Shown in pieces: positions 1 through 64,000 of a stretch of 64,000 nucleotides of DNA. Both the position numbers and the translations under genes were made by a program. The stretch is from Amphiscolops sp. MND2022. Taxonomy: Eukaryota. The notes under the pieces were generated by a model, which did not search any database, was not told where the DNA came from, and saw only the letters and a program-made list of their open reading frames with translations. The stretch covers positions 27,466,001 through 27,530,000 of the forward strand of contig OZ076413.1 in the NCBI GenBank assembly GCA_964187785.1, read 5' to 3'. Every line of letters begins with the position of its first letter. The stretch's first letter is position 1.

Positions 1-1101
1 CAGAAGTGTTCGATTTTTGTTTCGGTTTTAATGTGTTTTTTTGTTGCTAGATTGAAAGATTAAAGTTCAAAAAGAATTTTCTGAGACTTCCACATTTCTT
101 AAAACTAGCTTAATTTAGCGCTGTGAGAATTGCCAAGCCTTTGCTCGGTTGCCTTCAAGCGTATAATTCTTTGTTGTGTTTTCTAAAAAAGGTGTTAATC
201 GAGCGGCTGGTCGATTGAGTAAAAATTTGAGTTCATCTATAGCTGAAATCAAAGTTCTCTAATTTGTTCAAAACGTGTTCTGTAATGTATGTAGAGGGTT
301 TACTTGATGGCGATTTCAGACCAACATTGCTGTCAGTAAAAAAATAAACCAATTTGAATTTCGCTGGTTCGCTTTTGTTGTGACTTTGAAAGACTGAAGC
401 AGCAATGTTTCATGGGCTTGCCCAATTTCGGATGCATTGGCAAAGTTCAAAGTGGAGGAAGGTTCTCTTTAGAGTGAAGATTATTTTTGTGTTTTTTTGT
501 TACCAAGTTTCTGAAAAAACAGTCAATTTGCGGTAATCGGTATTTTGTGATAAAGAAAAGCTTTGATCGATAGGTTTTTGTTTTTACTACCACTAAATTT
601 TTGTTTTTGTACATGTCTGGTCTTTGACGTGTTTTTTGTGACCTTTATTTTTCAGACGATGCGGTATATTGAGAGGTTCTTGGAGATGTATTGTTCAGCC
701 GAGGGTGTGCAAGAATTGGGTTGACAGTTGGTACCAACTTTTGATGTGGACGGGTTGAGAACCTGGGAGGAGATCATGTTCAGAGCTGTCGCCAATGAGT
801 TCGGTGAAATGGTGAGCAAATGTTGGTTCACGCACCCAATTGCACTCCACAATCAAGCAGTGTAATAGGGGAACCATGACTTCCTAGATGATATTAAACG
901 ATGCAAAAAGAAAGAAGATGTGGGGAAGTAATTTTGTAAATTCAAGTTTAATGGAAAGCGTTGTCGGATAAAAAAACTGAACTCAACTGAATGGAATGAA
1001 GATTCCGACGCATGAAGTATGCAGATGGATGATCTTGTAGAAACTTCAATTCCTGAGGTTTTGAAAAGAGGTGCGAGTAGCGCAATTTTAGCACCTGGCA
1101 A

Positions 1102-3093
1102 GTGGTTCACCGACCCTCACTTTGAGGAGGGTAGCGAGGACCCCATTTCGTACACCCCGATCGGTCACGATACCTTCCTAATTGCAGTTCGTGGGATAAA
1201 TTCGAACGATTTAGTCAAAACGATTGTAACGGTAGATGACTTCGTTCGGGTGATGCTGCAAAAGCCGACGCGATTACTGGCAAAGCATGTAAATGAGAGT
1301 TCTCGTTGCGTGATTCTCCAAAGGAGCTGCCGGTCATAGAAACATAGTGCTCGCAGTATACAAAAGATTTGCTCGATACCAAATTTGCTGAATTGAAGCT
1401 GAATAACAATTTTTTATTTATAAAATTGGTGTTGGATTCAGCTGGACAAAAACTAGTATACCTTTTAACAAACAAAGTTGAGTTCTCCAGATGTGTTATT
1501 ATTTTTTGAGGCTTGGACAATGCCGTAGAGGCTTTGTAGAGCCTTTATCTTGGTTTGCTCAATAGCGAATTTTTCGTAATAGTAACCAAGCAATTTTGTT
1601 TCATTATTTCAAGTTCAAGACTTTTTCTTGTTTTTCTAATCCAAAAACTACTTTGCCAAATATGTTCAGTTTCACTGGAATTTAAGTTGTGTGGTCTGGG
1701 CCCTCGTTCCAATCGACTTGTAGCAGATGAAATGCATATGACTCGAAAGTTGATTTGAAGTATCAGTTTTTGGTTTAAAAAATTATCGACTCTACACTTT
1801 ATAAGTTGTTCAAGAGACATTTCTTGGAAAACACATTTCTTGACCGGAAAAAGTTGAGATCTCACTTTTAGTTATTTAGAATGCTAGAACTACTACTTGT
1901 CGTGATCTGCAATTCTTTTGCTGCCTTTGCTCGATAGCGTTTCAAGCGTTTGCGTTTTTGGATTGTTTATCTTTGTTGTTTGATCGAAGAAAATAATTGG
2001 ACTTCATTGTTTCACGATGAGATCTGCTATTAGTTTTTGTCGTTTTTTGTGGTTTGGATCTCAATACCGGTTGAGAATATGTGTGCTCTGTTCTAACTAT
2101 TGGTGGTTCACCGACCCTCACATTGAGGAGGGTAGCGAGGACCCCATTTCGTACACCCCGATCGGTCACGATACCTTCCTAATTGCAGTTCGTGGGATAA
2201 ATTCGAACGATTTAGTCAAAACGATTGTAACGGTAGATGACTTCGTTCGGGTGATGCTGCAAAAGCCGACGCGATTACTGGCAAAGCATGTAAATGAGAG
2301 TTCTCGTTGCGTGATTCTGCAAAGGAGCTGCCGGTCATAGAAACATAGTGCTCGCAGTATACAAAAGATTTGCTCGATACGAAATTTGCTGAATTGAAGC
2401 TGAATAACAATTTTTTATTTATAAAATTGGTGTTGGATTCAGCTGGACAAAAACTAGTATACCTTTTAACAAACAAAGTTGAGTTCTCCAGATGTGTTAT
2501 TATTTTTTGAGGCTTGGACAATGCCGTAGAGGCTTTGTAGAGCCTTTATCTTGGTTTGCTCAATAGCGAATTTTTCGTAATAGTAACCAAGCAATTTTGT
2601 TTCATTATTTCAAGTTCAAGACTTTTTCTTGTTTTTCTAATCCAAAAACTACTTTGCCAAATATGTTCAGTTTCACTGGAATTTAAGTTGTGTGGTCTGG
2701 GCCCTCGTTCCAATCGACTTGTAGCAGATGAAATGCATATGACTCGAAAGTTGATTTGAAGTATCAGTTTTTGGTTTAAAAAATTATCGACTCTACACTT
2801 TATAAGTTGTTCAAGAGACATTTCTTGGAAAACACATTTCTTGACCGGAAAAAGTTGAGATCTCACTTTTAGTTATTTAGAATGCTAGAACTACTACTTG
2901 TCGTGATCTGCAATGCCTTTGCTGCCTTTGCTCGATAGCGTTTCAAGCGTTTGCGTTTTTGGATTGTTTATCTTTGTTGTTTGATCGAAGAAAATAATTG
3001 GACTTCATTGTTTCACGATGAGATCTGCTATTAGTTTTTGTCGTTTTTTGTGGTTTGGATCTCAATACCGGTTGAGAATATGTGTGCTCTGTT
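1102..3093. repeat. Tandem duplication, 991-bp unit (1102-2092 and 2103-3093) with a 10-nt filler
   Basis: ORF-track pairs offset by exactly 1001 (1215/2216, 1545/2546, 1555/2556). Only a handful of substitutions. Junction filler CTAACTATTG at 2093-2102. Confidence 0.95.
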
Positions 3094-3725
3094 GCATCTT
3101 TTCTACTGCTTGTATGGTTTTCCTATTAGCTTCCAATTGCGAAGACAAAAGTGCTCTTCGAGCAGCTCTACTTTGATCACTAAAAGTTCGCGCCTTTTCG
3201 TCCTTATCAGAAAACCAAGACACCGTGTGTGATATCGTTGTTGCTGTTGGTGACGCAACTCGAGGATGAAGTCGTGGGTGCAGTCGTGTAAAACGTCTAG
3301 GTCGCTGTGTTTCTGTTTGCACTTCAGGTTGCTCAAATAAACGTTCCAAATTGAAGTTTGTTGTGTTGTCTCTCGAAGCGTTCGATTCTGTTTTAGTTAC
3401 CGCCAATGCTGGTTGTATTATGGGAAATGATAGAGTGGTTGTCACTTCATTTTGCGATTCACTCTCAATCAAATTGAGTGTGTCAACGTTTGTGTGATGT
3501 TCATTCAATAAGCTTGGCAATTCACTGTCGTGTCGAAAAGTCCCGGTTCACAGCGGAATTGACTTTAGGATGGATCAGGTTTGAAGTGGTTTGAAGTGGT
3601 TTTATTGGCCTAATGCGGAGTTAATGAACGCATTGAGTGAACGGCGTGCCTACCTTTTGAACGATATAATTCGATTTTCGGGAAAACCTGCTCGACTCGA
3701 CTGTTTAGACATAGTGCTAGACTGA

Positions 3726-4420
3726 TCAGTGAGCAACGGGTTCAAAAGGAAGCAGTATTCGTCTTTTTTTCAACAACTGAGCCTCCGCTTTTCGATAATA
3801 ATTGTTTCGGTAACGATGATATGAGTTCAAAATGCGAGTTTTTGTTACGCAAAACTGCTGAACAAGAGTGTCTTGCAAGTCATTCACAAAGTCGCTCGAT
3901 GATTGAGACGAGTTTACATGTTTACTGAACCTCAAATTAATGGGTTACAAGGGTTCTCGACCATGAAATTCTGAACATGGTGTGGTACCGATTGAGACAT
4001 GATGAAATGTATTTTGTTCAAATGTTGCAATATCCATAAACTTGTACCAGTTAGACCATGCGCTTGTTGAGTTAATCTTCAAAATTCGTTTGAATGCACT
4101 ATGTGCTCTATCAACTACACCAACCAACAGTTTTTGCGTGTTTTAAAGATGCATGATTTAATTTATTTTCCAGCATGTTTGTCAGCTCGTGAAAAGCTTG
4201 AATGTGAAACCTGCACCTAATCCTGCTAAAATAGGTGTGTAACTGGGTTTCAGAAATAGGGAAACAAGCGCTTTTGCTACATTCTCTGCACTGATGCTAG
4301 ACAGCGGCACAGGTATTTCGAAAAGACGTCGATTCCTTTTAGTGCGTATTTGTATACCGGTGAAATGAATTGACCCACGAGATCAATCTGCATCATATCT
4401 CCTGGGAAGTGTTAATCAGA
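3726..4420 (-). pseudogene. Integrase core relic
   Basis: MMQIDLVG...GIDVFSKY...AGLGAGF...VGVVDRAHSAFKRIL...NTFHHVSIGTTP; second D and E of the DDE triad are mutated. Confidence 0.85.
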
Positions 4421-5115
4421 TGCTAACGATTCCAGAGGTAGTCTCAACCTTTTTGCTGAATGTTTTCGATTTGCAAACAAGTGGAGCAGTTTTTTACATA
4501 GTTTAGTAAGTATTCAGTGAAGCTTGGAAAATAAAAACGTTTGCGAAATTCGTATATTGTTTCATTGATACCCAGATGACCACTAATTGGAGAATTGCGT
4601 AGTCTGTACAAAATTTCGGATCGAAGAAGCTCTTGAACACACTATTGCAAATGCGAGACAACTCCAACGTCGTTGAAAAACTTCCTGTAGATGATACCAA
4701 TTTCGAGTATCAGGCGACTGCGGTGTTTTGCGTAATTCTTGTTTTCATGGGTTTCGTAGGTTGTGTCGGTTTCCAAATTTTTTCTAGCCATTTGCGAAGT
4801 GAAGGTCTTTCGATTGTTCTGCCTTCAGGTTTAAGGTTGTGGAATGTTCACAGATTTCAAAATCGTTTAGTGGATCAGGTTCGTGGAGTGCGTTGTGTTC
4901 TGCTCTTGTTAAGCGTGTGTGTTCCCTGTCGCACATGCTTTCGTTTTCGCGAATAAAATTGGTATGCTCAGGGAAGTTTTCTTTTATTCCAGGAAAATAG
5001 TTCAGAAAACTCTCATATTCCGCAAGTACTGTTTTTTCTCCAAGCTTGAGTTGATAAATTGAAGCTCGTTTATTGAGATAACTGGTGTTTTGGCTGTCAA
5101 CGAAACCAATATCTC

Positions 5116-5540
5116 TCAAACTGGTAATGAATCAGTTAGTCGAAGCTGTAGTGGTGCGCCTGGTTCTGTTTCTATGCGTGAAAGAAAGTCTGCAGCTGCA
5201 TTGGCACGACCTGGGACGTGCGCCAAAGTAACGTTGTATGCTAAGACTCGATCTAAAAGTTCCACGAAGAAGGATGTATTTCTTTGGTTTCGGAAAAAGT
5301 TGTCAGGTTCTTTTTGTCGGTGAGCACCAATACTGGTTTCTCCCAGAGCCAAATGAAATGCGAGAAGGCATCGAGAGCACAATACAAGGCAAGAAATTCC
5401 TTGCAATAAATGGACATTTTCAATTGTGATTCATTAAAAGCTTTCGATCCGGAAGAAACTGGTGCGTACGTTCTTGCTTTTGCTTCTGCGATCTTTTCAG
5501 TGTAGTCCTCTATCATGCGTACAAAACCACTATATCGCAA
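5116..5540 (-). pseudogene. RNase H relic
   Basis: YAPVSSGSKAFNESQLKMSIYCKEFLALY...VLTDKKNL and AHVPGRANAAADFLSR, typical Gypsy RH motifs. Confidence 0.9.
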
Positions 5541-5559
5541 AGAATAACGTACTGTTGAT

Positions 5560-6420
5560 TTGGTTTTGCCAAACGCAAAGTTTGCGTCGCTGCTTTTTAA
5601 ATATCAGTTTTGATTTGCTTAAGTTTTTTCGAAATGATGGTCTTCACTTCTTAAATCAACATCCTTTCGCAACATTTTGTAAAAAGGTAACAGATTTTCG
5701 ATAAACTATGGTATGAAATTTCACAAACATGGTGTGAAACTGATGAGTCTTTTGACTTGTTTCACTGTTTGTGGTCTTTTGAGTTTGTCTAGAAACTTTT
5801 ATATTTTCTTCGTTTCGGGCGTGATTCCCTCTAATGTGATCGTATTGCCTAAGAGAGAAATTTGCGGCATTCCAAATTGACATTTTTCATGCGAAAGTTT
5901 GAGTCTGGAACTTCGAATACTAGCGAAAATTTTTGGTCAAGTATTCTTTCACTTCCTCAAAGTTTTCTGCTCCACTCCCAATGTCGACCATGAATTAAAT
6001 GCAGAATTTAGCCGCTTGACATTGGTCCAAATTTTTCCGTACAAAAGCACTAAGTCCCGTAACGGATTTACTCGAACGTTGTGCCAAAACTTTGTATGCG
6101 TATGTCCTGGATGCGAAGTTGAATGCAAGCAATTGTACCGAGTGCGGGTCGGCCATTTGAACACAGTAGTCCGCTTGCGAAGAATCAATTTTTGTGGACA
6201 TTTTCTTTCCCGCAAACTAGTTACCAGCGTCCGTCATATTGAAAATAGGAAAATTGTGAATTGCAATATTATGTCGCACCAAATGAATTATACTTTTAAA
6301 GTCATGCAAAATTCGCAATTTTCCCGACGGCTTTCGCTGTGCGAAAATTGGCCTACTCTACTTCGAACTTAGTGTTAGTCAGTAATGCAAAAGAGCCAAT
6401 TCAACCATCAACACAACCCC
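5560..6420 (-). pseudogene. Reverse transcriptase relic
   Basis: KIDSSQADYCVQMADPHSVQLLAFNFASRTYAY, FMVDI (degraded YxDD) at ~5979-5996, KLSHEKCQFG; frameshifted. Confidence 0.85.
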
Positions 6421-7216
6421 TCGGAGGTGTATTGGCGTTGCCGGACTTTGCATGTAAACTGCGTCAATTCAATTTTCTTTTCCGTGTTATAACTAACGCC
6501 GAATCTGTGTTTGGCGAAAAGATCTTCAAACTTGATGAGAAGGTTTTCAAGCTTGCTGATTTCATCTGATGTCAAAACCCAATTCCCCCAATCGAATTTC
6601 GATAAAAGTTCGTTCCGATCCGCGTCATTTTACTCAGGGTCTTTTTGTTCTAGTTGCCGGAAATTTTACGCGGTTTTGGTGTCAATTGTCCAAGATTATC
6701 ACACGTTTTAGTTGAGGGAAACCATAAGTTATTATAGTCAGGTTTCGGTTTTGTGTTTGGCGTACTTTAGTTTTGTCTTCACAATGGACCTGTTGGTTTA
6801 TTTGCTGAAATACCTCGCCTCTCATGGTTTTATCAAGTGTCAAAAATTCTGCCGGTATAGGTATCAACAATTCAGCTTCATCGAGAGATAAAATCTGAAT
6901 TTTGCGACTGATTGATTTTTTGAGACAGTGATTACATGATCTGGTAAATTTAAAGCCAGAATTTGTAGTTCATTATTAGTTGCTATTGTTGTCAAGCAAG
7001 ATGACAAGCAAAGTTCATGCTTCCGTGCAAACTGTACATCAGGTAAATTTAATCTCGTCATTCCTTCAATTTTGTTCTTGTTTCATGAAATTTTAAGTTT
7101 CAAGACTTCTTGAGAGTTTGGCTTTATCGAATTTTTCTGAGTTGTTCACAACATTTTTGCTTTGGAGTGAATTTTCCGCCTGATTTCAGTTTTTTTGATT
7201 TCATTCAGTTGTAAAG

Positions 7217-7585
7217 TCATATCAGGAAACTTGGAAAAACTCCTACTTGATATTTTGCAAAAAATGGATTTCTCAAAATAACACATTTCATTGTTGGGAG
7301 AAACATGAAACTTTCTTCAAATTCCTTGTCATGAATAAAAAATTTCAAAACGATTTCGCCGAGTACTGGTAATGATTTGCCAGAAGCCATCCGAACTGTT
7401 TTGTATTTCGCAATTTCCAATGTTTTCACTACGTTCACATCTGTCATCAGGTCTGTGTAAAGAGAATCTGGAATCGCACTAGAGCACGCACCTGTGAATA
7501 TCAACGAGCGTCGCTGAAGTTTTGAGCTAATTTTCAAGGGTACATAAAGTGAGGTGTCACCTTCTAACGGAGTTACTGCATCCAA
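7217..7585 (-). pseudogene. Retropepsin (aspartic protease) relic
   Basis: SLIFTGACSSAI corresponds to LIDTGA with the catalytic Asp lost; downstream VILRNPFF matches the ILGxxF motif. Confidence 0.85.
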
Positions 7586-7899
7586 AAGATTTTCAAAATC
7601 TTCTCAATCAAAACTGTCTTGCAGTTCATGATCAATTTTATTATGTTGCGATAAAGGAATTTCTTGTTTCACTTTTTCCTTCGTAAAATGTCTACATTCT
7701 TCAACTAAGTCTTTCGCATTTATGTTGTCCGTTTCTTGTCGTATTGACCTTCCTCGAATTGTTGGTCCAGATGCTTTAAAGCACCCTGTAAGGCTAACTC
7801 TCTTCCTTTCAATAGATGTCTCAGGGTATCATTTTTATTTGATTTTTTGGATTGCATATTCTAGTTTTCTAAATCTTATGTAAAGAACGTTAATCTGTT

Positions 7900-9780
7900 A
7901 TATATGATGATGAGGATGATTTTGGTATTGACCTGTTTTTCTGGTGTGGAGGATTTAGTTTTTTGTTCTCTTGAGAACGGGAATTCAGCACCTCGTTGAG
8001 ATTTTGGGCTTGCTGAAACGCAGTCTCTTGCCATATGTTCGGGACAACCGGATCAATGACATATTATTTTAGTGTAATGCTTCTGCTGTGATCCACCTTC
8101 GGTTTTTAATGTTTCCTCAGTTTCATTCTGGACGTTACTCTGATGAACGTTTTGCGCTTGGTAATGTCCTTTCGTCAAACCATCATTATTTTGGGGTTCG
8201 TGAAACAGTTGTCCATATCGTGGTCAACAGGATTGGTTTTGATAGGACGAATACGCCCGGTTTTGATAATAGCCTCTGTCTTGTTGGTAATTCCAGCGGA
8301 ATTGATTCTTCAATACTGCTTCTGTTGATATCTTGGCGTATATTTTTGTGCTCGAGGATAACCGCGTGAAGTAGTCTGAATGGCATTCAAAGAAAGACTT
8401 TCAGCCACTATTTTAATGGAATTGTTCAATTTGTCCTCCATTGCAGTTTCAGTTTCAGTGATTTTAGCCAAAACATTCAAGTAATCTTCACTTTGTACGA
8501 TACTGACTTCGATGAAAGCGTTTGCGTTCCAATCATTTAATTCCCAAATCAGATTCAATTAAAGCGTACGACGCGCAAAGGTGCAAAAGGTTGTCTACGG
8601 TTCTTTGCTTTGGTTGTTCTACTAATTCTCGTCTAATGAAATTTGGCATTGCTTTCAAGAAGAGCTGTTATACATGTTGCTCTCGTTGCAGTTGTGAAAA
8701 GCGGAGCCTTTCAGCGTTAGCAGCAGTTTCAGCTGCAACTCTACCTCTCTCACCATCTGTTTGATCTGTAGCAGCCTCTACTGTAAAGGCTTCGGCGTCT
8801 GGATAAGCGGGGTTTGCTAAATTTTGTGATTTTACTAAGATTGTTTCAAGATTTTTTGTTTTGCGATTGTATTTCATGTTTTCAAGTTGAATAATGTACA
8901 ATTCTTTGTACGTTGGGTTAAAAAGTTAGTTTTCAAAGCGTTTAGACATCTATTCAAAATTCCGCGTGTGTCAGCGTTAAGAGTATTGAAATATTGCAAA
9001 GCGTGGGCTTTTAGATGAAGCTTTAATTAGCAACTTGATTGGCAGCGTCTATATTTGCTACTTGAATGATGCTGCGGAGTTGCGAATCAAAATCGCGCCA
9101 GTTTTCTGACTCACCGCAGAACTCTTTTAAACTAATTGGTGTGTTCGCTGCGGCCCTTTTGTTTTACTTCGTGCTCAGTTTCTCTTCAATGTTTCCAATT
9201 TATACACAATTGAATCACGAATGCTAGTTGGAAAAATGAACGGTTGACAGGATAAATCAAGTGAAGTAGGACTCACCAATTTTGACTCTCAATTCACTCT
9301 TCATGACCTTTTGTGAACGTGTTGTGACGATAGTTTCAATGTTCCCAAAAGTTTGTCACCCTTTTTGGTTGATTGTAGTTATAGTGGCTTCCTCGTCAAT
9401 CTAGTGGTAGAACCTTCTCCAAGTATTTGAGCAATTCTTCAAGTTCGTGGAGACTGTTGACGTCTTGAATCAGATAGGGCACGTAGTTGTACAAGATTTC
9501 CTCAAATTCTTCCGAAATGGGTGTGTTTGTGAAAAAGCAAATGAAAAACTTCGTATGGCTGTGTTGCTGTGATTTCATGAAGAAAAATTGGTTTTCCGTA
9601 AGACCAGAAAATTCTTCGTATCGTGAGATGATCGCCAACTGGTGAGAGCCAAAAACTGTCAACGATATGTTCTGCACACTCGTGGTCCAAGTAGTGTTGA
9701 GGTAGAGCCAGTTTTGTCGTTTTCTTCTAGCTGTCGTTGATTAGCATAGTGCTGAGTGTTTGTCTCCGGCACGCTTGTCA
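7900..9780 (-). pseudogene. gag relic with CCHC zinc knuckle
   Basis: Minus translation at ~8020-8063 gives ICH*SGCPEHMARDC (degraded CX2CX4HX4C). ORF fragments 9396-9677, 8668-8901 and 8310-8558. Confidence 0.7.
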
Positions 9781-9783
9781 CCA
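9766..9783 (-). promoter_or_regulatory. Primer-binding site of element A
   Basis: TGGTGACAAGCGTGCCGG immediately after the LTR-terminal CA; starts with TGG, complementary to tRNA CCA. Confidence 0.6.
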
Positions 9784-10789
9784 TGTACGATTTTAATCTT
9801 GGCTTATCTTCGGTTGTTTTTTAAACAATTTTTTCCAGCTTAGCTTCTCGTTGGAAAAGTTGAGTTTTCGCTTTGTTGCTTGTTTCTTGTCTCTTTGTTC
9901 TTCCGATGGGTTCGTTGGATGTTTTAGTTGTTTTCTCCATTGTAAATTTTTGACATTTTTCTTCAGATCAGAGAAAAAACTAGTTGAATTGATGAATTTC
10001 TTCTGTATTAAAATTATGCCAAGTTTTGTTTTTACCTAATGCTGTATTCAACTTGTCGCAAGCAGGTCTCTCTGACTTTGTCGTGGTCTCTTTTTCTTCT
10101 TGGGTCTGTAATTAGGGCAACTTCCTGCTTCCTGTTTGCTTGGAGGAAAGGGCGATAAATCTTTATAAAATGCCTCACCAAGTCTGGTAAAAACATCATT
10201 ATTATTATAGATACATAGGAGTTTAAATATTTGATGATTGGTAATAAATTGCTGTCAAGTTCGATAATCTTTTAGGTGATAAACTTCTCTTGTTGGGTAA
10301 ATTCCATGAACAATGTCCATTTTCACGTCAATGGTAACGTGGATTTTTTACACTAACCAACGCCTAAAAGACACTTCAATAAGGGTTAACGCGGTATCGA
10401 AACGCGATTCTCGAAGACATGGGCTTCGAAACTAGGTTGAGCTCTGACAGTCGACAACGAAGTTTGTCGATGAGTCCTGAAATTTAATGTCAAATCGTCC
10501 CATCGTTCGACTAAATCTGTGCACACTTGTGCCACTCCATAGTAGTCGCCTCTTCCGCTCATACGTACTAAAACCATTACAGTGCATAGGCAAGCTGTTT
10601 CGGAGCATTTTGCGGAAATCAGGACACGTAATCTCGGAAACAGAGACGCGTGCACTGAATTCATTCCCCTTTGATGTCGACTGCCTTAGCTTTCTTTGAA
10701 GTTGAAATCTTACTTTCCGCAATTTTGTGTCTTAGCAAGATAATGGGCCAATCAATTGCCACTTATGCCAGGCCAATTATGTAGAGACA
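9784..10789 (-). repeat. 5' LTR of element A (~1.0 kb)
   Basis: Minus strand begins TGTCTCTAC and ends AATCGTACA (TG...CA), directly followed by TGGTGACA. Beyond 10789 the sequence switches to a different host repeat. The second LTR is not in the window, so the outer boundary is inferred. Confidence 0.65.
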
Positions 10790-13432
10790 AAATAGTGCAA
10801 TGTGTCTCAGATTCCAGCATTTTATTCAGTTGAGTAATTCGTACACATACATTCCGCAACAGTTTCCACATTTTATCTCTTGAAATCAGATGAAAATCAA
10901 ATTAGAAAAAATAATGTTCGGAAACAAACTTGTTAAATGAAGCTTCACGATTTGACCAACGATTGGAAACAAATAATATCCAATTCCACACTAATTTTTT
11001 CAATGAAATTTTCATTTTTGTCAATTTCTACAGTTGGTAGAAAAGTAAGCTTGGATCTTTTCCGTTAATCCCCCAGAGTAAGCGCGGAAATTTCAATTCC
11101 CCACCACTATCAGCGATGAATTTAGGTAGCATTTAGAGTTTAAAAAAATTGCTATTGGATTGATTGCTACTAATAATTCAATGATGATTTTTATTGAACG
11201 CTTCGTTTAACTGGGGGAAATAATTAGTGGGGGTTTGCAGCAGAAAAGATCGATAAGCATTTTTTCTATTTCTTTTTTTCTTTAAAATAGATTTCTGTAT
11301 CTAAAGTACGGTTGGAAACAAAGGATTCAATGCTTTATTCGATAAAGTATCAGTCAAATCCGTATCAAATAGAGGCAATGTTGCTCATAAAGTATTTAAA
11401 ACTAAGCTTTCGCTGGCAAAAGAACAATAATTAATTATCAATACTAACAAACAAAAAACAACGGCTAGCATGACCTTTTAGTGCATGTTTTAAAGGTTCT
11501 TTGAAATATATTTAATGGCAAAAAAAATATTCAGGAAATCTATTCTGATTATTAGCCGTTATCGAGATCTGAGCCCACGATCTTACGATCGGAAAGCTAG
11601 CGCGCATCCTTTTGACCTGGTCTTATTTTTAAACGATTTCTATTTGCTAGCTACCACGTTGATAGAATACGATTTTTTATAGGTCATGACAAACGATCAG
11701 ATCAGAGAAAAAACTAGTTGAATTGATGAATTTCTTCTGTATTAAAATTATGCCAAGTTTTGTTTTTACCTGATGCTGTATTCAACTTGTCGCAAGCAGG
11801 TCTCTCTGTCTTTGTCGTGGTTTTTTTTCTTCTTGGGTCTGTAATTAGGGCAACTTCCTGCTTCCTGTTTGCTTGGAGGAAGGGGCGATAAATCTTTATA
11901 AAATGCCTCACCAAGTCTGGTAAAAACATCATTATTATTATAGATACATAGGAGTTTAAATATTTGATGATTGGTAATAAATTGCTGTCAAGTTCGATAA
12001 TCTTTTAGGTGATAAACTTCTCTTGTTGGGTAAATTCCATGAACAATGTCCATTTTCACGTCAATGGTAACGTGGATTTTTTACACTAACCAACGCCTAA
12101 AAGACACTTCAATAAGGGTTAACGCGGTATCGAAACGCGATTCTCGAAGACATGGGCTTCGAAACTAGGTTGAGCTCTGACAGCCGACAACGAAGTTTGT
12201 CGATGAGTCCTGAAATTTAATGTCAAATCGTCCCATCGTTCGACTAAATCTGTGCACACTTGTGCCACTCCATAGTAGTCGCCTCTTCCGCTCACACGTA
12301 CTAAAACCATTACAGTGCATAGGCAAGCTGTTTCGGAGCATTTTGCGGAAATCAGGACACGTAATCTCGGAAACAGAGACGCGTGCACTGAATTCATTCC
12401 CCTTTGATGTCGACTGCCTTAGCTTTCTTTGAAGTTGAAATCTTACTTTCCGCAATTTTGTGTCTTAGCAAGATAATGGGCCAATCAATTGCCACTTATG
12501 CCAGGCCAATTATGTAGAGACAAAATAGTGCAATGTGTCTCAGATTCCAGCATTTTATTCAGTTGAGTAATTCGTACACATACATTCCGCAACAGTTTCC
12601 ACATTTTATCTCTTGAAATCAGATGAAAATCAAATTAGAAAAAATAATGTTCGGAAACAAACTTGTTAAATGAAGCTTCACGATTTGATCAACGATTGGA
12701 AACAAATAATATCCAATTCCACACTAATTTTTTCAATGAAATTTTCATTTTTGTCAATTTCTACAGTTGGTAGAAAAGTAAGCTTGGATTTTTTCCGTTA
12801 ATCCCCCAGAGTAAGCGCGGAAATTTCAATTCCCCACCACTATCAGCGATGAATTTAGGTAGCATTTAGAGTTTAAAAATATTGCTATTGGATTGATTGC
12901 TACTAATAATTCAATGATGATTTTTATTGAACGCTTCGTTTAACTGGGGGAAATAATTAGTGGGGGTTTGCAGCAGAAAAGATCGATAAACATTTTTTCT
13001 ATTTCTTTTCTAATATTAAAATAGATTTCTGTATCTAAAGTACGGTTGGAAACAAAGGATTCAATGCTTTATTCGATAAAGTATCAGTCAAATCCGTATC
13101 AAATAGAGGCAATGATGCTCATAAAGTATTTAAAACTAAGCTTTCGCTGGCAAAAGAACAATAATTATTTATCAATACTAACAAACAAAAAACAACGGCT
13201 AGCATGACCTTTTAGTGCATGTTTTAAAGGTTCTTTGAAATATATTTAATGGCAAAAAAAAATATTCAGGAAATCTATTCTGATTATTAGCCGTTATCGA
13301 GATCTGAGCCCACGATCTTACGATCGGAAAGCTAGCGCGCATCCTTTTGACCTGGTCTTGTTTTTAAACGATTTCTATTTGCTAGCTACCACGTTGATAG
13401 AATACGATTTTTTATAGGTCACGACAAACGAT
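9963..13432. repeat. Tandem duplication, ~1.73-kb unit (9963-11697 and 11697-13432)
   Basis: ORF pairs offset by 1733 (10386/12119, 10432/12165, 10487/12220). Roughly 15-20 differences by eye. Unit covers part of LTR A plus ~0.9 kb of flank. Confidence 0.95.
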
Positions 13433-14291
13433 TACGTTTTTACGAGAGTTACCTTATTCTGACAGTACGCTATTCCGAAGTTCAACTTTAATAAGAAATT
13501 GAAACATGACGATTCGACCCATGATTGGGACCAAAATCTCTACACTTGCATTCTAACTTTCACATAGATGACGGCCCAGTGTTTCAAAATGAAGTTCATC
13601 AAACAGAAGTTTGTATATGTGTCCAATGCAACGGCATAACGGGGCTGGTGGCGCAGTTAATGGGGCGTGTAGTGAAGCTTGATGCGTAGTCTGTCACCTG
13701 ATTGATCCCCACCAAAATACACTGCCCGGCGACTCTATAGAGACAACTTTGTGTTCCTTCCAGATCAGATCGATTCGGTAAACGATATCTGTGTTATTCC
13801 CCTGCACAACGATAGGAAGGCCCAATTGAAGATTCACTGCGCCACTGCATCCCTTTTTTCTGTTTGGTAGTTCATCCTGTCTGAGAAGACTCACTCTATT
13901 AAATCAAACTCAAAAACTCAAAAATGCAAATATTTTGATTGATTTTGTTATTTATGAAATGAAGCATCACAAATCGACCCACAGTTGGAACCAAACTTTT
14001 TAAAGTTTCAATTTTCATGTTCCAATTCCCACAGCGGGCTGTCACAGTGTTTGAGTACCTGTTAAAACTACTATGTTTTAATTTTTCTGTTGAACTTTTC
14101 GAATTTTATGAAAATTTTGTAGTTTATGATTTTGTTAAAACGTTTTGAATTTTATGAAAAATTTGTAGTTTATGACACTACGTAAGGTAGTGCCTTTTCT
14201 AAATGCATATTTTAGTCGTGTCACAAATAGATCGACACTCGATAGATACCAAAACGAACTCGACAATCTGAACTGTCCTGGTCTCCGCGGA

Positions 14292-14797
14292 TTTTCAGTA
14301 CAAATTGACTTGCTCAAAGAAAGCAATGCGGAAAACAAGACCACATCTTTAAACACATGGCGTGGAAACAAAACACAAATCTTAATACATTGCGTTCTTT
14401 CACTCAAAGGGGTATACACATGAATGCGCGTGACCATAACTTTCCTGGTTTTCACAGTTTTTCAGTATAAACTGACTTGCTCAAAGAAAGCAATGCGGAA
14501 ATCAAGACCATTTCTTTGAACACATGGAGTGGAAACAAAACACAATTCTTAAAACATTGCGTTCTTTCACTCAAAGGGGTATACACATGAATGCGCGTGA
14601 CCATAACTTTCCAGGTTTTCACAGTTTTTCAGTATAAACTGACTTGCTCAAAGATATCAATGCGGAAAACAAGACCACATCTTTAAACACATGGCGTTGA
14701 AATCAAACACAAATCCTTATACATTGCGTTATTTCACTCAAAGGGTTAAACAAAGGATTGCGCGTGACCATAGCTTTCCTGGTTTTTACAGTTTTTT
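14292..14797. repeat. 167-bp tandem repeat, 3 copies
   Basis: GACTTGCTCAAAG recurs at 14307, 14474 and 14641. Confidence 0.95.
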
Positions 14798-16069
14798 ATT
14801 ACGCTGATACGCAACGCTGTTTAGCCACTAGAAATCATCCACGGTTGAAACCGTAAATTTCTTGATACGCGACGCTGAATAGTTTGGCAAAACAATGGGA
14901 TTTCTCTCCAACCCCCCACCGAATTAATTCCCCTAGTTAAGCGGTCAAAGGAAATGTTAACTGAATTCAAGGTAACCATCAATAAAATTGCAGTATTTTT
15001 TAACTAAATGTACCTAAAACTCATTGCTGATTGGACTGGGGGATTAGAAATTCCGCGCTTACTCTTTTTTTGGGTAGGGGGGGGGGGCGGGTTGTTGTTT
15101 GTATCAACAGAAAAGATCCAACGCTGATACGTTTTTGATACGCGGCGCTGATTTTTCATTTGAGGGCATTTTCTAATTTTATTTCATCAAGAAGATCATT
15201 TTGCAATTCACAGAATAAATTTGCAATTTTTGAATTGATCTTCGTTTCGACCCCCGATTGGAACCAAAATCTTTCATTTCCCAATCATGCAAGTCAATGA
15301 AATATTTAAATTTGTTCAAGTTGAAACTAAGGATAAAATAGATAATGGTATATACTGTGATGATACCAATTTAGGCCATTAATTTTCACTTGTTATATAG
15401 GATTATAGTTTTGCGTTATTATACCTTCCGTTGTTGTCCGCTGATATCTTTTTGATTAAGTTTTCTATTGAATTTGTGCTTTCGTGTTTGTGGGGGGGGG
15501 GGCGCTGTGGGCGATGAGGAACTGGCAACAAGGTGTCCCTGTAATTCCTTTTCATGTAATTCAAAAATCCTTTTCCAAAACAATTCAATTTATTCCAGTT
15601 GAAACTTAAGGACTAAACAGAAAGTGGAATGTTGTAATGGTATCGATTCGGAGATCTTTTTCGTTAGTATTCCCCTGTGAAATCTTTCCCATGTTAATAA
15701 GCTTCACAAGTCGACCCACGATTGGAACCAAAAAATCTCCAATTCCACTCTAATTAATCCAGTTAAATTTTCATTTTTTTCAATTTCATTGTAGTTGGTA
15801 GAAACGTATTATTTCGCTTTGTATTTCATAATAGTTTAAGTATATTCTACCATGGTATAGTAAAGTAATGAAAGAAACATAGCCCCAATGTAAAAATGAA
15901 AAGAAAAAAAGCCGTCAATTTTACGGAAAGTGGGACAATAAATGGTATTTATTTGTGGTAATTGATTTATAATCACTCTCTGGCTTTTTAAGTTTAATTT
16001 CGGCTAATTTAAAAGTAGGTGGAAACTGAGACGCTCAAATTTACAGCCAACTGATGGCTTAATATGCAT

Positions 16070-19000
16070 TTTTGTGGAAACCAAGACACGCAATCGTCGG
16101 CATATTGTCGGCGTATTCGCGGTCCCGGATTCCGCGAAAGTAAACCGGCTAACGTATCAACCCGTGTCCTCGGTTTCGGGAAAACGCAGATTTTCGAGGC
16201 GTGGTTTCCGCATATTTACCGCTAAATTACCAATTCTACACGCCTTAAGACATGTCTGCGGAATCGGATGGCCTACAAGAACAGAAAAGTGTCTCTAGCG
16301 ATTTAGCTTGTCTATGCACTGTAATGACAACCAACACACAAAAAGCACAAAAAATCAAACACTCGATTTAGATTGACCTCCGTCGAAAGTCTCAAAATAC
16401 GAAGCACCTCAGACATAGGAATAGAGGAACACGAAGATTTACTCACAAACGAAAAGTAATCATCAAAACACCCGGAACAGCCTAAACAGCTGATACTTAT
16501 GTGTCGTTGCTCAAGCAACGTGTCGAAACACCGGTCGTCAGCGATGACTCCAGCCAAACAGACTTTCGGAAATTCTAGCATGCTGTACGACTAAAATTAA
16601 GGCGACTAAATTAACCCACAAAATAAGTTCGGATGACATTTTGCATCCACATCAAGTCAAAGACGCGCATGACTAGTCGCACAGTTGGTACAGCCATCTC
16701 ACAATAGCTCAACCCACATCAGGGTAATCGTGTACGCACACGACGCCCAAATTGTAAATCGAGTCAAAACATGACAACGCGGTTGCGACGATACGGGACA
16801 AGCTTGACTGCCGTTGTTCTCCAGTCCACACAGCCCCGACATGCAGTTTTCACCTCTGAACAGTCCATGAGATGACAGTCAATTCTCCACAAAGATGACT
16901 CCCGAGCGAGTCTCACAACGACACGACACCCTCGGGTCAAGTCAATGAGCTTTTCAGGCACATACGGATACAAACCGTACAACACCAGACTCTGAAAGAA
17001 CAAGCATACGGTGAACTAAGAACCCACCTCAAACCACATACTGCTACAACGATACAGGAACCTAACGTTACAAGATCAATACAAACCATGCTTACATACC
17101 AACGTTCATGAACAATCCAACATTACCTTATATCACAACCACGATAGACGTAACCTAACGCAAAAACACTCTTAAGAATACTTACTTGGCACTCGAAGAA
17201 CGTTAAAGAACGCTCCATAAAATCTAGTTCACTCCTCATGCAAACAGTCCATCGATGCAACAACTGCAGCAGTCCACGAAAATCCGGCACCACCGAGAAC
17301 GCTCTCATAAAATGACAGAGCCGCAAATACGCCACTATTTCAGCCGACAAGGAAGGTCGCGCTTCCGCCCCGCCGGTACTTCTTCAATTGCTATCCGCTC
17401 GTCAACAGACAGCCCTAGAGCAGATTCCAAGTATACAGACGGTTCCACCATGCGGTGAAGGCGGCTCCGACTATCCTCTTCAGCCGATACAGACCGGCAA
17501 GACTTGTCGAGCAAGGGGCGGTAGGTTATATTGCGATATTTCTGCTCCAATCGCGTGTATTATGCTCCTTTTCAATGCCCCAGAGGTTGTTGAGCTCACT
17601 GCCAGCAATGTTTTCACGCACTTTACGCATAAGACAACAACCGTACCCGTCAATGACACGTTTGTGGCGCGGAAAGCCCACAAACAAACTGACCTCGCCT
17701 GACACGAAGTATGAAGGTTTTAATGTATTGAATTTCCGCTTTCGCACTGAAACAAAAACACGCCGCCGTAGTTTTCAAGCTGAGGTTCAGAAAAACGTTA
17801 TTATTTGGTTCCTAGTAATAGTGTATCTTGAACTTGAAGTATTGGATTATGATTATAGACTTCTTAAGACCTTAGTCTCTTTCAAGCTACACCTAAAACC
17901 CCTCAAGTGATCTTACGAGCTTCTTAATCGGTTTGCCTCCCGACGTTCACTGCAAATCAACTGGCCTCTCAGAGACCGCCAAAACCGATCGTCGCCAAAC
18001 ACAGTTGGTATCGATGACAGAGGACCGACAGAACCACCATATACTAGAGGCCAGGAGCTGCTCGACTACTGCTCCCCTGAGACACGAATTTCAGTTAAAT
18101 TTTCCCTCCAGAAGCACGAGCTCCAGATACTACAGCCTGGAGTACTTCCCAGAAAACCTCTATGGCCAACGCGCCAACGGGGTCGAGTTGACCCACTGAC
18201 GACTCCACTGCCGATTTCACCCAATTAGTGACGTCTTTCTCCAATTAAGCCTCTAATGGAGACCAGTGGGTGACGTATTCTGCGGACGACGTAGAAGCAT
18301 CTATAACAGAACACTAATCTGCCGTCTAACCGAATCTTGTACATAGTACATAGTGTGTTCGGCGAGTATCATCGCCTTTCAGCTCGGAAGTAATGTTACT
18401 GTTTTCAACACCCCCGCTCTAATTGACGCCGTGAATAAGGACAAAATGGACATCGAACATGCTACTAACCGACGCGAGGAGACAGAATATCGCCAAGACG
18501 ACCGAACACTTCAGTCGTTCCTCCAGATGTCATGTCTCTGGCTGACGCCGGAGACAATAAAACTTCAGAAATTTTACCAATGCCGACGGATTGGATTCTC
18601 CTGAAAGCGGAGAAAGTCAGTGCATAGTCGTAATTGGTCTCGCACCCCCTCGAACTATCTACACCTACAAAACAAAGTCCGGATATTAACACGCTCCAAC
18701 ATGAGACCAACGATGACAACTAACAGCATGTTCGTGACAAAGCGACAGCAACCCTCCTACCTTCGATGGATAATTCACACCGATGGCGAATGAAAAGGTA
18801 CAACTTACGAAAGTCTTCAGGTAACGCGATATACAGGAGGCTGTCCAATCCAGGACAAAGCGTAGTACCCAAACGCGCAGACAACTCACAGCATAAAGTA
18901 GTTCCTGTAATGTCAGCAACTAAATTAGCTACATTATCCAGCTGCGTTTAATCCGGATCCGATGGCATGTCTCATACGTCCACAAAGCAATTCTCAGCTT

Positions 19001-21053
19001 GAGTGATGATGGATAAAATATCGTCGTTAAATCCTCCCTCGTCAGGATTGGACATTAAGGACACCACAACCGGAACGTAAGAAGTGAACCAAATTCTTCA
19101 AGGATTACTCAAGAAGTCACTGTTCACTGATGACGACTAGAAAGGATCATGATTCCATTTCGTGACAATTGTGTGGACTGATCAACTAAACGATAATACT
19201 AACTGGAACACCCAAAAACTCTTCGAAAACAGAGGTATGCCACTCACCCTGACATTAAATATTCCATTTGTCAAATGAGCAAATTATACTACGCCCGATT
19301 ACCATAGTCGTCCTCACGTGACAGAATTTTGCAACGAGTTTCCTAACCTAATCCTCACAATCAGAGTGATGTCCTTTCTAGTCAACAGATAGAGCGAATC
19401 AAGAAACCAGCTAGCAGATTTCCAAAAAAAATGCCAATAGACCTCCGCGAAGTGGAAGTAGCGGTCGTCACAACAATACAAATTGACTAACTGAATTCAA
19501 CATTGACTGTAATTCAATTGCGTAAGGTGTACGTTCATCTTTCTAACTACCTGACAAACTTTCGCATTCAAATCAGTGCACGATTGCATGACGTGACTAA
19601 AACAAACAAACTTTACCACTATTAACTACTTCCGACTACTGCTGACGTCACTTTCATATTTGCTTACTTAGCACGACCATCTCCACGTTCCGCATACGCT
19701 CAATAATTTCCCTCGAAATGGACGACCGCTACACGCAGTCGTCATTGACAACTGACGACAAGAATCAGAACAAACACAAAGGCAGTCAACGCCCTCACGT
19801 CACAACTGGCTATACCCAGCAATCAATAACACTGAATGAATGAAACCCTAACTGCCTTTCATGCATCACCTACCCCTCTGCTGCTGAATTGTATACCACC
19901 GTACTTACTTGCTCTTTTTCAATAAGAGGGGAAGTGTCATGCCGGACAGCATGAAGGAATCCAACGAGGACTCATTCCAGTCGACAAAAACTCTAACTTT
20001 ATTCTCATGTGAACTAGTATTTCATGATTTATATCAAAGAAAGAACGACTGGCCTATCCCGTCGTCACTCACTTAGCATTTACATGCAGTTCGTCAAATC
20101 CCAATATTCAACATTGAAATCATTAGAGCATCGATTAGTACTTGTAACAGTTAATTTCATTCATCATTCATTGAAAACAACCAAGAGTAGCAATAGTCAT
20201 TGGCATATAGTGCGTCGACTTGCACACTTAGACAAATTCACGTTAACAATCACAAATTTCAGTCGTCATCAACAATTGGTGCGCTGATTTGTACCAACTA
20301 GATTTATGTAAAAGTCTCGTAGCCATAGTTACTACCATAATAATTGGTCGTAAATTAGTCGGTGCTAAAAAGAGGAAAGCTTTATGACATACATCGGTGC
20401 GACAACAGATGCGAAAGTACTCTGATGCCAATTAACGACGACTGAAGTAACCAGTCGTACAACACTTCATGAAGTGATGATTACTGGCTTAACAAGTAAG
20501 CCTGACTAAATAGAGGCATTCAATTAGGCGTTGCCAACGCGCAGCTAAGGATTATGAAGGTGCTATTGCGGTATTGAAACTAACCAGAAGACCATTTGTT
20601 ACCGTGATATTCAGAATTACTGCCTATTTTTGCTATTGAAATCTTCGATGTTCCAATTTAGTAAAATAAACATTATTACCTTCAAAACCTAAATTCACTT
20701 CAATTTGAAACGATAACCACCTCTTTCAACCATGGTAAATACCAGATCGCGAGCTTATAGAGAAAGTAGAATTGGGCAAACAGAAAAGGATAGATTCGCC
20801 GATGACGATAATGACAAAACTAGCGTTGCAGACCCTTATTAACGAATATAATTCCACGAAAATAACGAAAAGACTACGAGGTCTCTGGAAAGAGATCATG
20901 AAAAACACAGGATAAAACAAAGGTTCTCTGAAATGAACAGACAGATTGAGGAATTAACCAAAATGGTAAAAGCTTTTAGTGAAAAGCTGACAAACAGTAG
21001 GGAAGAGAGTGACCAAAACGTCAAAAACATTGAGACGTCGCTGCGTTCTGACA
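16070..21053 (+). mobile_element. 3' portion of a second LTR retrotransposon (element B): internal region, PPT and 3' LTR; 5' part missing
   Basis: PPT AAGAGGGGAAG (19924-19934) abuts TGTCA at 19935. Internal region is A/C-rich and higher in GC than its flanks. No gag/pol motifs found. Left boundary approximate. Confidence 0.65.
19935..21053 (+). repeat. 3' LTR of element B (1119 bp)
   Basis: Perfect inverted termini TGTCA...TGACA, preceded by a PPT. Contains a decayed ORF 20732-21053 (MVNTRSRAYRE...EMNRQIEELTKMVKAF...LRSD, two stops). Confidence 0.7.
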
Positions 21054-21949
21054 AGCTCCATGCGCAAAAAGCTAAGCATTAGGACTCGATATAAGGAGTT
21101 CATCATTAAAGGTAGCAACTTGCAAATACTGTGCAAAAATAATGTTTATTCACTTTCATCGATATTAGCATTAAGTGTATGCACTATTGGGTTTTCAGTC
21201 GTTATAGTCAATTCTTGCTTTTAAAGGTCTTGGCATCTACGGTTCAAAAACGTGTTTTACAAGTTGGTTGGGTAAAAATGGTTGATATCTACAATCAAAA
21301 CTTCTTTTCTGACAGTTGGAACCTTTTTCCACTGCAGCTGTTCAAAGACAGAGTAGTCCAAAACTTTCGCTTCATTCTTCTTATTTGGTTTGTTTCAATA
21401 CTATCTATCATCTAACTATCAACATAACTCAAATTTCGGGCTGATATTAACGATCAATGAGCGGCGAGCACAACAAGCAAAAACATTTTTTGGGAGTAAC
21501 TGTTACTTGAATCAAACAAATTCAGTTGCGCTTTTGGGAGCTCGATTGATTCAACAAAGGGTGGTAAGTGTAGCTCCAACCCTACTTTGCCTGGCAACTA
21601 CACCTTATAGGGCTGAAAGTGAAGCTCTTCGTCGGGAGTTCCATTCCAGATAAATTTGCGTTTTGAGACCAGCGATTGCTTCAATTTGTGCTGGCGTTAC
21701 CATTTTGGGCGAGTTGTCTCCTTACGTTCCAACTCTGTCCGAGGACATATCCAAAAATGAACTGGTGTCAGGGGTTGAGGAAAAGTCATCACTCACTCAA
21801 TGGTACCGCTAGAGTTGTCGCAGTAGTTGAATTTGTAATAGCAACGTGTGTCAGCAGGACAGACGTTGTTACGCGCGGTTTAGCGGCTAATTAAGGTCTC
21901 AGATCTTTACGATTTCACATTACAAAAGCGCGCGACTAGGGCCCTTCGT

Positions 21950-22560
21950 GTGTTTTTTTCGGACCTTGTCGAAGTTTCCGCTTTGCATGATTTTCAATAG
22001 GAATATGACGTCACAAGGATTGTAGCGTACGTTTTAGCAAATCATACAATGACTAACATATTGAGGAACGTTGTTGCTGATGCGAGGCCACTTATGCCGC
22101 TTCTGTCTCCCCGCAAGGACCTTGGTATTGCCTTCTTGTCTCATGGCATCGTGCAAATCTGGGCAAACTCTTGTGTTGGTATATATGGGACTTTTCTGTC
22201 ATGCATTAGCGTTCGTACAGAGGTCTCTGGCGTGAGAAATACTTCACAAACAGAATTCGTTTAGTTCTCATGGCATAATATATATATAGAATGCCGAACA
22301 TAGCCACACTGTTAGCATCTGTGTCACGGACTAACTCGCTTGTAACAGGTTGAGCAAGAGCGATATATTTGCCGATCGCGCTATTTGCCAGCAGTTTTCG
22401 TGTCATGTTTGATTTCTTCAGCAACGTATTCGATTTCAGACTCCATGAACTCAAAAGTTGCCATGGGCGGAGAATCGGAGCTATTAGCTTCGGAGCCGTG
22501 CAATTTTTTAATTCGCTTTCGGATAAACTGTTTTCCGAATACTGATCCGTAGAGAACAAA
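21950..22560 (-). pseudogene. Gypsy pol fragment (integrase HHCC zinc-binding region), element C
   Basis: Minus translation LHDAMRQEGNTKVLAGRQKRHKWPRISNNVPQYVSHCMIC matches a degraded H-X-H...W-P...C-X2-C integrase zinc finger. Confidence 0.65.
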
Positions 22561-24126
22561 AACTCAAATTTGATTAAGAGGTATATTTACAATAGGAGGT
22601 CATATCAGTTTTATCGTAGACAAAACAAACAGAATAAACAAAATTAGTTTTTTCTTATTAAATAATCATCTCGCCGTGCAATATTTGAACCAAATTAATT
22701 CGGGAGAAAAAAGGAGAAACACAGGTCGGTCCTCGCTGAAACATGATGCTGAACTGGTAATGACGCGTCGTTTCGCTTCGCTCCTGCATTTACGGCACTA
22801 AAAGTATGTGATCAAAGCTGGAAACGTCATCGTAAAAGTTTATTGATGCTATTTCCGAAATGTGTCTCTGCCCAACCAAATTTGGGAATGCGGTAGTTGA
22901 TCTTCTTCATTAGAACAAGTGGGAATCCCTTTTCGATAATAAACTTTCTATTTCTGCAAATGATTCTCATCTAAATAACGGCGGTATCATGTTCAAATTA
23001 GTTTTCGTTGTTGAAGCGAGTACAGATGAAAAAAAAGAAAGTTATACCAAATATTTTCTCCCAACAATCAGTTTTTTGTTTTCACATTTCGGTGAGAAAA
23101 AAAGGTTTTTTCAATACTGAAAAGTGTGATTGTATTTCTAGTCAAACGTCGAATTAGGATTGAGTCTTTTGGCAATATGATACAAACGAAAAATCTCGTA
23201 CGTATTTTCTCCAACTTTATGTCGCTTACAAAAAAAACAAATGTAAATGATTGCCGTTTTTCCAGTTTTTGGGAAAATAGATCAAATAGTCCCGAAAAAA
23301 AAAAACGTTCAGCAAGCAGATCGACGGACAAAAGCGAAGAAAAATATGCGGTTTTCATATTCTGTTTGCTTGCCGCCTACTTATTATCATAGTTTTCAGT
23401 GAAACGATCCCCGTTTGTTCCACTAGAAGACAGTGACAACACAGCTTGAACAATAGCATTAAAAAGTCAAGAAAGGCTGACTCTCATGAACCTTGTGTAT
23501 TCCAGAACACCGGATATGCCACATTAGGTGGGGAAAGCATATGTTAAAGCACAATGGTATCTAAAGGAATCAAATCTAAACTAATCCCACACTCCAATTG
23601 ACATAGATGATGCTGTTCTAACCAATCATACTGTTTTAGATACTATTCTTTCAGATACTATTCCCGTTTTTGTTTAATATTTTTTATTCAGATAGTTTTT
23701 TTAAATCAATTCAAAGAAGTATCCACTTTCGGGAATGACATCTAAAAAAACGGGAATAACGCCTAAAAAACGGGAGTAACGTCTAAAAAACGGGAATAAC
23801 GTCTAAACCTTTAGACGTTATTCTCGAAAATGATTTAAATTTAGATGTTATTCCAGTTTTTAATTTAGACGTTATTCCTTAGACGTTATTCCCGTCCGCC
23901 GCTGGCAATGATAAGCTATTAGAAACCGGGTCACATTAACTATGAATGGTGTTAAAAATTATCACGGCTGCAAAAAGTTTTTAAGAGCAAAAAATCATGA
24001 AATGTGTGTATATTCGCGTTAGAACTAAGATCCGTATTTGTGATTTCCTGTTTGATTTCCGTAACTTATGTAAAGGACTCTTTTGTGAAAAATTCTAAAA
24101 AGTAGAAAACATCGTGTCGTGGTATC

Positions 24127-24301
24127 GGGGAGCAGGAATAACGTCTAAGGAACAACGTCTAAGGAATAACGTCTAAAGCCAAGTCATGCTCAGTCATGCT
24201 TATTCCCAATCTTAATACATTGGATTTTAGACGTTATTCCTTTAGACGTTATTCCCGAAACACTTTTAGACGTTATTCTTTAGACGTTATTCGCGCCCCT
24301 A
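24127..24301. mobile_element. MULE MITE, 175 bp, TSD CGTGGTATC
   Basis: Identical 9-mers at 24118-24126 and 24302-24310; inverted arrays of motif A. Confidence 0.85.
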
Positions 24302-24323
24302 CGTGGTATCGATGGTGGACGCG

Positions 24324-25258
24324 TAGGGGCGCGAATAACGTCTAAAGGAATAACGTCTAAATTTTACTCATTTTTCGGGAATAACGTCTAAAGATTTAGA
24401 CGTTATTCCCATTTTTTTAGATGTTATTCCCGATTTTGAAATATTGTTTCTTGTGCTGAAAAGTTCTTCCCTTGGTCTAGTTTTCAGGTAATAACGTACA
24501 AAATCCAGAAAAAGCTCCTAAAATATCCGAAAGTCATCGAAATACGACTGAGAAACGGGAAAAACAAATTAAATTGGAAAAAATAAATCGTTTAAGATCT
24601 AAAACTAAAAAGTGATATATAATATAAAACGTGCTTCGGATATGTCCCCATTCCTTCTAGTGCCCCGCGGCCCCTTGGGGCCGCTTATGTTCCCATCTTG
24701 CTAAGCGAGGTCGAACAGGAGCAAAGACCTAGCGGGAACGGAGATCGCGAAGCGATTGTAGTGGGAGCTGGTCTTTGCGACGGTGAGGGCGAGCGTGCAT
24801 ACACCGCATATGCCCCACATTTTGATATTTTCGCTTTCAGCAAGCCTTTTTTGAAACAGGAATAACGTATAGAACTTTAGACGCTAGTCTCAAAAAATGA
24901 TTTATTTTAGACGTTATTCCCGTTTTATATTTAGATGTTATTCCCCAGACGTTCTTCCCGCTGCCACGTATTTTGATGATTTTTTCGCTATTTTAGACGT
25001 TTTTGCCAATCTTAGACGTTATTACCGTTTTCAAACGTATTTTGATCGTTTTTTGACATTTTAGGCGTATGTCATTTTTAGACGTTATTCCTCTTTTTAG
25101 ACGTTATTCCGCTTTTTAGACGTTATTCCACTTTTTAGACGTTATTCCCGTTTTTTTAGACGTTATTCCCGTTCATTTCAGATTTAGATGTTATTCCTTT
25201 AGACGTTATTCCCGGTGGACTTTTAGACGTTATTCCTTAGACGTTATTCCTGTTCCCC
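24324..25258. mobile_element. MULE MITE, 935 bp, TSD GTGGACGCG
   Basis: Identical 9-mers at 24315-24323 and 25259-25267; motif A TIRs; GC-rich core at ~24627-24820. Confidence 0.85.
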
Positions 25259-25267
25259 GTGGACGCG

Positions 25268-25716
25268 GGGGAACGGAATAAAACCTACGGAATAAGACCT
25301 AAATCGAAAATAGGAATAAGTTCTCAAAATTTAGGTCTTATTCCTACTTTTTGGAAAAAGACCTATTAACGGAATGAGACTTGAAATCCGGAACAAGACA
25401 TAAAAAAGTGGGAATAAGACCTAAAAACGGGAATAAGAGCTAAATGCGTAATGAGATCCAATGGTAGAACGGAATAGTATTTAAAGGAATAATATCTGAA
25501 GTTTTTTAAACTGTGAAACGTGCCCCCGATATTTCCCATTTCCTCTAGTGCCCCGCGGCTTGAAATGGTTTTTTTAAAATAGTTTTTTAGGTCCTATTCC
25601 GCACTTTAGGCCTTGTTCCTGGTTTTTTAGGTCCTATTCCACTACTTTTGAGTTTTAGGTCTTATTTCTTTAGGTCTTATTCCTTTTAAACATTTAGGTC
25701 TTATTCCCGGTCACCA
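25268..25716. mobile_element. MULE MITE, 449 bp, motif-B subfamily
   Basis: Termini GGGGAACGG...CCGGTCACCA; flanked by GTGGACGCG and GTGGACGTC (7/9 match). Confidence 0.7.
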
Positions 25717-25865
25717 GTGGACGTCAAGGAGGAACCGGAATAACGTCTAAGGAATATTTATGGAATAAACTACTGAGGACTTTATATAATGTCTAAGGAA
25801 TGACGTCTAAAAATAATCAATTTTCGGAAATAATGTCAAAAGTTTTAGACGTTTCACTTTTTAGA

Positions 25866-26884
25866 GGGGAACGGAGTAAGACCTAAGGAATAAGACCTAA
25901 ATCGAAAACGGGAATAAGACCTAAAGTAAAATTCATTTTTCAGGAATAAGACCTAAAAATTTAGGTCTTATTCCTACTTTTTGAAAGAAGACCTATTAGC
26001 GAAATAAGACCTAAAGTGGGAATTAGACCTAAAAACGACAAACAAGACCTAAAAAAGTGGGAATTAGACCTAAAAACGGGAATAAGACCTAAATGCGAAA
26101 TGAGACCCATGGGGAGAACAGAATAGTCTTTGAAGGAATAATATCTGGAAATTTTTAAAGTATGAAACGTGCCTCTGATATTTCCCCATTTCCTCTAGTG
26201 CCCCGCGGCCCCTTGGGGCCGTTTATGTTCCCATCTTGCTAAGCGAGGTCGAACAGGAGCAAAGACCTAGCGGAAACGGAGATCGCGAAGCGATCGTAGT
26301 GGGAGCTGGTCTTTGCGACGATGAGGGCGAGCGTGCATACACCAGATATGCCCCCACATTAGAAGAAAGTACTGAAAATTTTGTGAGACATTTACAAAAG
26401 GTGATATTTTTTTCTTGAAAAAAATGATTTGAGATCTGACTACTTTATAAAATCAATGGGAGGAAAAAAATAATGATGAAAAATTTTTATTTAATGTTTT
26501 TTTTTGTGTTGATTGCCTCAATTTCTTCTGCTGGAGGTTTTTTCTTTTCACGTTTTGCAATATTTTTCGATGCCTAATGGTTATCTGTGATGATTGCCTC
26601 AATCCCCAGATTCTGAAATAAATTTTGGCCTTAATTTTTTTTTTAAGAATAGTTTTTTAGGTCTTATTCCCTATTTTAGGCCTTATTCCCTATTTTAGGC
26701 CTTATTCCCTAATTTAGGCCTTATTCCCGTTCCTGTTTTAGGTCTTATTCCCGTTTTTTAGGTCTTATTCCGCATTTGAGGTCTTATTCCTGTTTTTTAG
26801 GTCTTATTCCACTACTTTTGAGTTTTGGGTCTTTCCTTTAGGTCTTATTCCTTTTGACTTTTTAGGTCTTATTCCCGGTCCCCA
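25866..26884. mobile_element. MULE MITE, 1019 bp, motif-B subfamily, TSD CTTTTTAGA, nested in the TIR of a motif-A element
   Basis: Identical 9-mers at 25857-25865 and 26885-26893; termini GGGGAACGG...CCGGTCCCCA; core at ~26164-26359. Confidence 0.85.
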
Positions 26885-27387
26885 CTTTTTAGACGTTATT
26901 CCTGTTTAAATTGAACTATATATATTTCTGAATATTTTTTCGCAACGAATAGCTGACTTACAATTCAAACAATAATGGGTCGTGTCATTGGTACCAATGG
27001 CTACGGTACTCTTAATCCGTGGAACAAGCTCAATATTTGACGTTTCGTGAATGTCTTAAATTTATACGGAGACCGGGAATAGTATCTAAAACTGAATGAT
27101 TGGACTCCAAATGTGTGGAATATGCTGTTATTGTTGTGTGTGCACGCTCGCCCTCACCGTCGCAAATACTACCTTCAACTACGATGGCTTCGCGATCTCC
27201 GTTCCCGTTAGGTCTTTGCTCCTGTTCGACCTCGCTTAGCAAGATAGCAACAAAAGGGGCCGCGGTGGCACTAGAAGAAATGGGGACATATCCTAGACAC
27301 GTTTATACTTTATAACACCCTATAGTTTTAGATCTTAATTGCATTTTCCCCGATTTTATACGTTATTCCCGTTTTTCAAACGTATTA

Positions 27388-27677
27388 CACTCAACTCCGG
27401 TTATAACGATTGCCCGGGACGGCGTTTTTCAATCGTCATATCCGAATATCGTTATAGGCGAAAATCGTTATATTCAGGAAAAGGATTGTCAATGTATATT
27501 TAAGCTTTTCGATCGTTAAACAGATCATCATCAGTTACATTACTTGTCTGTTATATGAAAAAAAATGTTATATACTAGCATCGTGACCGGGACCGTGAAA
27601 CTCTTATCGCTATATCCGGAATATCGTTGTAAACGTAATACCGCTGTAAACGTAATCGTTATAAACGGAGTTGAGTG
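27388..27677. mobile_element. Tc1/mariner-type MITE, 290 bp, TA TSD
   Basis: TIR CACTCAACTCCG(G/T)TTATAACGATT at both ends; TA at 27386-27387 and 27678-27679. Confidence 0.85.
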
Positions 27678-27932
27678 TATGATGGTTTTTTGATATTTGG
27701 TACGTTTGTTTTCGATTCTGGACACTTCCCGATTCAGACGTTATTCCACTTTTCAAACGTTTTTCATCTTTTTAGTTTAGATGTTATTCCTTCAGACGTT
27801 ATTCCCCGTGGATCCTTAGACGTTATTCCCGCTTCTGAGCATTTCGGGAGTAACAAGTAAAGTTTTAGACGTTATTCCTGTTTAAAAAATTGGACTTTCT
27901 GAAAGAGAAAATATTGAATTTTTTCCAGACCA

Positions 27933-28260
27933 ATGGCTGACTTGAAATTAGAGGGTCGACGCAAAGATACTAAGGTCTTCGTGTGCAAAGGATACTTGAC
28001 AACCTTGCGAAGCTATAATCACAGTAGTGGATGCCCAGGGACAAGCTTTATCGAGGGCCTAAAATTTTTTGAGGGGAATTTGCACATGCATCCCGAACTG
28101 TTCCAGCTATTTGAAAAACAAGGTGAAAGCCAAAGTTGAAGATCAATGTGAAAATCACCCTAGGCTCCGAAAGACATTAACAACGAGAATTTGAAAACAA
28201 CACAGAAATATCAGTTGACAGTTCCACGATAGGAAAAAGGCGCGCAACAACATTCCCCAT
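27933..28260 (+). pseudogene. Decayed FLYWCH-type N-terminus of a MULE transposase
   Basis: MADLKLEGRRKDTKVFVCKGY...GCPGTSFI...HMHP aligns with the 37320 ORF (EGRRKGSTLFCADGY...CTGTAYI...HNHP). Starts ~50 bp after a motif-A array. Confidence 0.65.
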
Positions 28261-28444
28261 TGTACAACAATCAATTTACGACTAATCTTTCATATTTTTG
28301 GATTCCATGAAATTCATTACACTTGCGATAAGCAAGTGTTATGGGAAAGTGCGGGTGCTTTTTTTTCCGCGCGACAACTCTCGTTTCAGACCGCAAGTCG
28401 CATAGTCTGAATTTGTGGCTGTGCAAGTCGCAACTTCTGGCACT

Positions 28445-28528
28445 TGGCATAGAGGTTAATTAGGATTTTTTGATGTCTGCCAAGCAGAAGGACGTGGGTT
28501 CGAGTCTCGCCCTTGACCAAAATTTTTT
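28445..28528 (+). mobile_element. tRNA-derived SINE head
   Basis: A-box-like TGGCATAGAGG, B-box GGTTCGAGTCT and a T-run; shares CCAAGCAG(A/G)AGG with the 40577 copy. No cloverleaf. Confidence 0.55.
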
Positions 28529-28529
28529 G

Positions 28530-30409
28530 TGCATGTTATTTCTGCTTTGTGAGACTTTTTTTCGCAAATTCTTTCAATGTCCCCAAAGGGTCCCCCTTCA
28601 TTTTTTTCTATTTTGCAAAAGAATGGATGTTAAAAAAAATCTCAAAGTGCCCCCCTTTTACAGTTTTCGGCATTGAGAGGTTTTCCAAATCGAATAATTT
28701 TTGTCTTAAAATTAGGTTTTCTCAGGCCCAGCACGGTATATCCGATTTTTGTACGCTATATCCGATTTTTGTTTTTTTTTCAAGACCGCTGTTTTTTCTA
28801 TGCGACTTTTTTAGGAGTCGGAAAAAATTTTCGACTACTTATGCAATCGTGCTGTTTTTTTTCTCCCGACCTTTTCATGAAAATTTCAAATTTCTCAAAA
28901 ACTGTCCATACGATTTTCACGAAATTTTGCAGTCATTCTACACCCAAAGGGGCCCCTGCGTGTGCAAAGGCATCAAAATCGTATGGCCTGGATGTGAGAA
29001 ACATAGCCAAAATTAGCCCAAAAATGGCCAAAAAACAGCCATTTTTCGATTTTTTCACAAACTGTTCATACGATTCGAACGAAAGCGAGTCAGAAGGAAA
29101 AAGACTTAAGCCGACTCCTTTACCGCATATGCGGCTCTGGTCTAATTTGTTTTCATCGAAGCCCCTCAATTTTTACTAGAAACGAAACGTTTTGCGAGCA
29201 TAAAGCACTGCTCAAGGTTTTCGGCTCTATGCGACTTGCCGGAGACCTTCATCAAAAAAATTTTCGAAAATTTTTTTCCTCAATTTTCTGTTTTTTAAAG
29301 GTTTACGGTTGAGAAAGATGGGTTTTCTGTTGTTTCCAGTTGGAGAATTGTTTTCAAGATTTATGGGTATCCCTTCGGGATTTTTTGGCGTAAAATTGAT
29401 GAAATTTTAACAATGTCCTTTTACCCTTGGCTCTCCGTATGATATTGCTTATTTGGGTTTCTTCAAAAGTTCGCAACTTTCTTCGCAAGTGTTTGCGAAG
29501 CACGGCTTCGCGTCTGTGTTCAATCTTTCATATTTTTGGATTCCATGAACTTTATAATAATGTGTCGTCCTATTGATTTTCTCCGCATTTTGGACGTTAT
29601 TCCCAGGTTTAGGCGAAATTTAGACTACCTCCACTGGATTTATTGTCACTTTACCTCTACTGGATTATATTGGTTTGCCAACTTTGGTCTGTCTACTTGG
29701 ATCGTGGCTGGCATGAGTAATGAACCTTTCGATTCACATTTTCCCTTGTTTCACCTAGTTTGAAGACCACGGGTGTGTGCCGTCATCCCCTAACATGATT
29801 ACCAACATCAATAACGACCATCTTTCATCTAAAAAGAACACAAGCCAGGAACGGCCCAAGTCGGCACCCGCTCGAAGTTGAAACAAGCCGGGAACGGCAT
29901 AGATCGGCGCCATATCTAACAAAATTTTTCGAAAAAGTCGATGCCGAAAAATTGAAAGGGGGACCCTTTGTGGATAAGAATTCGAAGTCTCACAATGCCG
30001 GAAAAACTGAAAGGGGGACCCTTTAGTCTCGCCCGGTATTGTATGTTACCCGGAAAAAAGGTAAGACCTTTTTGGTTCAGTTCGTTAGGCCAAATGCTTC
30101 AATTTGACACCCATAAAGATCCATTAGAACTATTTTAGTCCGTTCGCGTGGATTGAAAGAAGTGAAGCGCCGACTAAAAACCAAGTTTGATAAAAATGCA
30201 ACAATTTATCGAAGTTACAGTGCCGGAAAATACCCGAACGAATATACCCATGAGATTCGAAAACCGCTTTTTCCTAACGAAGTTTTTTCTTCGGAAAAGT
30301 CGCAGTGCCAAAAGAGGAGCGTTATCCTTGGCAAACGCTTTTTTCACGCCGATATTGATGAAAGTGAAGAGGGTACACATTGAGCAAAGAAAAATTTCGC
30401 AGTGCCAAG
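28530..30409. repeat. Copies of an abundant interspersed repeat family with AACAAGCCGGGAACGG..AAGTCGGCGCC termini
   Basis: 28806-29030 matches 60126-60345 and 63945-64000. AAAGGGGGACCCTTT motifs; termini at 29840 and 29882. Span includes some unrelated sequence (~29480-29840). Confidence 0.75.
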
Positions 30410-30738
30410 AGGACTGTAACAGCTGGAACATTACTATGCTGAGGACAAATGAACTAATCAAACGAACTTTTTAACTATTTGACCTTAAAGCTATTTTACT
30501 TATGACAAAACTAAACTTTGAACTATTTGATCATCTTCAAACAAATAACTAATATGATTTATGAATAGAGAAAACATCAGTGCTGACTATAACTCGACAA
30601 CTGCATCGTTGTGTCTTCTCTAAGAAAAATAGAAACTAATTTGGGGATTGTGATCCATGCTTCGAAGACTTGAGTGCTCTCCATTCCTGCATCCAGCCGC
30701 CAGCCATGAACATATATCTTAAAAGGAGGAATATTAGT

Positions 30739-30756
30739 TGTTGACAGGAGTAGGAT
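30739..30756 (+). promoter_or_regulatory. PBS of element D (tRNA-Leu-like)
   Basis: TGTTGACAGGAGTAGGAT, 15/18 identical to the common tRNA-Leu PBS TGGTGTCAGGAGTGGGAT; abuts the LTR end. Confidence 0.65.
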
Positions 30757-30799
30757 AGCGAATCTGAGCTTTCAATCAAAGGTCAAACTCCCGGTACCG

Positions 30800-33193
30800 T
30801 AAACATGACAATGACAAACTTTAACATCCCGAATGTTGTAAATAACAAAAGTGTACCGGATGTTGATAAAAGTTTGGAATCACATCTCTTGTGATCTTTC
30901 AACAATTCACAGACCCCGCCCAGAAGTACGCAAAGTGACATTCTTGCATTTGAGGTCGATCGAACTAGTTGATGAAGTATTCTTTCGACAATTTTCCATT
31001 TTACTCCTTTTGAAAGGTGAAAAGAACACAAAGAAAAACGGATCTATTTGGTTTTGTTCCTACTGGTTTTCTTCACCCCTGCTTCAGTTCGAAGTGAGTG
31101 GCTTTCTAATTTAGAAGCCTCCACTGATCCGAATGAAATCCAAGAAAAGGGCGTTTTGTTCCATGAATGCAATAAAATCTTGCGGAGAAATTTATCAAAG
31201 TTGAATTTTTAGTTCCATTTCCGACGTATGACTTCGAACTTTAACCAGATATTATTGCCTTAATGGCCAAGCTTGCATCGATGTGGGAACTTCCATCAAT
31301 CTTTTGTCCAATAGATTTTTCTAGTCAATTTTCAACAAATTCAACGCCGTTAATGTTACCTGGATGTTAAAACAAATCGAAACTGACATCCACACCGCCG
31401 AACTCGATGTTGCCCTCCTACGTAATTAAACTGCGATGTTTCTCTCCTCTCCTCAGCAGCCACAGAATACTCGCCACCGACGTGGATTCCATGTGGGATT
31501 TGCGGCTCTTGCTGCCGTCGGACTTTAAAGAGGAGGAGTGGCTATTGGCAATTCAGACATCTGTGGCCTCCAAGGCATTTTTGGTTCCTACCAAGACGAT
31601 GCGAAAGCGAATGCCGAGATTATTCGCAAACTGTCTGAAATCCAGGACGTTTTAACCCAGTTTATAACTGAATTCACAACATCTACGGACGAAAATGTTT
31701 TATGGTAGAAAATGAATTGGCAGCCCTTCACGACATTCAACAGCAGTTTGATGTTTTTGAACATATATTTCACGTCCTTCGGGACTGCAATCTGCTAATT
31801 TTTTCAAATCAGCAATTGAACTTCAACTTCGACACCCTTTCGTCGCTTCTCGTTGAAATATGCAAGTGTTAAGAGCTATCGCGCGGCCTTATTTGCATTC
31901 CGTATGAACATCCTAATTAGATTCCAGTCATACCCAAAGGTCATCTGCCTATGTCCTTGGCACCAACGGAATCGTTATTGGCTTTTCTCCGAAGTGTTGC
32001 GATGAAACAGACGACGGCTGACGATAGACTCTTATTATCCCAATGTCAGATCTGATGTCTTACTTCGATTCCAAGCTTTAGCAGATGCTCTAACGATTGA
32101 CGAAGGTCTTGATAACCCTTAACATCCCGCTAGCATCTTAGCAGACTGTTTTTGATGTCTATGAAGCAAAATTCTTTCCTATGCCGTATCCAGACGATCC
32201 CCAGTCGGCTCTTACATGGAACATCGAAGCTCCATATTTAACTCTATCAGAGGATCATTTGGAGTCATCGGTCCTCTCTGCAGAACATTTTGAGCATTGT
32301 CTCGGCTCATCCCGTTACGGAATCTGTTTAAAGTCTGTTCCAACAGAGATGGGACACTCATCTTGTTTAGCCACCTTGTTTTCAAGTACAGCTTCGGAGG
32401 CTCTTGTTGTATGTGATTATCATTGTACAACTGCCAGCCATTGAACAAGCAACAAATTTAGGCTATGGCATTCAATCCGCTCACGCTGTTATCCTTCGTG
32501 TAGTTTCATCTTCATCTGTTCAGGGCTCTTCTCTTCGTGGATGCTGCATCTGTCTTATCACATTAGCATGCGGAATGCAAATCATGTCTGACAACATCCA
32601 AATTCGGTCGGATCTATCAAATTATGCTCATGTTCCACGAATAAAATTGCAGGTTTCTGTCTAATCCTGTCGTTTCATTGGTTATGGGAGCTATTTACCG
32701 TTCTTTAGAAGAATTACCGTTCTACACATTGAAGTTATTGAAGGAGGTAAAGCTACAGTTAGCGAAAGGACCAAAGAATCGTGAAGTCAAACATATCGAC
32801 ATAGCAAGACCATATGCATCCGAAATGAAACTACTGAAACCAGACTTAACAAAAGAATTTAATAAGTTCCATTCCGAATCTCATTCATACTCACAATAAC
32901 TGTTGATTGTATCAGCTTTGCACTTGCTCTTTATGTACGTTTATCATCGATACAATCTGGCATCGGAATTGTTTCCATCTCTACTTGATAAAAATAGAAA
33001 AAACGTTCGAGCTAAGCCCATCATGAAATTGGAAACAACTGATGCTCATGATGAGGATAATTTTCACACAAGTTTCGGCGGTATATACCATCTTTCACGA
33101 TCACAATCAAAAATGAATCTAAACGAACCATCTACATCTGCTAAATGCGATCAGGTGCATCAAATCTCAATCATCATCACAAATCTGAGCTAG
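30800..33193 (+). pseudogene. env-like class I fusion glycoprotein, frameshifted and with stops
   Basis: RHRR|GFHVGFAALAAVGL*RGGVAIG (furin site plus fusion peptide, from 31472), heptad-like segment, Cys-rich region (CLGSSRYGIC, CCICLITLACG), hydrophobic TM-like segment LIVSALHLLFMYVYHRY near 32903. Confidence 0.75.
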
Positions 33194-36100
33194 CAACTCC
33201 CTAGTTACAACTACTCAAACGCTCCCCGATAGAGGTGACTATGAAGCGGACCATGCCGACATCAATGCTTGACTTCACGCTCCTTCAGTTCAATCATTCA
33301 TTCATCATTGAGACTGATCAAAACATTTTTTCCATATATTTTCTGCAGTGATATGTAAACTCTAAATGCGGTAATCTTTGGTTCTACAATATTCAACTGG
33401 ACTGGATGAAATATAAACTTTATCACAACTACATGAAATTGGGACTTGTGCTGCTCCCCGGCTCCTCAAAAAGAACAAGTGAAACTGGAATACTCGGTGA
33501 CTTCAGCTTTTATCATCTTCGCTACACTATTCCTCGGACTGCATGATGGCTTTTTCCAGACGTTTTTCGATGAGAGGAAGTGTAACAGCTGAAACATTCC
33601 TATGTTGAAGACAATGAACTATTCAAACGAACTTTTTAACTATTTGACCTTAAAGCTATTTTTTTTCTGACAAAATTTTAAACTTTGAACTATTTGATCA
33701 TCATCATCAAACAAATAACTCTAATATGATTTATGAATGGAGAAAACATCAGTGCTGACTTTAACTCGACAACTGCATGGTTGTTTTTTCTCTAAGCAAA
33801 ATAGAAACTAATTTGGCGATTGTGATCCATGCTTCGAAGACTTGACTGCTCTCCATTCCTGCATCCAGCCGCCAGCCATGAACATATATCTTAGAAGGAG
33901 GAGTATTAGTAGGACCCTGTTGTCTCCCCTTTAATTTTGAAAGCGCATTTTTGAGGCTTCGAGCGAGCGAAGCGAAGCGACGAAGTCTCTATTGTTCCGC
34001 GTTTACTAGCGTTTTGGTTTTTTTTTCGCGTGACATACCCTCTGCATTTGTATTAATTGAAGGCTATTTTCTCAGAGCCTATTTTTCCGCGACCATCCAA
34101 ACTTTCCAAAAAGAAACGCAACTTGATGCTCTTTCTAACCGTGTAAAAACTTTCCGAAAATTTTCCACCGGCGCGATTTTATTAGCTTCGAAAGCGCGAA
34201 ATTTTCGAAAATTTTTGGGGTTTTTGTCGATTTTGCTATTTTTCTTTTCACAAACCACAGCGAATTGGCCCGATGTAGGTACTAACCGACGTAAAACGAT
34301 GTTTTCTTTAATTTGGTGAAAGTTTTTTTATCCTAGAATTATTGGGCTTTGCGAAAATGACCATTAAAAATAGGAAAAATTTTCGGTTTTTTTGCGTAAA
34401 AAATTTCTCAACCTATTTTCAAGTAGCAATCAGTTCTAATCCAAGCAGTGGTGTTTCTACTCGATAACAGGTCTGCTTAGCTGCCCAAAGTTAGAAATTG
34501 GAAAGTCACAACGTTTACGTCGGACAGATAGAGACAAAAAAGTTTTCAAATTTTTTGAATTTTTGATAAATTGCTCTCTTTATTCAATTTTGTAAAAGTT
34601 TTGGCCTATTTTCTCGGAGCCTAATACTTCGAGACCATCCAAAAAGTCAACAAATTGTTGGAACTGAATTTGTTGGTGAAGATTTAAATGTTGTTGGATT
34701 TTCGGGCAGTGAGAAAATAGCGATTCAATATCGAAAATTTTTTTGGAACATAATTTTTTTCGAAAATTTTGGAGCTTTCACTAATTTTGCTCATTTCTAC
34801 ATTACAAACAACGTCGACCCGGCATAAAATACGTCCTATCCGACTTCTTTCACATGTTTAAAGTTTCAATGTGCTACATTTTTTGGTGGTTGAGAAAATG
34901 GCGATTGAAATTCTGAAAATTTACGTTTTTTCCCAATTTTTTCCAAGCTTTTTTCTGTTAATAGTTCTGTTCATTTTTGATTTTTTGGCCGTTTTCTCAC
35001 AAGGGATTGCTTCAAGACGATTCGAAAAACAGCAATATTTTGTTCTTTAGCAGTTTTTCCAGAAATTTTTGGCCGGTGCGTATTTATAACGAAATACGAA
35101 AACCGCAAATTTTTTTTTTTGCAGACTTTGCTCCTTTCCTGTAATCAAACCACTTGGAACCGCGGCAGTGTAGGAACTGACCGTCATTCAGGACTGTGAT
35201 ATTAGCCTGGATAAAAGAATTCATTGATACGCGAATTTGCCGTCGAAAAAACTGCGATTGAAAATTCTTCCGAAAATAGTTTATGAGCCGATTTTTACTA
35301 GTTATCGGTTCAATGGGATCTCATATCATTTCCGCTCAAACCATATAGTCCTAAGACTGTAGGCGGAAAGCTCGAAGCAATTAGATGCATGCGGAAAGTA
35401 CTCGAATAGACGAGATAAATGCGCTGTGGAACGTCTTTCTACGCAAATTTGGGTTTTTTCTCAAACAAACTTCATACATTAAAGGTCGTTCGTGGTGCGG
35501 GCCTTCTGATTCTTTTCGAGTAATACTCGGATCGCAATCAGTAAAACGAGAAAACCACCCACAGGTCGTTAAAGGTGCGGGCCTACTATTCTGTGAGGAA
35601 TAGTGAAACGAGAAAACCGGTTTATGAGCACATTACGAGGTAACGTCCAAAATTAGCATTTGGTTCGACTGTTATAAGATTATATCTTATTCAAATGTTA
35701 AATCGGTTATTCAAATTCCTGTTTTTTCGTGGATTGATTAGTTATTGATGATGTGGTTGTTTGAAGCGTACAACCGCGAAATTTCCGTTCTTAACGTATT
35801 CTATCCAGTGAATATCTGCACAGAAGGTATTATGCATTACCGCAATATTCCTGAGATTTGATGTCATATGCAACGATTAAATCAAGACAACACTAAGTTA
35901 TATTCACACCTCGCTGTGCAATGATATTCAACCACGTTGTATTGAAAACAAAAATGATTTCGGATCTTTTCGTGATTTTGCCCCATTCGCAAATTTTAAC
36001 AGGTTATTCATCCTCTGGAATACGTTTCCAACGGTGCCCACTGATGCTGGAAGGTTGTTTGATGCACAATTCAGCTAATTTTTAGAACTGAAAGTATACT

Positions 36101-37319
36101 TGCTAGTGATGGCACATATCAACCGTCCTATTGATAACTAGGGCAGCCCTTCCTTTTATATAGTGGTAAAGGCCGAAAAAGTTGAGCTTCATAGGATTAA
36201 TACCCGCAATTCTTTTCAATTTCATTGTATTTTGAGCATTCTCGTGCCGTATATAACCTTAGCTATTCGTCATAGCTAATAACTTGGTAATATGGTTCAA
36301 ATGCACATGATGATAGTCAATTATGGCTGCGGGACCTGTCGCTCAAAGCCGTGCGCAAATTCCTTTGCGCCTATGTTTTTATTTGGTGCGGGGCTCGAGC
36401 CCACGTTTCTCAAACCGCAGAAAATTTAGGTTCTTCTCTGGGCCAAGTGGCAGTTAGAAGTTACTGTATTAATTAGTTATTAAACCTGTCACTTCGCGTG
36501 TTTTAAAAAAGCCATTGCTATCGTCGGCTTTTACTTCGTATTCCCACATAACAATGTAGGCTGTTTTGTAGGCCAAAAAAGTTCACCGAAGGGTGCAATT
36601 GGATACTCAGGTCGAAAAAATCGATTGAGAATTCATCCTATTGCTGTTAGAAACGTCAGTAGGCCAACTTGTGTTTCGCCCATCCTGACAAAAGACAAGG
36701 CTGTAAGGCATTTGTAAACTTGGGGACGTAGTCCAGAGATTAATCTTACAGCATGCTTTGATTCTGTGGGTCCATTTCGCTCAATAAATCATTTCATTTT
36801 CAATGATTCTTTTTTCCAGATTCATTCAAATGTCATTTATTTTCTGAGAATATTTGAAATTTCTTCAAATTGTCTGCGAACGGCCTTCAAACTATCCATC
36901 TTTTATGTCAAAGTGTAGTCACTGTGCGTTATATTATTGTTTACCTGTTCTACATGGGTTGCAATCAAGACGGCCAACAACTCCAATGAAAATGTGAACT
37001 GTATAATGCGACAAAGACAATTGTACCGCCGAAAGAAGGTTGATACATATGGGTCACATATACTCCATCTAGTGGAATCACACACTAACCAACAACGACC
37101 TTTTCCGTGGAAACCCACTATAAGCACCCAGAAAGCACAGACTTTTATACCTCATCTACATTGACGTTAAAATGATTGTGAAATGATCGAGAGTCGTGCC
37201 GTCCTGAACTGAAGGGAATATCCGAGGACGATGTCCGAAATGTGAACAATTGCTGGTGGCACTGCTGAAATCATTTGTTTCAACTTAACTTTCTGAATGT
37301 TTTTCGAGTATTGAAGATA

Positions 37320-37733
37320 ATGGAGTTTGAGAGAATAGAGGGTCGACGAAAGGGGTCCACGTTATTTTGTGCTGATGGTTACATCTATACCAAAAATAAT
37401 GAATATAAAGGTAAAGTTAATTTAAGATGCGCAGCCTACAAAAAGAATTGTACAGGAACTGCTTACATTGACGTGGGAATGCTTTTCACGAACAAGCCTC
37501 ATAACCATCCCAGAAATTTTGAAGAGGTTGAGAAAATCAAAGTCGAAGCCCGAATCAAAAAACAGTCCGAATCGTTGACAAAGACTCACCGCGATATTTA
37601 TAATGAAAATACTCAGGCTAGCAATGTTGAGATACGCAGTTTTGCCAAAATATCTTCTGTAATGCGGAAGCGCAGGGCCAATTCTTTCCCCAAAGTTCTT
37701 AACAAGCCAGAAGATTTTTTATTGTGGTTTTAG
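37320..37733 (+). CDS. FLYWCH-type zinc-finger ORF (137 aa): truncated MULE transposase N-terminus or derived gene
   Basis: DGYIY...LRC....NCTG....HNHP pattern, then IYNE...ISSVMRKRR..FPK, as in MULE transposase N-termini. No DDE domain seen. Confidence 0.6.
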   Translation: MEFERIEGRRKGSTLFCADGYIYTKNNEYKGKVNLRCAAYKKNCTGTAYIDVGMLFTNKPHNHPRNFEEVEKIKVEARIKKQSESLTKTHRDIYNENTQASNVEIRSFAKISSVMRKRRANSFPKVLNKPEDFLLWF

Positions 37734-38106
37734 ATCCATTTTTGCATGTATGCTATGAAACATTTTACTGCTCGGTAGGTAGGAATATAGCAGAAATTGC
37801 GAGCCAGTTTGGCAACCTGCCCTTATGAGCAATTACACCAAAAGGTTTTCTTATATTAGTGCTTGGCATGGTATTGTAGTAAATGTTCGTACCAGTCCCT
37901 GACACATAATTTATTGTTTTTTGCATGAGTTTTTTGCCAAACACGTATCAAAAATGTATACGAACTGTTCTCTCTTATCAGATTAAAGACCTTTTCTTCA
38001 AATTCAGAGTAATATTTTGTCTTGCTCAAGAACGAAGCTTATAGTCCAATATTTGCTGCTTTCAGCCTTGATTTCGGAGATCCTTTTCACAAAATTCGTA
38101 AATTTA

Positions 38107-38430
38107 ATTTTTAATATTTCTGCTTTAGCAGGAATGTTATTGTAACCTCAAAGTTGGTCCTTTTTTTTCAGTCGTCAAATTTCGTCCTACTGAATAATTC
38201 AGATATTTTGTTCGGCAGTGAGTGTAAGCGTGGGAAAGCTGCCGACAACAATTCAATTCTAGTGCGATAGAACGAGCGAGTGGTAATTATCCATTCGTAT
38301 GCTGACGTCATTGAGATGAAGCGAATGAGTGTTAATTATTCGTTCGTTGAGAGCTTCGCCTGCATTCAAATGCGAATGCGAAACTTCGTCTACGCTTAGT
38401 TATATTTTCTTTAGTCCGAGAAGAATTAAA
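38107..38430 (+). repeat. ~330-bp interspersed repeat, copy 1 (copy 2 at 44972-45353)
   Basis: Direct match to 44972-45353; contains TGACGTCA at 38303-38310. Confidence 0.9.
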
Positions 38431-38791
38431 GGCGGTGTAAACTTGTACAGTGATTAATTGTGCTCTAAGTAATGATTAAACAGGAGTGTATTGGTATTCC
38501 AGATATGATTCTTTTATTAATGATTTTTTGTTTTAAAAAAATAAAGATTAAAGCAGAAATAGTACTGAGCCCCGGAGGGGCCTATTTTTCAAAAAATGTT
38601 TGGAATTGAAAAATTACTGCAGATTTTTGGGCTGTAAAATGAAGATGAAACAGATAATGTTGGAATTGGCTACTTTGATGCTTTTAATTTAACTGTCCAC
38701 AGTACTTCAGTTTTCACTGCGTTTATTTTTCTAGATTATCGCATGGTCGGTCTTTAACGTAGTAACCCGCAAGGTTGTTCATGACCTGACA

Positions 38792-40426
38792 ATGTCGGTT
38801 GAAGCTTCTTACGTTGGGTGTAGCAGTTGCTGTATCTCGAGTTGTCGAGAGGAAGGCCAGTTGCTGTACGTGCCAGTGCCATTGAGTGTGATCAACGAAG
38901 CTATTGACAGATCAAATGGGGAAAAGTTTTCAGTTGTGGTCAACATATCCCTTGAAAACGAACCTAAATCTCCTGAGAGAAGCCCGGTTTCCATTACAGA
39001 TGTTGGTACCCTTGATGAAAGGAAGGACAGTCTTAACAAGAAATTGTCTGCTAGAAGAACTCCCAGCGAGCTAAGAGATATGGGAATCCTATTATCTTCG
39101 CCATGTTTCCAAGCTGGCTCAATCCTCCAGAAATCACACGATCTTGAACGAGCGCGTGTTGGAAATCGTCTCTCTCAGAAGTTGAAATTGAGACCGGATA
39201 AGGATATTCTGGTTTCCCATAATATACTACGAGGATCCAATTTGGAACCCTTTGTGACTCAAACTCACAACAAGCTGAAAAGAAAATGGATTGAAGAGCA
39301 AATAGATCACTTCATTGCCAACAGACCCTTGCCTGAGAGCATACCGCACAATATAATGCACAGTCCAGCAAATGCTTCAAGTTCATCTGGAGGTATGGAG
39401 CAACAGTCATCAATTACCGACGGCCGCGTTCAATCGCAGTCTCAACGTCAGATGAGTATCTCAAATGTTCCTTCTCCACCTCCTTTACCGGTAACGATCA
39501 ACACTGATAACAAAATTAGAAGAGCGGTGACTAGTACTACATCCATTATTAAATCTGGAGGCTTCATATTCCACGAAGCTAGCCCCGAAGTTCGAACCAA
39601 TGATGAAATACGGAACAAACAGCAAGCTGTTATGGATAAAATTCTAAATACATCACCATCTTTGGATGCGGAAGTGTCTCAAATCTATCAAGGGATGACT
39701 GTGCCTGATTTGAAAGCCTTGTGTCGTCAGAGGGGTTTTACCGTGAGACAGAAAGCTACTAAGTCCGAATTGATTAAAATGCTAATGAACCAAGAGGAGG
39801 CCAAGAAAAATACTCGAGTAAGCCCTCCTACTGAAAGCCATGTTCAAAAAAGGGTTAGCAAACCGATGCCCAAAATAACCAAAGAAGAAATCAGTAAAAT
39901 CATAAATAGAGTACCATCATCGTCATCCCTTAGTGGTCTAGCCCAACTGTCGCTGGGCAGTCCAAACCCAAACTCAAACCCAGCCTCAGTTCAAAGTGCT
40001 CAAGTGCCATTGGTCTCACCGCCGTCGATTGCATCTGTTCACGAGCCTTGGTCTCTGCCTAATATAGACATGGTAGGATGTCGTCTGCCTTCGGAAGGCA
40101 GCTCAATGTCTGCGAATGATTTAGATATGATGGCAGATCAGCAAAGCATGTCTAGCCATTATAACGTTGATACAACGACTTTTCACGATAATCACTCCTG
40201 CATGAACGTTATGCAGTTTGATTCCAGCACTCAGTTCGTACCTAATTCAGATAATTCCACTACTTGTGCATCGTTCTATGGGAACGAGGACTTATTAGAT
40301 AGTAATCAAGAATTCTTGGTTTTCAACGAAGACGGAAAAACTTTCTTGGATAACTGCAGCCCCAATGCTTTCGAAGATTTACTTAACATGTCTCCGTTGA
40401 ATTCCGTCGAACCGTGCAATTTATGA
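38792..40426 (+). CDS. MRTF: Myocardin-related transcription factor-like protein (3 RPEL-like motifs plus SAP domain), single coding exon, 544 aa
   Basis: LNKKLSARRTPSELRDMGIL, LSQKLKLRPDKDILVSHNIL and IDHFIANRPLPESIPHNIM; SAP MTVPDLKALCRQRGFTVRQKATKSELIKML; acidic C-terminus. Confidence 0.85.
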   Translation: MSVEASYVGCSSCCISSCREEGQLLYVPVPLSVINEAIDRSNGEKFSVVVNISLENEPKSPERSPVSITDVGTLDERKDSLNKKLSARRTPSELRDMGILLSSPCFQAGSILQKSHDLERARVGNRLSQKLKLRPDKDILVSHNILRGSNLEPFVTQTHNKLKRKWIEEQIDHFIANRPLPESIPHNIMHSPANASSSSGGMEQQSSITDGRVQSQSQRQMSISNVPSPPPLPVTINTDNKIRRAVTSTTSIIKSGGFIFHEASPEVRTNDEIRNKQQAVMDKILNTSPSLDAEVSQIYQGMTVPDLKALCRQRGFTVRQKATKSELIKMLMNQEEAKKNTRVSPPTESHVQKRVSKPMPKITKEEISKIINRVPSSSSLSGLAQLSLGSPNPNSNPASVQSAQVPLVSPPSIASVHEPWSLPNIDMVGCRLPSEGSSMSANDLDMMADQQSMSSHYNVDTTTFHDNHSCMNVMQFDSSTQFVPNSDNSTTCASFYGNEDLLDSNQEFLVFNEDGKTFLDNCSPNAFEDLLNMSPLNSVEPCNL

Positions 40427-40576
40427 AATCACGATGACGTTAAAAAAGACTCTATGTCCCAGATAATGGATAAATTTAATATTTTTTCAATTGATTTCAT
40501 ATTAGATGTTGAATTAGAATTGAAGATATTTTCATGATCTATTTTTCATGTTTTTCGCCTTTCTCTCAAATGTTTT

Positions 40577-40651
40577 TCGCCTAGTGGTTAGGATGCGCGC
40601 GCACCAAGCAGGAGGTAGTGGGTTCTAACCTCGGCGAGGATTAAAATTTTT
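40577..40651 (+). mobile_element. tRNA-derived SINE head (same family as 28445)
   Basis: TCGCCTAGTGG A-box, GGTTCTAACCT B-box-like, ends AAAATTTTT. Confidence 0.55.
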
Positions 40652-41065
40652 AATGTTTGCAAATCTTGAAATGATCAAAGGATTTTTCCGTCACTGCGAT
40701 TTCCACTGTTTTAACTTCGTTTTTCGAGTCAAATTTTCTTCCACCAATTTGTTTCTTTAAATGCTTCAAGTAAGAGAAAAGCGGTTTTAGAGGCCACATG
40801 GCACCCTTTGGGAGATTTTTGGCTCTCTGAAATGTTCAAGAGTTTCCTAAGAGCCACTCTTGAGTAATTTACAATACTTTGTGCCTTTTAAGCTTTAAAT
40901 TAAAATGGTCTCAAGATGAAAGTTTCAGGATTTTTGTTTGTTCGAAAAATGTCATTTAATTAGGATGCAAAAATAAAAGGTTTTAAATGTCAAATTGGAA
41001 TTTCACTTTCAAATTTGCAATTGTATAATTTGATTCATAGTACGCCAAATGATTTTCAGAGCACA

Positions 41066-41244
41066 ATGAGTTCAACTAAAGTGTACGTTGGCAACCTGCA
41101 TCGCGATACAGACAAAGACGATCTTCGAAATGCGTTCGAGAAATACGGAGAAGTTGATGAAATCAACATGAAAGAAGGGTTTGCGTTCGTGATGATGAAA
41201 GATGATCGAGATGTGAGCGATGCCATCAAAGGGCTCCATGAAAA
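41066..41244 (+). CDS. SRSF7: SRSF3/7-type SR protein, exon 1 (RRM); CDS join(41066..41244,42803..42979,43933..44068), 163 aa
   Basis: KVYVGNL (RNP2), EGFAFV (RNP1); donor AA|GTAAGT; phases are consistent across exons. Confidence 0.9.
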
Positions 41245-42802
41245 GTAAGTTGGAAGTTGTGATGAAGTACAATTTAAGAACTTTCCAAGGTCAGTAGAAG
41301 CCGGTGATGTCAACTCTATAATGACATGGTATACAAATGCTCGCACATCATACATTACGAACCTCAAACATATCACATTACTGTTATTGAAGTTCTAAAT
41401 GTTTTGCATTTGATAAGTGCATTTCTTTGTAATGTATCTTTGATTTTGATCATACAAGAATTCGGATCACTGCTTCCACAATTCTGATAAGTTTAGCGAG
41501 CATTTCCGTTTCGGTGACCTCTCAGCTTTCAACTCTTAGAGGCTGTGTAAATGTTTCTAATTTGTTCCGCGTGGTGTGTGTTTCTAATTTTCGGACTACC
41601 ATACTTCTCTCTTGAATCTCTGAAAAATGCTTCGTTTCCCTGAAAAGTTCACATGGCAATCAAGACTGCATATAGGATGCATAAGATTGAAAATTTTATA
41701 AATTTCTATTGAAATAAAATTCACGAGAGCTCAAGGAGATGTTCTAAACGGCGTCTCATAGTAGGAGCTTCTTTCAGTATAGTTCATTTTAACCATTCCT
41801 CTATCGCTGATTTTGAACGTGCCCATTTTGCGAAAAATATACATTTGCTCGTCTGTTTAAGTCAACTTATCTACTTGATCAAAGCTTTGAATTGACATTG
41901 TGTTTATTCAGTGTCTCATTATTCGTGACATTTCTTCCTAAAATTTTGAATGAGGTTGAATGAAACAGTGTTCTGTCAACCATTAGGTTGTATTGTATTT
42001 CCATCTTGTAGAATGGCCTAATACATGGTCAAATCAATATAGTCATGTAGTCGCAATAATAAACCTTTCGTTTCCAGAGGATGAATAGCCGTACAGATTA
42101 TTATTCATCCTTTCACTTCATGATTCTCTCGCAACTCATGAAGTTCAAAATGTGAATCTAAGTAACGGAGTTATCGATGATTTTTAGTTATGATTGTATT
42201 TGAAAATTGATAGATTAATGGCTCCAAAAACGCAAATAAAACAATTTGTTGTGCATATAACCATGCGTCTGACTGCTTGCAATAGTTTTTACTTAGTTTC
42301 AGAATTATTTCACTTTGTGCAGTTTCAGGTTGAAATTGTTTCAATGTAATATCATAAGTTTTGACTATTCCGACTTTTCTTGAATATTATACATTGACAG
42401 GCGTGAAAACGGCCAGCTTGAAGCCGTTTTGAATATGGCTGAGGATCAGCTGTGCACAGTTTTCACTTGGAATTATTAATAAAATCTAGGAATATAAAAT
42501 CGTGTGGATTCTTCAGAAACCTGCGCATGCCGACCCAAGAAAAATACTTCTCAACCCATTTTTAAACATTCTAAAATATTTCATTTCTGAACCAACCAAG
42601 TCTCAACTATGTAAGATGTACCCTCGACTCCAACAGGTATTTCGAAGTGAAGGGTGTATAAGCGGACCAGTTTGGTCGGGTAAAGTGAATTAGTTGTACG
42701 GTTGATTTTCCCTCTCTATCACTCTATCCGGCTTTGTATCTTCCAAGAGAACAGCGGACAACTAAAACGTCAAGATCATGAATGAAACTGGTTTCGCTGC
42801 AG

Positions 42803-42979
42803 GGACATTGGGTCGAGCACCAAAGTGAGGGTTGAGTACCCCAGAGAACGCAGAGCAGGTGGCGGCGGTGGAGGAGGCCGTGAATGCTACAACTGTGGCA
42901 GACCTGGACACTTCGCCCGGGAATGCCGAAGTGGTGGGGGCAGTGGCGGAGGAGGCTTCCGTGGCCGTGGTGGTGGAAG
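42803..42979 (+). CDS. SRSF7: SR protein exon 2 (end of RRM, CCHC zinc knuckle, RGG)
   Basis: Acceptor CTGCAG|; KVRVEY...[15 protein letters not shown]; donor AG|GTTATT. Confidence 0.9.
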
Positions 42980-43244
42980 GTTATTAATGTGTTCTCTCTT
43001 TAAAGCCATCTAGTATTCTTGTTTGTCTTGATCGCTGTCTTGTGTTCAATCCTGAAATTGAGTGCTTATATTTTTTAACAAAATTGAAACTGTATGCTAT
43101 ATATGGCCCTATAAAGCATATAAGATGGATGGGAATGAATCAAAATGAAATCATGGTTCTAATAAAAGATGAAATTGTTGTGATGGGTTGGTATTAGGCA
43201 TAGATGAAAACCAGTGAGTAAATTACGTCAATTGATCTTTTCAG

Positions 43245-43820
43245 ATCAGGTCCACTTCTGCAGCAGCTCGAAAGCATCATTGCACAAGTGCTTCTCACTC
43301 TGTGAGACCAGGGCAAGAACTGCTCAACTGAAAAGCTTCTCAAAACTGCGACTGCTACTACAGTTGAACCATGTACCCCCGTACACTTCACGCATTCCTA
43401 GTTTCCTTGGCATTTGAACAGGCAACCATTCCATTTTGGGGCGGGATAGCTAGCAGTGGCGGTCATGCTTCTCTTGAGTCCTAGTTTCCTCTGCTCTCTA
43501 AGTTCTAAAAAGATCGCAAGCTCTTAATTCTTTTGGGAAGCAGGCACTGATGCGCTTCGTATGTAAAGCATCGAACTGTTGAGTCTTCTTTCCTTCCTCA
43601 GGGTTTTAAACCAGCTGCATGCTGTAAAAGCGGCCGATTGAAAGAGTATAATCAACCGTGGACGTGGCATAGATGAAAAGAAAGAGGGACAAAGAAGACA
43701 TGAATTGTGGAGAAGACAGAAGGGAATAATAAACAATTGATGTTGAGACTTAAAATCTGTTGTGAAAAATGTCATGTTGCTTCTTGTCCTTACCTTAGTT
43801 CTAGCTCGATGAGGTGGCAG
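43245..43820 (+). other. Candidate poison (PTC-containing) cassette exon in SR-gene intron 2
   Basis: Acceptor TCTTTTCAG| at 43244, donor CAG|GTGAGT at 43820, in-frame TGA at 43303-43305. Confidence 0.6.
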
Positions 43821-43932
43821 GTGAGTTTTTTTTACCATCAATCAAGAAATATAATTCAACTAATTCAATCTGTGAACATATGTCTTTAGAATACAGTTGA
43901 GTTGAATTTAAAAAGCTGAATTGTTTTCACAG

Positions 43933-44068
43933 ACCTGGTGGATACGGCGATCGTGACGATGGTTACGGGGGTAGCAGAGGCCGAGACGGTGGCCGCGATC
44001 GCGATGGAGGTCGAGATAGCTACAGAGCAAGAAGCCCCAACTACGGAAGAGATGGGGGCAGATACTAA
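43933..44068 (+). CDS. SRSF7: SR protein exon 3 (RD/RS/G-rich tail, stop)
   Basis: Acceptor TTTTCACAG|; PGGYGDRDDGYGGSRGRDGGRDRDGGRDSYRARSPNYGRDGGRY*. Confidence 0.85.
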
Positions 44069-44743
44069 AAGAGTTCACTGTTCAATGCATACTCTCAACG
44101 CATTTTTAAGCCGTACTTAAGTTATATTTACTTTTAAACAATCCCAAACTAGAAAGACAACCTTGTATTCCTGTGAGCCAGGTGCAACTTTCGTGGTAAT
44201 GATCTGGCAACTATCCTCATGGATTTTTAAGGAAATGTCTTTGGTTGACTTCTGCATGACCTATTATTCGTTCGAACATGGAAGTTTGATTTTGTTTCTA
44301 TATAAATGTGCAATTAGTTGAGTATTTAGGATATCCTTTCCGTCACCTTTATCCGTAAATAAACTTTTTGGCAATCTTTTTTCTTGAGTGTAGGAGCAAA
44401 TAGTTGATTCAGCCGGTGAAAAGAAGACCATGAACAAGCGCTGAAAAGAATTTCACTTTATCAATCGTTACAAAAGGAACTCTTGTTGCGAAATCGAACT
44501 ACGGATGGTGCGAATCTTCAGCAAAAAAAAATCCGTTTCTCCTACGTATGGCAAGAGCCTTACAATCAAATCAAAGCTGAGAAATATTAGACAGTATGCA
44601 TTAAAGTTTAGTTAATTGGTTAAGGCGAGACGCTTTTGAATAATATAAAAGTGGGGTGAAATGAACGCACACCCACAGTTTTTTCTCTTAGTAGCTGGTG
44701 AGATGAATCGTTTTGACATAAAGCGAGATTTGAATGCTGACTA

Positions 44744-44903
44744 CAGTCAACTCCGGTTAATTCGTATGCATCGGAGACCAAAGTAATACCCGGTTAATTC
44801 GTATGCATCGGAGACCAAAGTAATATCCGGTTAATTCGTATTTCTCATTAACTCGTACTATTTCATTCGGTCCCTTGCGATACGAATTAGCCAGATTCAT
44901 CTG
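44744..44903. mobile_element. Short Tc1/mariner-like MITE with an internal 37-bp tandem duplication
   Basis: TA-CAGTCAACTCCGGTTAATTCG left end, imperfect inverted right end ending CTG-TA; CCGGTTAATTCGTA at 44753, 44790 and 44827. Confidence 0.6.
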
Positions 44904-44971
44904 TATTTGATGATTTTTCAGATACTGCTTTCTCTTGCTTTTGATTCCGAAAGGTGATTATCAAAGTGAAG

Positions 44972-45353
44972 ATTTTTAATATTTCTGCTTTAGCAGGAAT
45001 ATTATTGAAATCCGAAAATGTCTACTTATTTTTTTTTTCAGTACAATTTTTCGGACGATCTGAATAATTCAGTTATTTTGATCGGCAGTGAGTGTAAGCG
45101 AGAGAGCTGCCGAAGACAATTCAATTCTAGTACGATGGAACGAGCGAGTGGTAATTATCCATTCGTATGCTGACGTCATTGAGATGAAGCGAGCGAATGT
45201 TCGTAATTGTGCTTTCGTTGCCCCGAGTTATTGAGATGAAGCGAATGAGTGTTAATTATTCGTTCGTTGAGAGCTTCGCCTGCATTCAAATGCGAATGCG
45301 AAACTTCGTCTACGCTTAGTAGTTATATTTTCTTTAGTCCGAGAAGAATTAAA
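44972..45353 (+). repeat. ~330-bp interspersed repeat, copy 2, with an extra ~50-bp segment bounded by TTGAGATGAAGCGA direct repeats
   Basis: Direct match to 38107-38430; TGACGTCA at 45171-45178. Confidence 0.9.
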
Positions 45354-46384
45354 ATTAAATTCCAAAATTATTTCTGCTCCGGGAAATCAGTACGGAATTT
45401 AAAGATCGGAATTTTGTTCAAATATGAAAAAGTAAAACGCACAACACTGATCACTAAACAGATGTACAGTAATTCATAATGAAGTCATCAACAAGACAAG
45501 ACAAAATCAACTGATTCTTCTTTTTCAAAGAACGATTCTTCAGCAAAAGTTTCAATACTCTATTGAGTTTTTTTTGGTTGTTTTTGAGTTTTAGCACAAA
45601 ACATTGCATCAATCAAAAACATTCAAAGTTTCAAAATGCGCAAATCTTTCAAGTATGCTTATAAGCCGTTTTCAAGAAAGTCCAAGTTGATCCTGGAAAA
45701 GTTTGTATAATGACCACCTTCCCTTTCACCAAAACACTCTGGCCACTTGACTAACCAGACCTGTAATACGCTAAGTTATAAGTTTAGTTGAAAGATTTGA
45801 AATGATAGATGAAATTTCATTCAATTCGTGGGATCTCACTGTATTTTCCTTTTTCTTTGCTATAAAAATACAAAAGTTGAGAATTTTCAGCTGTCCAAGT
45901 AATATTTAAGTTGCCTTTCGATTAATATTATCGCAAACGACTTTTAATTGTAGTGAATTCTCGCTCTTCCTCTCATTTCTTGTCCTGTAATGCATTCATG
46001 TCCCAAGAATGCATTCAATGCTCTTCTATGCGCCTCCTGTTAAGCTATAAACGTTTTTCACGGATCATCTTAAGCTCGGTTTAGTATATGCAACAAAAAT
46101 ATGCCACTTGATGTATTTATCAATGCTTCAAACAGATAACACGGAAAGTGACATCAAAAATTAGAAGCGGAATTTTGGTTTGTGGACATGCTCTGTATTA
46201 TGAACTGTTTGTTGTCTTTATCAAAATTATGCTCATTTAAAACCTCTAATGGCTTTACTCTCGCTCGGAGTGATTTTAGATGCAATTTTCAACTATTTGT
46301 TTTACATGACTGCATGAAATTTGTTAATTTTTTTCAGATAATGTGACGAATTTGTGCTTAGCTTCCGTGAGCAGCAGTTGTTTG

Positions 46385-48953
46385 ATGTTTGAATACCCCG
46401 TTGTGGATATCTCTGAAACTGAGTCGAAAGCATTCTCTGAAATTGCCGCACCGAAGAACGCTAGTGCGAAGAAATCCTCGAAGCCAGAACTAATCAAAAG
46501 AGTTCAGTTCGCGCGCACGGTTGAGGTTTTCAAAATCAGCCCTGTGAAACTTGCTGACGTTTCTGATGACCACCATGCCTTTTGTTTTGCCCAATTAGAG
46601 AGTGATTCTGATGAGAGTGTCTCAAACGATGAAGAATTCGCGGACTGTCCAAGTCCTGTTATTCCAGGCAAGTCTTCACCTGTGACTCCGAAAGTTGATG
46701 CATCCGTCAATGAAATTGTGCAAGGGAGAATAAAGGTACGTTTATTCTCCGAAAATGGCGAATATGAGGGAGAGCAAGATAACCCGTGTATATCCAGTCC
46801 ACAATCTTTGAACCAAATGGACCCGGAAGATGGTTTCGTCTCTTTTTCTCAGCTTAGTTTGCTTTTTGACGAGACGTTCAACTCACAGCCCAAAAGTTTC
46901 ACGAATGTTTGCAATGAGACCTCGGAGAAAGTAGTATGTCATTCAGAATACTTACGAGGAAATGAGGACAATGCCCAACAATCAAAACTAAACGAGTCGC
47001 AGCTTCCTGCTCCAGAACTCGAAGAGGTTGAACCCGGTCATAGAAGTGGAGAAGACACACCAGATGTTGAAGTTTCCGAAAGACCGGCGGTTGATTCCGT
47101 TCACTCCAGGCGCTTAGAATTATGCGTTGCTGATGATGACGTTGACAATGGGTCCACAAAAATAGACAAAATAGAATCATTTGAGATAAATGAAGTTGGC
47201 ATAGATGAGGGTACTAATTCGCCCACCATAGACAATGAAAAATGCCAATTTCTTTGTCTTCACTCTATTGCTGCTGATGAAAGCAAAGAATCCTATGAAA
47301 AGAACGTTAAACTTTTGCAAGATCTGGAAGAATCGGAAAGTGACAGTCATAAATTGCTGCCTCCAGTAGAATCGGAGAAGCCGGCTTTCGTAGGCTTCCG
47401 CACTGCCGCTGGAAAAACCGTCTCGTATTCGAAAGAATCTGAGGAAAAAAGCAGGAAACTTTTGCAAGATCTGGACGAAACGGAAAGTGACAGTCATAAA
47501 TTGCTGCCTTCAGTAGAATCGGAGAAACCGGCTTTCGTAGGCTTCCGCACTGCCGCTGGAAAAACCGTCTCGTATTCGAAAGAATCTGAGGAAAAAAGCA
47601 GGAAACTTTTGCAAGATCTGGACGAAACGGAAAGTGACAGTCATAAATTGCTGCCTCCAGTAGAATCGGAGAAACCGGCTTTCGTAGGCTTCCGCACTGC
47701 CGCTGGAAAAACCGTCTCGTATTCGAAAGAATCTGAGGAAAAAAGCAGGAAACTTTTGCAAGATCTGGACGAAACGGAAAGTGACAGTCATAAATTGCTG
47801 CCTCCAGTAGAATCGGAGAAACCGGCTTTCGTAGGCTTCCGCACTGCCGCTGGAAAAACCGTCTCGTATTCGAAAGAATCTGAGGAAAAAAGCAGGAAAC
47901 TTTTGCAAGATCTGGACGAAACGGAAAGTGAGCAAAATAGCAAGTGTTCATCTCGAGGTGAATCTAAGAAACGAGTGCTAGTTGTATCATGTGCTGAGGA
48001 CACTCTAGAGAGACGTGCAGTCAAGCAAGACTCGAAGGAAAGCATTGAAAATGAGCTCGTTGGCCTTCCCAAGCTAACTGACCATGATAGTATTGGTCTA
48101 AAAACGCCTCTTGTTGTCGAGCCACCATTTTCAGTCCGTGGAAAATTAATTGCAGGAATGACACCTGAAAACCTAAAGAATATAAATTCCGTACCTTTTG
48201 AACCCAAACCATGTGTTCATACGCCTTTTCCTTCTAAAAATAGTCATCCTCCAAACAAAGAGCTATTTTTCAATGATGAAGCTAAGCCAAGTACTGTTAT
48301 CAGTAGTTTTGGAACAGCTTCTTCGAATACCAGTCAACCTGCTTATCAATTGAGAAGTCGTTCCAAGTCGAGTAAAACTTTCAAGAAACCTCGGTGCTTG
48401 TTTGAAATTGATGAGAAAGATTCAATAACTAGTAAGAAAGATGAAAATTCCACCAGCGTGGCAGAAAAGGGATCCGCAGCGAAGAATGCAAAAACTTCTT
48501 GCGAATCTAATACTTCGAAATCAGTTGCTGGTAAACGGGGTTCGACTTCCAAATTTAAATCTCCCGTGATTGCTGATAAACTAGTCCATGGCACTCATCT
48601 GAAAATAAATTTGAAAGAGTCTACAAATTCAACAGAGTCCACTGCTATATCAAACAAAATGGGCAGAATATTGAATATCAGAACTCAATGTTTGATGAAA
48701 CTGGCTTTCGAAGATCTTGCTGTGATAAATGATCACCGCACATCTAACGCAAGAATGGCATGTACGAAAGTTTATTGTATTGCTAAGAACGTGGTCTCAG
48801 GGTACAATTTTACGTTTGGAGTGGATGAGTTTTTCTCTCCGAAAGCTGTATCTACCGGAATTGTCTATATTGGTGATAATGCTGAGTTGAATATCAAAGG
48901 AAAGAAAACAATTGGCCCCCTTGATTTTCATCGTGCCATGTTGACTATTCCAG
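46385..48953 (+). CDS. BRCA2: BRCA2 homolog, large exon (acidic N-terminus, BRC array, start of helical domain); 5' end uncertain, exon acceptor at 46337
   Basis: Four FRTAAGKTVSYSKESEEKSRKLLQDL BRC motifs; ...LDFHRAMLTIP|G; donor CAG|GTGAGT. First in-frame ATG at 46385; an upstream coding exon cannot be excluded. Confidence 0.85.
47310..47931 (+). repeat. Coding tandem repeat, 147 bp / 49 aa x 4.2, each unit one BRC motif
   Basis: CTTTTGCAAGATCTGGA at 47312, 47459, 47606, 47753 and 47900; only a few nucleotide differences among units. Confidence 0.98.
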
Positions 48954-49423
48954 GTGAGTTACTGAGTTGGAACCAAAAACAGATTCGAAATACGTGAATT
49001 CAATTGGCAGATTATTGAAACATATTCGATTACTTGAAAGAAATCAACTCAATCATATCCAAGGCGTAAACTTATTTCTAGCGCTTTTCGCTATCGTAGT
49101 TCAGTCATAAAAACGGTCAATTCCTATTTATCTACATTATCTACATTTATCTGTAACGAGCACATTGTTGGTCAAATTCTGATGAAAATTTGAGTGACTG
49201 GGTTTGACTCCGTCGTATAATAAATTAAACTTGTCGAACATTTAGTGATGGTCTGAATATTGTGAATATTTAGGCTGTGATTCAGGTGGAAAACCAAAAG
49301 GCTATAATTTGAACTTTTGCTAACTGCCTCCTAAAAGTTGGATCAATCGCATGTGATTTCTGGACCCATAACGGAGCACTTAAATGATGGCTAATTGAAT
49401 GCATTGACTAAATTTAATTTTAG

Positions 49424-51048
49424 GTGTAACCAGAGTAATTGCCTCTGCAGATTGGGTGAAAGTAATGTATAGATGGATTGTGTGGAAACTAGCTGCTTAT
49501 GAGTTGACTTTTCCCTCCGTATTCCCAGCACACTCTCTGTTGAATCCAAGTATGGTCATGGAGCAACTGAAGTACAAATTTGATAGAGAGTACCATTTGG
49601 GTCAACGATCAGCCCTTCGTAAGATAATAGAACATGACGATACACCTGCCAAATGCATGATACTTGTGGTTTCTGATTCAAATACTGATCAAAAACCTTT
49701 TCTTGAAGTTTCTGATGGCTGGTACTTTGTTTCGTGTGAAATTGACCCACCTTTGCTGAATCTTGTTCGAACTGGGAAATTGAGTTCAGGGAGAAAAATT
49801 GCAGTCTGTGGATCCCAGCTTCTTAACGCAGATCAACCATCTGGGCCTCTGGAAGCTAGCGAAGGCTTGCGACTGAAGATATCTTACAATGGCTGTAAAC
49901 CAGCTCATTGGAACGCAAAGTTGGGATTCTATCGACAACATTTTGCTTTTGTTTCCAATTTGGCAAGCATCAGTCCAGACGGTGGAGTGGTTCCTGCTTT
50001 GAATGTTGTTATCCAGAGGGTTTACCCATTGGAGTTGAGTCAGACACTTGAGAATGGAAATGTTGAAACGAAAACGGAACGGCAGCATCGTAGAGACGAA
50101 AGTATGAAATACAGTCGAAGCTACCGAACAGATAATTCTTTGGAGGAGGGCTGTGACAAATCAATTTTGAAAGTTTTGCTGCGAATTCGTGTTTCGGATA
50201 CTATTGACCCTCAATGTAGCTGTGTTCTCAGTATTTGGCAGCCAACTGAGGATCTTATCGATCGGCTGAAAGAAGGAAAAGTGTTCCGTGTCACAAATGT
50301 TCGACCATATTTCCAAAGCCGCAATTTCCTGAATGATGACCACTTTGCTTTATCGGCTTCAAAATCAACTTCGTTCATTTCAGAGAAAATTGGAAGGTGT
50401 TTGACAAAGAACTCAGTTTCGGAAAAGTTTTTACCTCGAGTGCGAAATCAAATTTTTAAAGCTGCTTATTGTACACCGAAGTTCGGAGAATACGACTTGG
50501 TGGGGATAGTAGTTAGAGTGAATGACCCCGATTCCGGTTCTCCTACTCTCTTCATTTGCGATGAATTGAGCAACATTGCTGTTATTTTGTTTTGCAGTTC
50601 TCTGAAACATTTAGCTTTAGACAAAATTGTTGACCTTAAGTCGGTGCTGTTTTTCAAAAATTTGAGGTTGAACAAAAAGTTTGTTAATAATGTTGATGTA
50701 TTGCATTTTGATTTTTGTGCTATATCTGACGTGGAAACGTGGAAAAGCGATAAATTCCCAAAGTTGGATCAAGATTTGAATAAAATTTTATCGACAGCTC
50801 AGCAATCAGTTCATAGACTTATCCATGGTTCAAGGTTGAGAAGCGGAAAAAATGTTGCCTCTGAGCGTAAACGGCCTCAAATTCAAGAAGAATTAGCAAG
50901 CGACAAAGAAGAAAAAAGCTTCGAATGGCGAATGAAAAAGCTCAGTAGAATTCCTTCACCGCCTAAGTCAATGTTGTTTGCTCCTGAATGTGAGACTCCA
51001 ATTGCCAAGCGTGCGAGGATGGAGTTCAAAAGCCCAGTGATGTCCTGA
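49424..51048 (+). CDS. BRCA2: BRCA2 exon encoding helical domain, OB1-OB3 and C-terminus; with the previous exon gives ~1397 aa
   Basis: Acceptor TTTTAG|; WVKVMYRWIVWKLAAYE, QLKYKFDRE...RSALRKIIEHDD, EVSDGWY, WNAKLG, IQRVYP, EYDLVGIVV, LSRIPSPP. Confidence 0.95.
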
Positions 51049-51899
51049 ATTCTTTGAATTTGAAGGTATTCTGTTCTATTAGTTCGATTAGTACTCCAAT
51101 TGTTCAATTCCTTAAAAGTGCAAATTAACTTAATCATGTATAATTTTCCTTTTCGAGCCACTTTGGTTTTACAATCAACTAATAGCAAGTAGATAAGCTC
51201 GTGCTATAGTTCTGACAGACCTATCGTCAAATTTTCCTGATTTTACTGGCACTCAATTTCATTTTTTTTCTTCCGGCATGAACTGTGAATTGTCACAATA
51301 GTTTGAATTGGGCACTACAACTAATTAGTTTTTTTCGAAAATATTTGTATTTAATGAAAGTGGGGTTTTTCATTGTCTGAAATAGAAAAGTCTTCATATA
51401 CATTTCTAAAATCATTCTTCGAATGCCTAGAGCTCAAACTTCCAAAACAAGTGGCATAAAACTCAGAATTGAAATATTCTGCACATGAGAAACTGCTTTC
51501 AGTTACACTATTGTGAGCTGTTGTTCCGTGTTCTCTTAATAAATGCCTGATATGTTGCTTCTTTGAAACTTCTGAATCCATTGACGGGTAATAAACGAAC
51601 ACGAATTTCGAACCTTAAAGTCGTCCCGATTTCCGCTAAGGGTGGAATTGTTTTTGAAAAAGTTAACACTGTTAGTCGATGATAATTGAATAATAAGTTT
51701 TTCTCGGAAAGATTTTAAAGTTTTGGACTTCGCGTTTTCAAAGAAAAAGCACGACTCTTACAATGGCTAGTTTTTTTGTTAGCTCAACGCGATAGGTAGA
51801 CTTTTTGTGCACTTTTACCATAAGTACTTAGTACTTGATTTTGATGACATCCAAAGCCTCTAACATAAAATACAAAACCATTCCAAAGCAGAAGGTTTC

Positions 51900-52685
51900 C
51901 TTTCCACTTTTTTTGGTACTATGAGACTTCCCCCTTTCTAGGCGCTTCATGAAGTGAAACGCGACTATACTAGTGGCTTTTTTCAATCCACACGAACTGA
52001 CCAAAATAGTTCCTAACAGTTATACGAAATTTTATGGTGTCAAATTGAACCATTTGGCCTAGCGAACTGAACCAAAAAGGTTTTCCTTTTTCGCGTTACA
52101 TACAATACCGGGCCAGACTAAAGGGTCCCCCTTCCAGTTTTTTTCCGGCATTGTGGGACATTTTTTGGAATTTTTTTCACCGAAGGGGCCACCTCTTCAA
52201 TTTTTGCTACGGAAATGTAGAAAAATCCCAAAGGGTCCCTTTTAGCGCTCCAATTCGGTCCAACTTTTGTTTTTCGGGTACTGTAAAAGAATACATGACA
52301 CTTTGAAGTCCTTTTGCCGTTTTTGATCCTTAGATATGGCGCCGACTTTGGCCGGTCCCGGCTTGTTTTTATCCTAGTGGCTTAAGCTCGATTGCATAAC
52401 TTCGTGAAACCTCGATTTTTACAAGAAATCAAAGGTTTGGCAAACACAGGACTCCTTAGGGTTTTCGGCACTTAGCGACTTACCGGAGACATATTTTGTT
52501 TTTTTTAAAGGTTTTCTGTTGAGCAATATGGTTTTTTGCTGTTTCCAGTTGGGGAAAAAGTGGTTTTTGGGTCTTATACTTCGTGTATTTTTTGGCACTG
52601 TAAAATTGATGAACAGTGTCCTTTTGCATATATATAAACTTTTTTGAACCTTAGCGGCGCCGACTTGGGCCGTTCCCGGCTTGTT
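51900..52685. repeat. AACAAG-terminus repeat family copy (reverse orientation), two termini at 52367 and 52685
   Basis: GGCGCCGACTT(T/G)GGCCG(G/T)TCCCGGCTTGTT occurs twice; internal similarity to 29930-30130. Confidence 0.8.
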
Positions 52686-52819
52686 AAAGCCTTAAGTGAG
52701 ACAGTGACCTTGGCCGTTGACAGACGGTTTGTTTTCTGCAATAATATTGAGTACTGACAGATCGGCTTGTTTCAGAACTAATGCTGTACATAGTCTCATG
52801 AAGTTTGGTGTGTGCGAAA

Positions 52820-55345
52820 ATGAGTGGAGAGGAATCGCAAGACACTGACTGCGAGCTTCCTGAAGAACACAACAGCGGCGGAGCAGTAGTCGAAGTGGCG
52901 GCCCAAGCTACGTCATCACCTGTGACCTCGCTGCCTGATGTTGTGACAGCCAGTCATGTGCAAGCTGCCAATCAAGTGCAATCTTCCAACATCCAAGAAA
53001 ATCAACCAATCTCACAATCTGCGTCACATCCCGAGTCACTTTCTCTCGCTTTATCTTCTTCACAGCCAGCGTCGCCACAGAAACATCTGGTCGTTGCTTC
53101 TGGAAGCACTCCGTCATCACCACAGCGTCAGCCAGCTAACAGTATCCAAGGGCCTCCTGGAGGGTCTCCGTTGCGCAACCAGCCCAAAGGTCAAATTGGC
53201 TTCACAATTGACTTCGACGACACAGGTGTCTCTTGGAATTTGAAAAGCGACCTCAACCAGTTTTTGCCTAGTAGTCGCAAGTTGAGAATGGAAGGTAGGC
53301 GGTCTGCCACCAAAGATTTTTTGCCTTCTAGGAAACATCACGCTACACGATCTCTGTCACCGAGAGAAAGGCAAAGCATGGACAAAGATGAGCCGGAAGC
53401 CGATGCACAGCCCTGTAATGATAAAGATGATTTGCTGAGTGAGGCAGGAACCTATATTATCGACAACGTTCCGGCGTCCAAACCCCAACTCACAGTTCCT
53501 CCGAAACCAAGGCCAAAGAATTTACGCGGGGACTACATAGAGCTGAATGACAGTTCAATACTACAGACCCAGAAGTTCGTAGATATAGAAACTCATGACT
53601 TTACAATCGGCCAGTCATCATTAATGGAATCCTTCCTGGATCATGCCGCGGCAGCTGCTGCGGTTAATGTATCCACCGAAACACTGGGGAATTCCAGGCT
53701 GAATGTGAACGAGATAGACAAAATGGCGGCTGAAGCTATAACACCTGTCGCTTCTGATGATGAGAAAGATCAAGTCTCGGAAAAGCAAAGTAGAAATAAT
53801 TTCAACTTAAATTCGGAAACTGGAGGAGATAAATATGCAACTTTTTCAAGGGGTCGGAAAACTGTTTCAGTTCAACCTAGAATGAGAGCAACTGCAATCC
53901 CGTGCAGGTCAAATGACGTAACCCCTGCTAAAGAACAATCTAAAGATCTTTTTGAGAAGGCCTCTAAGCAGATGTCCGAACGAAGCAAGTCACCGCAGTA
54001 CACTTCAAGTTTGACAAGTAGTTCCATAGTTTCTTCCAAAGTCAGTTCTGCCAACAAAGAGACAATGGATTCGTCCAAAGATAATACATCGGATAAAAAG
54101 AGTGAGAAAACAAAGGGTGAAAGCAGGAATATTTCAAACCTCGCCATAAGGAGACCTAGTTCAGCGAACGCTGGAAAACTCAAGTCTGCGAAAGTTGACG
54201 TGGACAAAAGACTGGTGGACATGGAAGAAGCATTGAAGAAGACGATGAAAGTGTCACTAGGCACAAAGGTTCTGGCTCAATATAACACGGATAACTCTTC
54301 GCCTGCTAGAGCTACCCCACCGCAGCCTAAAACAACTGGCAATTTCACCCGCGCAACTCCAATTAGACGAAGTGCGGGGCCTATTCTTTCAGGAAGTAAA
54401 CAGAAAGCAAGCGATATCAACAGTTTGTCATCAGGGTCCGATGTTTTCGACGACAAAAAAGCGGCCGTGCCTCCTGCTAAACCGCTAGCTTCGAATACCC
54501 GCAGCCTCGGACCCCCTCCTTCTCCCACTGCATCCGTGCGCATGAACAAAGCAATGAAATTACGCATGAAAAAGTTTTCTGATTGTGATGATATGGACTG
54601 CTTGAGCATGACTAGTGACGGTGCATCATCAAAATCTATGTCGAACAGCAAGAAGTTGACAACCTTCTCACGAGCTAATCCTTTGTACAAATCACTACCA
54701 GCTAACCGCGGAAGTGGGGTGGGAACTCCTGGAAATCAGACTTCTAGAGCAGCCATGGCCGCTAAAGTTGTGAAACCTGTGATATTGCCCAATAAAACAA
54801 CAATTGGAGGCTCTGCTAAAACTGGCAACATCTCTAGCGCAACACATCGCAATACTGCCAAGTTGCAAGTTCACAACAAACCTGGAGACACGGGGCTGCG
54901 TACAAATTCTAGTGGCAGTCGGACTCCTGATGAAACAAATTTAAGCACCTTTGATAAGCTGGTTCTGTCTTCAATTGATCAGTTGAGCAAAAAGTTGAAC
55001 ATCAATTCATCCTTGTTGGTTAATCTTTGTCAACAACACGACTCGCAGCTGACGGGTTTGACTGATCTGACCAACATTGGCGCCAAAAGTGACAAAGGTA
55101 TTAGAAACACAAAGGGTGAAAATGGAGGGTGCGATATACCTAAATTGAAAACGGGATGTCAGGAAATTTCAGCAATTCTGTACGAGCTCAGAGTGGTGGA
55201 GAAAAACATAGACCACGTAACTCGCCATCTGAATACAGTTACAAGCAATAAGTGCAATGATACCTTCTCTCAATCTCTGGACAACTCTTTCAACAGCGGG
55301 GGTGGAGCAAACAACGATATGTGTGATCTGGTTGAATACTTTTGA
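52820..55345 (+). CDS. CEP170: CEP170-like centrosomal protein, single exon, 841 aa, no FHA domain
   Basis: GFTIDFDD and SEAGTYII motifs. C-terminal DKLVLSSIDQLSKKL...IPKLKTGCQEISAILYELRVVEKNI matches the CEP170_C pattern (LLLSSVFQFSKKI...EISSILQELKRVEKQL). First ATG at 52820, in-frame TGA at 52799. Confidence 0.75.
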   Translation: MSGEESQDTDCELPEEHNSGGAVVEVAAQATSSPVTSLPDVVTASHVQAANQVQSSNIQENQPISQSASHPESLSLALSSSQPASPQKHLVVASGSTPSSPQRQPANSIQGPPGGSPLRNQPKGQIGFTIDFDDTGVSWNLKSDLNQFLPSSRKLRMEGRRSATKDFLPSRKHHATRSLSPRERQSMDKDEPEADAQPCNDKDDLLSEAGTYIIDNVPASKPQLTVPPKPRPKNLRGDYIELNDSSILQTQKFVDIETHDFTIGQSSLMESFLDHAAAAAAVNVSTETLGNSRLNVNEIDKMAAEAITPVASDDEKDQVSEKQSRNNFNLNSETGGDKYATFSRGRKTVSVQPRMRATAIPCRSNDVTPAKEQSKDLFEKASKQMSERSKSPQYTSSLTSSSIVSSKVSSANKETMDSSKDNTSDKKSEKTKGESRNISNLAIRRPSSANAGKLKSAKVDVDKRLVDMEEALKKTMKVSLGTKVLAQYNTDNSSPARATPPQPKTTGNFTRATPIRRSAGPILSGSKQKASDINSLSSGSDVFDDKKAAVPPAKPLASNTRSLGPPPSPTASVRMNKAMKLRMKKFSDCDDMDCLSMTSDGASSKSMSNSKKLTTFSRANPLYKSLPANRGSGVGTPGNQTSRAAMAAKVVKPVILPNKTTIGGSAKTGNISSATHRNTAKLQVHNKPGDTGLRTNSSGSRTPDETNLSTFDKLVLSSIDQLSKKLNINSSLLVNLCQQHDSQLTGLTDLTNIGAKSDKGIRNTKGENGGCDIPKLKTGCQEISAILYELRVVEKNIDHVTRHLNTVTSNKCNDTFSQSLDNSFNSGGGANNDMCDLVEYF

Positions 55346-57333
55346 GAATCGGTGGCAATAAAGACGAGAGGGCCTTGGGCAGATAAGTTGAGAAAATGAA
55401 TTGTCTATCACAAGTGTTGAATGTAAAGCGAATCTGGAAAAGTAGACGTTCAGATTTATCCCAGACCAACATACGATTGAGAACTCATTCTACATAATTG
55501 TCAAGTTTTGCCCCGTTGTTAGTCTGCCCAAAGAACCCTCTCTGCAATAACACGTGTAGTAGTTTGCAGGTAATTCACTCACGACCATTATCAGGCGCTG
55601 TAAAATTAGCTTAACTTAAACTGTTTGATACTATACACAGAAAATGACAATGTAACAGCGACTAATGATTTTCAACTACTCATCTGTGATGGGTGTCACA
55701 ATGTTATGTAATGGTGCTTCTCTTCTATTGTTACATACAGCTTCTTCTATTTCCTCCTCATGCATCAAACGAAAGTTATATTCTATTCAGTAGCTATAAA
55801 GATTTCTCTACCAATATTTTTTGTACTATTCTACGTGTCAACTCTGTGGTTCACTAGTTTCAGAATTTGATTTTTTTTTAAGTTGTCTGGGAATCATTTT
55901 AGCAGTCTTTTTATGTACGCGTAATTGGATACTATTTGAGTTGCTTGGAGTTATCGATGCTTCAGTTTTACTTGAGTTGTCTTCAAATTTTGGTTTCACA
56001 CATTTAGTTTTTGATAGTTGTGGGTTTGTCACATTTAGCCATGACCGTGAACCACTTTAAAAATTGCAATGTTCATACAATTCACAAACGATAAAGACTT
56101 CAGATTATTTGCCTCGATTCAAATGAAAATATATTTTTCACTGAATCCTTTTCTCCTCACGCGAAGGACACCATTGTTTCCAAAAAGACAAGTGTTTTAT
56201 CCTATATTCTGTTTTACAAACTCATTTCACGTGCTAGCCACGGCATCTCTGTAGAGATTGTTTAACAAATGCTCGCTGAGATTTTATTTTCGAGGCACGG
56301 CTATTCGAGACGCGATAGTCCTTGAACGCACTTCAAAAACGGGTTTCGGCGGCACATATCTTCGGCGGCGCTTCTTTTATCTACAAATAAACTGGCTTGA
56401 AATGAGACAAAGAGTTTGATATTTTATCTGTAGACTCTGACCAAAACTCAAGTGTTTACAAAACGCATGCTTTCTTGGCATGCCGTAAAGAGCTGCATGT
56501 TGGTCCACAAATTACGAACTAGCTTACTGAGGGCTACATTCTCATCTTTTGCTGAGAAAAAACTACTCGAAGTACTTATTGGGGTTTAGGTTTCCTGCGG
56601 TATAGACGCTATTTAGTTGGCGCTATTCAGTTTATAGCCTACTATTAAAGTGGCTTTTCGTCGATTTTTACGACTCAGGATTTTTTCCCGAAGGAGTTTT
56701 AGTTATCGTCCAGTTTTTCAACATCAAAAGGCCGAAAATTTTCTACTGATACAATATCGCTTTTTCTGAAAGATACATAGAACCATTCAAGTTTAACCGA
56801 TTTTCGTGTCTTTCTTTTCGTGTGGATAACTGATGGTCCAAAATGGGCAATCAATAAATGTATAAGTATCGAATTTTGACAATTTTCAAAAGCTTTTTTC
56901 TCGATTTTCCGGCAGTGATGTTTTGATTATAGACAATTTTCGGGGTTTGTTTTCGTTTTGAGTGTCACTATTGGACGACTTCAAAAACGATTTCTCGAAG
57001 TTTTCACCCTCAATTTTGATGAAAGCTCAATTGAAAGGGTCTGATATAAAGATTCTATAAAGTGGACCAGTTTAACGCAATTTTCTTTTGATGTTAGTTT
57101 CTTGGCTAATGCAGATATCGCTTAAAATTGTTCAAATCACAAAATGGTTTTTCACCTTACCCCATTTTAGCGGAATTGGTCTTATGAAAGCTAACGAAGT
57201 TTATTTAGATCATCAAATAGATATTTAAAAAACTTTTTAAAGATTGTCTAAAATGAAAAAAATGTTCTGATTATAGGTTGATATGTGCAGTAGTCGTGTT
57301 TAAACATTTCGAACTGGGCTAGTACCTGTCATC

Positions 57334-57501
57334 ATGCCGAGTGGAGGAGCAGTGGTTGGGATGTGGAGCGAGGCGCGCAGACAAGAGAAGGCCATCAGAG
57401 GGGCCATGGTCGACTACCGCAAGAGGGCTGAGCGGCGCAGTCAGTACTACGAAAAGATCAAGCAGGATCCGGCTCAGTTTCTTCGAGTTCATGGACGAAA
57501 G
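57334..57501 (+). CDS. CLASRP: CLASRP exon 1; CDS join(57334..57501,58341..58447,58743..59106,61650..62119,62280..63462), 763 aa
   Basis: MWSEARRQEKAIRGAMVDYRKRAERRSQYYEKIKQDPAQFLRVHGRK; donor AAG|GTGAGA. Confidence 0.92.
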
Positions 57502-57651
57502 GTGAGACGAACATGGCTGAAGTTTTTGATTGTTTCTGCGTAAGCTGGAGTATTATTCAAACGCTCAAAGCCAACTTTTTTCCGACGATGCAATCGTTAC
57601 AAAATGTTCATCACGTCTGTAACATTATTGCTTCTCTAAATTTGTGAGCTG

Positions 57652-57963
57652 GGTTCTAGGACAATACGCCCAAAGACATTACGCCCAAGGAAATTTCGCC
57701 CAAACTGAAATTACGCCTAACGAAATTAAGCTATTCAAAGCGAATAGCATCGAATATTTTCAGGTTATTATGAAGATGTTTACATATTTGTTGTATGGCT
57801 CGGTCGCTTCGCTCCCTTCGCCAAGTAGCAACATTGAGGCATGGCCAAATGGCACGTCGCTTCGCTCCTGCATTTAGGGCATTAGGGGTATGTGTGCATA
57901 GCTGATTACATTATTGTAATTTCCTTGTGCGTAATTTACGTTTGGGCGTAATGTCCGTACACC
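57652..57963. mobile_element. Foldback/MULE-type MITE in CLASRP intron 1
   Basis: TIR GGACA(A/T)TACGCCCAAA with repeated TACGCCCAA subterminal motifs; flanking 9-mers TGTGAGCTG and TTTGAGCAG (7/9 match). Confidence 0.65.
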
Positions 57964-58340
57964 TTTGAGCAGGTAGGGACGACACTTTGATCGACATGAA
58001 GCGAACGTCTTTAATTAATTGTTCAGTCGAAATCATTAAGTTTGCACTGTCGCGAAATTCAAGACTTGAAATTGCTCATAAAAATGTTAAATTTTCTCCC
58101 AGAAGTTTTTAAAAATTGATTCTGTTACTGATACTCTTGATAATGGACATTCGCTAATTATTTTTAGTTAACCTGAAGGGGAGGATTTTCTCTGAAGGCA
58201 GGTTATGGCGCTTCCATGTGTAAAGATTGCGTCTATTGACATTATTGGAGAGTTCATTCTGTTTCGGAAGTACGATATATGCATGTCAATGTCTTTAGTA
58301 CTCCATATTAACCATTCTTGACGTGAACTTTGTTGTTCAG

Positions 58341-58447
58341 ATAAAAATGAAACTGGATTCCAGTGAGGCTGAAAAAGCTGAAGGATCAGCGGTGATGCAG
58401 CCATGGCAGGGAGACGAAACAGTCATCATCGACAGATTTGATGCAAG
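58341..58447 (+). CDS. CLASRP: CLASRP exon 2 (SWAP N-terminal/DRY_EERY region)
   Basis: MQPWQGDETVIIDRFDAR; acceptor TTGTTCAG|, donor AAG|GTTGGT. Confidence 0.9.
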
Positions 58448-58742
58448 GTTGGTTGATTTGTGATATCTGTGTTAAGAGTGGCTTTAATTTGAGATCATTG
58501 GTTATTCTAATGCTCCGTGCCTTGTTGGCAAAGAACTGCCTATAATTGGCAATGAACATAAGCAAGCACTTTTTACCCGTTGAACTGATATACTGTTTAT
58601 ATCGAGTCTAACCACCGTTTGAAGCTTTAAAGGGGAAAGTTCGAGATAAATGCGAATGCCAGTCATTCACCTTACTGATAGTAGTTTCGACTCAGTTCCA
58701 TGGTTGAAAAACCATGAATGTTTGGTTGCATTTATCTTTCAG

Positions 58743-59106
58743 GACATTTTTGGACTACTTACCGGAGCCGACAGTGTACGAAACATCTTCGGATAGCGGA
58801 GAATCTTCTGGGTCAGAGAGAAGTGACAGCGGCCGAACGAGGACCGAGGAGAAAAAGACGGGCAAACGTAGGTCTAATTGCGACTACGAAAGATACAAGA
58901 CGTTGATCCAAAACGACTACCTGTGTATTGACGAGGCGGCGTGTCTGAAGCAGATCTACCAGGAAGAGGAGCATGGGGGCGTGGTAGGGTTGTCTTCATC
59001 AACGGCAGCAGGTGCTCCTAACGGTAGTGCTCCTCTCCATGCGCTCGATAAAAGTAGCAAAAGTTCAACTTCTACTACCGCAAGTTCAACCACCTCTACC
59101 GCCAAA
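58743..59106 (+). CDS. CLASRP: CLASRP exon 3
   Basis: TFLDYLPE...CDYERYKTLIQNDY; donor AAA|GTAGGG, in phase with exon 4. Confidence 0.85.
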
Positions 59107-59484
59107 GTAGGGTCAAGTAATTATTCTCCCTTCTTCTTCTTCTTGTTCATTCACTATCAATCTCAGTTTGGAACACAGGCACTCTGAACATGGTGAAGTG
59201 TTTTTTGCTTCCAGTTGAATTATCTTTCAGTTCTAGACAGGGTTGTTACAATTTGATACTCGAGGATTTAACTAGTTTCCAACATGAGTTAAATCATTAA
59301 ACAAGAAGCGCAGTGGCACTGCAATATTTTTGGTATACTGTTACAAGACGCCTTTACGTAAAAATTGGCAACTTACCAACCCCAATTGTTTGAAAACGGA
59401 AACGCAACAGAATAGTTTCAACTAAAATGCCCCTACAGTTCTGAAAACTAGTGCATGCTTATAGGGTATCAAGAGGGCAATTTT

Positions 59485-61229
59485 ACAAGCCGGGAGACAT
59501 AAGTCGGCGCCCCCTTAATGTTCTAAAAGAGCAAAAGTACTTCAAAGCATCAAGGATTCTCTACCGAATGAGTTCTTCAGACCCTTTTGAAAAATATAGT
59601 TTTAATATTAACAAGACGGGAACGTCTCAAGTCGGCGCTATATCTAAGGCTCAAAAAGCGCAAAACATTTTTTTGGAAAAAATCTTGAAATTTTCAAAAA
59701 AAATTTCTTTCGGAAAATGTCGCACAGTGCCGAAAAATGTAAAAGGGGGACCCTTTTTGATTTATAAAAACGCGTTCTGTAGCAAAATAACAAAAAACTC
59801 AAAGGGGGGACCCTTTGGGCTTTGGGGACATTAAAAAAATTTCGAAAAAGTCGCACAGTGCCGAAAAAAATTGAAAGGGGGACCCTTTAGTCCCGTCCGG
59901 GCTTGTAGGTAACGTTTAAAAAGTAAAAAACCAAAGGGGGGATCCTTTGGAATAATTTACATGCGTTTCCCTGGTATTTAGTTTCCTTTAGTTGAACGTT
60001 AACGTTCGTCGCTTCGAGTCTGTCCTAAATAAAAAAAAACGAGTGACTGTAATAGTCGGGCTCTTTTATTTATAAAAGCGCCGACTAAAAAAACCAAATG
60101 GGAGACCTTTTGGGCTTAAAACGCTTTTTAGGAGTCGGAAAAAATTGTCGACTACTTATGCAATCGTGTCGTTTTTTTTGTTTTTTTTTCTCCCGACCTT
60201 TTCATGAAAATTTCTCAAAAACTGTCCATACGATTTTTATAAAATTTGCACAGTCATTCTACACCCAAAGGGGCCCCTGCGTGCGCAAAGGCATCAAAAT
60301 TGTATGACTGGAATGTGAGAAACATAGCCAAAATTAGCCCAAAAACACTCATTTTTCGACTATTCGTGAAAAAGTCAACTCCAAAAAAAGCTTATTTAAT
60401 CCAATTTACATAAGTATCTGAAGATGGGAATGAAGAGACCCTTCCGACTAGTTTGCTAATTGTAGACAAAGTGTGCAAATTTTGACACAATCAAGTTTAA
60501 GCGAACTTTTAGTGGAAAGTGGAAAAATTTCTATGAAAGGCGCACAGTGCTGAAAAAATCCCAAAGGTATTTTATAAGCTGAACAATTTTTGAGAACTCT
60601 CACAGTTCCAAAAATTAACCAAAGACCAAAGAGATCACCCTTGAGACTCAGAAAATTGCCTTTTCTAAACAGAGCATGAAAAAAACCCCGAGTTTGTAAG
60701 AAATTTTGTTTTCGAAAATGTCTTAATGCCGAAAAAACCCTAAGATGAGATCGTTCGATCCCGTCTACCTTAGAAACGTTGAAAAGTAGCAAAGCTCGGT
60801 GTTCGAACCACCAGTGTTTCGAGAAACTTTCTTCACCAAATTGGATTGATCTCTGAAAGTTTTTGAGAACTTGCTTGAAGCATATTTGAAACAGCGTTTT
60901 GAGCCGTGATTTTTTCTTGTATTGTTTTCTCCACTGAAAGGGCCACTTTTTACAGACATTACACCTAAATTCTAAAGGCTACGTATTGCCCTTCAAATTT
61001 TTCGGCACTATGCGACTTTTCTTTCGAAAAAGTTTTAAAAACAGTTTCCGCCAATTTCGCTTTTTGATGTTTTCAGCTAGAGAAAAACGTTTTTCGAGCA
61101 CAAAAGGTTCCCTTTGGATATTTTCGGCACTATTACTTGTGAGATTTTACTTATAAACGCTCTGAGCATAAAACTTTTGTGCTTTTTGAGCCTCGTACTG
61201 GGCGTCGACTTTAGACGTTCTCGTCTTGA
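59485..61229. repeat. AACAAG-terminus repeat family copies filling CLASRP intron 3
   Basis: Termini at 59485 and 59610 and an inverted one ending ~61229; 60126-60345 matches 28806-29030. Confidence 0.8.
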
Positions 61230-61649
61230 ACTTTGATACAGGTTGGTAACAGCCCCGGTTTTAACGCTTTTACTATGATGTTGGCACTGAACATTTCACC
61301 TGATGTAATTTTTGATGTATTTCAGTTGAAGCTGGGCGATGATATGTCAATCTTTAATGTGTATTTTAGCTGCAAATGAATTATCCAATTGATATTCTGA
61401 GTATTTCCATAGTCATAAATGATAACTTCAGAAGTTGTCCAATCTGTGTGCAAATGACTTTAAAGAACTCAGTAGTACCGATTCGAGCTACTTTGATACC
61501 ACGAATTTGAAAAGGTTTTATCTGAAAGATTTTCTCCATTCTCAGCCCAATTGAATGGTTGAAATAGTAAAGGCATTTTAAATGTTATTCTTGTGCAAAA
61601 TTGTCATTCATGAATAAAGAGCTCATGGAAAATCTGGTTCTTGATTTAG

Positions 61650-62119
61650 GCTGCAATCGGATACAACTACGAGAAGAACGCACCCATAATTCTGGGCAAG
61701 CATTCGTTTATTTCAAAACAAGGCGACATCTCGGATGAATCCAGTGACAGCGGAGATGAGAGCTTCGACGAAATTGACCTGGAAGTGACTCTTGACATCG
61801 ACAAGCTGGACGTTGAACAGAAGAAGCTCTTAATCACCCACTCACTTGCTTATGGTCTGAAAAATGAAATGTTCCTCAAGTATTTGACCAAAGACAAAGA
61901 GGACCAAGAGAATTTGAGACTGGCAAAAATGTTGGAAGACGAGAAGGCATTGTATTCTGGGCGCAAAGGAAGGTATAAACGTCGCGAGTTTCATGAAGAA
62001 AAAATGCAGTTGCAGAGAAAGCTGAATCCTAATTTGGAATTGAGTTACGCAACCAAGAGAGAGACAGATGCCAAAAAAGCCATTGAAGATAGACGATCAA
62101 GGTCGAGAAAAGATTCCAG
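61650..62119 (+). CDS. CLASRP: CLASRP exon 4
   Basis: AAIGYNYE...LEDEKALYSGRKGRYKRREF; acceptor GATTTAG|, donor CAG|GTACAT. Confidence 0.9.
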
Positions 62120-62279
62120 GTACATTTTCTTTCTGGTTGCGTCAACAAAAATTCGTTACGTAGCGTAAAATTTGGGTCTTGTTTATTACAAAAGCATTTA
62201 AAGTATATAGCTGTAGGAAGTCTTGATGTGTCTTTCCTTCATCTCGTTAATGCTTTACTGTAATTGCTAAATGTTTCAG

Positions 62280-63462
62280 CACGTCTACAGGAAGCTCGGT
62301 GGCAGATGAAGCACCCAAATTCATCACTTCGTTTGATGCCAACGAAGACGAGAGTTCTGTCAAGAAAACCAAAAAGTCATACAGTCGCAAAAGGTCATCA
62401 CGCAGGTCAAGATCACGTGACGATAGATCCCGAAGCAAACGACGCAGATCTCGATCAGGATCAAGGAAACACATGAAACGAAGGAGATCGTCTGCTTCGA
62501 GATCTAGATCTCGAGGAAAACCTTCCCCGAAAAGGAAAACTTCCCGCCCACGTTCTAGATCTCGTTCGCCTCATCGAAGTCGCAAAGATAGAAGTGGACC
62601 TAGAAAGTCGAATGAGCGTTCCAAGTACGGCACCAGACGATCGCGATCTCGATCTGGTAGAAGGTCAAGATCGCGGTCTAGATTAGTCAAAAGGTCAAGA
62701 TCACGTTCAAGAATGTCACAATCTGAGGCAAAACATCGGAGCCGGGCAGAGAAAAAGAAAAGTCCCAGAGAACTGATAAGAAAACCTGGATCTCTCTTGA
62801 ACCGGAACTTGGGCGTAATGAAAAGATCAAGATCATCTTCAGATAGCTCCTTAGAAAAACTTCATCGTCCTCAATTAAAACTGGAACCTCTCCCAAGTGA
62901 CAATACCGTGACACAAGGAATTTCTAACCCTCAGCAGATCAACAGTGCAGCAGTTCCGGATAACAACGTCGTGAAAAGGTACAGGAGGAAGTCGTTGTCT
63001 TCCAGCTCTGGTTTGGAGGATGATTCACCTCCGAGAAATACCCCATTCCCTCCTCGTTATGCTAACACGTCACATTCACCTGGTATATTCAAATTGGAAA
63101 AACCCCAGGATTTTTATGAGAAGCCGAAAGTGAACACTCCTATTTCTGCAACTAAGAAACCGGGGAATGCGAAGAGTGCCACGGAAAGAATGAAAAGGTT
63201 GATGGAGAAACAATTGAACAAACAAATAAAAGTTGATAAACAAAATAGAGCTTTGAAGGAAGAGAAGAAGATGCAGGAGCAAATAGAGTGGGAAGAGCAC
63301 CAGAGAAGCATGAGTGATAAATGGGCACATAAAAGTAAGCATCGAAACGGGTCAGCATCAGACTCTGACTCTGATAATGGCAGGTCCAGCAGAAATTACT
63401 TGAAATATTCCGCTGTGAGTCCAAAAGCGAGAAGACGCGAAAGCTCTGACGCTTCAAACTAA
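62280..63462 (+). CDS. CLASRP: CLASRP exon 5 (RS domain and C-terminal coiled coil, stop)
   Basis: KFITSF, long RS tract, TERMKRLMEKQLNKQIKVDK; acceptor TGTTTCAG|. Confidence 0.92.
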
Positions 63463-63944
63463 ATATTCTTCATTTTATTTGTTTATTTGCTGAATCTTGT
63501 CTAATTGTTTTTAAATCAGTACTTTCAAAAGATATATTGGGCAGTCGTTTTCTATTTCAAGAATTGGCCGCGGACATGATGAAGTTTTGAAGCTTTGTCC
63601 TTATAATTGAGACGCTAATTTTAATCGTTTTTGAAGCAATTGAAAAAGCAAAGTTAACCCGATCCAATAAAGCTAAATATGGAAAAATTTTGATTAGGCT
63701 ATAATAAAGATTAACAATAGACGCAGTGGCACTGCGATATTTTTTGTATGCTTTTGAAAAACGCCTCTGCAAAAAATCGGACACTTACAAAAAGCACTAT
63801 TTAAACCCGCGTTCTGTTTCTCAGACCCCGTTACGCCTTACATTGACTCCACGTACTTTCATGAGCGTCCAGTAGCTTTTGGCAGAAGGTGGAAAAAGTT
63901 GTGTCAAATGTTTTCGTTACTCAGGGAAACGAAATTACACATTT

Positions 63945-64000
63945 TTAGGAGTCGGAAAAAATTTTCGACTACTTATGCAATCGTGTTGTTTTTTTTCTCC
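63945..64000 (+). repeat. Start of another copy of the same repeat family (truncated by window end)
   Basis: TTTTTAGGAGTCGGAAAAAATTTTCGACTACTTATGCAATCGTG matches 28806-28850. Confidence 0.85.

Follow-up and report, generated by a model that had tools for sequence, protein, structure and literature searches.

How does an LTR element come to carry a complete envelope gene (env) but no recognisable gag or pol? This question is raised by a locus in the 64-kb stretch of DNA analysed here (the window), which a preliminary description had read as an env-carrying satellite, mobilised in trans and possibly supplying envelopes to env-less helpers. We propose, with about an even chance of being right, that the element is a spliced env subgenomic RNA that was reverse-transcribed and integrated in trans by an errantivirus-like parent.

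Anatomy of the element

The LTR element spans positions 30415-33910 and is flanked exactly by a 5-bp target site duplication (TSD), AGGAC (Table 1); with the boundaries fixed, a 5-mer would match by chance with a probability of about 0.0007. Its two LTRs are 93.8% identical (303 of 323 aligned bases, 4 gaps; K2P 0.065) and end in TG...GT, not TG...CA, in both copies. They align end to end, the TSD directly adjoins them, and the element is devoid of poly(A). The rejoined flanks resemble the GGGGACCCT motif of a host repeat with seven other occurrences within the window, a resemblance that is suggestive only. The 9-nt PPT abutting the 3' LTR is one of four purine runs of at least 9 nt in the interior. 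On all these points, namely LTRs of about 325 bp, a perfect TSD and a PPT directly before the 3' LTR, the preliminary description proved accurate.

The PBS was likewise placed correctly behind the 5' LTR, but it is degenerate, so that to speak of intact cis signals was an overstatement. It begins with TGT instead of TGG and therefore mismatches the CCA end of a tRNA. Compared by eye with the tRNA ends in supplement 1 of PMC13524379, its last 9 nt match the end of a Leu(UAG/AAG) tRNA at eight of nine positions, with three mismatches in 12. ARAGORN predicted no tRNA genes within the 64-kb window, and an Rfam scan of positions 30000-34300 (E<=1) gave no matches. The interior is made up of a 288-nt leader, a single F-type env, complete but broken, and a 3' segment of 299 nt. 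With two LTRs, a (degenerate) tRNA PBS, a PPT and a short TSD, the layout is of the errantivirus type.

Table 1. Features of the element (positions in the window)
Feature	Position	Strand	Remarks
Left TSD	30410-30414	.	AGGAC
5' LTR	30415-30738	+	324 bp; TG...GT ends
Degenerate PBS	30739-30756	+	tRNA-Leu-like (by-eye tRNA comparison); TGT start; adjoins 5' LTR
Leader, putative exon 1	30757-31033	+	five ATGs; no coding signal or gag homolog found
Candidate splice junction	31032-31045	+	similarity to P0006 upstream of env starts at AG 31032-31033
F-type (class I fusion) env	31045-33272	+	complete but broken
3' segment	33273-33571	+	env stop to PPT; no Pfam or protein match
Diverged duplicate	33433-33538	+	of ~120 nt ahead of env in P0006; may be a pol end or a cis element
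PPT	33572-33580	+	GAGAGGAAG; adjoins 3' LTR
3' LTR	33581-33910	+	330 bp
Right TSD	33911-33915	.	AGGAC

The envelope gene and its decay

P0005, an intact database env protein of 781 aa, can be aligned over its full length to positions 31045-33269. The env of the window is 81% identical to it and is interrupted by 13 frameshifts and five stops, in agreement with the earlier statement that this copy is decayed; the start codon region is not intact, the start lying at about 31045. A signal peptide, an RHRR furin site, a fusion peptide, a transmembrane segment and a tail can be recognised, the first four being the features that mark an F-type env of errantiviruses. In P0005 the hydrophobic stretches are located at about 2, 151-154 and 639-649 (starts of the hydrophobicity windows), and RHRR at 145. 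Pfam Baculo_F was matched by five of 35 aligned homologs (best E 1e-6), P0005 itself being unmatched; Atlas neighbours carried Baculo_F or Fusion_gly at 0.95-0.96, with a recognition value of 1485, below the guide of 2300; and the best PDB match was a "fusion protein" (E 0.0026). The last 55 residues of the tail show 36% identity to P0005, compared with 80-89% elsewhere in env, and sizeable deletions of 15 and 6 codons lie inside the gene. Relatives are numerous: the P0005 cluster has 82 member sequences and that of P0006, whose env N-terminus is ~86-91% identical to the env of the window, has 14. Judged by the P0005 cluster, env of this family is abundant and intact elsewhere.

The damage to env was compared with that expected from the time since insertion. 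The 13 frameshifts and several in-frame indels stand against 13.6 expected indels (range 3.7-34.9), the five stops against 2.8 expected, and changes at nine of 104 conserved residues (8.7%) against 7.2% expected (P=0.33). Since the damage matches the age of the LTRs, env was probably intact at insertion, and it was under selection until about that time. On the same conserved-residue comparison we rejected the idea that env had long drifted as a passenger.

Search for gag and pol

At E<=0.01, Pfam gave no match in any of the six frames of the element as a whole, and the sole row for the 12 frames of the leader and 3' segment at E<=10 was a DUF with an E of 0.11. The same scan did recognise integrase and RNase H domains in another element of the window, a decayed gypsy copy. 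Stop density was not below that of shuffled sequences in the leader (P 0.54) or the 3' segment (P 0.20). With 156 env homologs as tblastn queries, there was no convincing match in the leader, and in the 3' region the tail of P0005 alone stood out. A protein search for gag with the leader, in the frame of its first ATG and among proteins of 136-2000 aa, yielded two candidates, none scoring; this negative is weak, because one of three leader frames was searched and polyproteins above 2000 aa lay outside the range. The search for pol with one of three frames of the 3' segment yielded five candidates, again none scoring. Scans of GTDB came back empty, which says little for an animal sequence. Remnants of gag or pol upstream of env, a possibility raised in the preliminary description, were thus not found by Pfam; the space for them is 288 nt rather than the 650 nt (30757-31400) assumed there, env starting at ~31045.

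The leader-env junction and the 3' segment

In P0006 the env Met is preceded by 44 in-frame codons, which, apart from the last 14 nt, are unrelated to the leader in the window (score 14.7 against a shuffle mean of 16.2, with 69 of 100 shuffles scoring as high). The last 14 nt before env (31032-31045), starting at an AG, are compatible with P0006 at 14 of 14 positions, a match that on its own falls within the shuffles (17.7 against a maximum of 18.4). P0006 and the window converge at this AG, which lies ~12 nt ahead of the start of env, a place at which one would expect a splice acceptor. In the window the junction reads ...CACAAAG/AAAAAC..., with AAG as exon end; in P0006 there is a Gln codon (CAA or CAG, the third base not being readable from protein) after Tyr-Thr-Thr-Pro. 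The junction argument is built on this one protein, by a degenerate comparison. The different context upstream of env in P0006 is as a full-length parent would show. Host genes in the window, read by eye, have GT...AG boundaries with TAG or CAG acceptors. Two features of the leader speak against a spliced origin: its five upstream ATGs and, at about 30990-31015, a pyrimidine-rich stretch that itself resembles an acceptor. A second copy with this leader-env junction was seen neither in the self-comparison of the window nor in protein searches.

Over ~105 nt, the 3' segment shows homology to what lies upstream of env in P0006 (score 41.9; 0 of 100 shuffles as high, with a maximum of 28.0); with the first eight codons removed, the score is 23.4 (shuffle maximum 23.2, 0 of 200). 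The homology stops where env starts in P0006. The view that the interior holds only env is therefore upheld by Pfam as far as gag and pol are concerned, but the 3' segment is not free of other homology. Both the convergence with P0006 at an AG before env and the diverged duplicate of P0006 upstream sequence in the 3' segment go beyond the preliminary description.

Origin of the element

In insect ERVs, env is typically expressed from a spliced subgenomic transcript, the exon to which it is joined lying either within gag or upstream of it (PMC12992720). If the element is a copy of such an RNA, its parent would be an errantivirus-like LTR retroelement with an F-type env made from a singly spliced subgenomic RNA. 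This RNA would retain R-U5, PBS, a short leader, env, 3' UTR, PPT and U3-R, gag-pol being lost as an intron. One such molecule would have been packaged by Gag/Pol supplied in trans and converted by reverse transcription into DNA with two LTRs. Its integration would have produced the 5-bp TSD at a time when env was as yet undamaged, and neutral decay would have followed. What the sequence shows of this is the anatomy of the element, the completeness and class of its env, a decay in step with LTR age and a sharp switch of upstream context at an AG just before env. The AG would be the env splice acceptor, the donor would follow 31033 in the parent, and the event would have been one-off or low-copy. 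The parent would have gag-pol-env and the LTR seen here; against this, the searches with one frame each of the leader and the 3' segment turned up no related Gag or Pol. Simple splicing also fails to predict the duplicate at 33433-33538, which the parent would have had to carry natively.

That both LTRs are full, the TSD is 5 bp long and poly(A) is missing argues for a retroviral route and not for L1. By the hallmarks given in the available part of PMC5537654, an L1 retrocopy of an ERV transcript was rejected: the LTRs are not truncated, there is no poly(A) and the TSD directly adjoins. A precedent is a HERV-K locus which, in the available part of PMC3590776, is read as spliced RNA reintegrated "in a retroviral fashion". 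The earlier view of a non-autonomous element, probably integrated in trans, is plausible, although a better argument than the one put forward for it is the junction at a likely splice acceptor.

Alternatively, an env-less sister element may have provided the shell into which env was transduced, in the way that transforming retroviruses take up genes; this is the split-genome idea, which we regard as unlikely. A splice joint would connect the shell leader to the env acceptor at the 5' side, and a template switch would lead into the shell's pol end (33433-33538), PPT and LTR at the 3' side; the product would be an env satellite having its LTRs in common with env-less gag-pol helpers. The 3' segment resembles the sequence preceding env in P0006, as the pol end of an env-less sister would, and env-less derivatives arose repeatedly among insect ERVs (PMC12992720). 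The selection on env until insertion and the low identity of the env tail to P0005 point in the same direction. However, two events are needed, the duplicate bears no sign of pol in Pfam, protein matches or stop density, and neither a second copy nor a helper was seen in the 64-kb window; the neighbouring gypsy gag-pol element (~3000-7500) was rejected as a helper, since it shares no LTR, leader or 3' sequence. In the fuller proposal of a bipartite invertebrate retroelement, splicing or transduction into the shell of an env-less gag-pol sister would have given rise to an env-only satellite that was amplified, kept its env under selection and traded envelope for Gag/Pol in trans. This is distinctly unlikely, although the selection up to insertion and the duplicate before the PPT are compatible with it.

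Internal deletion is the commonest route by which LTR elements lose gag-pol, and a gag-pol-env element could have undergone a plain deletion at the 2-nt AG microhomology, either through template switching or once it had inserted. This copy has further sizeable deletions in env, and TSD, PBS and PPT, taken in the preliminary description to indicate integration as a unit, survive a post-insertion deletion equally well. Yet the breakpoint must hit the AG within ~14 nt of the env start by chance, roughly estimated at a few percent even given the env-only look by which the element was picked and which already biases the breakpoint towards the env start; we therefore consider such a deletion clearly improbable. 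In an env-first parent (ENV-GAG-POL), leader and env would be the native 5' part, gag-pol having been deleted between env and a pol tail at 33433. Elements of this order are reported in two mite genomes (PMC13524379), and the failed gag search in the leader and the pol-end-like piece before the PPT would both be accounted for; but P0006, a close relative, has a like segment before env, so that two gene orders would have to coexist, and the reported non-canonical GAG-ENV-POL elements have a gB-type env, which leaves this origin very improbable.

As a spliced copy, the element would be a genomic fossil of an env mRNA from a non-insect F-type errantivirus-like element, and would reveal its exon structure as well as env splicing and packaging of spliced RNA in such elements; "splic" and "subgenomic" do not occur in the main text of PMC13524379. 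If it were instead one member of an amplified env satellite whose helpers lack env, this would amount to a split retroviral genome in nature, with a bearing on the gain and loss of env. Surveys requiring pol beside env miss both. It is usually from env-only copies with LTR promoters that domesticated fusogens or restriction factors arise, though this copy is dead.

Comparison with known systems

Errantiviruses in the broad sense, i.e. Ty3/gypsy elements with an F-type env (PMC13524379, PMC12992720), have the same LTR-PBS-...-env-PPT-LTR layout and the same env features. Priming by tRNA-Leu is common in the group, in line with the tRNA-Leu-like PBS found here, and env is spliced in insect members. 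Gag and pol are present there, whereas this copy has neither gag nor the Ty3/gypsy pol (PR-RT-RH-IN). The survey in PMC13524379 required pol beside env and therefore does not list env-only copies; acoel hosts gave no matches in its seven supplements. Since this copy lacks gag and pol and no linked pol was recovered, we file it as a derivative that behaves like a product of an errantivirus, not as a member.

LARD, TRIM, MaLR and ETn elements keep LTR, PBS and PPT and need Gag/Pol in trans; their families are amplified, and their interiors are non-coding or derived from gag. Our element likewise keeps cis signals and has no gag or pol, but its cargo is env and a single copy was seen within the 64-kb window. 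No description of an amplified env-only LTR family was found in the open-access literature, judged by titles and abstract openings, nor a precedent in the available parts of PMC5766633, PMC10152393, PMC7642597 and PMC3621094.

Lokiretroviruses (PMC7947760, available part) and roo-type BEL/Pao elements are also LTR elements with an F-like env, but they are defined by RT phylogeny, RT being absent here, and lokiretroviruses are reported from vertebrates. The L1 processed pseudogenes of HERV-W are, like our element, DNA copies of viral RNAs from which introns may be missing; as described in the available part of PMC5537654, they have R-U5/U3-R truncated LTRs, poly(A) and TSDs of 5-15 nt, as opposed to full LTRs and no poly(A) here. 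With HERV-K(HML-2) ERVK-17 at 10q24.2, according to the available part of PMC3590776, the element shares the nature of a provirus with an intron-like internal deletion; there the deletion lies within env (rec-like), whereas here gag-pol is gone, env is whole and of the F type, and the host is an invertebrate.

Structure of the env-only element

The LTR element with env as its sole cargo, as proposed in the preliminary description, is real. Its LTRs of 324 and 330 bp are identical at 303 of 323 aligned bases (4 gaps, K2P distance 0.065), and an exact copy of the AGGAC target site duplication (TSD) is found at each end; with the boundaries fixed, such a match has a probability of about 0.0007. 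The left flank is part of a host repeat, and the rejoined flanks resemble the GGGGACCCT motif of that repeat, which modestly supports the boundaries. The cis signals described beforehand stood in part: a 9-nt purine run adjoins the 3' LTR, but both LTR copies terminate in ATTAGT (30733-30738 and 33905-33910), i.e. in GT instead of CA, and the PBS, following the 5' LTR without a spacer, begins with TGT instead of TGG. Compared by eye with the tRNA ends in supplement 1 of PMC13524379, the PBS agrees with a tRNA-Leu end at 8 of its last 9 nt. GT termini would, if a family trait, constitute an unusual integrase attachment end.

No Pfam match to gag or pol was obtained in any frame of the element, whereas the same scan detected gag/pol-type domains in another decayed gypsy element of the window. 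The interior has only 288 nt before env and 299 nt after it.

Features of the window, with their positions
Feature	Position	Strand	Basis
LTR element, whole	30415-33910		LTR pair and TSD
Decayed Ty3/gypsy-type pol	about 3000-7500	minus	Integrase_H2C2 E 1e-10, RT_RNaseH E 9e-8
FLYWCH zinc-finger ORF	37269-37730	plus	
MRTF/myocardin-like ORF	38735-40423	plus	RPEL and SAP domains
BRCA2 gene	46328-51045	plus	

The FLYWCH ORF is presumably a remnant of a Mutator-type transposase. In BRCA2, the BRC region comprises a 147-bp tandem array (4.2 copies, 47309-47931), whose 98% identity suggests a recent BRC-repeat expansion. The RPEL/SAP and BRCA2 genes identify the host as an animal, possibly an acoel. 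Near-identical tandem duplications (97-100%) at 9963-13432 and 1102-2402, with periods of ~1734 and ~1001 bp, are either recent or assembly artefacts. Translations of the plus strand revealed a YADD-like motif at 18276, possibly from a LINE RT, within a GC-richer stretch at about 16000-19500, and a gag-like start at 20732. The satellite-like region at about 23700-27900, with 14-20-nt units in both orientations, is possibly a foldback or MITE-like element. A tRNA-like stretch seen by eye at about 40580-40640 may be SINE-derived; ARAGORN made no call there.

Origin and age of the envelope gene

In the protein search, a 122-residue env piece retrieved 6 relatives out of 438 candidates, the best being P0005, an intact database protein of 781 aa (82 member sequences); searched against the 50%-identity library, a second piece matched 225 clusters (E<=0.001), represented here by the best 150. 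P0005 aligns end to end on 31045-33269, sharing 597 of the 733 aligned residues, with 13 frameshifts and 5 stops, and a signal peptide, an RHRR motif, a hydrophobic fusion peptide and a transmembrane segment are predicted from its sequence. Pfam Baculo_F was matched by 5 of 35 homologs (longer ones, hand-picked from 156), the Atlas neighbours are F-type fusion proteins at a low recognition score, and the top PDB sequence match is a fusion protein (E 0.0026). Since these several weak signals agree, env is probably of the F-type. The database protein P0010 joins an env N-terminus 97% identical to P0005 to a sequence with weak resemblance to a macrodomain (Pfam Macro E 0.037) and is probably a rearranged or nested copy.

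The element is dead. LTR divergence corresponds to 3.1% substitutions per copy, at which env should carry 13.6 indels (3.7-34.9) and 2.8 stops, close to the lesions observed, which also include several in-frame indels. Residues conserved in 60% or more of the homologs number 104; of these, 9 (8.7%) are changed versus 7.2% predicted (P=0.33), and at variable positions 18.7% differ. Because lesions and conserved-site changes both fit the LTR age, purifying selection on env lasted until about the insertion of this copy. On these figures we rejected env as a long-drifting passenger; its source is a working element directly, or a lineage needing env.

Junctions of env with its surroundings

P0006, a second database env (14 members), has 44 in-frame codons preceding the env Met, which we scored, from the protein, as a degenerate codon profile. 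The stretch of codons 1-39 showed no relationship to the leader between PBS and env (30757-31033), 69 of 100 shuffles scoring as high. The last 14 nt before env, starting with AG at 31032-31033, are the only part compatible with the P0006 upstream region and are not above shuffles when taken alone. Env is hence reached by two differing upstream sequences at one and the same position, ~12 nt ahead of its start, in a comparison with one protein. At this junction the window reads AAG, the usual exon end, and in P0006 Tyr-Thr-Thr-Pro is followed by a Gln codon, which would be compatible with a pyrimidine-rich CAG acceptor if its third base is G; the case was selected for its env-only look, and the candidate acceptor is judged from one protein. 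Host introns in the window are GT-AG (by eye).

The env-upstream stretch of P0006 is homologous to 33433-33538 of the element (41.9 versus a shuffle maximum of 28.0, 0/100 shuffles; without its first 8 codons, 0/200 shuffles as high, by a narrow margin). Thus, the sequence before env in P0006 recurs, diverged, before the PPT in the window. As to a pol identity of this stretch, the 3' segment between env stop and PPT (33273-33571) gave no Pfam match and, in the one of three frames used for the protein search, none of 5 candidates scored; its stop density was not below that of shuffles (P=0.20). If it is the end of pol, the 3' part of the element would derive from a lineage with pol running into the PPT, either a sister without env or a parent with env before pol. 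An origin in the parent's own 3' UTR is just as possible. This duplicate is the main unexplained feature.

How the element may have arisen

A singly spliced retroviral RNA retains the PBS, the PPT and both R regions, and its reverse transcription would therefore give exactly the anatomy found here. The element is most likely the fossil of a spliced env message: the singly spliced env RNA of a gag-pol-env parent would have been reverse transcribed and integrated in trans by that parent, a scenario to which we give about an even chance. Insect ERVs express env by splicing, the env transcript being joined to an exon that lies before gag or inside it (PMC12992720).

The proposed splice junction is equally part of the reading that env was transduced into an env-less shell, yielding a satellite that exchanges envelope for Gag/Pol with helpers. 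The duplicate at 33433-33538 is the best support for this split genome, but no second copy or helper was found within the 64-kb window, where the decayed gypsy element has no sequence in common with the env-only one; we regard the split genome as rather unlikely. Scans of GTDB, a collection uninformative for an animal, were empty as well. TSD and cis signals, previously taken to indicate integration as a unit, do not by themselves show movement without gag-pol. A plain deletion of gag-pol is likewise unlikely. A parent with env in first position is more doubtful still, even with the ENV-GAG-POL order reported in mites (PMC13524379).

Comparison with known systems

The element works like the product of an F-type errantivirus and, as a copy, falls outside that group, having no pol; the parent may instead belong to BEL/Pao or to some other group of LTR elements that carry F-like env. 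At the level of titles and abstract openings, we found no description of an amplified env-only LTR family. The survey of env-carrying gypsy elements demanded pol beside env and, in its main text, mentions neither splicing nor non-autonomous copies (PMC13524379). ERV copies made by L1 are well known and differ in look from our element (PMC5537654); for HERV-K, reintegration of spliced ERV RNAs by the retroviral route has been proposed (PMC3590776), as we propose here.

What the first reader, a model, noticed from the sequence alone, without database searches (positions are those of the whole stretch)
43245..43820. Candidate ancient poison exon in the SRSF3/7 gene
Seen: intron 2, right after the zinc-knuckle exon, contains a strong acceptor (TCTTTTCAG) and a consensus donor (CAG|GTGAGT). 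These define a 576-nt exon with an in-frame TGA after ~20 codons, 515 nt upstream of the next junction. This donor is stronger than the constitutive exon-2 donor (GTTATT). Established: vertebrate SRSF3 and SRSF7 autoregulate by including a poison exon at the corresponding position (AS-NMD). Inference: the circuit is conserved or convergent in this distant lineage.
Basis: partly seen in the sequence, partly recalled or inferred. Interest (0 to 1): 0.7.

Follow-up and report, generated by a model that had tools for sequence, protein, structure and literature searches.

The report
Conserved poison exon in acoel RNA-binding gene

Summary

It is not chance. In a syntenic locus of a related species (L022) the only sizeable non-coding block that aligns across 13 kb is this interval. 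Similarity starts about 12 nt before the AG and stops just after GTGAGT (blastn E 1e-61 and 8e-26; 72% overall, blocks of 80-97%), while the rest of both introns does not align. The same TGA stays in frame.

In Symsagittifera roscoffensis the orthologous intron carries a 430-nt unit with the same acceptor 16-mer (one mismatch), the same motif before the donor, the intron's only CAG|GTGAGT, and an in-frame TGA after 8 codons.

All frames hold stops, and lengths differ by non-multiples of 3 (576/698/430), so the exon is non-coding. UPF1, UPF2, UPF3 and Mago are encoded in the genome.

No RNA data exist for this species, so inclusion, decay and autoregulation are inferred.

The gene is not SRSF3/7. 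It encodes an RRM, a CCHC knuckle and a Gly/Arg-rich tail, and a selective SRSF3-like gene lies elsewhere in the genome. Descent from the vertebrate exon is unsupported.

Verdict: real, a new member of a known kind.

The parts
41066..41244 (+). Coding exon 1 (ATG at 41066), the first two thirds of the RRM. Donor is AAAA|GTAAGT, phase 2.
   Evidence: Pfam RRM_1 E 1.4e-13. 82% nt identity to L022. The intron position is the same in S. roscoffensis.
42803..42979 (+). Coding exon 2: end of the RRM, Gly run, CCHC zinc knuckle and Gly/Arg linker. It has a weak donor, AAG|GTTATT.
   Evidence: Pfam zf-CCHC E 7.2e-9. 78% identity to L022. The donor lacks +5G in all three species.
42980..43230 (+). Upstream part of intron 2; not conserved.
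   Evidence: No blastn hit to L022. Its length varies: 265, 628 and 2268 nt in the three species.
43231..43244 (+). 3' splice site of the poison exon (TTGATCTTTTCAG).
   Evidence: Identical in L022. S. roscoffensis has TGATCTTTTTAG|ATCA, a 16-mer with 1 mismatch, where 0.04 matches are expected in 17 kb at up to 2 mismatches.
43245..43820 (+). Poison cassette exon, 576 nt, non-coding.
   Evidence: blastn to L022: 43231-43510 at 76% (E 1e-61) and 43705-43828 at 82% (E 8e-26). Identical blocks reach 26 nt. Stops occur in all frames and indels are not multiples of 3. Single copy in the genome. No Rfam hit.
43303..43305 (+). First in-frame stop (TGA) on inclusion, 515 nt upstream of the last junction.
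   Evidence: The homologous TGA is in frame in L022. An in-frame TGA follows after 8 codons in S. roscoffensis.
43785..43810 (+). A 26-nt block identical in L022, just before the donor. It contains the motif GTCCTTA..TAGCTCG, which S. roscoffensis shares.
   Evidence: The motif's rate in this genome is about 3e-8 per site.
43821..43826 (+). 5' splice site of the poison exon (GTGAGT after CAG).
   Evidence: Identical in L022 and S. roscoffensis. In S. roscoffensis it is the only CAG|GTGAGT in the 2.8-kb intron.
43827..43932 (+). Short downstream intron between the poison exon and exon 3.
   Evidence: Barely alignable between the species, and the intron from donor to exon 3 is short in all three: 112, 88 and 98 nt.
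43933..44068 (+). Coding exon 3: RG/RD/GY-rich tail ending ...YRARSPNYGRDGGRY, with stop TAA at 44066-44068.
   Evidence: The tail motif is shared with L022, S. roscoffensis and the C11 paralog.

Best explanation
The interval 43245-43820 is a real, evolutionarily maintained non-coding cassette exon (a poison exon). It lies in intron 2 of a gene that encodes a 163-aa acoel RNA-binding protein: an RRM, a CCHC zinc knuckle and a Gly/Arg/Asp-rich tail.

In the productive mRNA, exon 2 (weak donor) is joined directly to exon 3. When the exon is included, translation stops at a TGA 20 codons in. That stop lies more than 500 nt before the last exon junction and ahead of roughly 0.9 kb of 3' UTR. The mRNA should therefore be an NMD substrate, or at most yield a protein that lacks the tail.

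The most likely purpose is homeostatic negative feedback on the level of this RNA-binding protein. The protein itself or other splicing factors would bind the conserved blocks inside the exon and promote its inclusion.

Shown here: the anatomy of the exon, its conservation with exact splice-site boundaries in three species, its lack of coding capacity, the in-frame stop in all three species, and the presence of NMD and EJC genes.

Inferred: that the exon is actually included, that the isoform is degraded, and that the protein regulates itself.
For: - Coordinates, frame and stop are verified.
- The related syntenic locus L022 has exons at 65-82% identity and the PE at 72% overall, with 30-nt windows of 80-97% at both ends and in the centre. 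Introns align no better than forced background, 44-57%.
- In the MAFFT alignment, identity begins about 12 nt before the AG and ends right after GTGAGTTT.
- The PE is the only sizeable conserved non-coding block in 13 kb compared.
- The same TGA stays in frame in L022 despite a -4 and a +1 indel.
- S. roscoffensis has an orthologous 3-exon gene with a 430-nt unit in intron 2. It has the acceptor 16-mer, the pre-donor motif (background rate), the only strong donor of the intron, a position 98 nt before exon 3 (112 and 88 nt in the others), and a TGA after 8 codons.
- Stops occur in every frame, and the lengths 576, 698 and 430 nt differ by non-multiples of 3.
- The short peptide encoded up to the stop is not conserved in S. 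roscoffensis.
- UPF1, UPF2, UPF3 and Mago nashi are all found in the genome.
- Precedent: SRSF3 exon 4 is a 456-nt stop-bearing alternative exon, its isoform is degraded by NMD, and SRSF3 promotes its inclusion (PMC10321290). Poison exons arise repeatedly in RNA-binding-protein genes (PMC4379411).
Against: - There is no RNA evidence. The only public runs that hold this DNA are genomic contigs without any joints.
- The interior of the S. roscoffensis unit is not significantly similar to the other two, and blastn and nhmmer did not find it. Homology there rests on the end motifs, position and frame.
- NMD rules in acoels are unstudied.
- Autoregulation is purely an analogy; no binding motif for this protein is known.
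- The polymorphism data are uninformative: 7 SNPs in 3.8 kb, none in the exon, with about 1 expected.
Confidence: 0.7

Rival explanations
1. It is a decoy or regulatory pseudo-exon. The conserved splice sites and internal elements recruit spliceosome components but are rarely joined into mRNA. Instead they control retention of intron 2 or the speed of exon 2 to exon 3 splicing.
For: The conserved splice sites and interior blocks fit a decoy equally well. The constitutive exon-2 donor is weak in all three species. The downstream intron is kept short.
Against: An in-frame stop close to the exon start is kept in all three species, and in L022 by compensating indels. A decoy does not need this.
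Confidence: 0.1
2. It is an alternative coding exon whose purpose is a stable truncated protein: the RRM and zinc knuckle without the Gly/Arg tail, plus a short new C-terminus. This protein could act as a competitor of the full-length form.
For: The 19-20 residue tails in the window and L022 are similar (LLQQLE.IIA), and 2 of 5 substitutions there are synonymous. Truncated SRSF3 from exon-4 mRNA is reported (PMC10321290).
Against: The S. roscoffensis tail is an unrelated 7 residues. Conservation continues for about 500 nt beyond the stop, including the strongest 26-nt block at the 3' end, which coding cannot explain.
Confidence: 0.1
3. It is an independent intronic element, such as an ncRNA gene, an enhancer, or an exon of another transcript, that merely happens to be bounded by AG and GT.
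For: Intronic conserved blocks can be enhancers or hosted ncRNAs.
Against: There is no Rfam family. The fold is no more stable than shuffled sequence, z = +0.95. Conservation boundaries coincide with the splice-site consensus on the gene's own strand in three species, and the reverse strand would read AC...CT. The AATAAA at 43727 is not conserved, so it is not an alternative terminal exon.
Confidence: 0.05
4. It is a chance pairing of splice-like motifs in a neutral intron.
For: AG and GT motifs are common, and no RNA data exist.
Against: blastn E 1e-61 and 8e-26 against an otherwise unalignable intron. The end motifs recur in S. roscoffensis, with a joint chance expectation far below 1e-5.
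Confidence: 0.02

Closest known systems
SRSF3 exon 4 and the SRSF7 poison cassette exon (vertebrate SR-protein AS-NMD autoregulation)
   Same: A long non-coding cassette exon (456 nt in SRSF3, 576 nt here) with an early stop. It lies between the exon that ends the RNA-binding part and the exon that encodes the low-complexity tail. It is conserved as well as the coding exons. The host is a small RRM protein, and SRSF7 also has a CCHC knuckle. The RRM is split by an intron at the same place and phase as in this genome's own SRSF3-like gene (PMC10321290).
   Different: The host is not an SRSF3/7 orthologue and has no RS domain. This genome's SRSF3-like locus shows no copy of the exon's end motifs and no strong internal donor. 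Its interior evolves fast: it is unalignable between acoel genera, whereas the vertebrate exons are ultraconserved. Inclusion, NMD and autoregulation are unproven here.
RBM3 / CIRBP poison exons (RRM plus Gly/Arg-rich cold-shock proteins)
   Same: A single RRM followed by an RGG/GY-rich tail, with expression set by inclusion of a poison exon (titles and abstracts of PMC10165353 and PMC10350819).
   Different: Those proteins have no zinc knuckle. No orthology was shown, and temperature control is unknown here.
Plant RSZ/RS2Z SR proteins, RZ-1 glycine-rich proteins and AtGRP7/8 autoregulation
   Same: The nearest named sequence relatives outside acoels are RSZ21/23 and RZ1A, which have an RRM, a CCHC knuckle and a Gly-rich region. 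From my own knowledge, these plant genes are regulated by unproductive splicing within a long intron.
   Different: Sequence identity is only 30-40%. They belong to a different kingdom, intron positions were not compared, and the plant facts were recalled, not tested here.
Repeated origin of unproductive splicing in RNA-binding-protein genes (Lareau & Brenner 2015, PMC4379411)
   Same: A poison exon needs only splice sites, a stop and regulator binding sites. Such exons arise independently in paralogues and become constrained soon after origin. This locus fits that picture.
   Different: That study did not cover Xenacoelomorpha or this gene family.

Membership tests
Poison cassette exon (AS-NMD / unproductive splicing) | Internal exon bounded by a 3' splice site (AG) and a 5' splice site (GT), inside an intron of a protein-coding gene and on the gene's strand | tested here: met
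   TCTTTTCAG| at 43245 and CAG|GTGAGT at 43820. Both sites are conserved in L022 and S. roscoffensis.
Poison cassette exon (AS-NMD / unproductive splicing) | Inclusion introduces a premature in-frame stop codon | tested here: met
   TGA after 20, 19 and 8 codons in the three species.
Poison cassette exon (AS-NMD / unproductive splicing) | The stop lies more than 50-55 nt upstream of a downstream exon-exon junction | tested here: met
   515 nt in the window. About 640 nt in L022 and about 405 nt in S. roscoffensis, computed from the coordinates.
Poison cassette exon (AS-NMD / unproductive splicing) | Sequence constraint above the intron background without coding capacity | tested here: met
   72% identity against an unalignable intron, stops in all frames, and indels that are not multiples of 3.
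Poison cassette exon (AS-NMD / unproductive splicing) | The exon is seen in spliced RNA as an alternative isoform | not testable with these tools
   Only four DNA-contig runs hold the locus, with no joints. Two scans of metagenome/metatranscriptome contigs found nothing.
Poison cassette exon (AS-NMD / unproductive splicing) | The inclusion isoform is stabilised when NMD is blocked, and the NMD machinery is present | tested here: inconclusive
   The machinery is present: UPF1, UPF2, UPF3 and Mago. Stabilisation needs an experiment.
Negative autoregulation by the encoded protein | [quoted passage not shown] | not testable with these tools
   Only conserved interior blocks and a recurring GCTTCTC motif were seen. 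No binding data exist.
SRSF3/SRSF7 orthologue (SR protein) | The RRM is specifically closest to SRSF3/7 | tested here: not met
   The PDB search gives hnRNP A2/B1, hnRNP A1, RBM4B, SRSF6, SRSF7, SRSF1 and SRSF3 all within E 5e-9 to 1e-6. The orthologue's first 110 residues hit SRSF1 best. In the same genome, L018 hits SRSF3 and SRSF7 at 1e-16 to 1e-15 with a gap of 7 orders of magnitude to the next match.
SRSF3/SRSF7 orthologue (SR protein) | C-terminal RS domain rich in Arg-Ser dipeptides | tested here: not met
   The 62-aa tail is 40% Gly, 23% Arg, 13% Asp and 8% Ser. It has 3 RS/SR dipeptides against 10 RG/GR and 8 RD/DR.
SRSF3/SRSF7 orthologue (SR protein) | CCHC zinc knuckle after the RRM (the SRSF7 feature) | tested here: met
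   zf-CCHC E 7.2e-9. However, loci L005 and L006 carry knuckle exons that look more SRSF7-like.
SRSF3/SRSF7 orthologue (SR protein) | Shared intron position inside the RRM | tested here: met
   A phase-2 intron after ...LHEK in the window (GAAAA|GTAAGT) and after ...LDGK in the SRSF3-like gene (GGAAA|GTAAGA). This is compatible with distant common descent but not specific proof of it.

The most novel reading that the evidence does not exclude
The exon is not convergent but inherited. This acoel RRM, zinc-knuckle and RGG family would be a diverged offshoot of the SRSF3/7 lineage. It shares the RRM intron position and phase, and the exon layout of RRM-end exon, then poison exon, then tail exon. 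On this reading it kept the ancestral poison-exon circuit while swapping its RS tail for an RG/GY tail. That would place the origin of the SRSF3/7 poison exon at or before the base of Bilateria.
Probability: 0.1. Interest if true: 0.65.

Novelty: new member of a known kind. Interest (0 to 1): 0.42.

Why it matters
Poison exons are the main known way in which splicing regulators hold their own levels steady. They have been documented mostly in vertebrates, flies, nematodes, plants and fungi.

This locus gives a well-defined, testable candidate in Xenacoelomorpha, a lineage important for reconstructing early bilaterians. My literature searches found no report of this kind for acoels.

It also shows a different mode of constraint from the vertebrate ultraconserved exons. 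The splice-site-proximal 15-30 nt, the early stop, and the short downstream intron persist across genera, while the interior turns over.

The host gene has an RGG tail and not an RS tail. This adds to the evidence that the mechanism is recruited repeatedly by any abundant RNA-binding protein.

Practically, it flags an exon that automatic annotation of these genomes is likely to miss or to treat as an error.

Tried and rejected
- **Rfam** scan of the whole window found no family.
- **Repeat or transposon origin** is rejected. The 576 nt are single-copy in the genome, and three other genomic matches to the acceptor 16-mer are chance, with no RRM gene and no further similarity nearby.
- **Stable RNA structure** is rejected: MFE z = +0.95 against shuffles.
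- **RNA evidence** could not be had. The look-up of sequencing runs returned only four runs of one sample that hold introns and exons alike. Read laying showed single genomic contigs with no joints, plus a second haplotype with 7 SNPs, none in the exon, which is statistically uninformative.
- **blastn, dc-megablast and nhmmer** of the exon against the S. roscoffensis locus and against paralogues found nothing significant. A local-alignment test of the exon interiors was no better than shuffles. The S. roscoffensis homologue was recognised only by reading the intron and then testing the end motifs.
- **MAFFT** of the three exons misplaces the S. roscoffensis 3' end and was not used for that end.
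- **Alternative terminal exon** is rejected: the AATAAA at 43727 is GCTAAA in L022.
- **Alternative coding exon** is rejected: stops in all frames and a non-conserved peptide.
- **Protein searches.** The search for homologous proteins with P0020 was swamped by Gly-rich words. P0063, a 102-aa Tara transcript product that ends just after the knuckle, has no contig on record, so it could not be checked as a possible truncated isoform. L020 turned out to be the same assembly as the window, at 100% identity.
- **Metagenome scans** for two conserved 21-25-mers found nothing.
- **The C11 paralogue** (L019) shows no similar exon by nhmmer.
- **Not done:** I did not submit a typed spliced protein to look for truncated-isoform products.

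Full report
**1. The observation**

Reading the window gives a three-coding-exon gene on the + strand.
- Exon 1 is 41066-41244 (ATG at 41066, donor AAAA|GTAAGT).
- Exon 2 is 42803-42979 (acceptor GCTGCAG|G, donor AAG|GTTATT).
- Exon 3 is 43933-44068 (acceptor TTTTCACAG|A, stop TAA).

The product is 163 aa. Pfam finds RRM_1 in exon 1 (E 1.4e-13) and zf-CCHC in exon 2 (E 7.2e-9).

- The acceptor is TCTTTTCAG|A at 43245.
- The donor is CAG|GTGAGT, ending the exon at 43820.
- The length is 576 nt.
- The in-frame TGA is at 43303-43305, 20 codons after the junction and 515 nt before the 43820 junction.

The PE donor fits MAG|GTRAGT at 9 of 9 positions, against 7 of 9 for the exon-2 donor. CAGGTRAGT occurs only twice in 64 kb, with 0.52 expected. 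Because 576 is a multiple of 3, the exon poisons through its stop codons (7 in frame) and not through a frameshift.

**2. What organism and what gene**

The closest named proteins to an intronless paralogue and to the gene itself come from the acoels Convolutriloba macropyga and Symsagittifera roscoffensis (taxonomy). The window therefore comes from an acoel (Xenacoelomorpha, probably Convolutidae or near). The genome is 1.07 Gb.

The gene is not an SRSF3/7 orthologue.
- Against solved structures its RRM hits hnRNP A2/B1, hnRNP A1, RBM4B, SRSF6, SRSF7, SRSF1 and SRSF3 without discrimination (E 5e-9 to 1e-6).
- The first 110 residues of the S. roscoffensis orthologue hit SRSF1 best.
- The best hits across 1.8 billion representatives outside acoels look RBM4/lark-like.
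- The named relatives are plant RSZ21/23 and RZ1A.
- The tail after the knuckle is 40% Gly, 23% Arg and 13% Asp, with 3 RS/SR dipeptides, so it is not an RS domain.
- The same genome has a locus on C3 (L018/L034) whose RRM matches SRSF3 (8.5e-17) and SRSF7 (2.9e-15) selectively. That locus continues with ICGCRVRVELS and RS-rich exons.
- Two further loci have SRSF7-like knuckle exons.

The window gene belongs to a small acoel family: paralogues on C11 without a knuckle, on C4 without introns, and on C3 and C2. NCBI calls the S. roscoffensis orthologue 'ctenidin-3-like', a label driven by its glycine content.

One point favours a distant link to SRSF3/7. The intron that splits the RRM sits at the same codon and phase in the window gene (…LHEK, AA|GT) and in the genome's SRSF3-like gene (…LDGK, AA|GT).

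**3. Is the candidate exon real? Conservation**

No RNA data could be found. The only runs that hold this DNA are four runs of one sample. Their contigs cover exons and introns alike and show no joints. The test therefore had to be comparative.

Through the exon-1 ORF product I reached a syntenic contig of a related species. This is L022, with 85% protein identity in exon 1, the same RPEL/SAP gene upstream and BRCA2 downstream. blastn of 13 kb of the window against it gives hits only to these regions:
- the upstream gene;
- exon 1 (81%), exon 2 (84%) and exon 3 (69%);
- BRCA2;
- a 34-nt 3'-UTR block;
- two blocks that together are the candidate exon: 43231-43510 (76%, E 1e-61) and 43705-43828 (82%, E 8e-26).

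Nothing else in intron 1 (1558 nt) or in the remainder of intron 2 aligns.

In the MAFFT alignment, identity begins about 12 nt upstream of the AG and ends with GTGAGTTT. By segment, identity over aligned positions is:
- exons 0.82, 0.78 and 0.65;
- poison exon 0.72;
- introns 0.44-0.57, which is forced background.

Thirty-nt windows reach 0.80-0.97 at the 5' end, in the centre (43426-43512) and at the 3' end. Identical runs reach 26 nt.

The L022 exon is 698 nt, which is not congruent with 576 modulo 3. Both exons have stops in all three frames. A -4 and a +1 indel together keep the very same TGA in frame in L022 (19 codons in). This is the signature of a non-coding exon whose splice sites and early stop are under selection.

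**4. A third species**

The S. roscoffensis orthologue (P0182, locus L021) has the same three coding exons and intron positions. Automated similarity searches found nothing in its 2.8-kb intron 2. The intron nevertheless contains exactly one CAG|GTGAGT, 98 nt upstream of exon 3. The distances are 112 nt in the window and 88 nt in L022.

Reading upstream shows three further features.
- TGATCTTTTTAG|ATCA matches the window's acceptor 16-mer with one mismatch. At up to 2 mismatches, 0.04 matches are expected in the 17-kb locus on both strands.
- Just before the donor lies GTCCTTA..TAGCTCG. Among all fetched loci this occurs only at the homologous spot of the three species. Its background rate in the window's genome is about 3e-8 per site.
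- The resulting unit, L021:10676-11105, is 430 nt and brings a TGA into frame after 8 codons.

Its interior is not significantly similar to the other two, so homology rests on both ends, position, orientation and frame. The joint chance of these features is far below 1e-5. I take the exon to predate the split of these genera. I flag that this third case is weaker than the L022 case.

**5. What it is not**

- It is single-copy, so not a repeat.
- It has no Rfam family.
- It folds no better than shuffled sequence, z = +0.95.
- The AATAAA inside it is not conserved, so it is not an alternative last exon.
- The short peptide up to the stop is similar in the window and L022 but unrelated in S. roscoffensis. 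Conservation also runs about 500 nt past the stop. A coding role therefore cannot explain it.
- On the opposite strand the boundaries would read AC...CT, so it belongs to this gene's strand.

**6. Mechanism**

Shown:
- a conserved cassette exon with a strong donor;
- a constitutive exon-2 donor that lacks +5G in all three species;
- a short downstream intron;
- an early stop far upstream of the last junction.

Also shown: the genome encodes UPF1, UPF2, UPF3 and Mago nashi.

Inferred: inclusion yields an NMD substrate, and inclusion rises with the level of this protein or of other splicing factors, giving homeostatic feedback. The models are SRSF3 exon 4 (456 nt, stop-bearing, NMD, inclusion promoted by SRSF3; PMC10321290) and RNA-binding proteins in general (PMC4379411). 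The conserved interior blocks (43301-43344, 43431-43502, 43770-43810; GCTTCTC recurs three times) are candidate regulator binding sites.

My estimates are about 0.7 that this is an unproductive-splicing exon and about 0.4 that the regulator is the protein itself.

**7. Comparison and novelty**

Functionally and architecturally this is closest to the SRSF3/SRSF7 poison exons, and by protein type to RBM3/CIRBP and the plant RSZ/RZ-1/GRP7 cases. It fails two membership tests for SRSF3/7 (specific RRM similarity and an RS domain), so it should not be filed as 'the SRSF3/7 poison exon'. This genome's SRSF3-like locus shows none of the exon's end motifs and no strong internal donor.

The shared RRM intron and the same exon order leave roughly 10% for true common descent.

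AS-NMD of RNA-binding-protein genes is well known. A full-text search for 'acoel' together with NMD, poison-exon and alternative-splicing terms listed no acoel report among the ranked results. I rate it a new member of a known kind, well supported by comparative evidence and still awaiting RNA proof.

**8. Limits**

- There is no transcript evidence.
- Only two comparison species were available, one of them weak in the exon interior.
- The organism's identity is inferred from best hits.
- Facts about plant genes and about the position of the SRSF7 exon are from memory, not tested here.

Noticed in passing
window 44285-44318 (L022:12791-12824): A 34-nt block in the 3' UTR is 100% identical between the window and the related species, better than any coding exon. 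It lies about 40-45 nt upstream of the AATAAA in both. It is not found in S. roscoffensis. It may be a 3'-UTR regulatory or polyadenylation-associated element.
   Followed up: partly
window 41052-41059; L022:9988-9995: An acceptor-like TTTTCAG sits 6-9 nt upstream of the start ATG in the window gene, in the L022 orthologue and in two paralogues, but not in S. roscoffensis. There is no conserved upstream exon within 500 nt. This implies a 5'-UTR intron with a distant leader exon, or spliced-leader trans-splicing.
   Followed up: no
G000:C3:47814738-47817000 (L018/L034); also L005 (C7:51544035) and L006 (C5:7920121): The genome's genuine SRSF3-like gene, with an RRM selectively matching SRSF3/7, ICGCRVRVELS and RS-rich exons, lies on another chromosome. 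Two further loci have SRSF7-like zinc-knuckle exons. Whether these carry their own poison exons was not tested.
   Followed up: partly
G000:C4:54913917-54914327 (L014:1492-1902): An intronless paralogue (136-aa ORF with RRM and CCHC knuckle) has orthologues at 75-81% identity in other acoels, including Convolutriloba macropyga, so it is an old, retained and probably retroposed copy.
   Followed up: partly
window 47285-47931 and L022:19544-20186: The 147-nt tandem array inside BRCA2 (copies 95-97% alike within the window) is also present as a 147-nt-periodic array in the related species, at 72-76% identity between species. The array itself is therefore older than the species split, and its near-identical copies suggest concerted evolution or repeated amplification rather than one recent event.
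   Followed up: partly
window 38107-38430 and 44972-45353; L019:4170-4400: An interspersed repeat of about 330 nt, 86-89% alike, flanks the gene on both sides and also sits in intron 1 of the C11 paralogue.
   Followed up: no
window 40566-40640: A tRNA-like stretch (…TAGTGGTTAGGATG…GGTTCTAACC…) lies upstream of the gene. It may be a tRNA-derived SINE or a tRNA fragment. It did not reach any Rfam threshold.
   Followed up: no
window 41853, 42563, 42592, 42755, 42768, 43206, 44207: Two of the four genomic runs carry a second haplotype with seven SNPs across the gene. All lie in introns or the 3' UTR, and none in coding exons or in the poison exon.
   Followed up: yes

Follow-up and report, generated by a model that had tools for sequence, protein, structure and literature searches.

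A probably old BRC array with concerted evolution and haplotype length polymorphism in the compact BRCA2 gene of an acoel

How an animal BRCA2 gene comes to carry BRC repeats that are nearly perfect copies of one another, arranged head to tail, is the question raised by this locus of Amphiscolops sp. MND2022, which was analyzed within a window of 64,000 nucleotides (the whole stretch of DNA under study, to which all positions refer). An intronless BiP gene of the genome assembly, used as a single marker, fits an acoel, its best named match being Convolutriloba macropyga (Acoela, Convolutidae) at 91% identity, with no other named match above 83%. Vertebrate BRCA2 carries eight BRC repeats, which are non-identical, unevenly spaced, fixed in number, and individually conserved across species. 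The gene described here shares with its vertebrate counterpart the motif itself (FxxA plus a putative LFDE-like module) and the architecture of the DNA-binding domain, whereas every intact BRC in it copies one unit and the number of copies varies between alleles. The first-pass annotation had taken this array for the product of a recent amplification. Considering the gene model, a second haplotype, and a sister species, we regard the locus as very probably the portion of a compact, two-exon BRCA2 that binds RAD51, in which an old BRC array evolves in concert and occurs in haplotypes of 4 and 10 units.

Gene structure and identity of the repeats

The array occupies positions 47309-47931 (Tandem Repeats Finder: period 147, 4.2 copies, 98% matches, zero indels, score 1218) and is the sole tandem array that this program detected between 45 and 50 kb of the window. 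It runs in frame with an open frame at 46343-48997, each 147-bp unit amounting to 49 aa (Table 1). Both the proportion of matches and the register reading of the array bore out the earlier description of near-identical 49-aa BRC units, of which units 3 and 4 are identical. Moreover, a genome-wide search revealed no other copy of the 147-bp unit in the 1.07-Gb genome, indicating that the unit is not a dispersed repeat.

Table 1. Features of the most likely BRCA2 gene model and of its BRC array, in positions of the window
Feature	Position	Strand	Remarks
BRCA2 coding exon 1: N-terminal region, BRC array, start of helical domain	46385..48953	+	open frame 46343-48997; Pfam BRC x4
Decayed first (edge) BRC	47245..47341	+	FxxA lost (LHSI for FRTA), 3 aa deleted, second module KESYEKNVKLLQDL kept
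Array unit 1	47309-47455	+	147 bp; 3 nt off consensus: D7E, T9S, one synonymous
Array unit 2	47456-47602	+	1 nt off consensus: P19S, common to unit 2 in the 10-unit allele
Array unit 3	47603-47749	+	equal to consensus, no difference
Array unit 4	47750-47896	+	identical to unit 3 and consensus
Partial fifth unit	47897-47931	+	35 bp, KLLQDLDETES; gives the fourth BRC its LFDE-like second module
Four intact BRC motifs, core FVGFRTAAGKTVSYSKESEEKSRKLLQDL	47387-47488, 47534-47635, 47681-47782, 47828-47929	+	BRC profile, Pfam PF00634, BRC4 alignment
Possible decayed relic of terminal non-array BRC (VLVVSCAEDT...)	47975..48058	+	position in MAFFT right-flank alignment only; weak
GT-AG intron	48954..49423	+	470 bp; CAG/GTGAGT ... 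TTTTAG/GTG; ~21 kb in sister species
BRCA2 coding exon 2: helical domain end, OB1, OB2, OB3, conserved C-terminal tail, stop	49424..51048	+	Pfam PF09169, PF09103, PF21318, PF09104

That the units are BRCA2 BRC repeats, as originally proposed, was confirmed by Pfam PF00634 (BRC repeat), which matched four stretches in the large open frame with 41.3 bits against a cut-off of 20.3, and by an alignment of the unit to human BRC4 as present in the RAD51-BRC4 crystal structure (PDB 1N0W; 30 residues, E 0.005), in which the F-x-x-A is kept and FRTA stands opposite FHTA. A local BRC profile, built from 153 homologues, gave an i-E of ~1e-12 for each of the four array BRCs and no significant match beyond these four at 40-58 kb of the window. 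FRTA is invariant in all 4 + 10 units of the two alleles described below, as well as in the array units of the sister species. The second module, KLLQD opposite NLFDE of BRC4, is not a literal LFDE and keeps the hydrophobic pair, one acidic residue, and the right spacing, being conserved in the sister species as KLLLD. Each 49-aa unit is composed of one complete BRC motif (FxxA module FRTA, putative LFDE-like module LLQD) and a 20-aa linker, and by homology would bind one RAD51 monomer through the FxxA and the second module. A RAD51 gene was found in the genome, split over at least 5 exons.

Downstream of the array, an open frame at 49456-51048 carries the BRCA2 helical, OB1, OB2, and OB3 domains (Pfam), and the gene is most likely a compact one of two coding exons, 46385-48953 and 49424-51048, with a protein of 1,397 aa for the 4-unit allele and 1,691 aa for the 10-unit allele. 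Translation probably starts with the ATG at 46385, the sister-species protein (P0026) beginning at the corresponding conserved methionine, although a candidate acceptor at 46337/46338 makes this 5' limit of exon 1 a tentative one. A spliced contig of sequencing run X1 uses the donor CAG/GTGAGT at 48953/48954; it joins 48956 to 49427, with GTG common to both sides, and its 25 further letters equal 49427-49451. Depth at this intron in X1 was 275 for the spliced path versus 21 for the unspliced one, suggesting that X1 behaves like an RNA library, though not recorded as one, and the spliced path indicates that the BRCA2 gene is transcribed and spliced. Exon 2, which holds the DNA-binding domains and is single-copy in the window's genome, is 73% identical through to a common stop codon to its counterpart in a sister species (ERZ26859043; dS 2.7 for the DNA-binding exon, with synonymous sites saturated). 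Going by established knowledge of BRCA2, this OB-fold exon would deliver the bound RAD51 onto single-stranded DNA.

Two further candidates in this region were rejected. An 846-aa open reading frame downstream, considered as a BRCA2 C-terminal exon, has neither a Pfam domain nor similarity to the 153 BRCA2 homologues, and is also ruled out by the stop codon common with the sister species. A TR2-like motif for RAD51 binding was considered within the last 60 aa of the protein, and searching the PDB by sequence returned nothing significant.

Array lengths on two collinear contigs

A protein search with the DNA-binding exon recovered, at 99% identity, a protein encoded on an ENA contig, and with it a longer form of the locus. 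On this contig (L001; ENA ERZ25074608, ctg184712_99x, 365 kb), the 147-bp unit recurs 10.2 times with 96% matches and no indels, corresponding to 10 units. Another contig of the same assembly (L014; ctg183010_94x, 202 kb) has 4 units and matches the window without a single difference over 8,613 bases, suggesting that the window's genome and ERZ25074608 share a source. The two contigs come from one public long-read assembly, whose contig names seem to point to a long-read metagenome assembler and whose sample may have been a single diploid individual, a clone, or a pool of animals; the copy numbers 4 and 10 are those of assembled contigs. The copy-number polymorphism that had been suspected from the window is thus supported by two contigs of one assembly that carry arrays of 4 and 10 units, with 8 differences (0.39%) among 2,067 flanking exon sites between the window and L001.

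Comparison of the units pointed in the same direction. Units 1 and 2 carry diagnostic variants common to both alleles, and unit 1 of the window is the ortholog of unit 1 in the 10-unit allele (W1 and A1 grouped, support 98/93). The pure consensus, which units 3 and 4 of the window represent, was matched by none of the 10 units of the long allele, indicating that the 4-unit array did not arise by collapse of the longer one. Within the long allele, variants are shared as a mosaic (one difference between units 6 and 8, two between units 5 and 9), which is expected from repeated exchange between units. A third flanking haplotype, with A at 46725, was present in run X1. Logan k-mer contigs collapse the array to a contig of 157-177 nt, and the short-k contigs of all four runs break inside it; the depth of the collapsed array contig relative to the flanks was ~6-10 in X1 and ~4-7 in X2-X4, values that fit several copies and do not constitute a copy-number estimate.

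Tandem arrays are classic misassembly sites, and the two lengths might stem from a single true length that the assembler collapsed or expanded in one contig. The breaks of the short-k contigs inside the array would agree with this, as would the experience with Trypanosoma brucei, in which the reference was too high, with 15 predicted versus 11 measured (PMC2408642). However, the arrays here are just 0.6 and 1.5 kb long, the 4-unit form occurs in two assemblies with no mismatch across 8.6 kb, and the reading frame is kept in both forms, which moreover differ in their flanking SNPs and in their unit variants, the pure consensus being absent from the long allele. Considering these observations, we judge an artefact of this kind to be very improbable. 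It could also be argued that the 4- and 10-unit contigs are paralogous BRCA2 loci derived from a recent segmental duplication and not alleles, since both occur in one assembly and the nominal coverages in their names are alike (94x and 99x). Against such paralogy, a single BRCA2 DNA-binding exon and a single array copy are present in the chromosome-scale genome of the window, and the contigs are collinear for more than 20 kb, with the same neighbouring genes and with aligned blocks 98.0-99.6% identical, as haplotypes would be, leaving little credence for a duplication.

Age of the array and uniformity of its units

In the sister species, the BRC exon (P0026, L008:10001-13285) was located by protein search ~21 kb upstream of the DNA-binding exon, and none was found within 10 kb upstream of that exon (locus L002) by tblastn, motif scan, and Tandem Repeats Finder. 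Its array (period 147, 8.6 copies, 96% matches) contains nine array BRC motifs, with one diverged BRC further downstream, and sits at the same place as the window array, in the same phase and between the same unique flanks; the sequence past the last array unit is likewise homologous between the window and the sister species. An expansion limited to one species, as in Trypanosoma brucei, is contradicted by these nine array units of the same period.

Units inside an array differ by a mean of 2.0 nt in the window, 5.1 nt in the 10-unit allele, and 4.1 nt in the sister species (1.4-3.5%), whereas the consensus units of the window and the sister species have 104 of 147 nt in common (71% identical, 29% divergence). 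Maximum likelihood analysis of the units resolved species-specific clades with support of 100/100, separated by 0.39 changes per site. Both results support concerted evolution or recent turnover as the reason why the units remain so similar, in agreement with the original suggestion. Moreover, the two parts of the unit behave differently between species. The 29-aa BRC core (dN 0.031, dS 1.44, dN/dS ~0.02; 27/29 residues identical) is under strong purifying selection, while the 20-aa linker (dN 0.76, dS 0.62) evolves freely between species yet is near-uniform inside each array, which is a signature of concerted evolution and not of constraint.

The same period and the same flanks in both species indicate that their ancestor already had BRCs 49 aa apart. 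Judging from these sequences, the architecture appears to be older than the split from this deeply diverged sister species, and only the present unit sequences would be young. The idea of a recent amplification consequently survives for the unit sequences and fails for the architecture, given a sister species that is saturated at synonymous sites and has the same period and flanks.

A short ancestral array of about two units might, instead of a long array homogenised over a long time, have been amplified recently and independently in each species. The low divergence inside each array next to the saturated divergence between species would fit this scenario, as would the fast change in copy number within one species (4 versus 10), and the T. 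brucei expansion demonstrates that species-specificity is possible. However, the 147-bp period, the phase, and both flanks are common to the two species, indicating that the ancestor had at least two units 49 aa apart, and we consider independent amplification unlikely, though well above a negligible chance. Expansion from two units and continuous homogenisation of a long array would leave the same picture in two species, the models differing only in the ancestral copy number.

Under long-term homogenisation, which we favour, the head-to-tail, in-frame period of 147 bp would allow unequal exchange or slippage to add or remove whole BRCs while keeping the units alike. The pattern of the two alleles suggests that their difference in length, 4 versus 10 units, may be the result of such unequal exchange or of replication slippage between units; recombination between units has been proposed as the cause of length change in both T. 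brucei (PMC2408642) and Drosophila (PMC2882388). Nothing found at this locus links the array to a tuning of RAD51 loading in a TE-rich genome, a role that the first-pass annotation had put forward.

The BRCs at the edges of the array would, according to this mechanism, have escaped homogenisation and decayed in the window species. The half-degenerate BRC noticed ahead of the array proved to be real. Allowing for a gap of 3 aa, the segment 47245-47341 can be aligned with the intact BRC that comes first in the sister species (BLASTP E 1e-6); taken alone, this segment corresponded to positions 15-34 of the BRC profile only, that is, to the second half, and the match was not significant. The terminal non-array BRC is intact in the sister species (FPGFQTGKGKLVSFSDKSLNKSRKL). 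Both edge BRCs appear to be without FxxA in the window species, the downstream one on a weak alignment, suggesting that all intact BRCs are array copies, 4 in one allele and 10 in the other.

BRC arrays in other lineages and implications

To place the array in a wider context, the BRC exon was searched against 1.84 billion representative proteins, yielding 262 matches with E up to 0.001. Among the best 147 non-self matches, a BRC profile scan revealed 14 with at least 4 adjacent whole-period units at least 90% identical, and 10 with at least 6 such units; the query favours regular arrays, and these matches are to be read as examples, not frequencies. Homogeneous arrays occurred among matches from cnidarians, flatworms, insects, sponges, and apicomplexans, including Hydra vulgaris (XP_065669169.1, 16 x 41 aa), Schistosoma turkestanicum (CAH8524548.1, 10 x 49 aa), the sawfly Cephus cinctus (XP_015598323.1, ~7 x 56 aa), the sponge Ephydatia muelleri (KAL5459910.1, 44-aa units), and Besnoitia besnoiti (XP_029220465.1, 16 x 62 aa), each record being a single gene model. 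The unit lengths and sequences differ among these taxa, suggesting that the arrays were homogenised separately. The commonest spacing was 49 aa (17 of 69 proteins with a modal spacing), a ranking biased by the 49-aa query. A more distant relative, P0027 (NCBI GCA_049309645.1), has ten tightly spaced BRCs with a mean core identity of only 46%.

The notion that homogeneous tandem BRC arrays are unusual in animals could not be maintained, considering that copy-number-variable arrays are published for D. pseudoobscura and D. yakuba (PMC2882388) and that uniform arrays are present in Hydra, Schistosoma, Cephus, and Ephydatia. It is conceivable, and we offer this only tentatively, that homogenised, length-variable BRC arrays are widespread and persist for long times in the BRCA2 of organisms other than vertebrates, instead of being peculiar to a few clades, with a BRC number that evolves fast and is possibly selected. 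Concerted evolution would in that case keep each RAD51-binding unit equivalent, and the BRC number could be heterozygous, as for 4 versus 10 units here. The acoel pair indicates that such an array can outlast synonymous saturation. BRC repeats are also listed, in a passage of one study, among repeats with striking clade-specific evolution (PMC4558858), and a full-text literature search for BRCA2 BRC repeats in acoels returned no relevant paper.

The reference to a homogeneous, copy-variable array in T. brucei was accurate, as BRCA2 of this parasite contains tandem, virtually identical 132-bp units with a degenerate last unit, numbering 5 to 12 per allele (PMC2408642). In both systems, near-identical units exceeding the BRC motif lie head to tail (132 bp or 44 aa there, 147 bp or 49 aa here), an edge unit is degenerate, and the copy number is allelic (5 to 12 there, 4 and 10 here). 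However, the T. brucei expansion is absent from close relatives, which have 1 to 3 BRCs, and has been taken as recent (PMC2408642), whereas a deeply diverged sister of the acoel carries a separately homogenised array with an equal period. The host here is, moreover, an animal, without the context of antigenic variation. In T. brucei, experiments have established that RAD51 foci depend on the number of repeats (PMC2408642, PMC3553974; Hartley and McCulloch 2008; Trenaman et al. 2013), whereas the present analysis of the acoel array is one of sequences.

In Drosophila, ten strains of D. pseudoobscura carry 7, 9 or 11 BRCs, and D. yakuba and D. santomea carry 3 or 5, a variation attributed to unequal crossing-over with contractions and expansions (Bennett and Noor 2009; Bennett, Mercer, and Noor 2010, PMC2882388). 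As in the acoel, this concerns an animal BRCA2 with a BRC number that is polymorphic within species. Nevertheless, the units of D. yakuba are clearly diverged (repeats 2 and 4, for instance, differ by 17% at the aa level in addition to a gap of 18 aa; PMC2882388), in contrast to 96-100% identity here, and the canonical DNA-binding domain, present in the acoel gene, is absent from Drosophila BRCA2 (10.1101/2025.03.19.644124).

The array is a well-supported further case of a pattern already published in trypanosomes and fruit flies, and involves no new mechanism. The number of BRCs sets the number of RAD51 molecules carried per BRCA2, and by the same reasoning a protein with 10 units could carry more RAD51 than one with 4. 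Experiments in T. brucei indicate that one repeat is enough for basic function and that more repeats improve repair under stress (PMC2408642, PMC3553974), and a 2026 mouse preprint indicates likewise that one repeat is enough and that more aid repair under stress (PMC12803100). The natural 4/10 polymorphism makes the relation between BRC dose and phenotype testable without engineering. The acoel lineage is already in use for work on regeneration and asexual reproduction. Moreover, the species pair provides a clean teaching case of concerted evolution in a coding gene with an essential repair function, the linker being free and the core fixed by selection, and the finding corrects the view of animal BRC repeats as always ancient and divergent.

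Gene order and the reading frame downstream of BRCA2

The window, the other, 10-unit haplotype (L001) and the sister species share one gene order around BRCA2: an MRTF/myocardin-like gene (RPEL and SAP domains), an SR-protein RRM exon, BRCA2, an 846-aa open reading frame and an SFSWAP-like gene (DRY_EERY). Besides BRCA2 and the 846-aa frame, this order was read from window positions 38792-40426, ~43500 and 58714-59187 and from L008:1-1546, the sister-species BRC-exon locus. The 846-aa frame has counterparts that are also open: one of 841 aa on the 10-unit haplotype (L001:14954-17479) and one of 838 aa in the sister species (from position 20498 onward of its DNA-binding-exon locus, L002). No Pfam domain was found in it, and it showed no similarity to 153 BRCA2 homologues; it has the appearance of a conserved gene of unassigned function.

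Positions of features in and around BRCA2 and of the BiP marker
Feature	Location	Strand	Remark
Antisense open frame	window 47307-47951	-	214 aa; overlaps BRC array
BRCA2 C-terminal tail	window 50920-51045	+	FEWRMKKLSRIPSPP...ECETPIAKRARMEFKSPV
Open frame	window 52805-55345	+	846 aa; starts 1.7 kb past BRCA2 stop
Sister-species BRCA2 intron	L008/L002, ERZ26859043 ctg87471, 126822-147717		~21 kb
BiP/GRP78 gene	L009:1417-3375 (G000:C6:37258512-37260470)		intronless

Variation within BRCA2

The sole BRCA2 intron spans 470 bp in the window (48954-49423), compared with the far longer one of the sister species. The C-terminal tail, which includes a basic stretch, KRAR, is nearly unchanged between the two species. 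A PDB sequence search with this tail gave no significant match, so that calling it TR2-like or a nuclear-localisation signal would be guesswork. At the 3' end, the 10-unit haplotype carries a ~790-bp tandem duplication of the stop codon and 3' flank (L001:12145-13730), visible as two BLAST matches and two identical called ORFs of 93 aa each; the same stretch is single-copy in the window (50817-51602). Over the array itself, the 214-aa antisense frame and three shorter ones were rejected as evidence of genes, since the repeat unit contains no stop codon in those frames.

Arrays in other taxa and the host genome

Near-identical tandem BRC arrays also occur in annotated BRCA2 of Hydra vulgaris, Schistosoma turkestanicum, Besnoitia besnoiti, Cephus cinctus and Ephydatia muelleri (public records P0179, P0224, P0153, P0270 and P0233); a search of the accessible literature found no paper on the BRC arrays of these five species. 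As for the host, the best named match of the BiP/GRP78 gene is Convolutriloba macropyga (91% identity), which points to an acoel rather than a coral genome.
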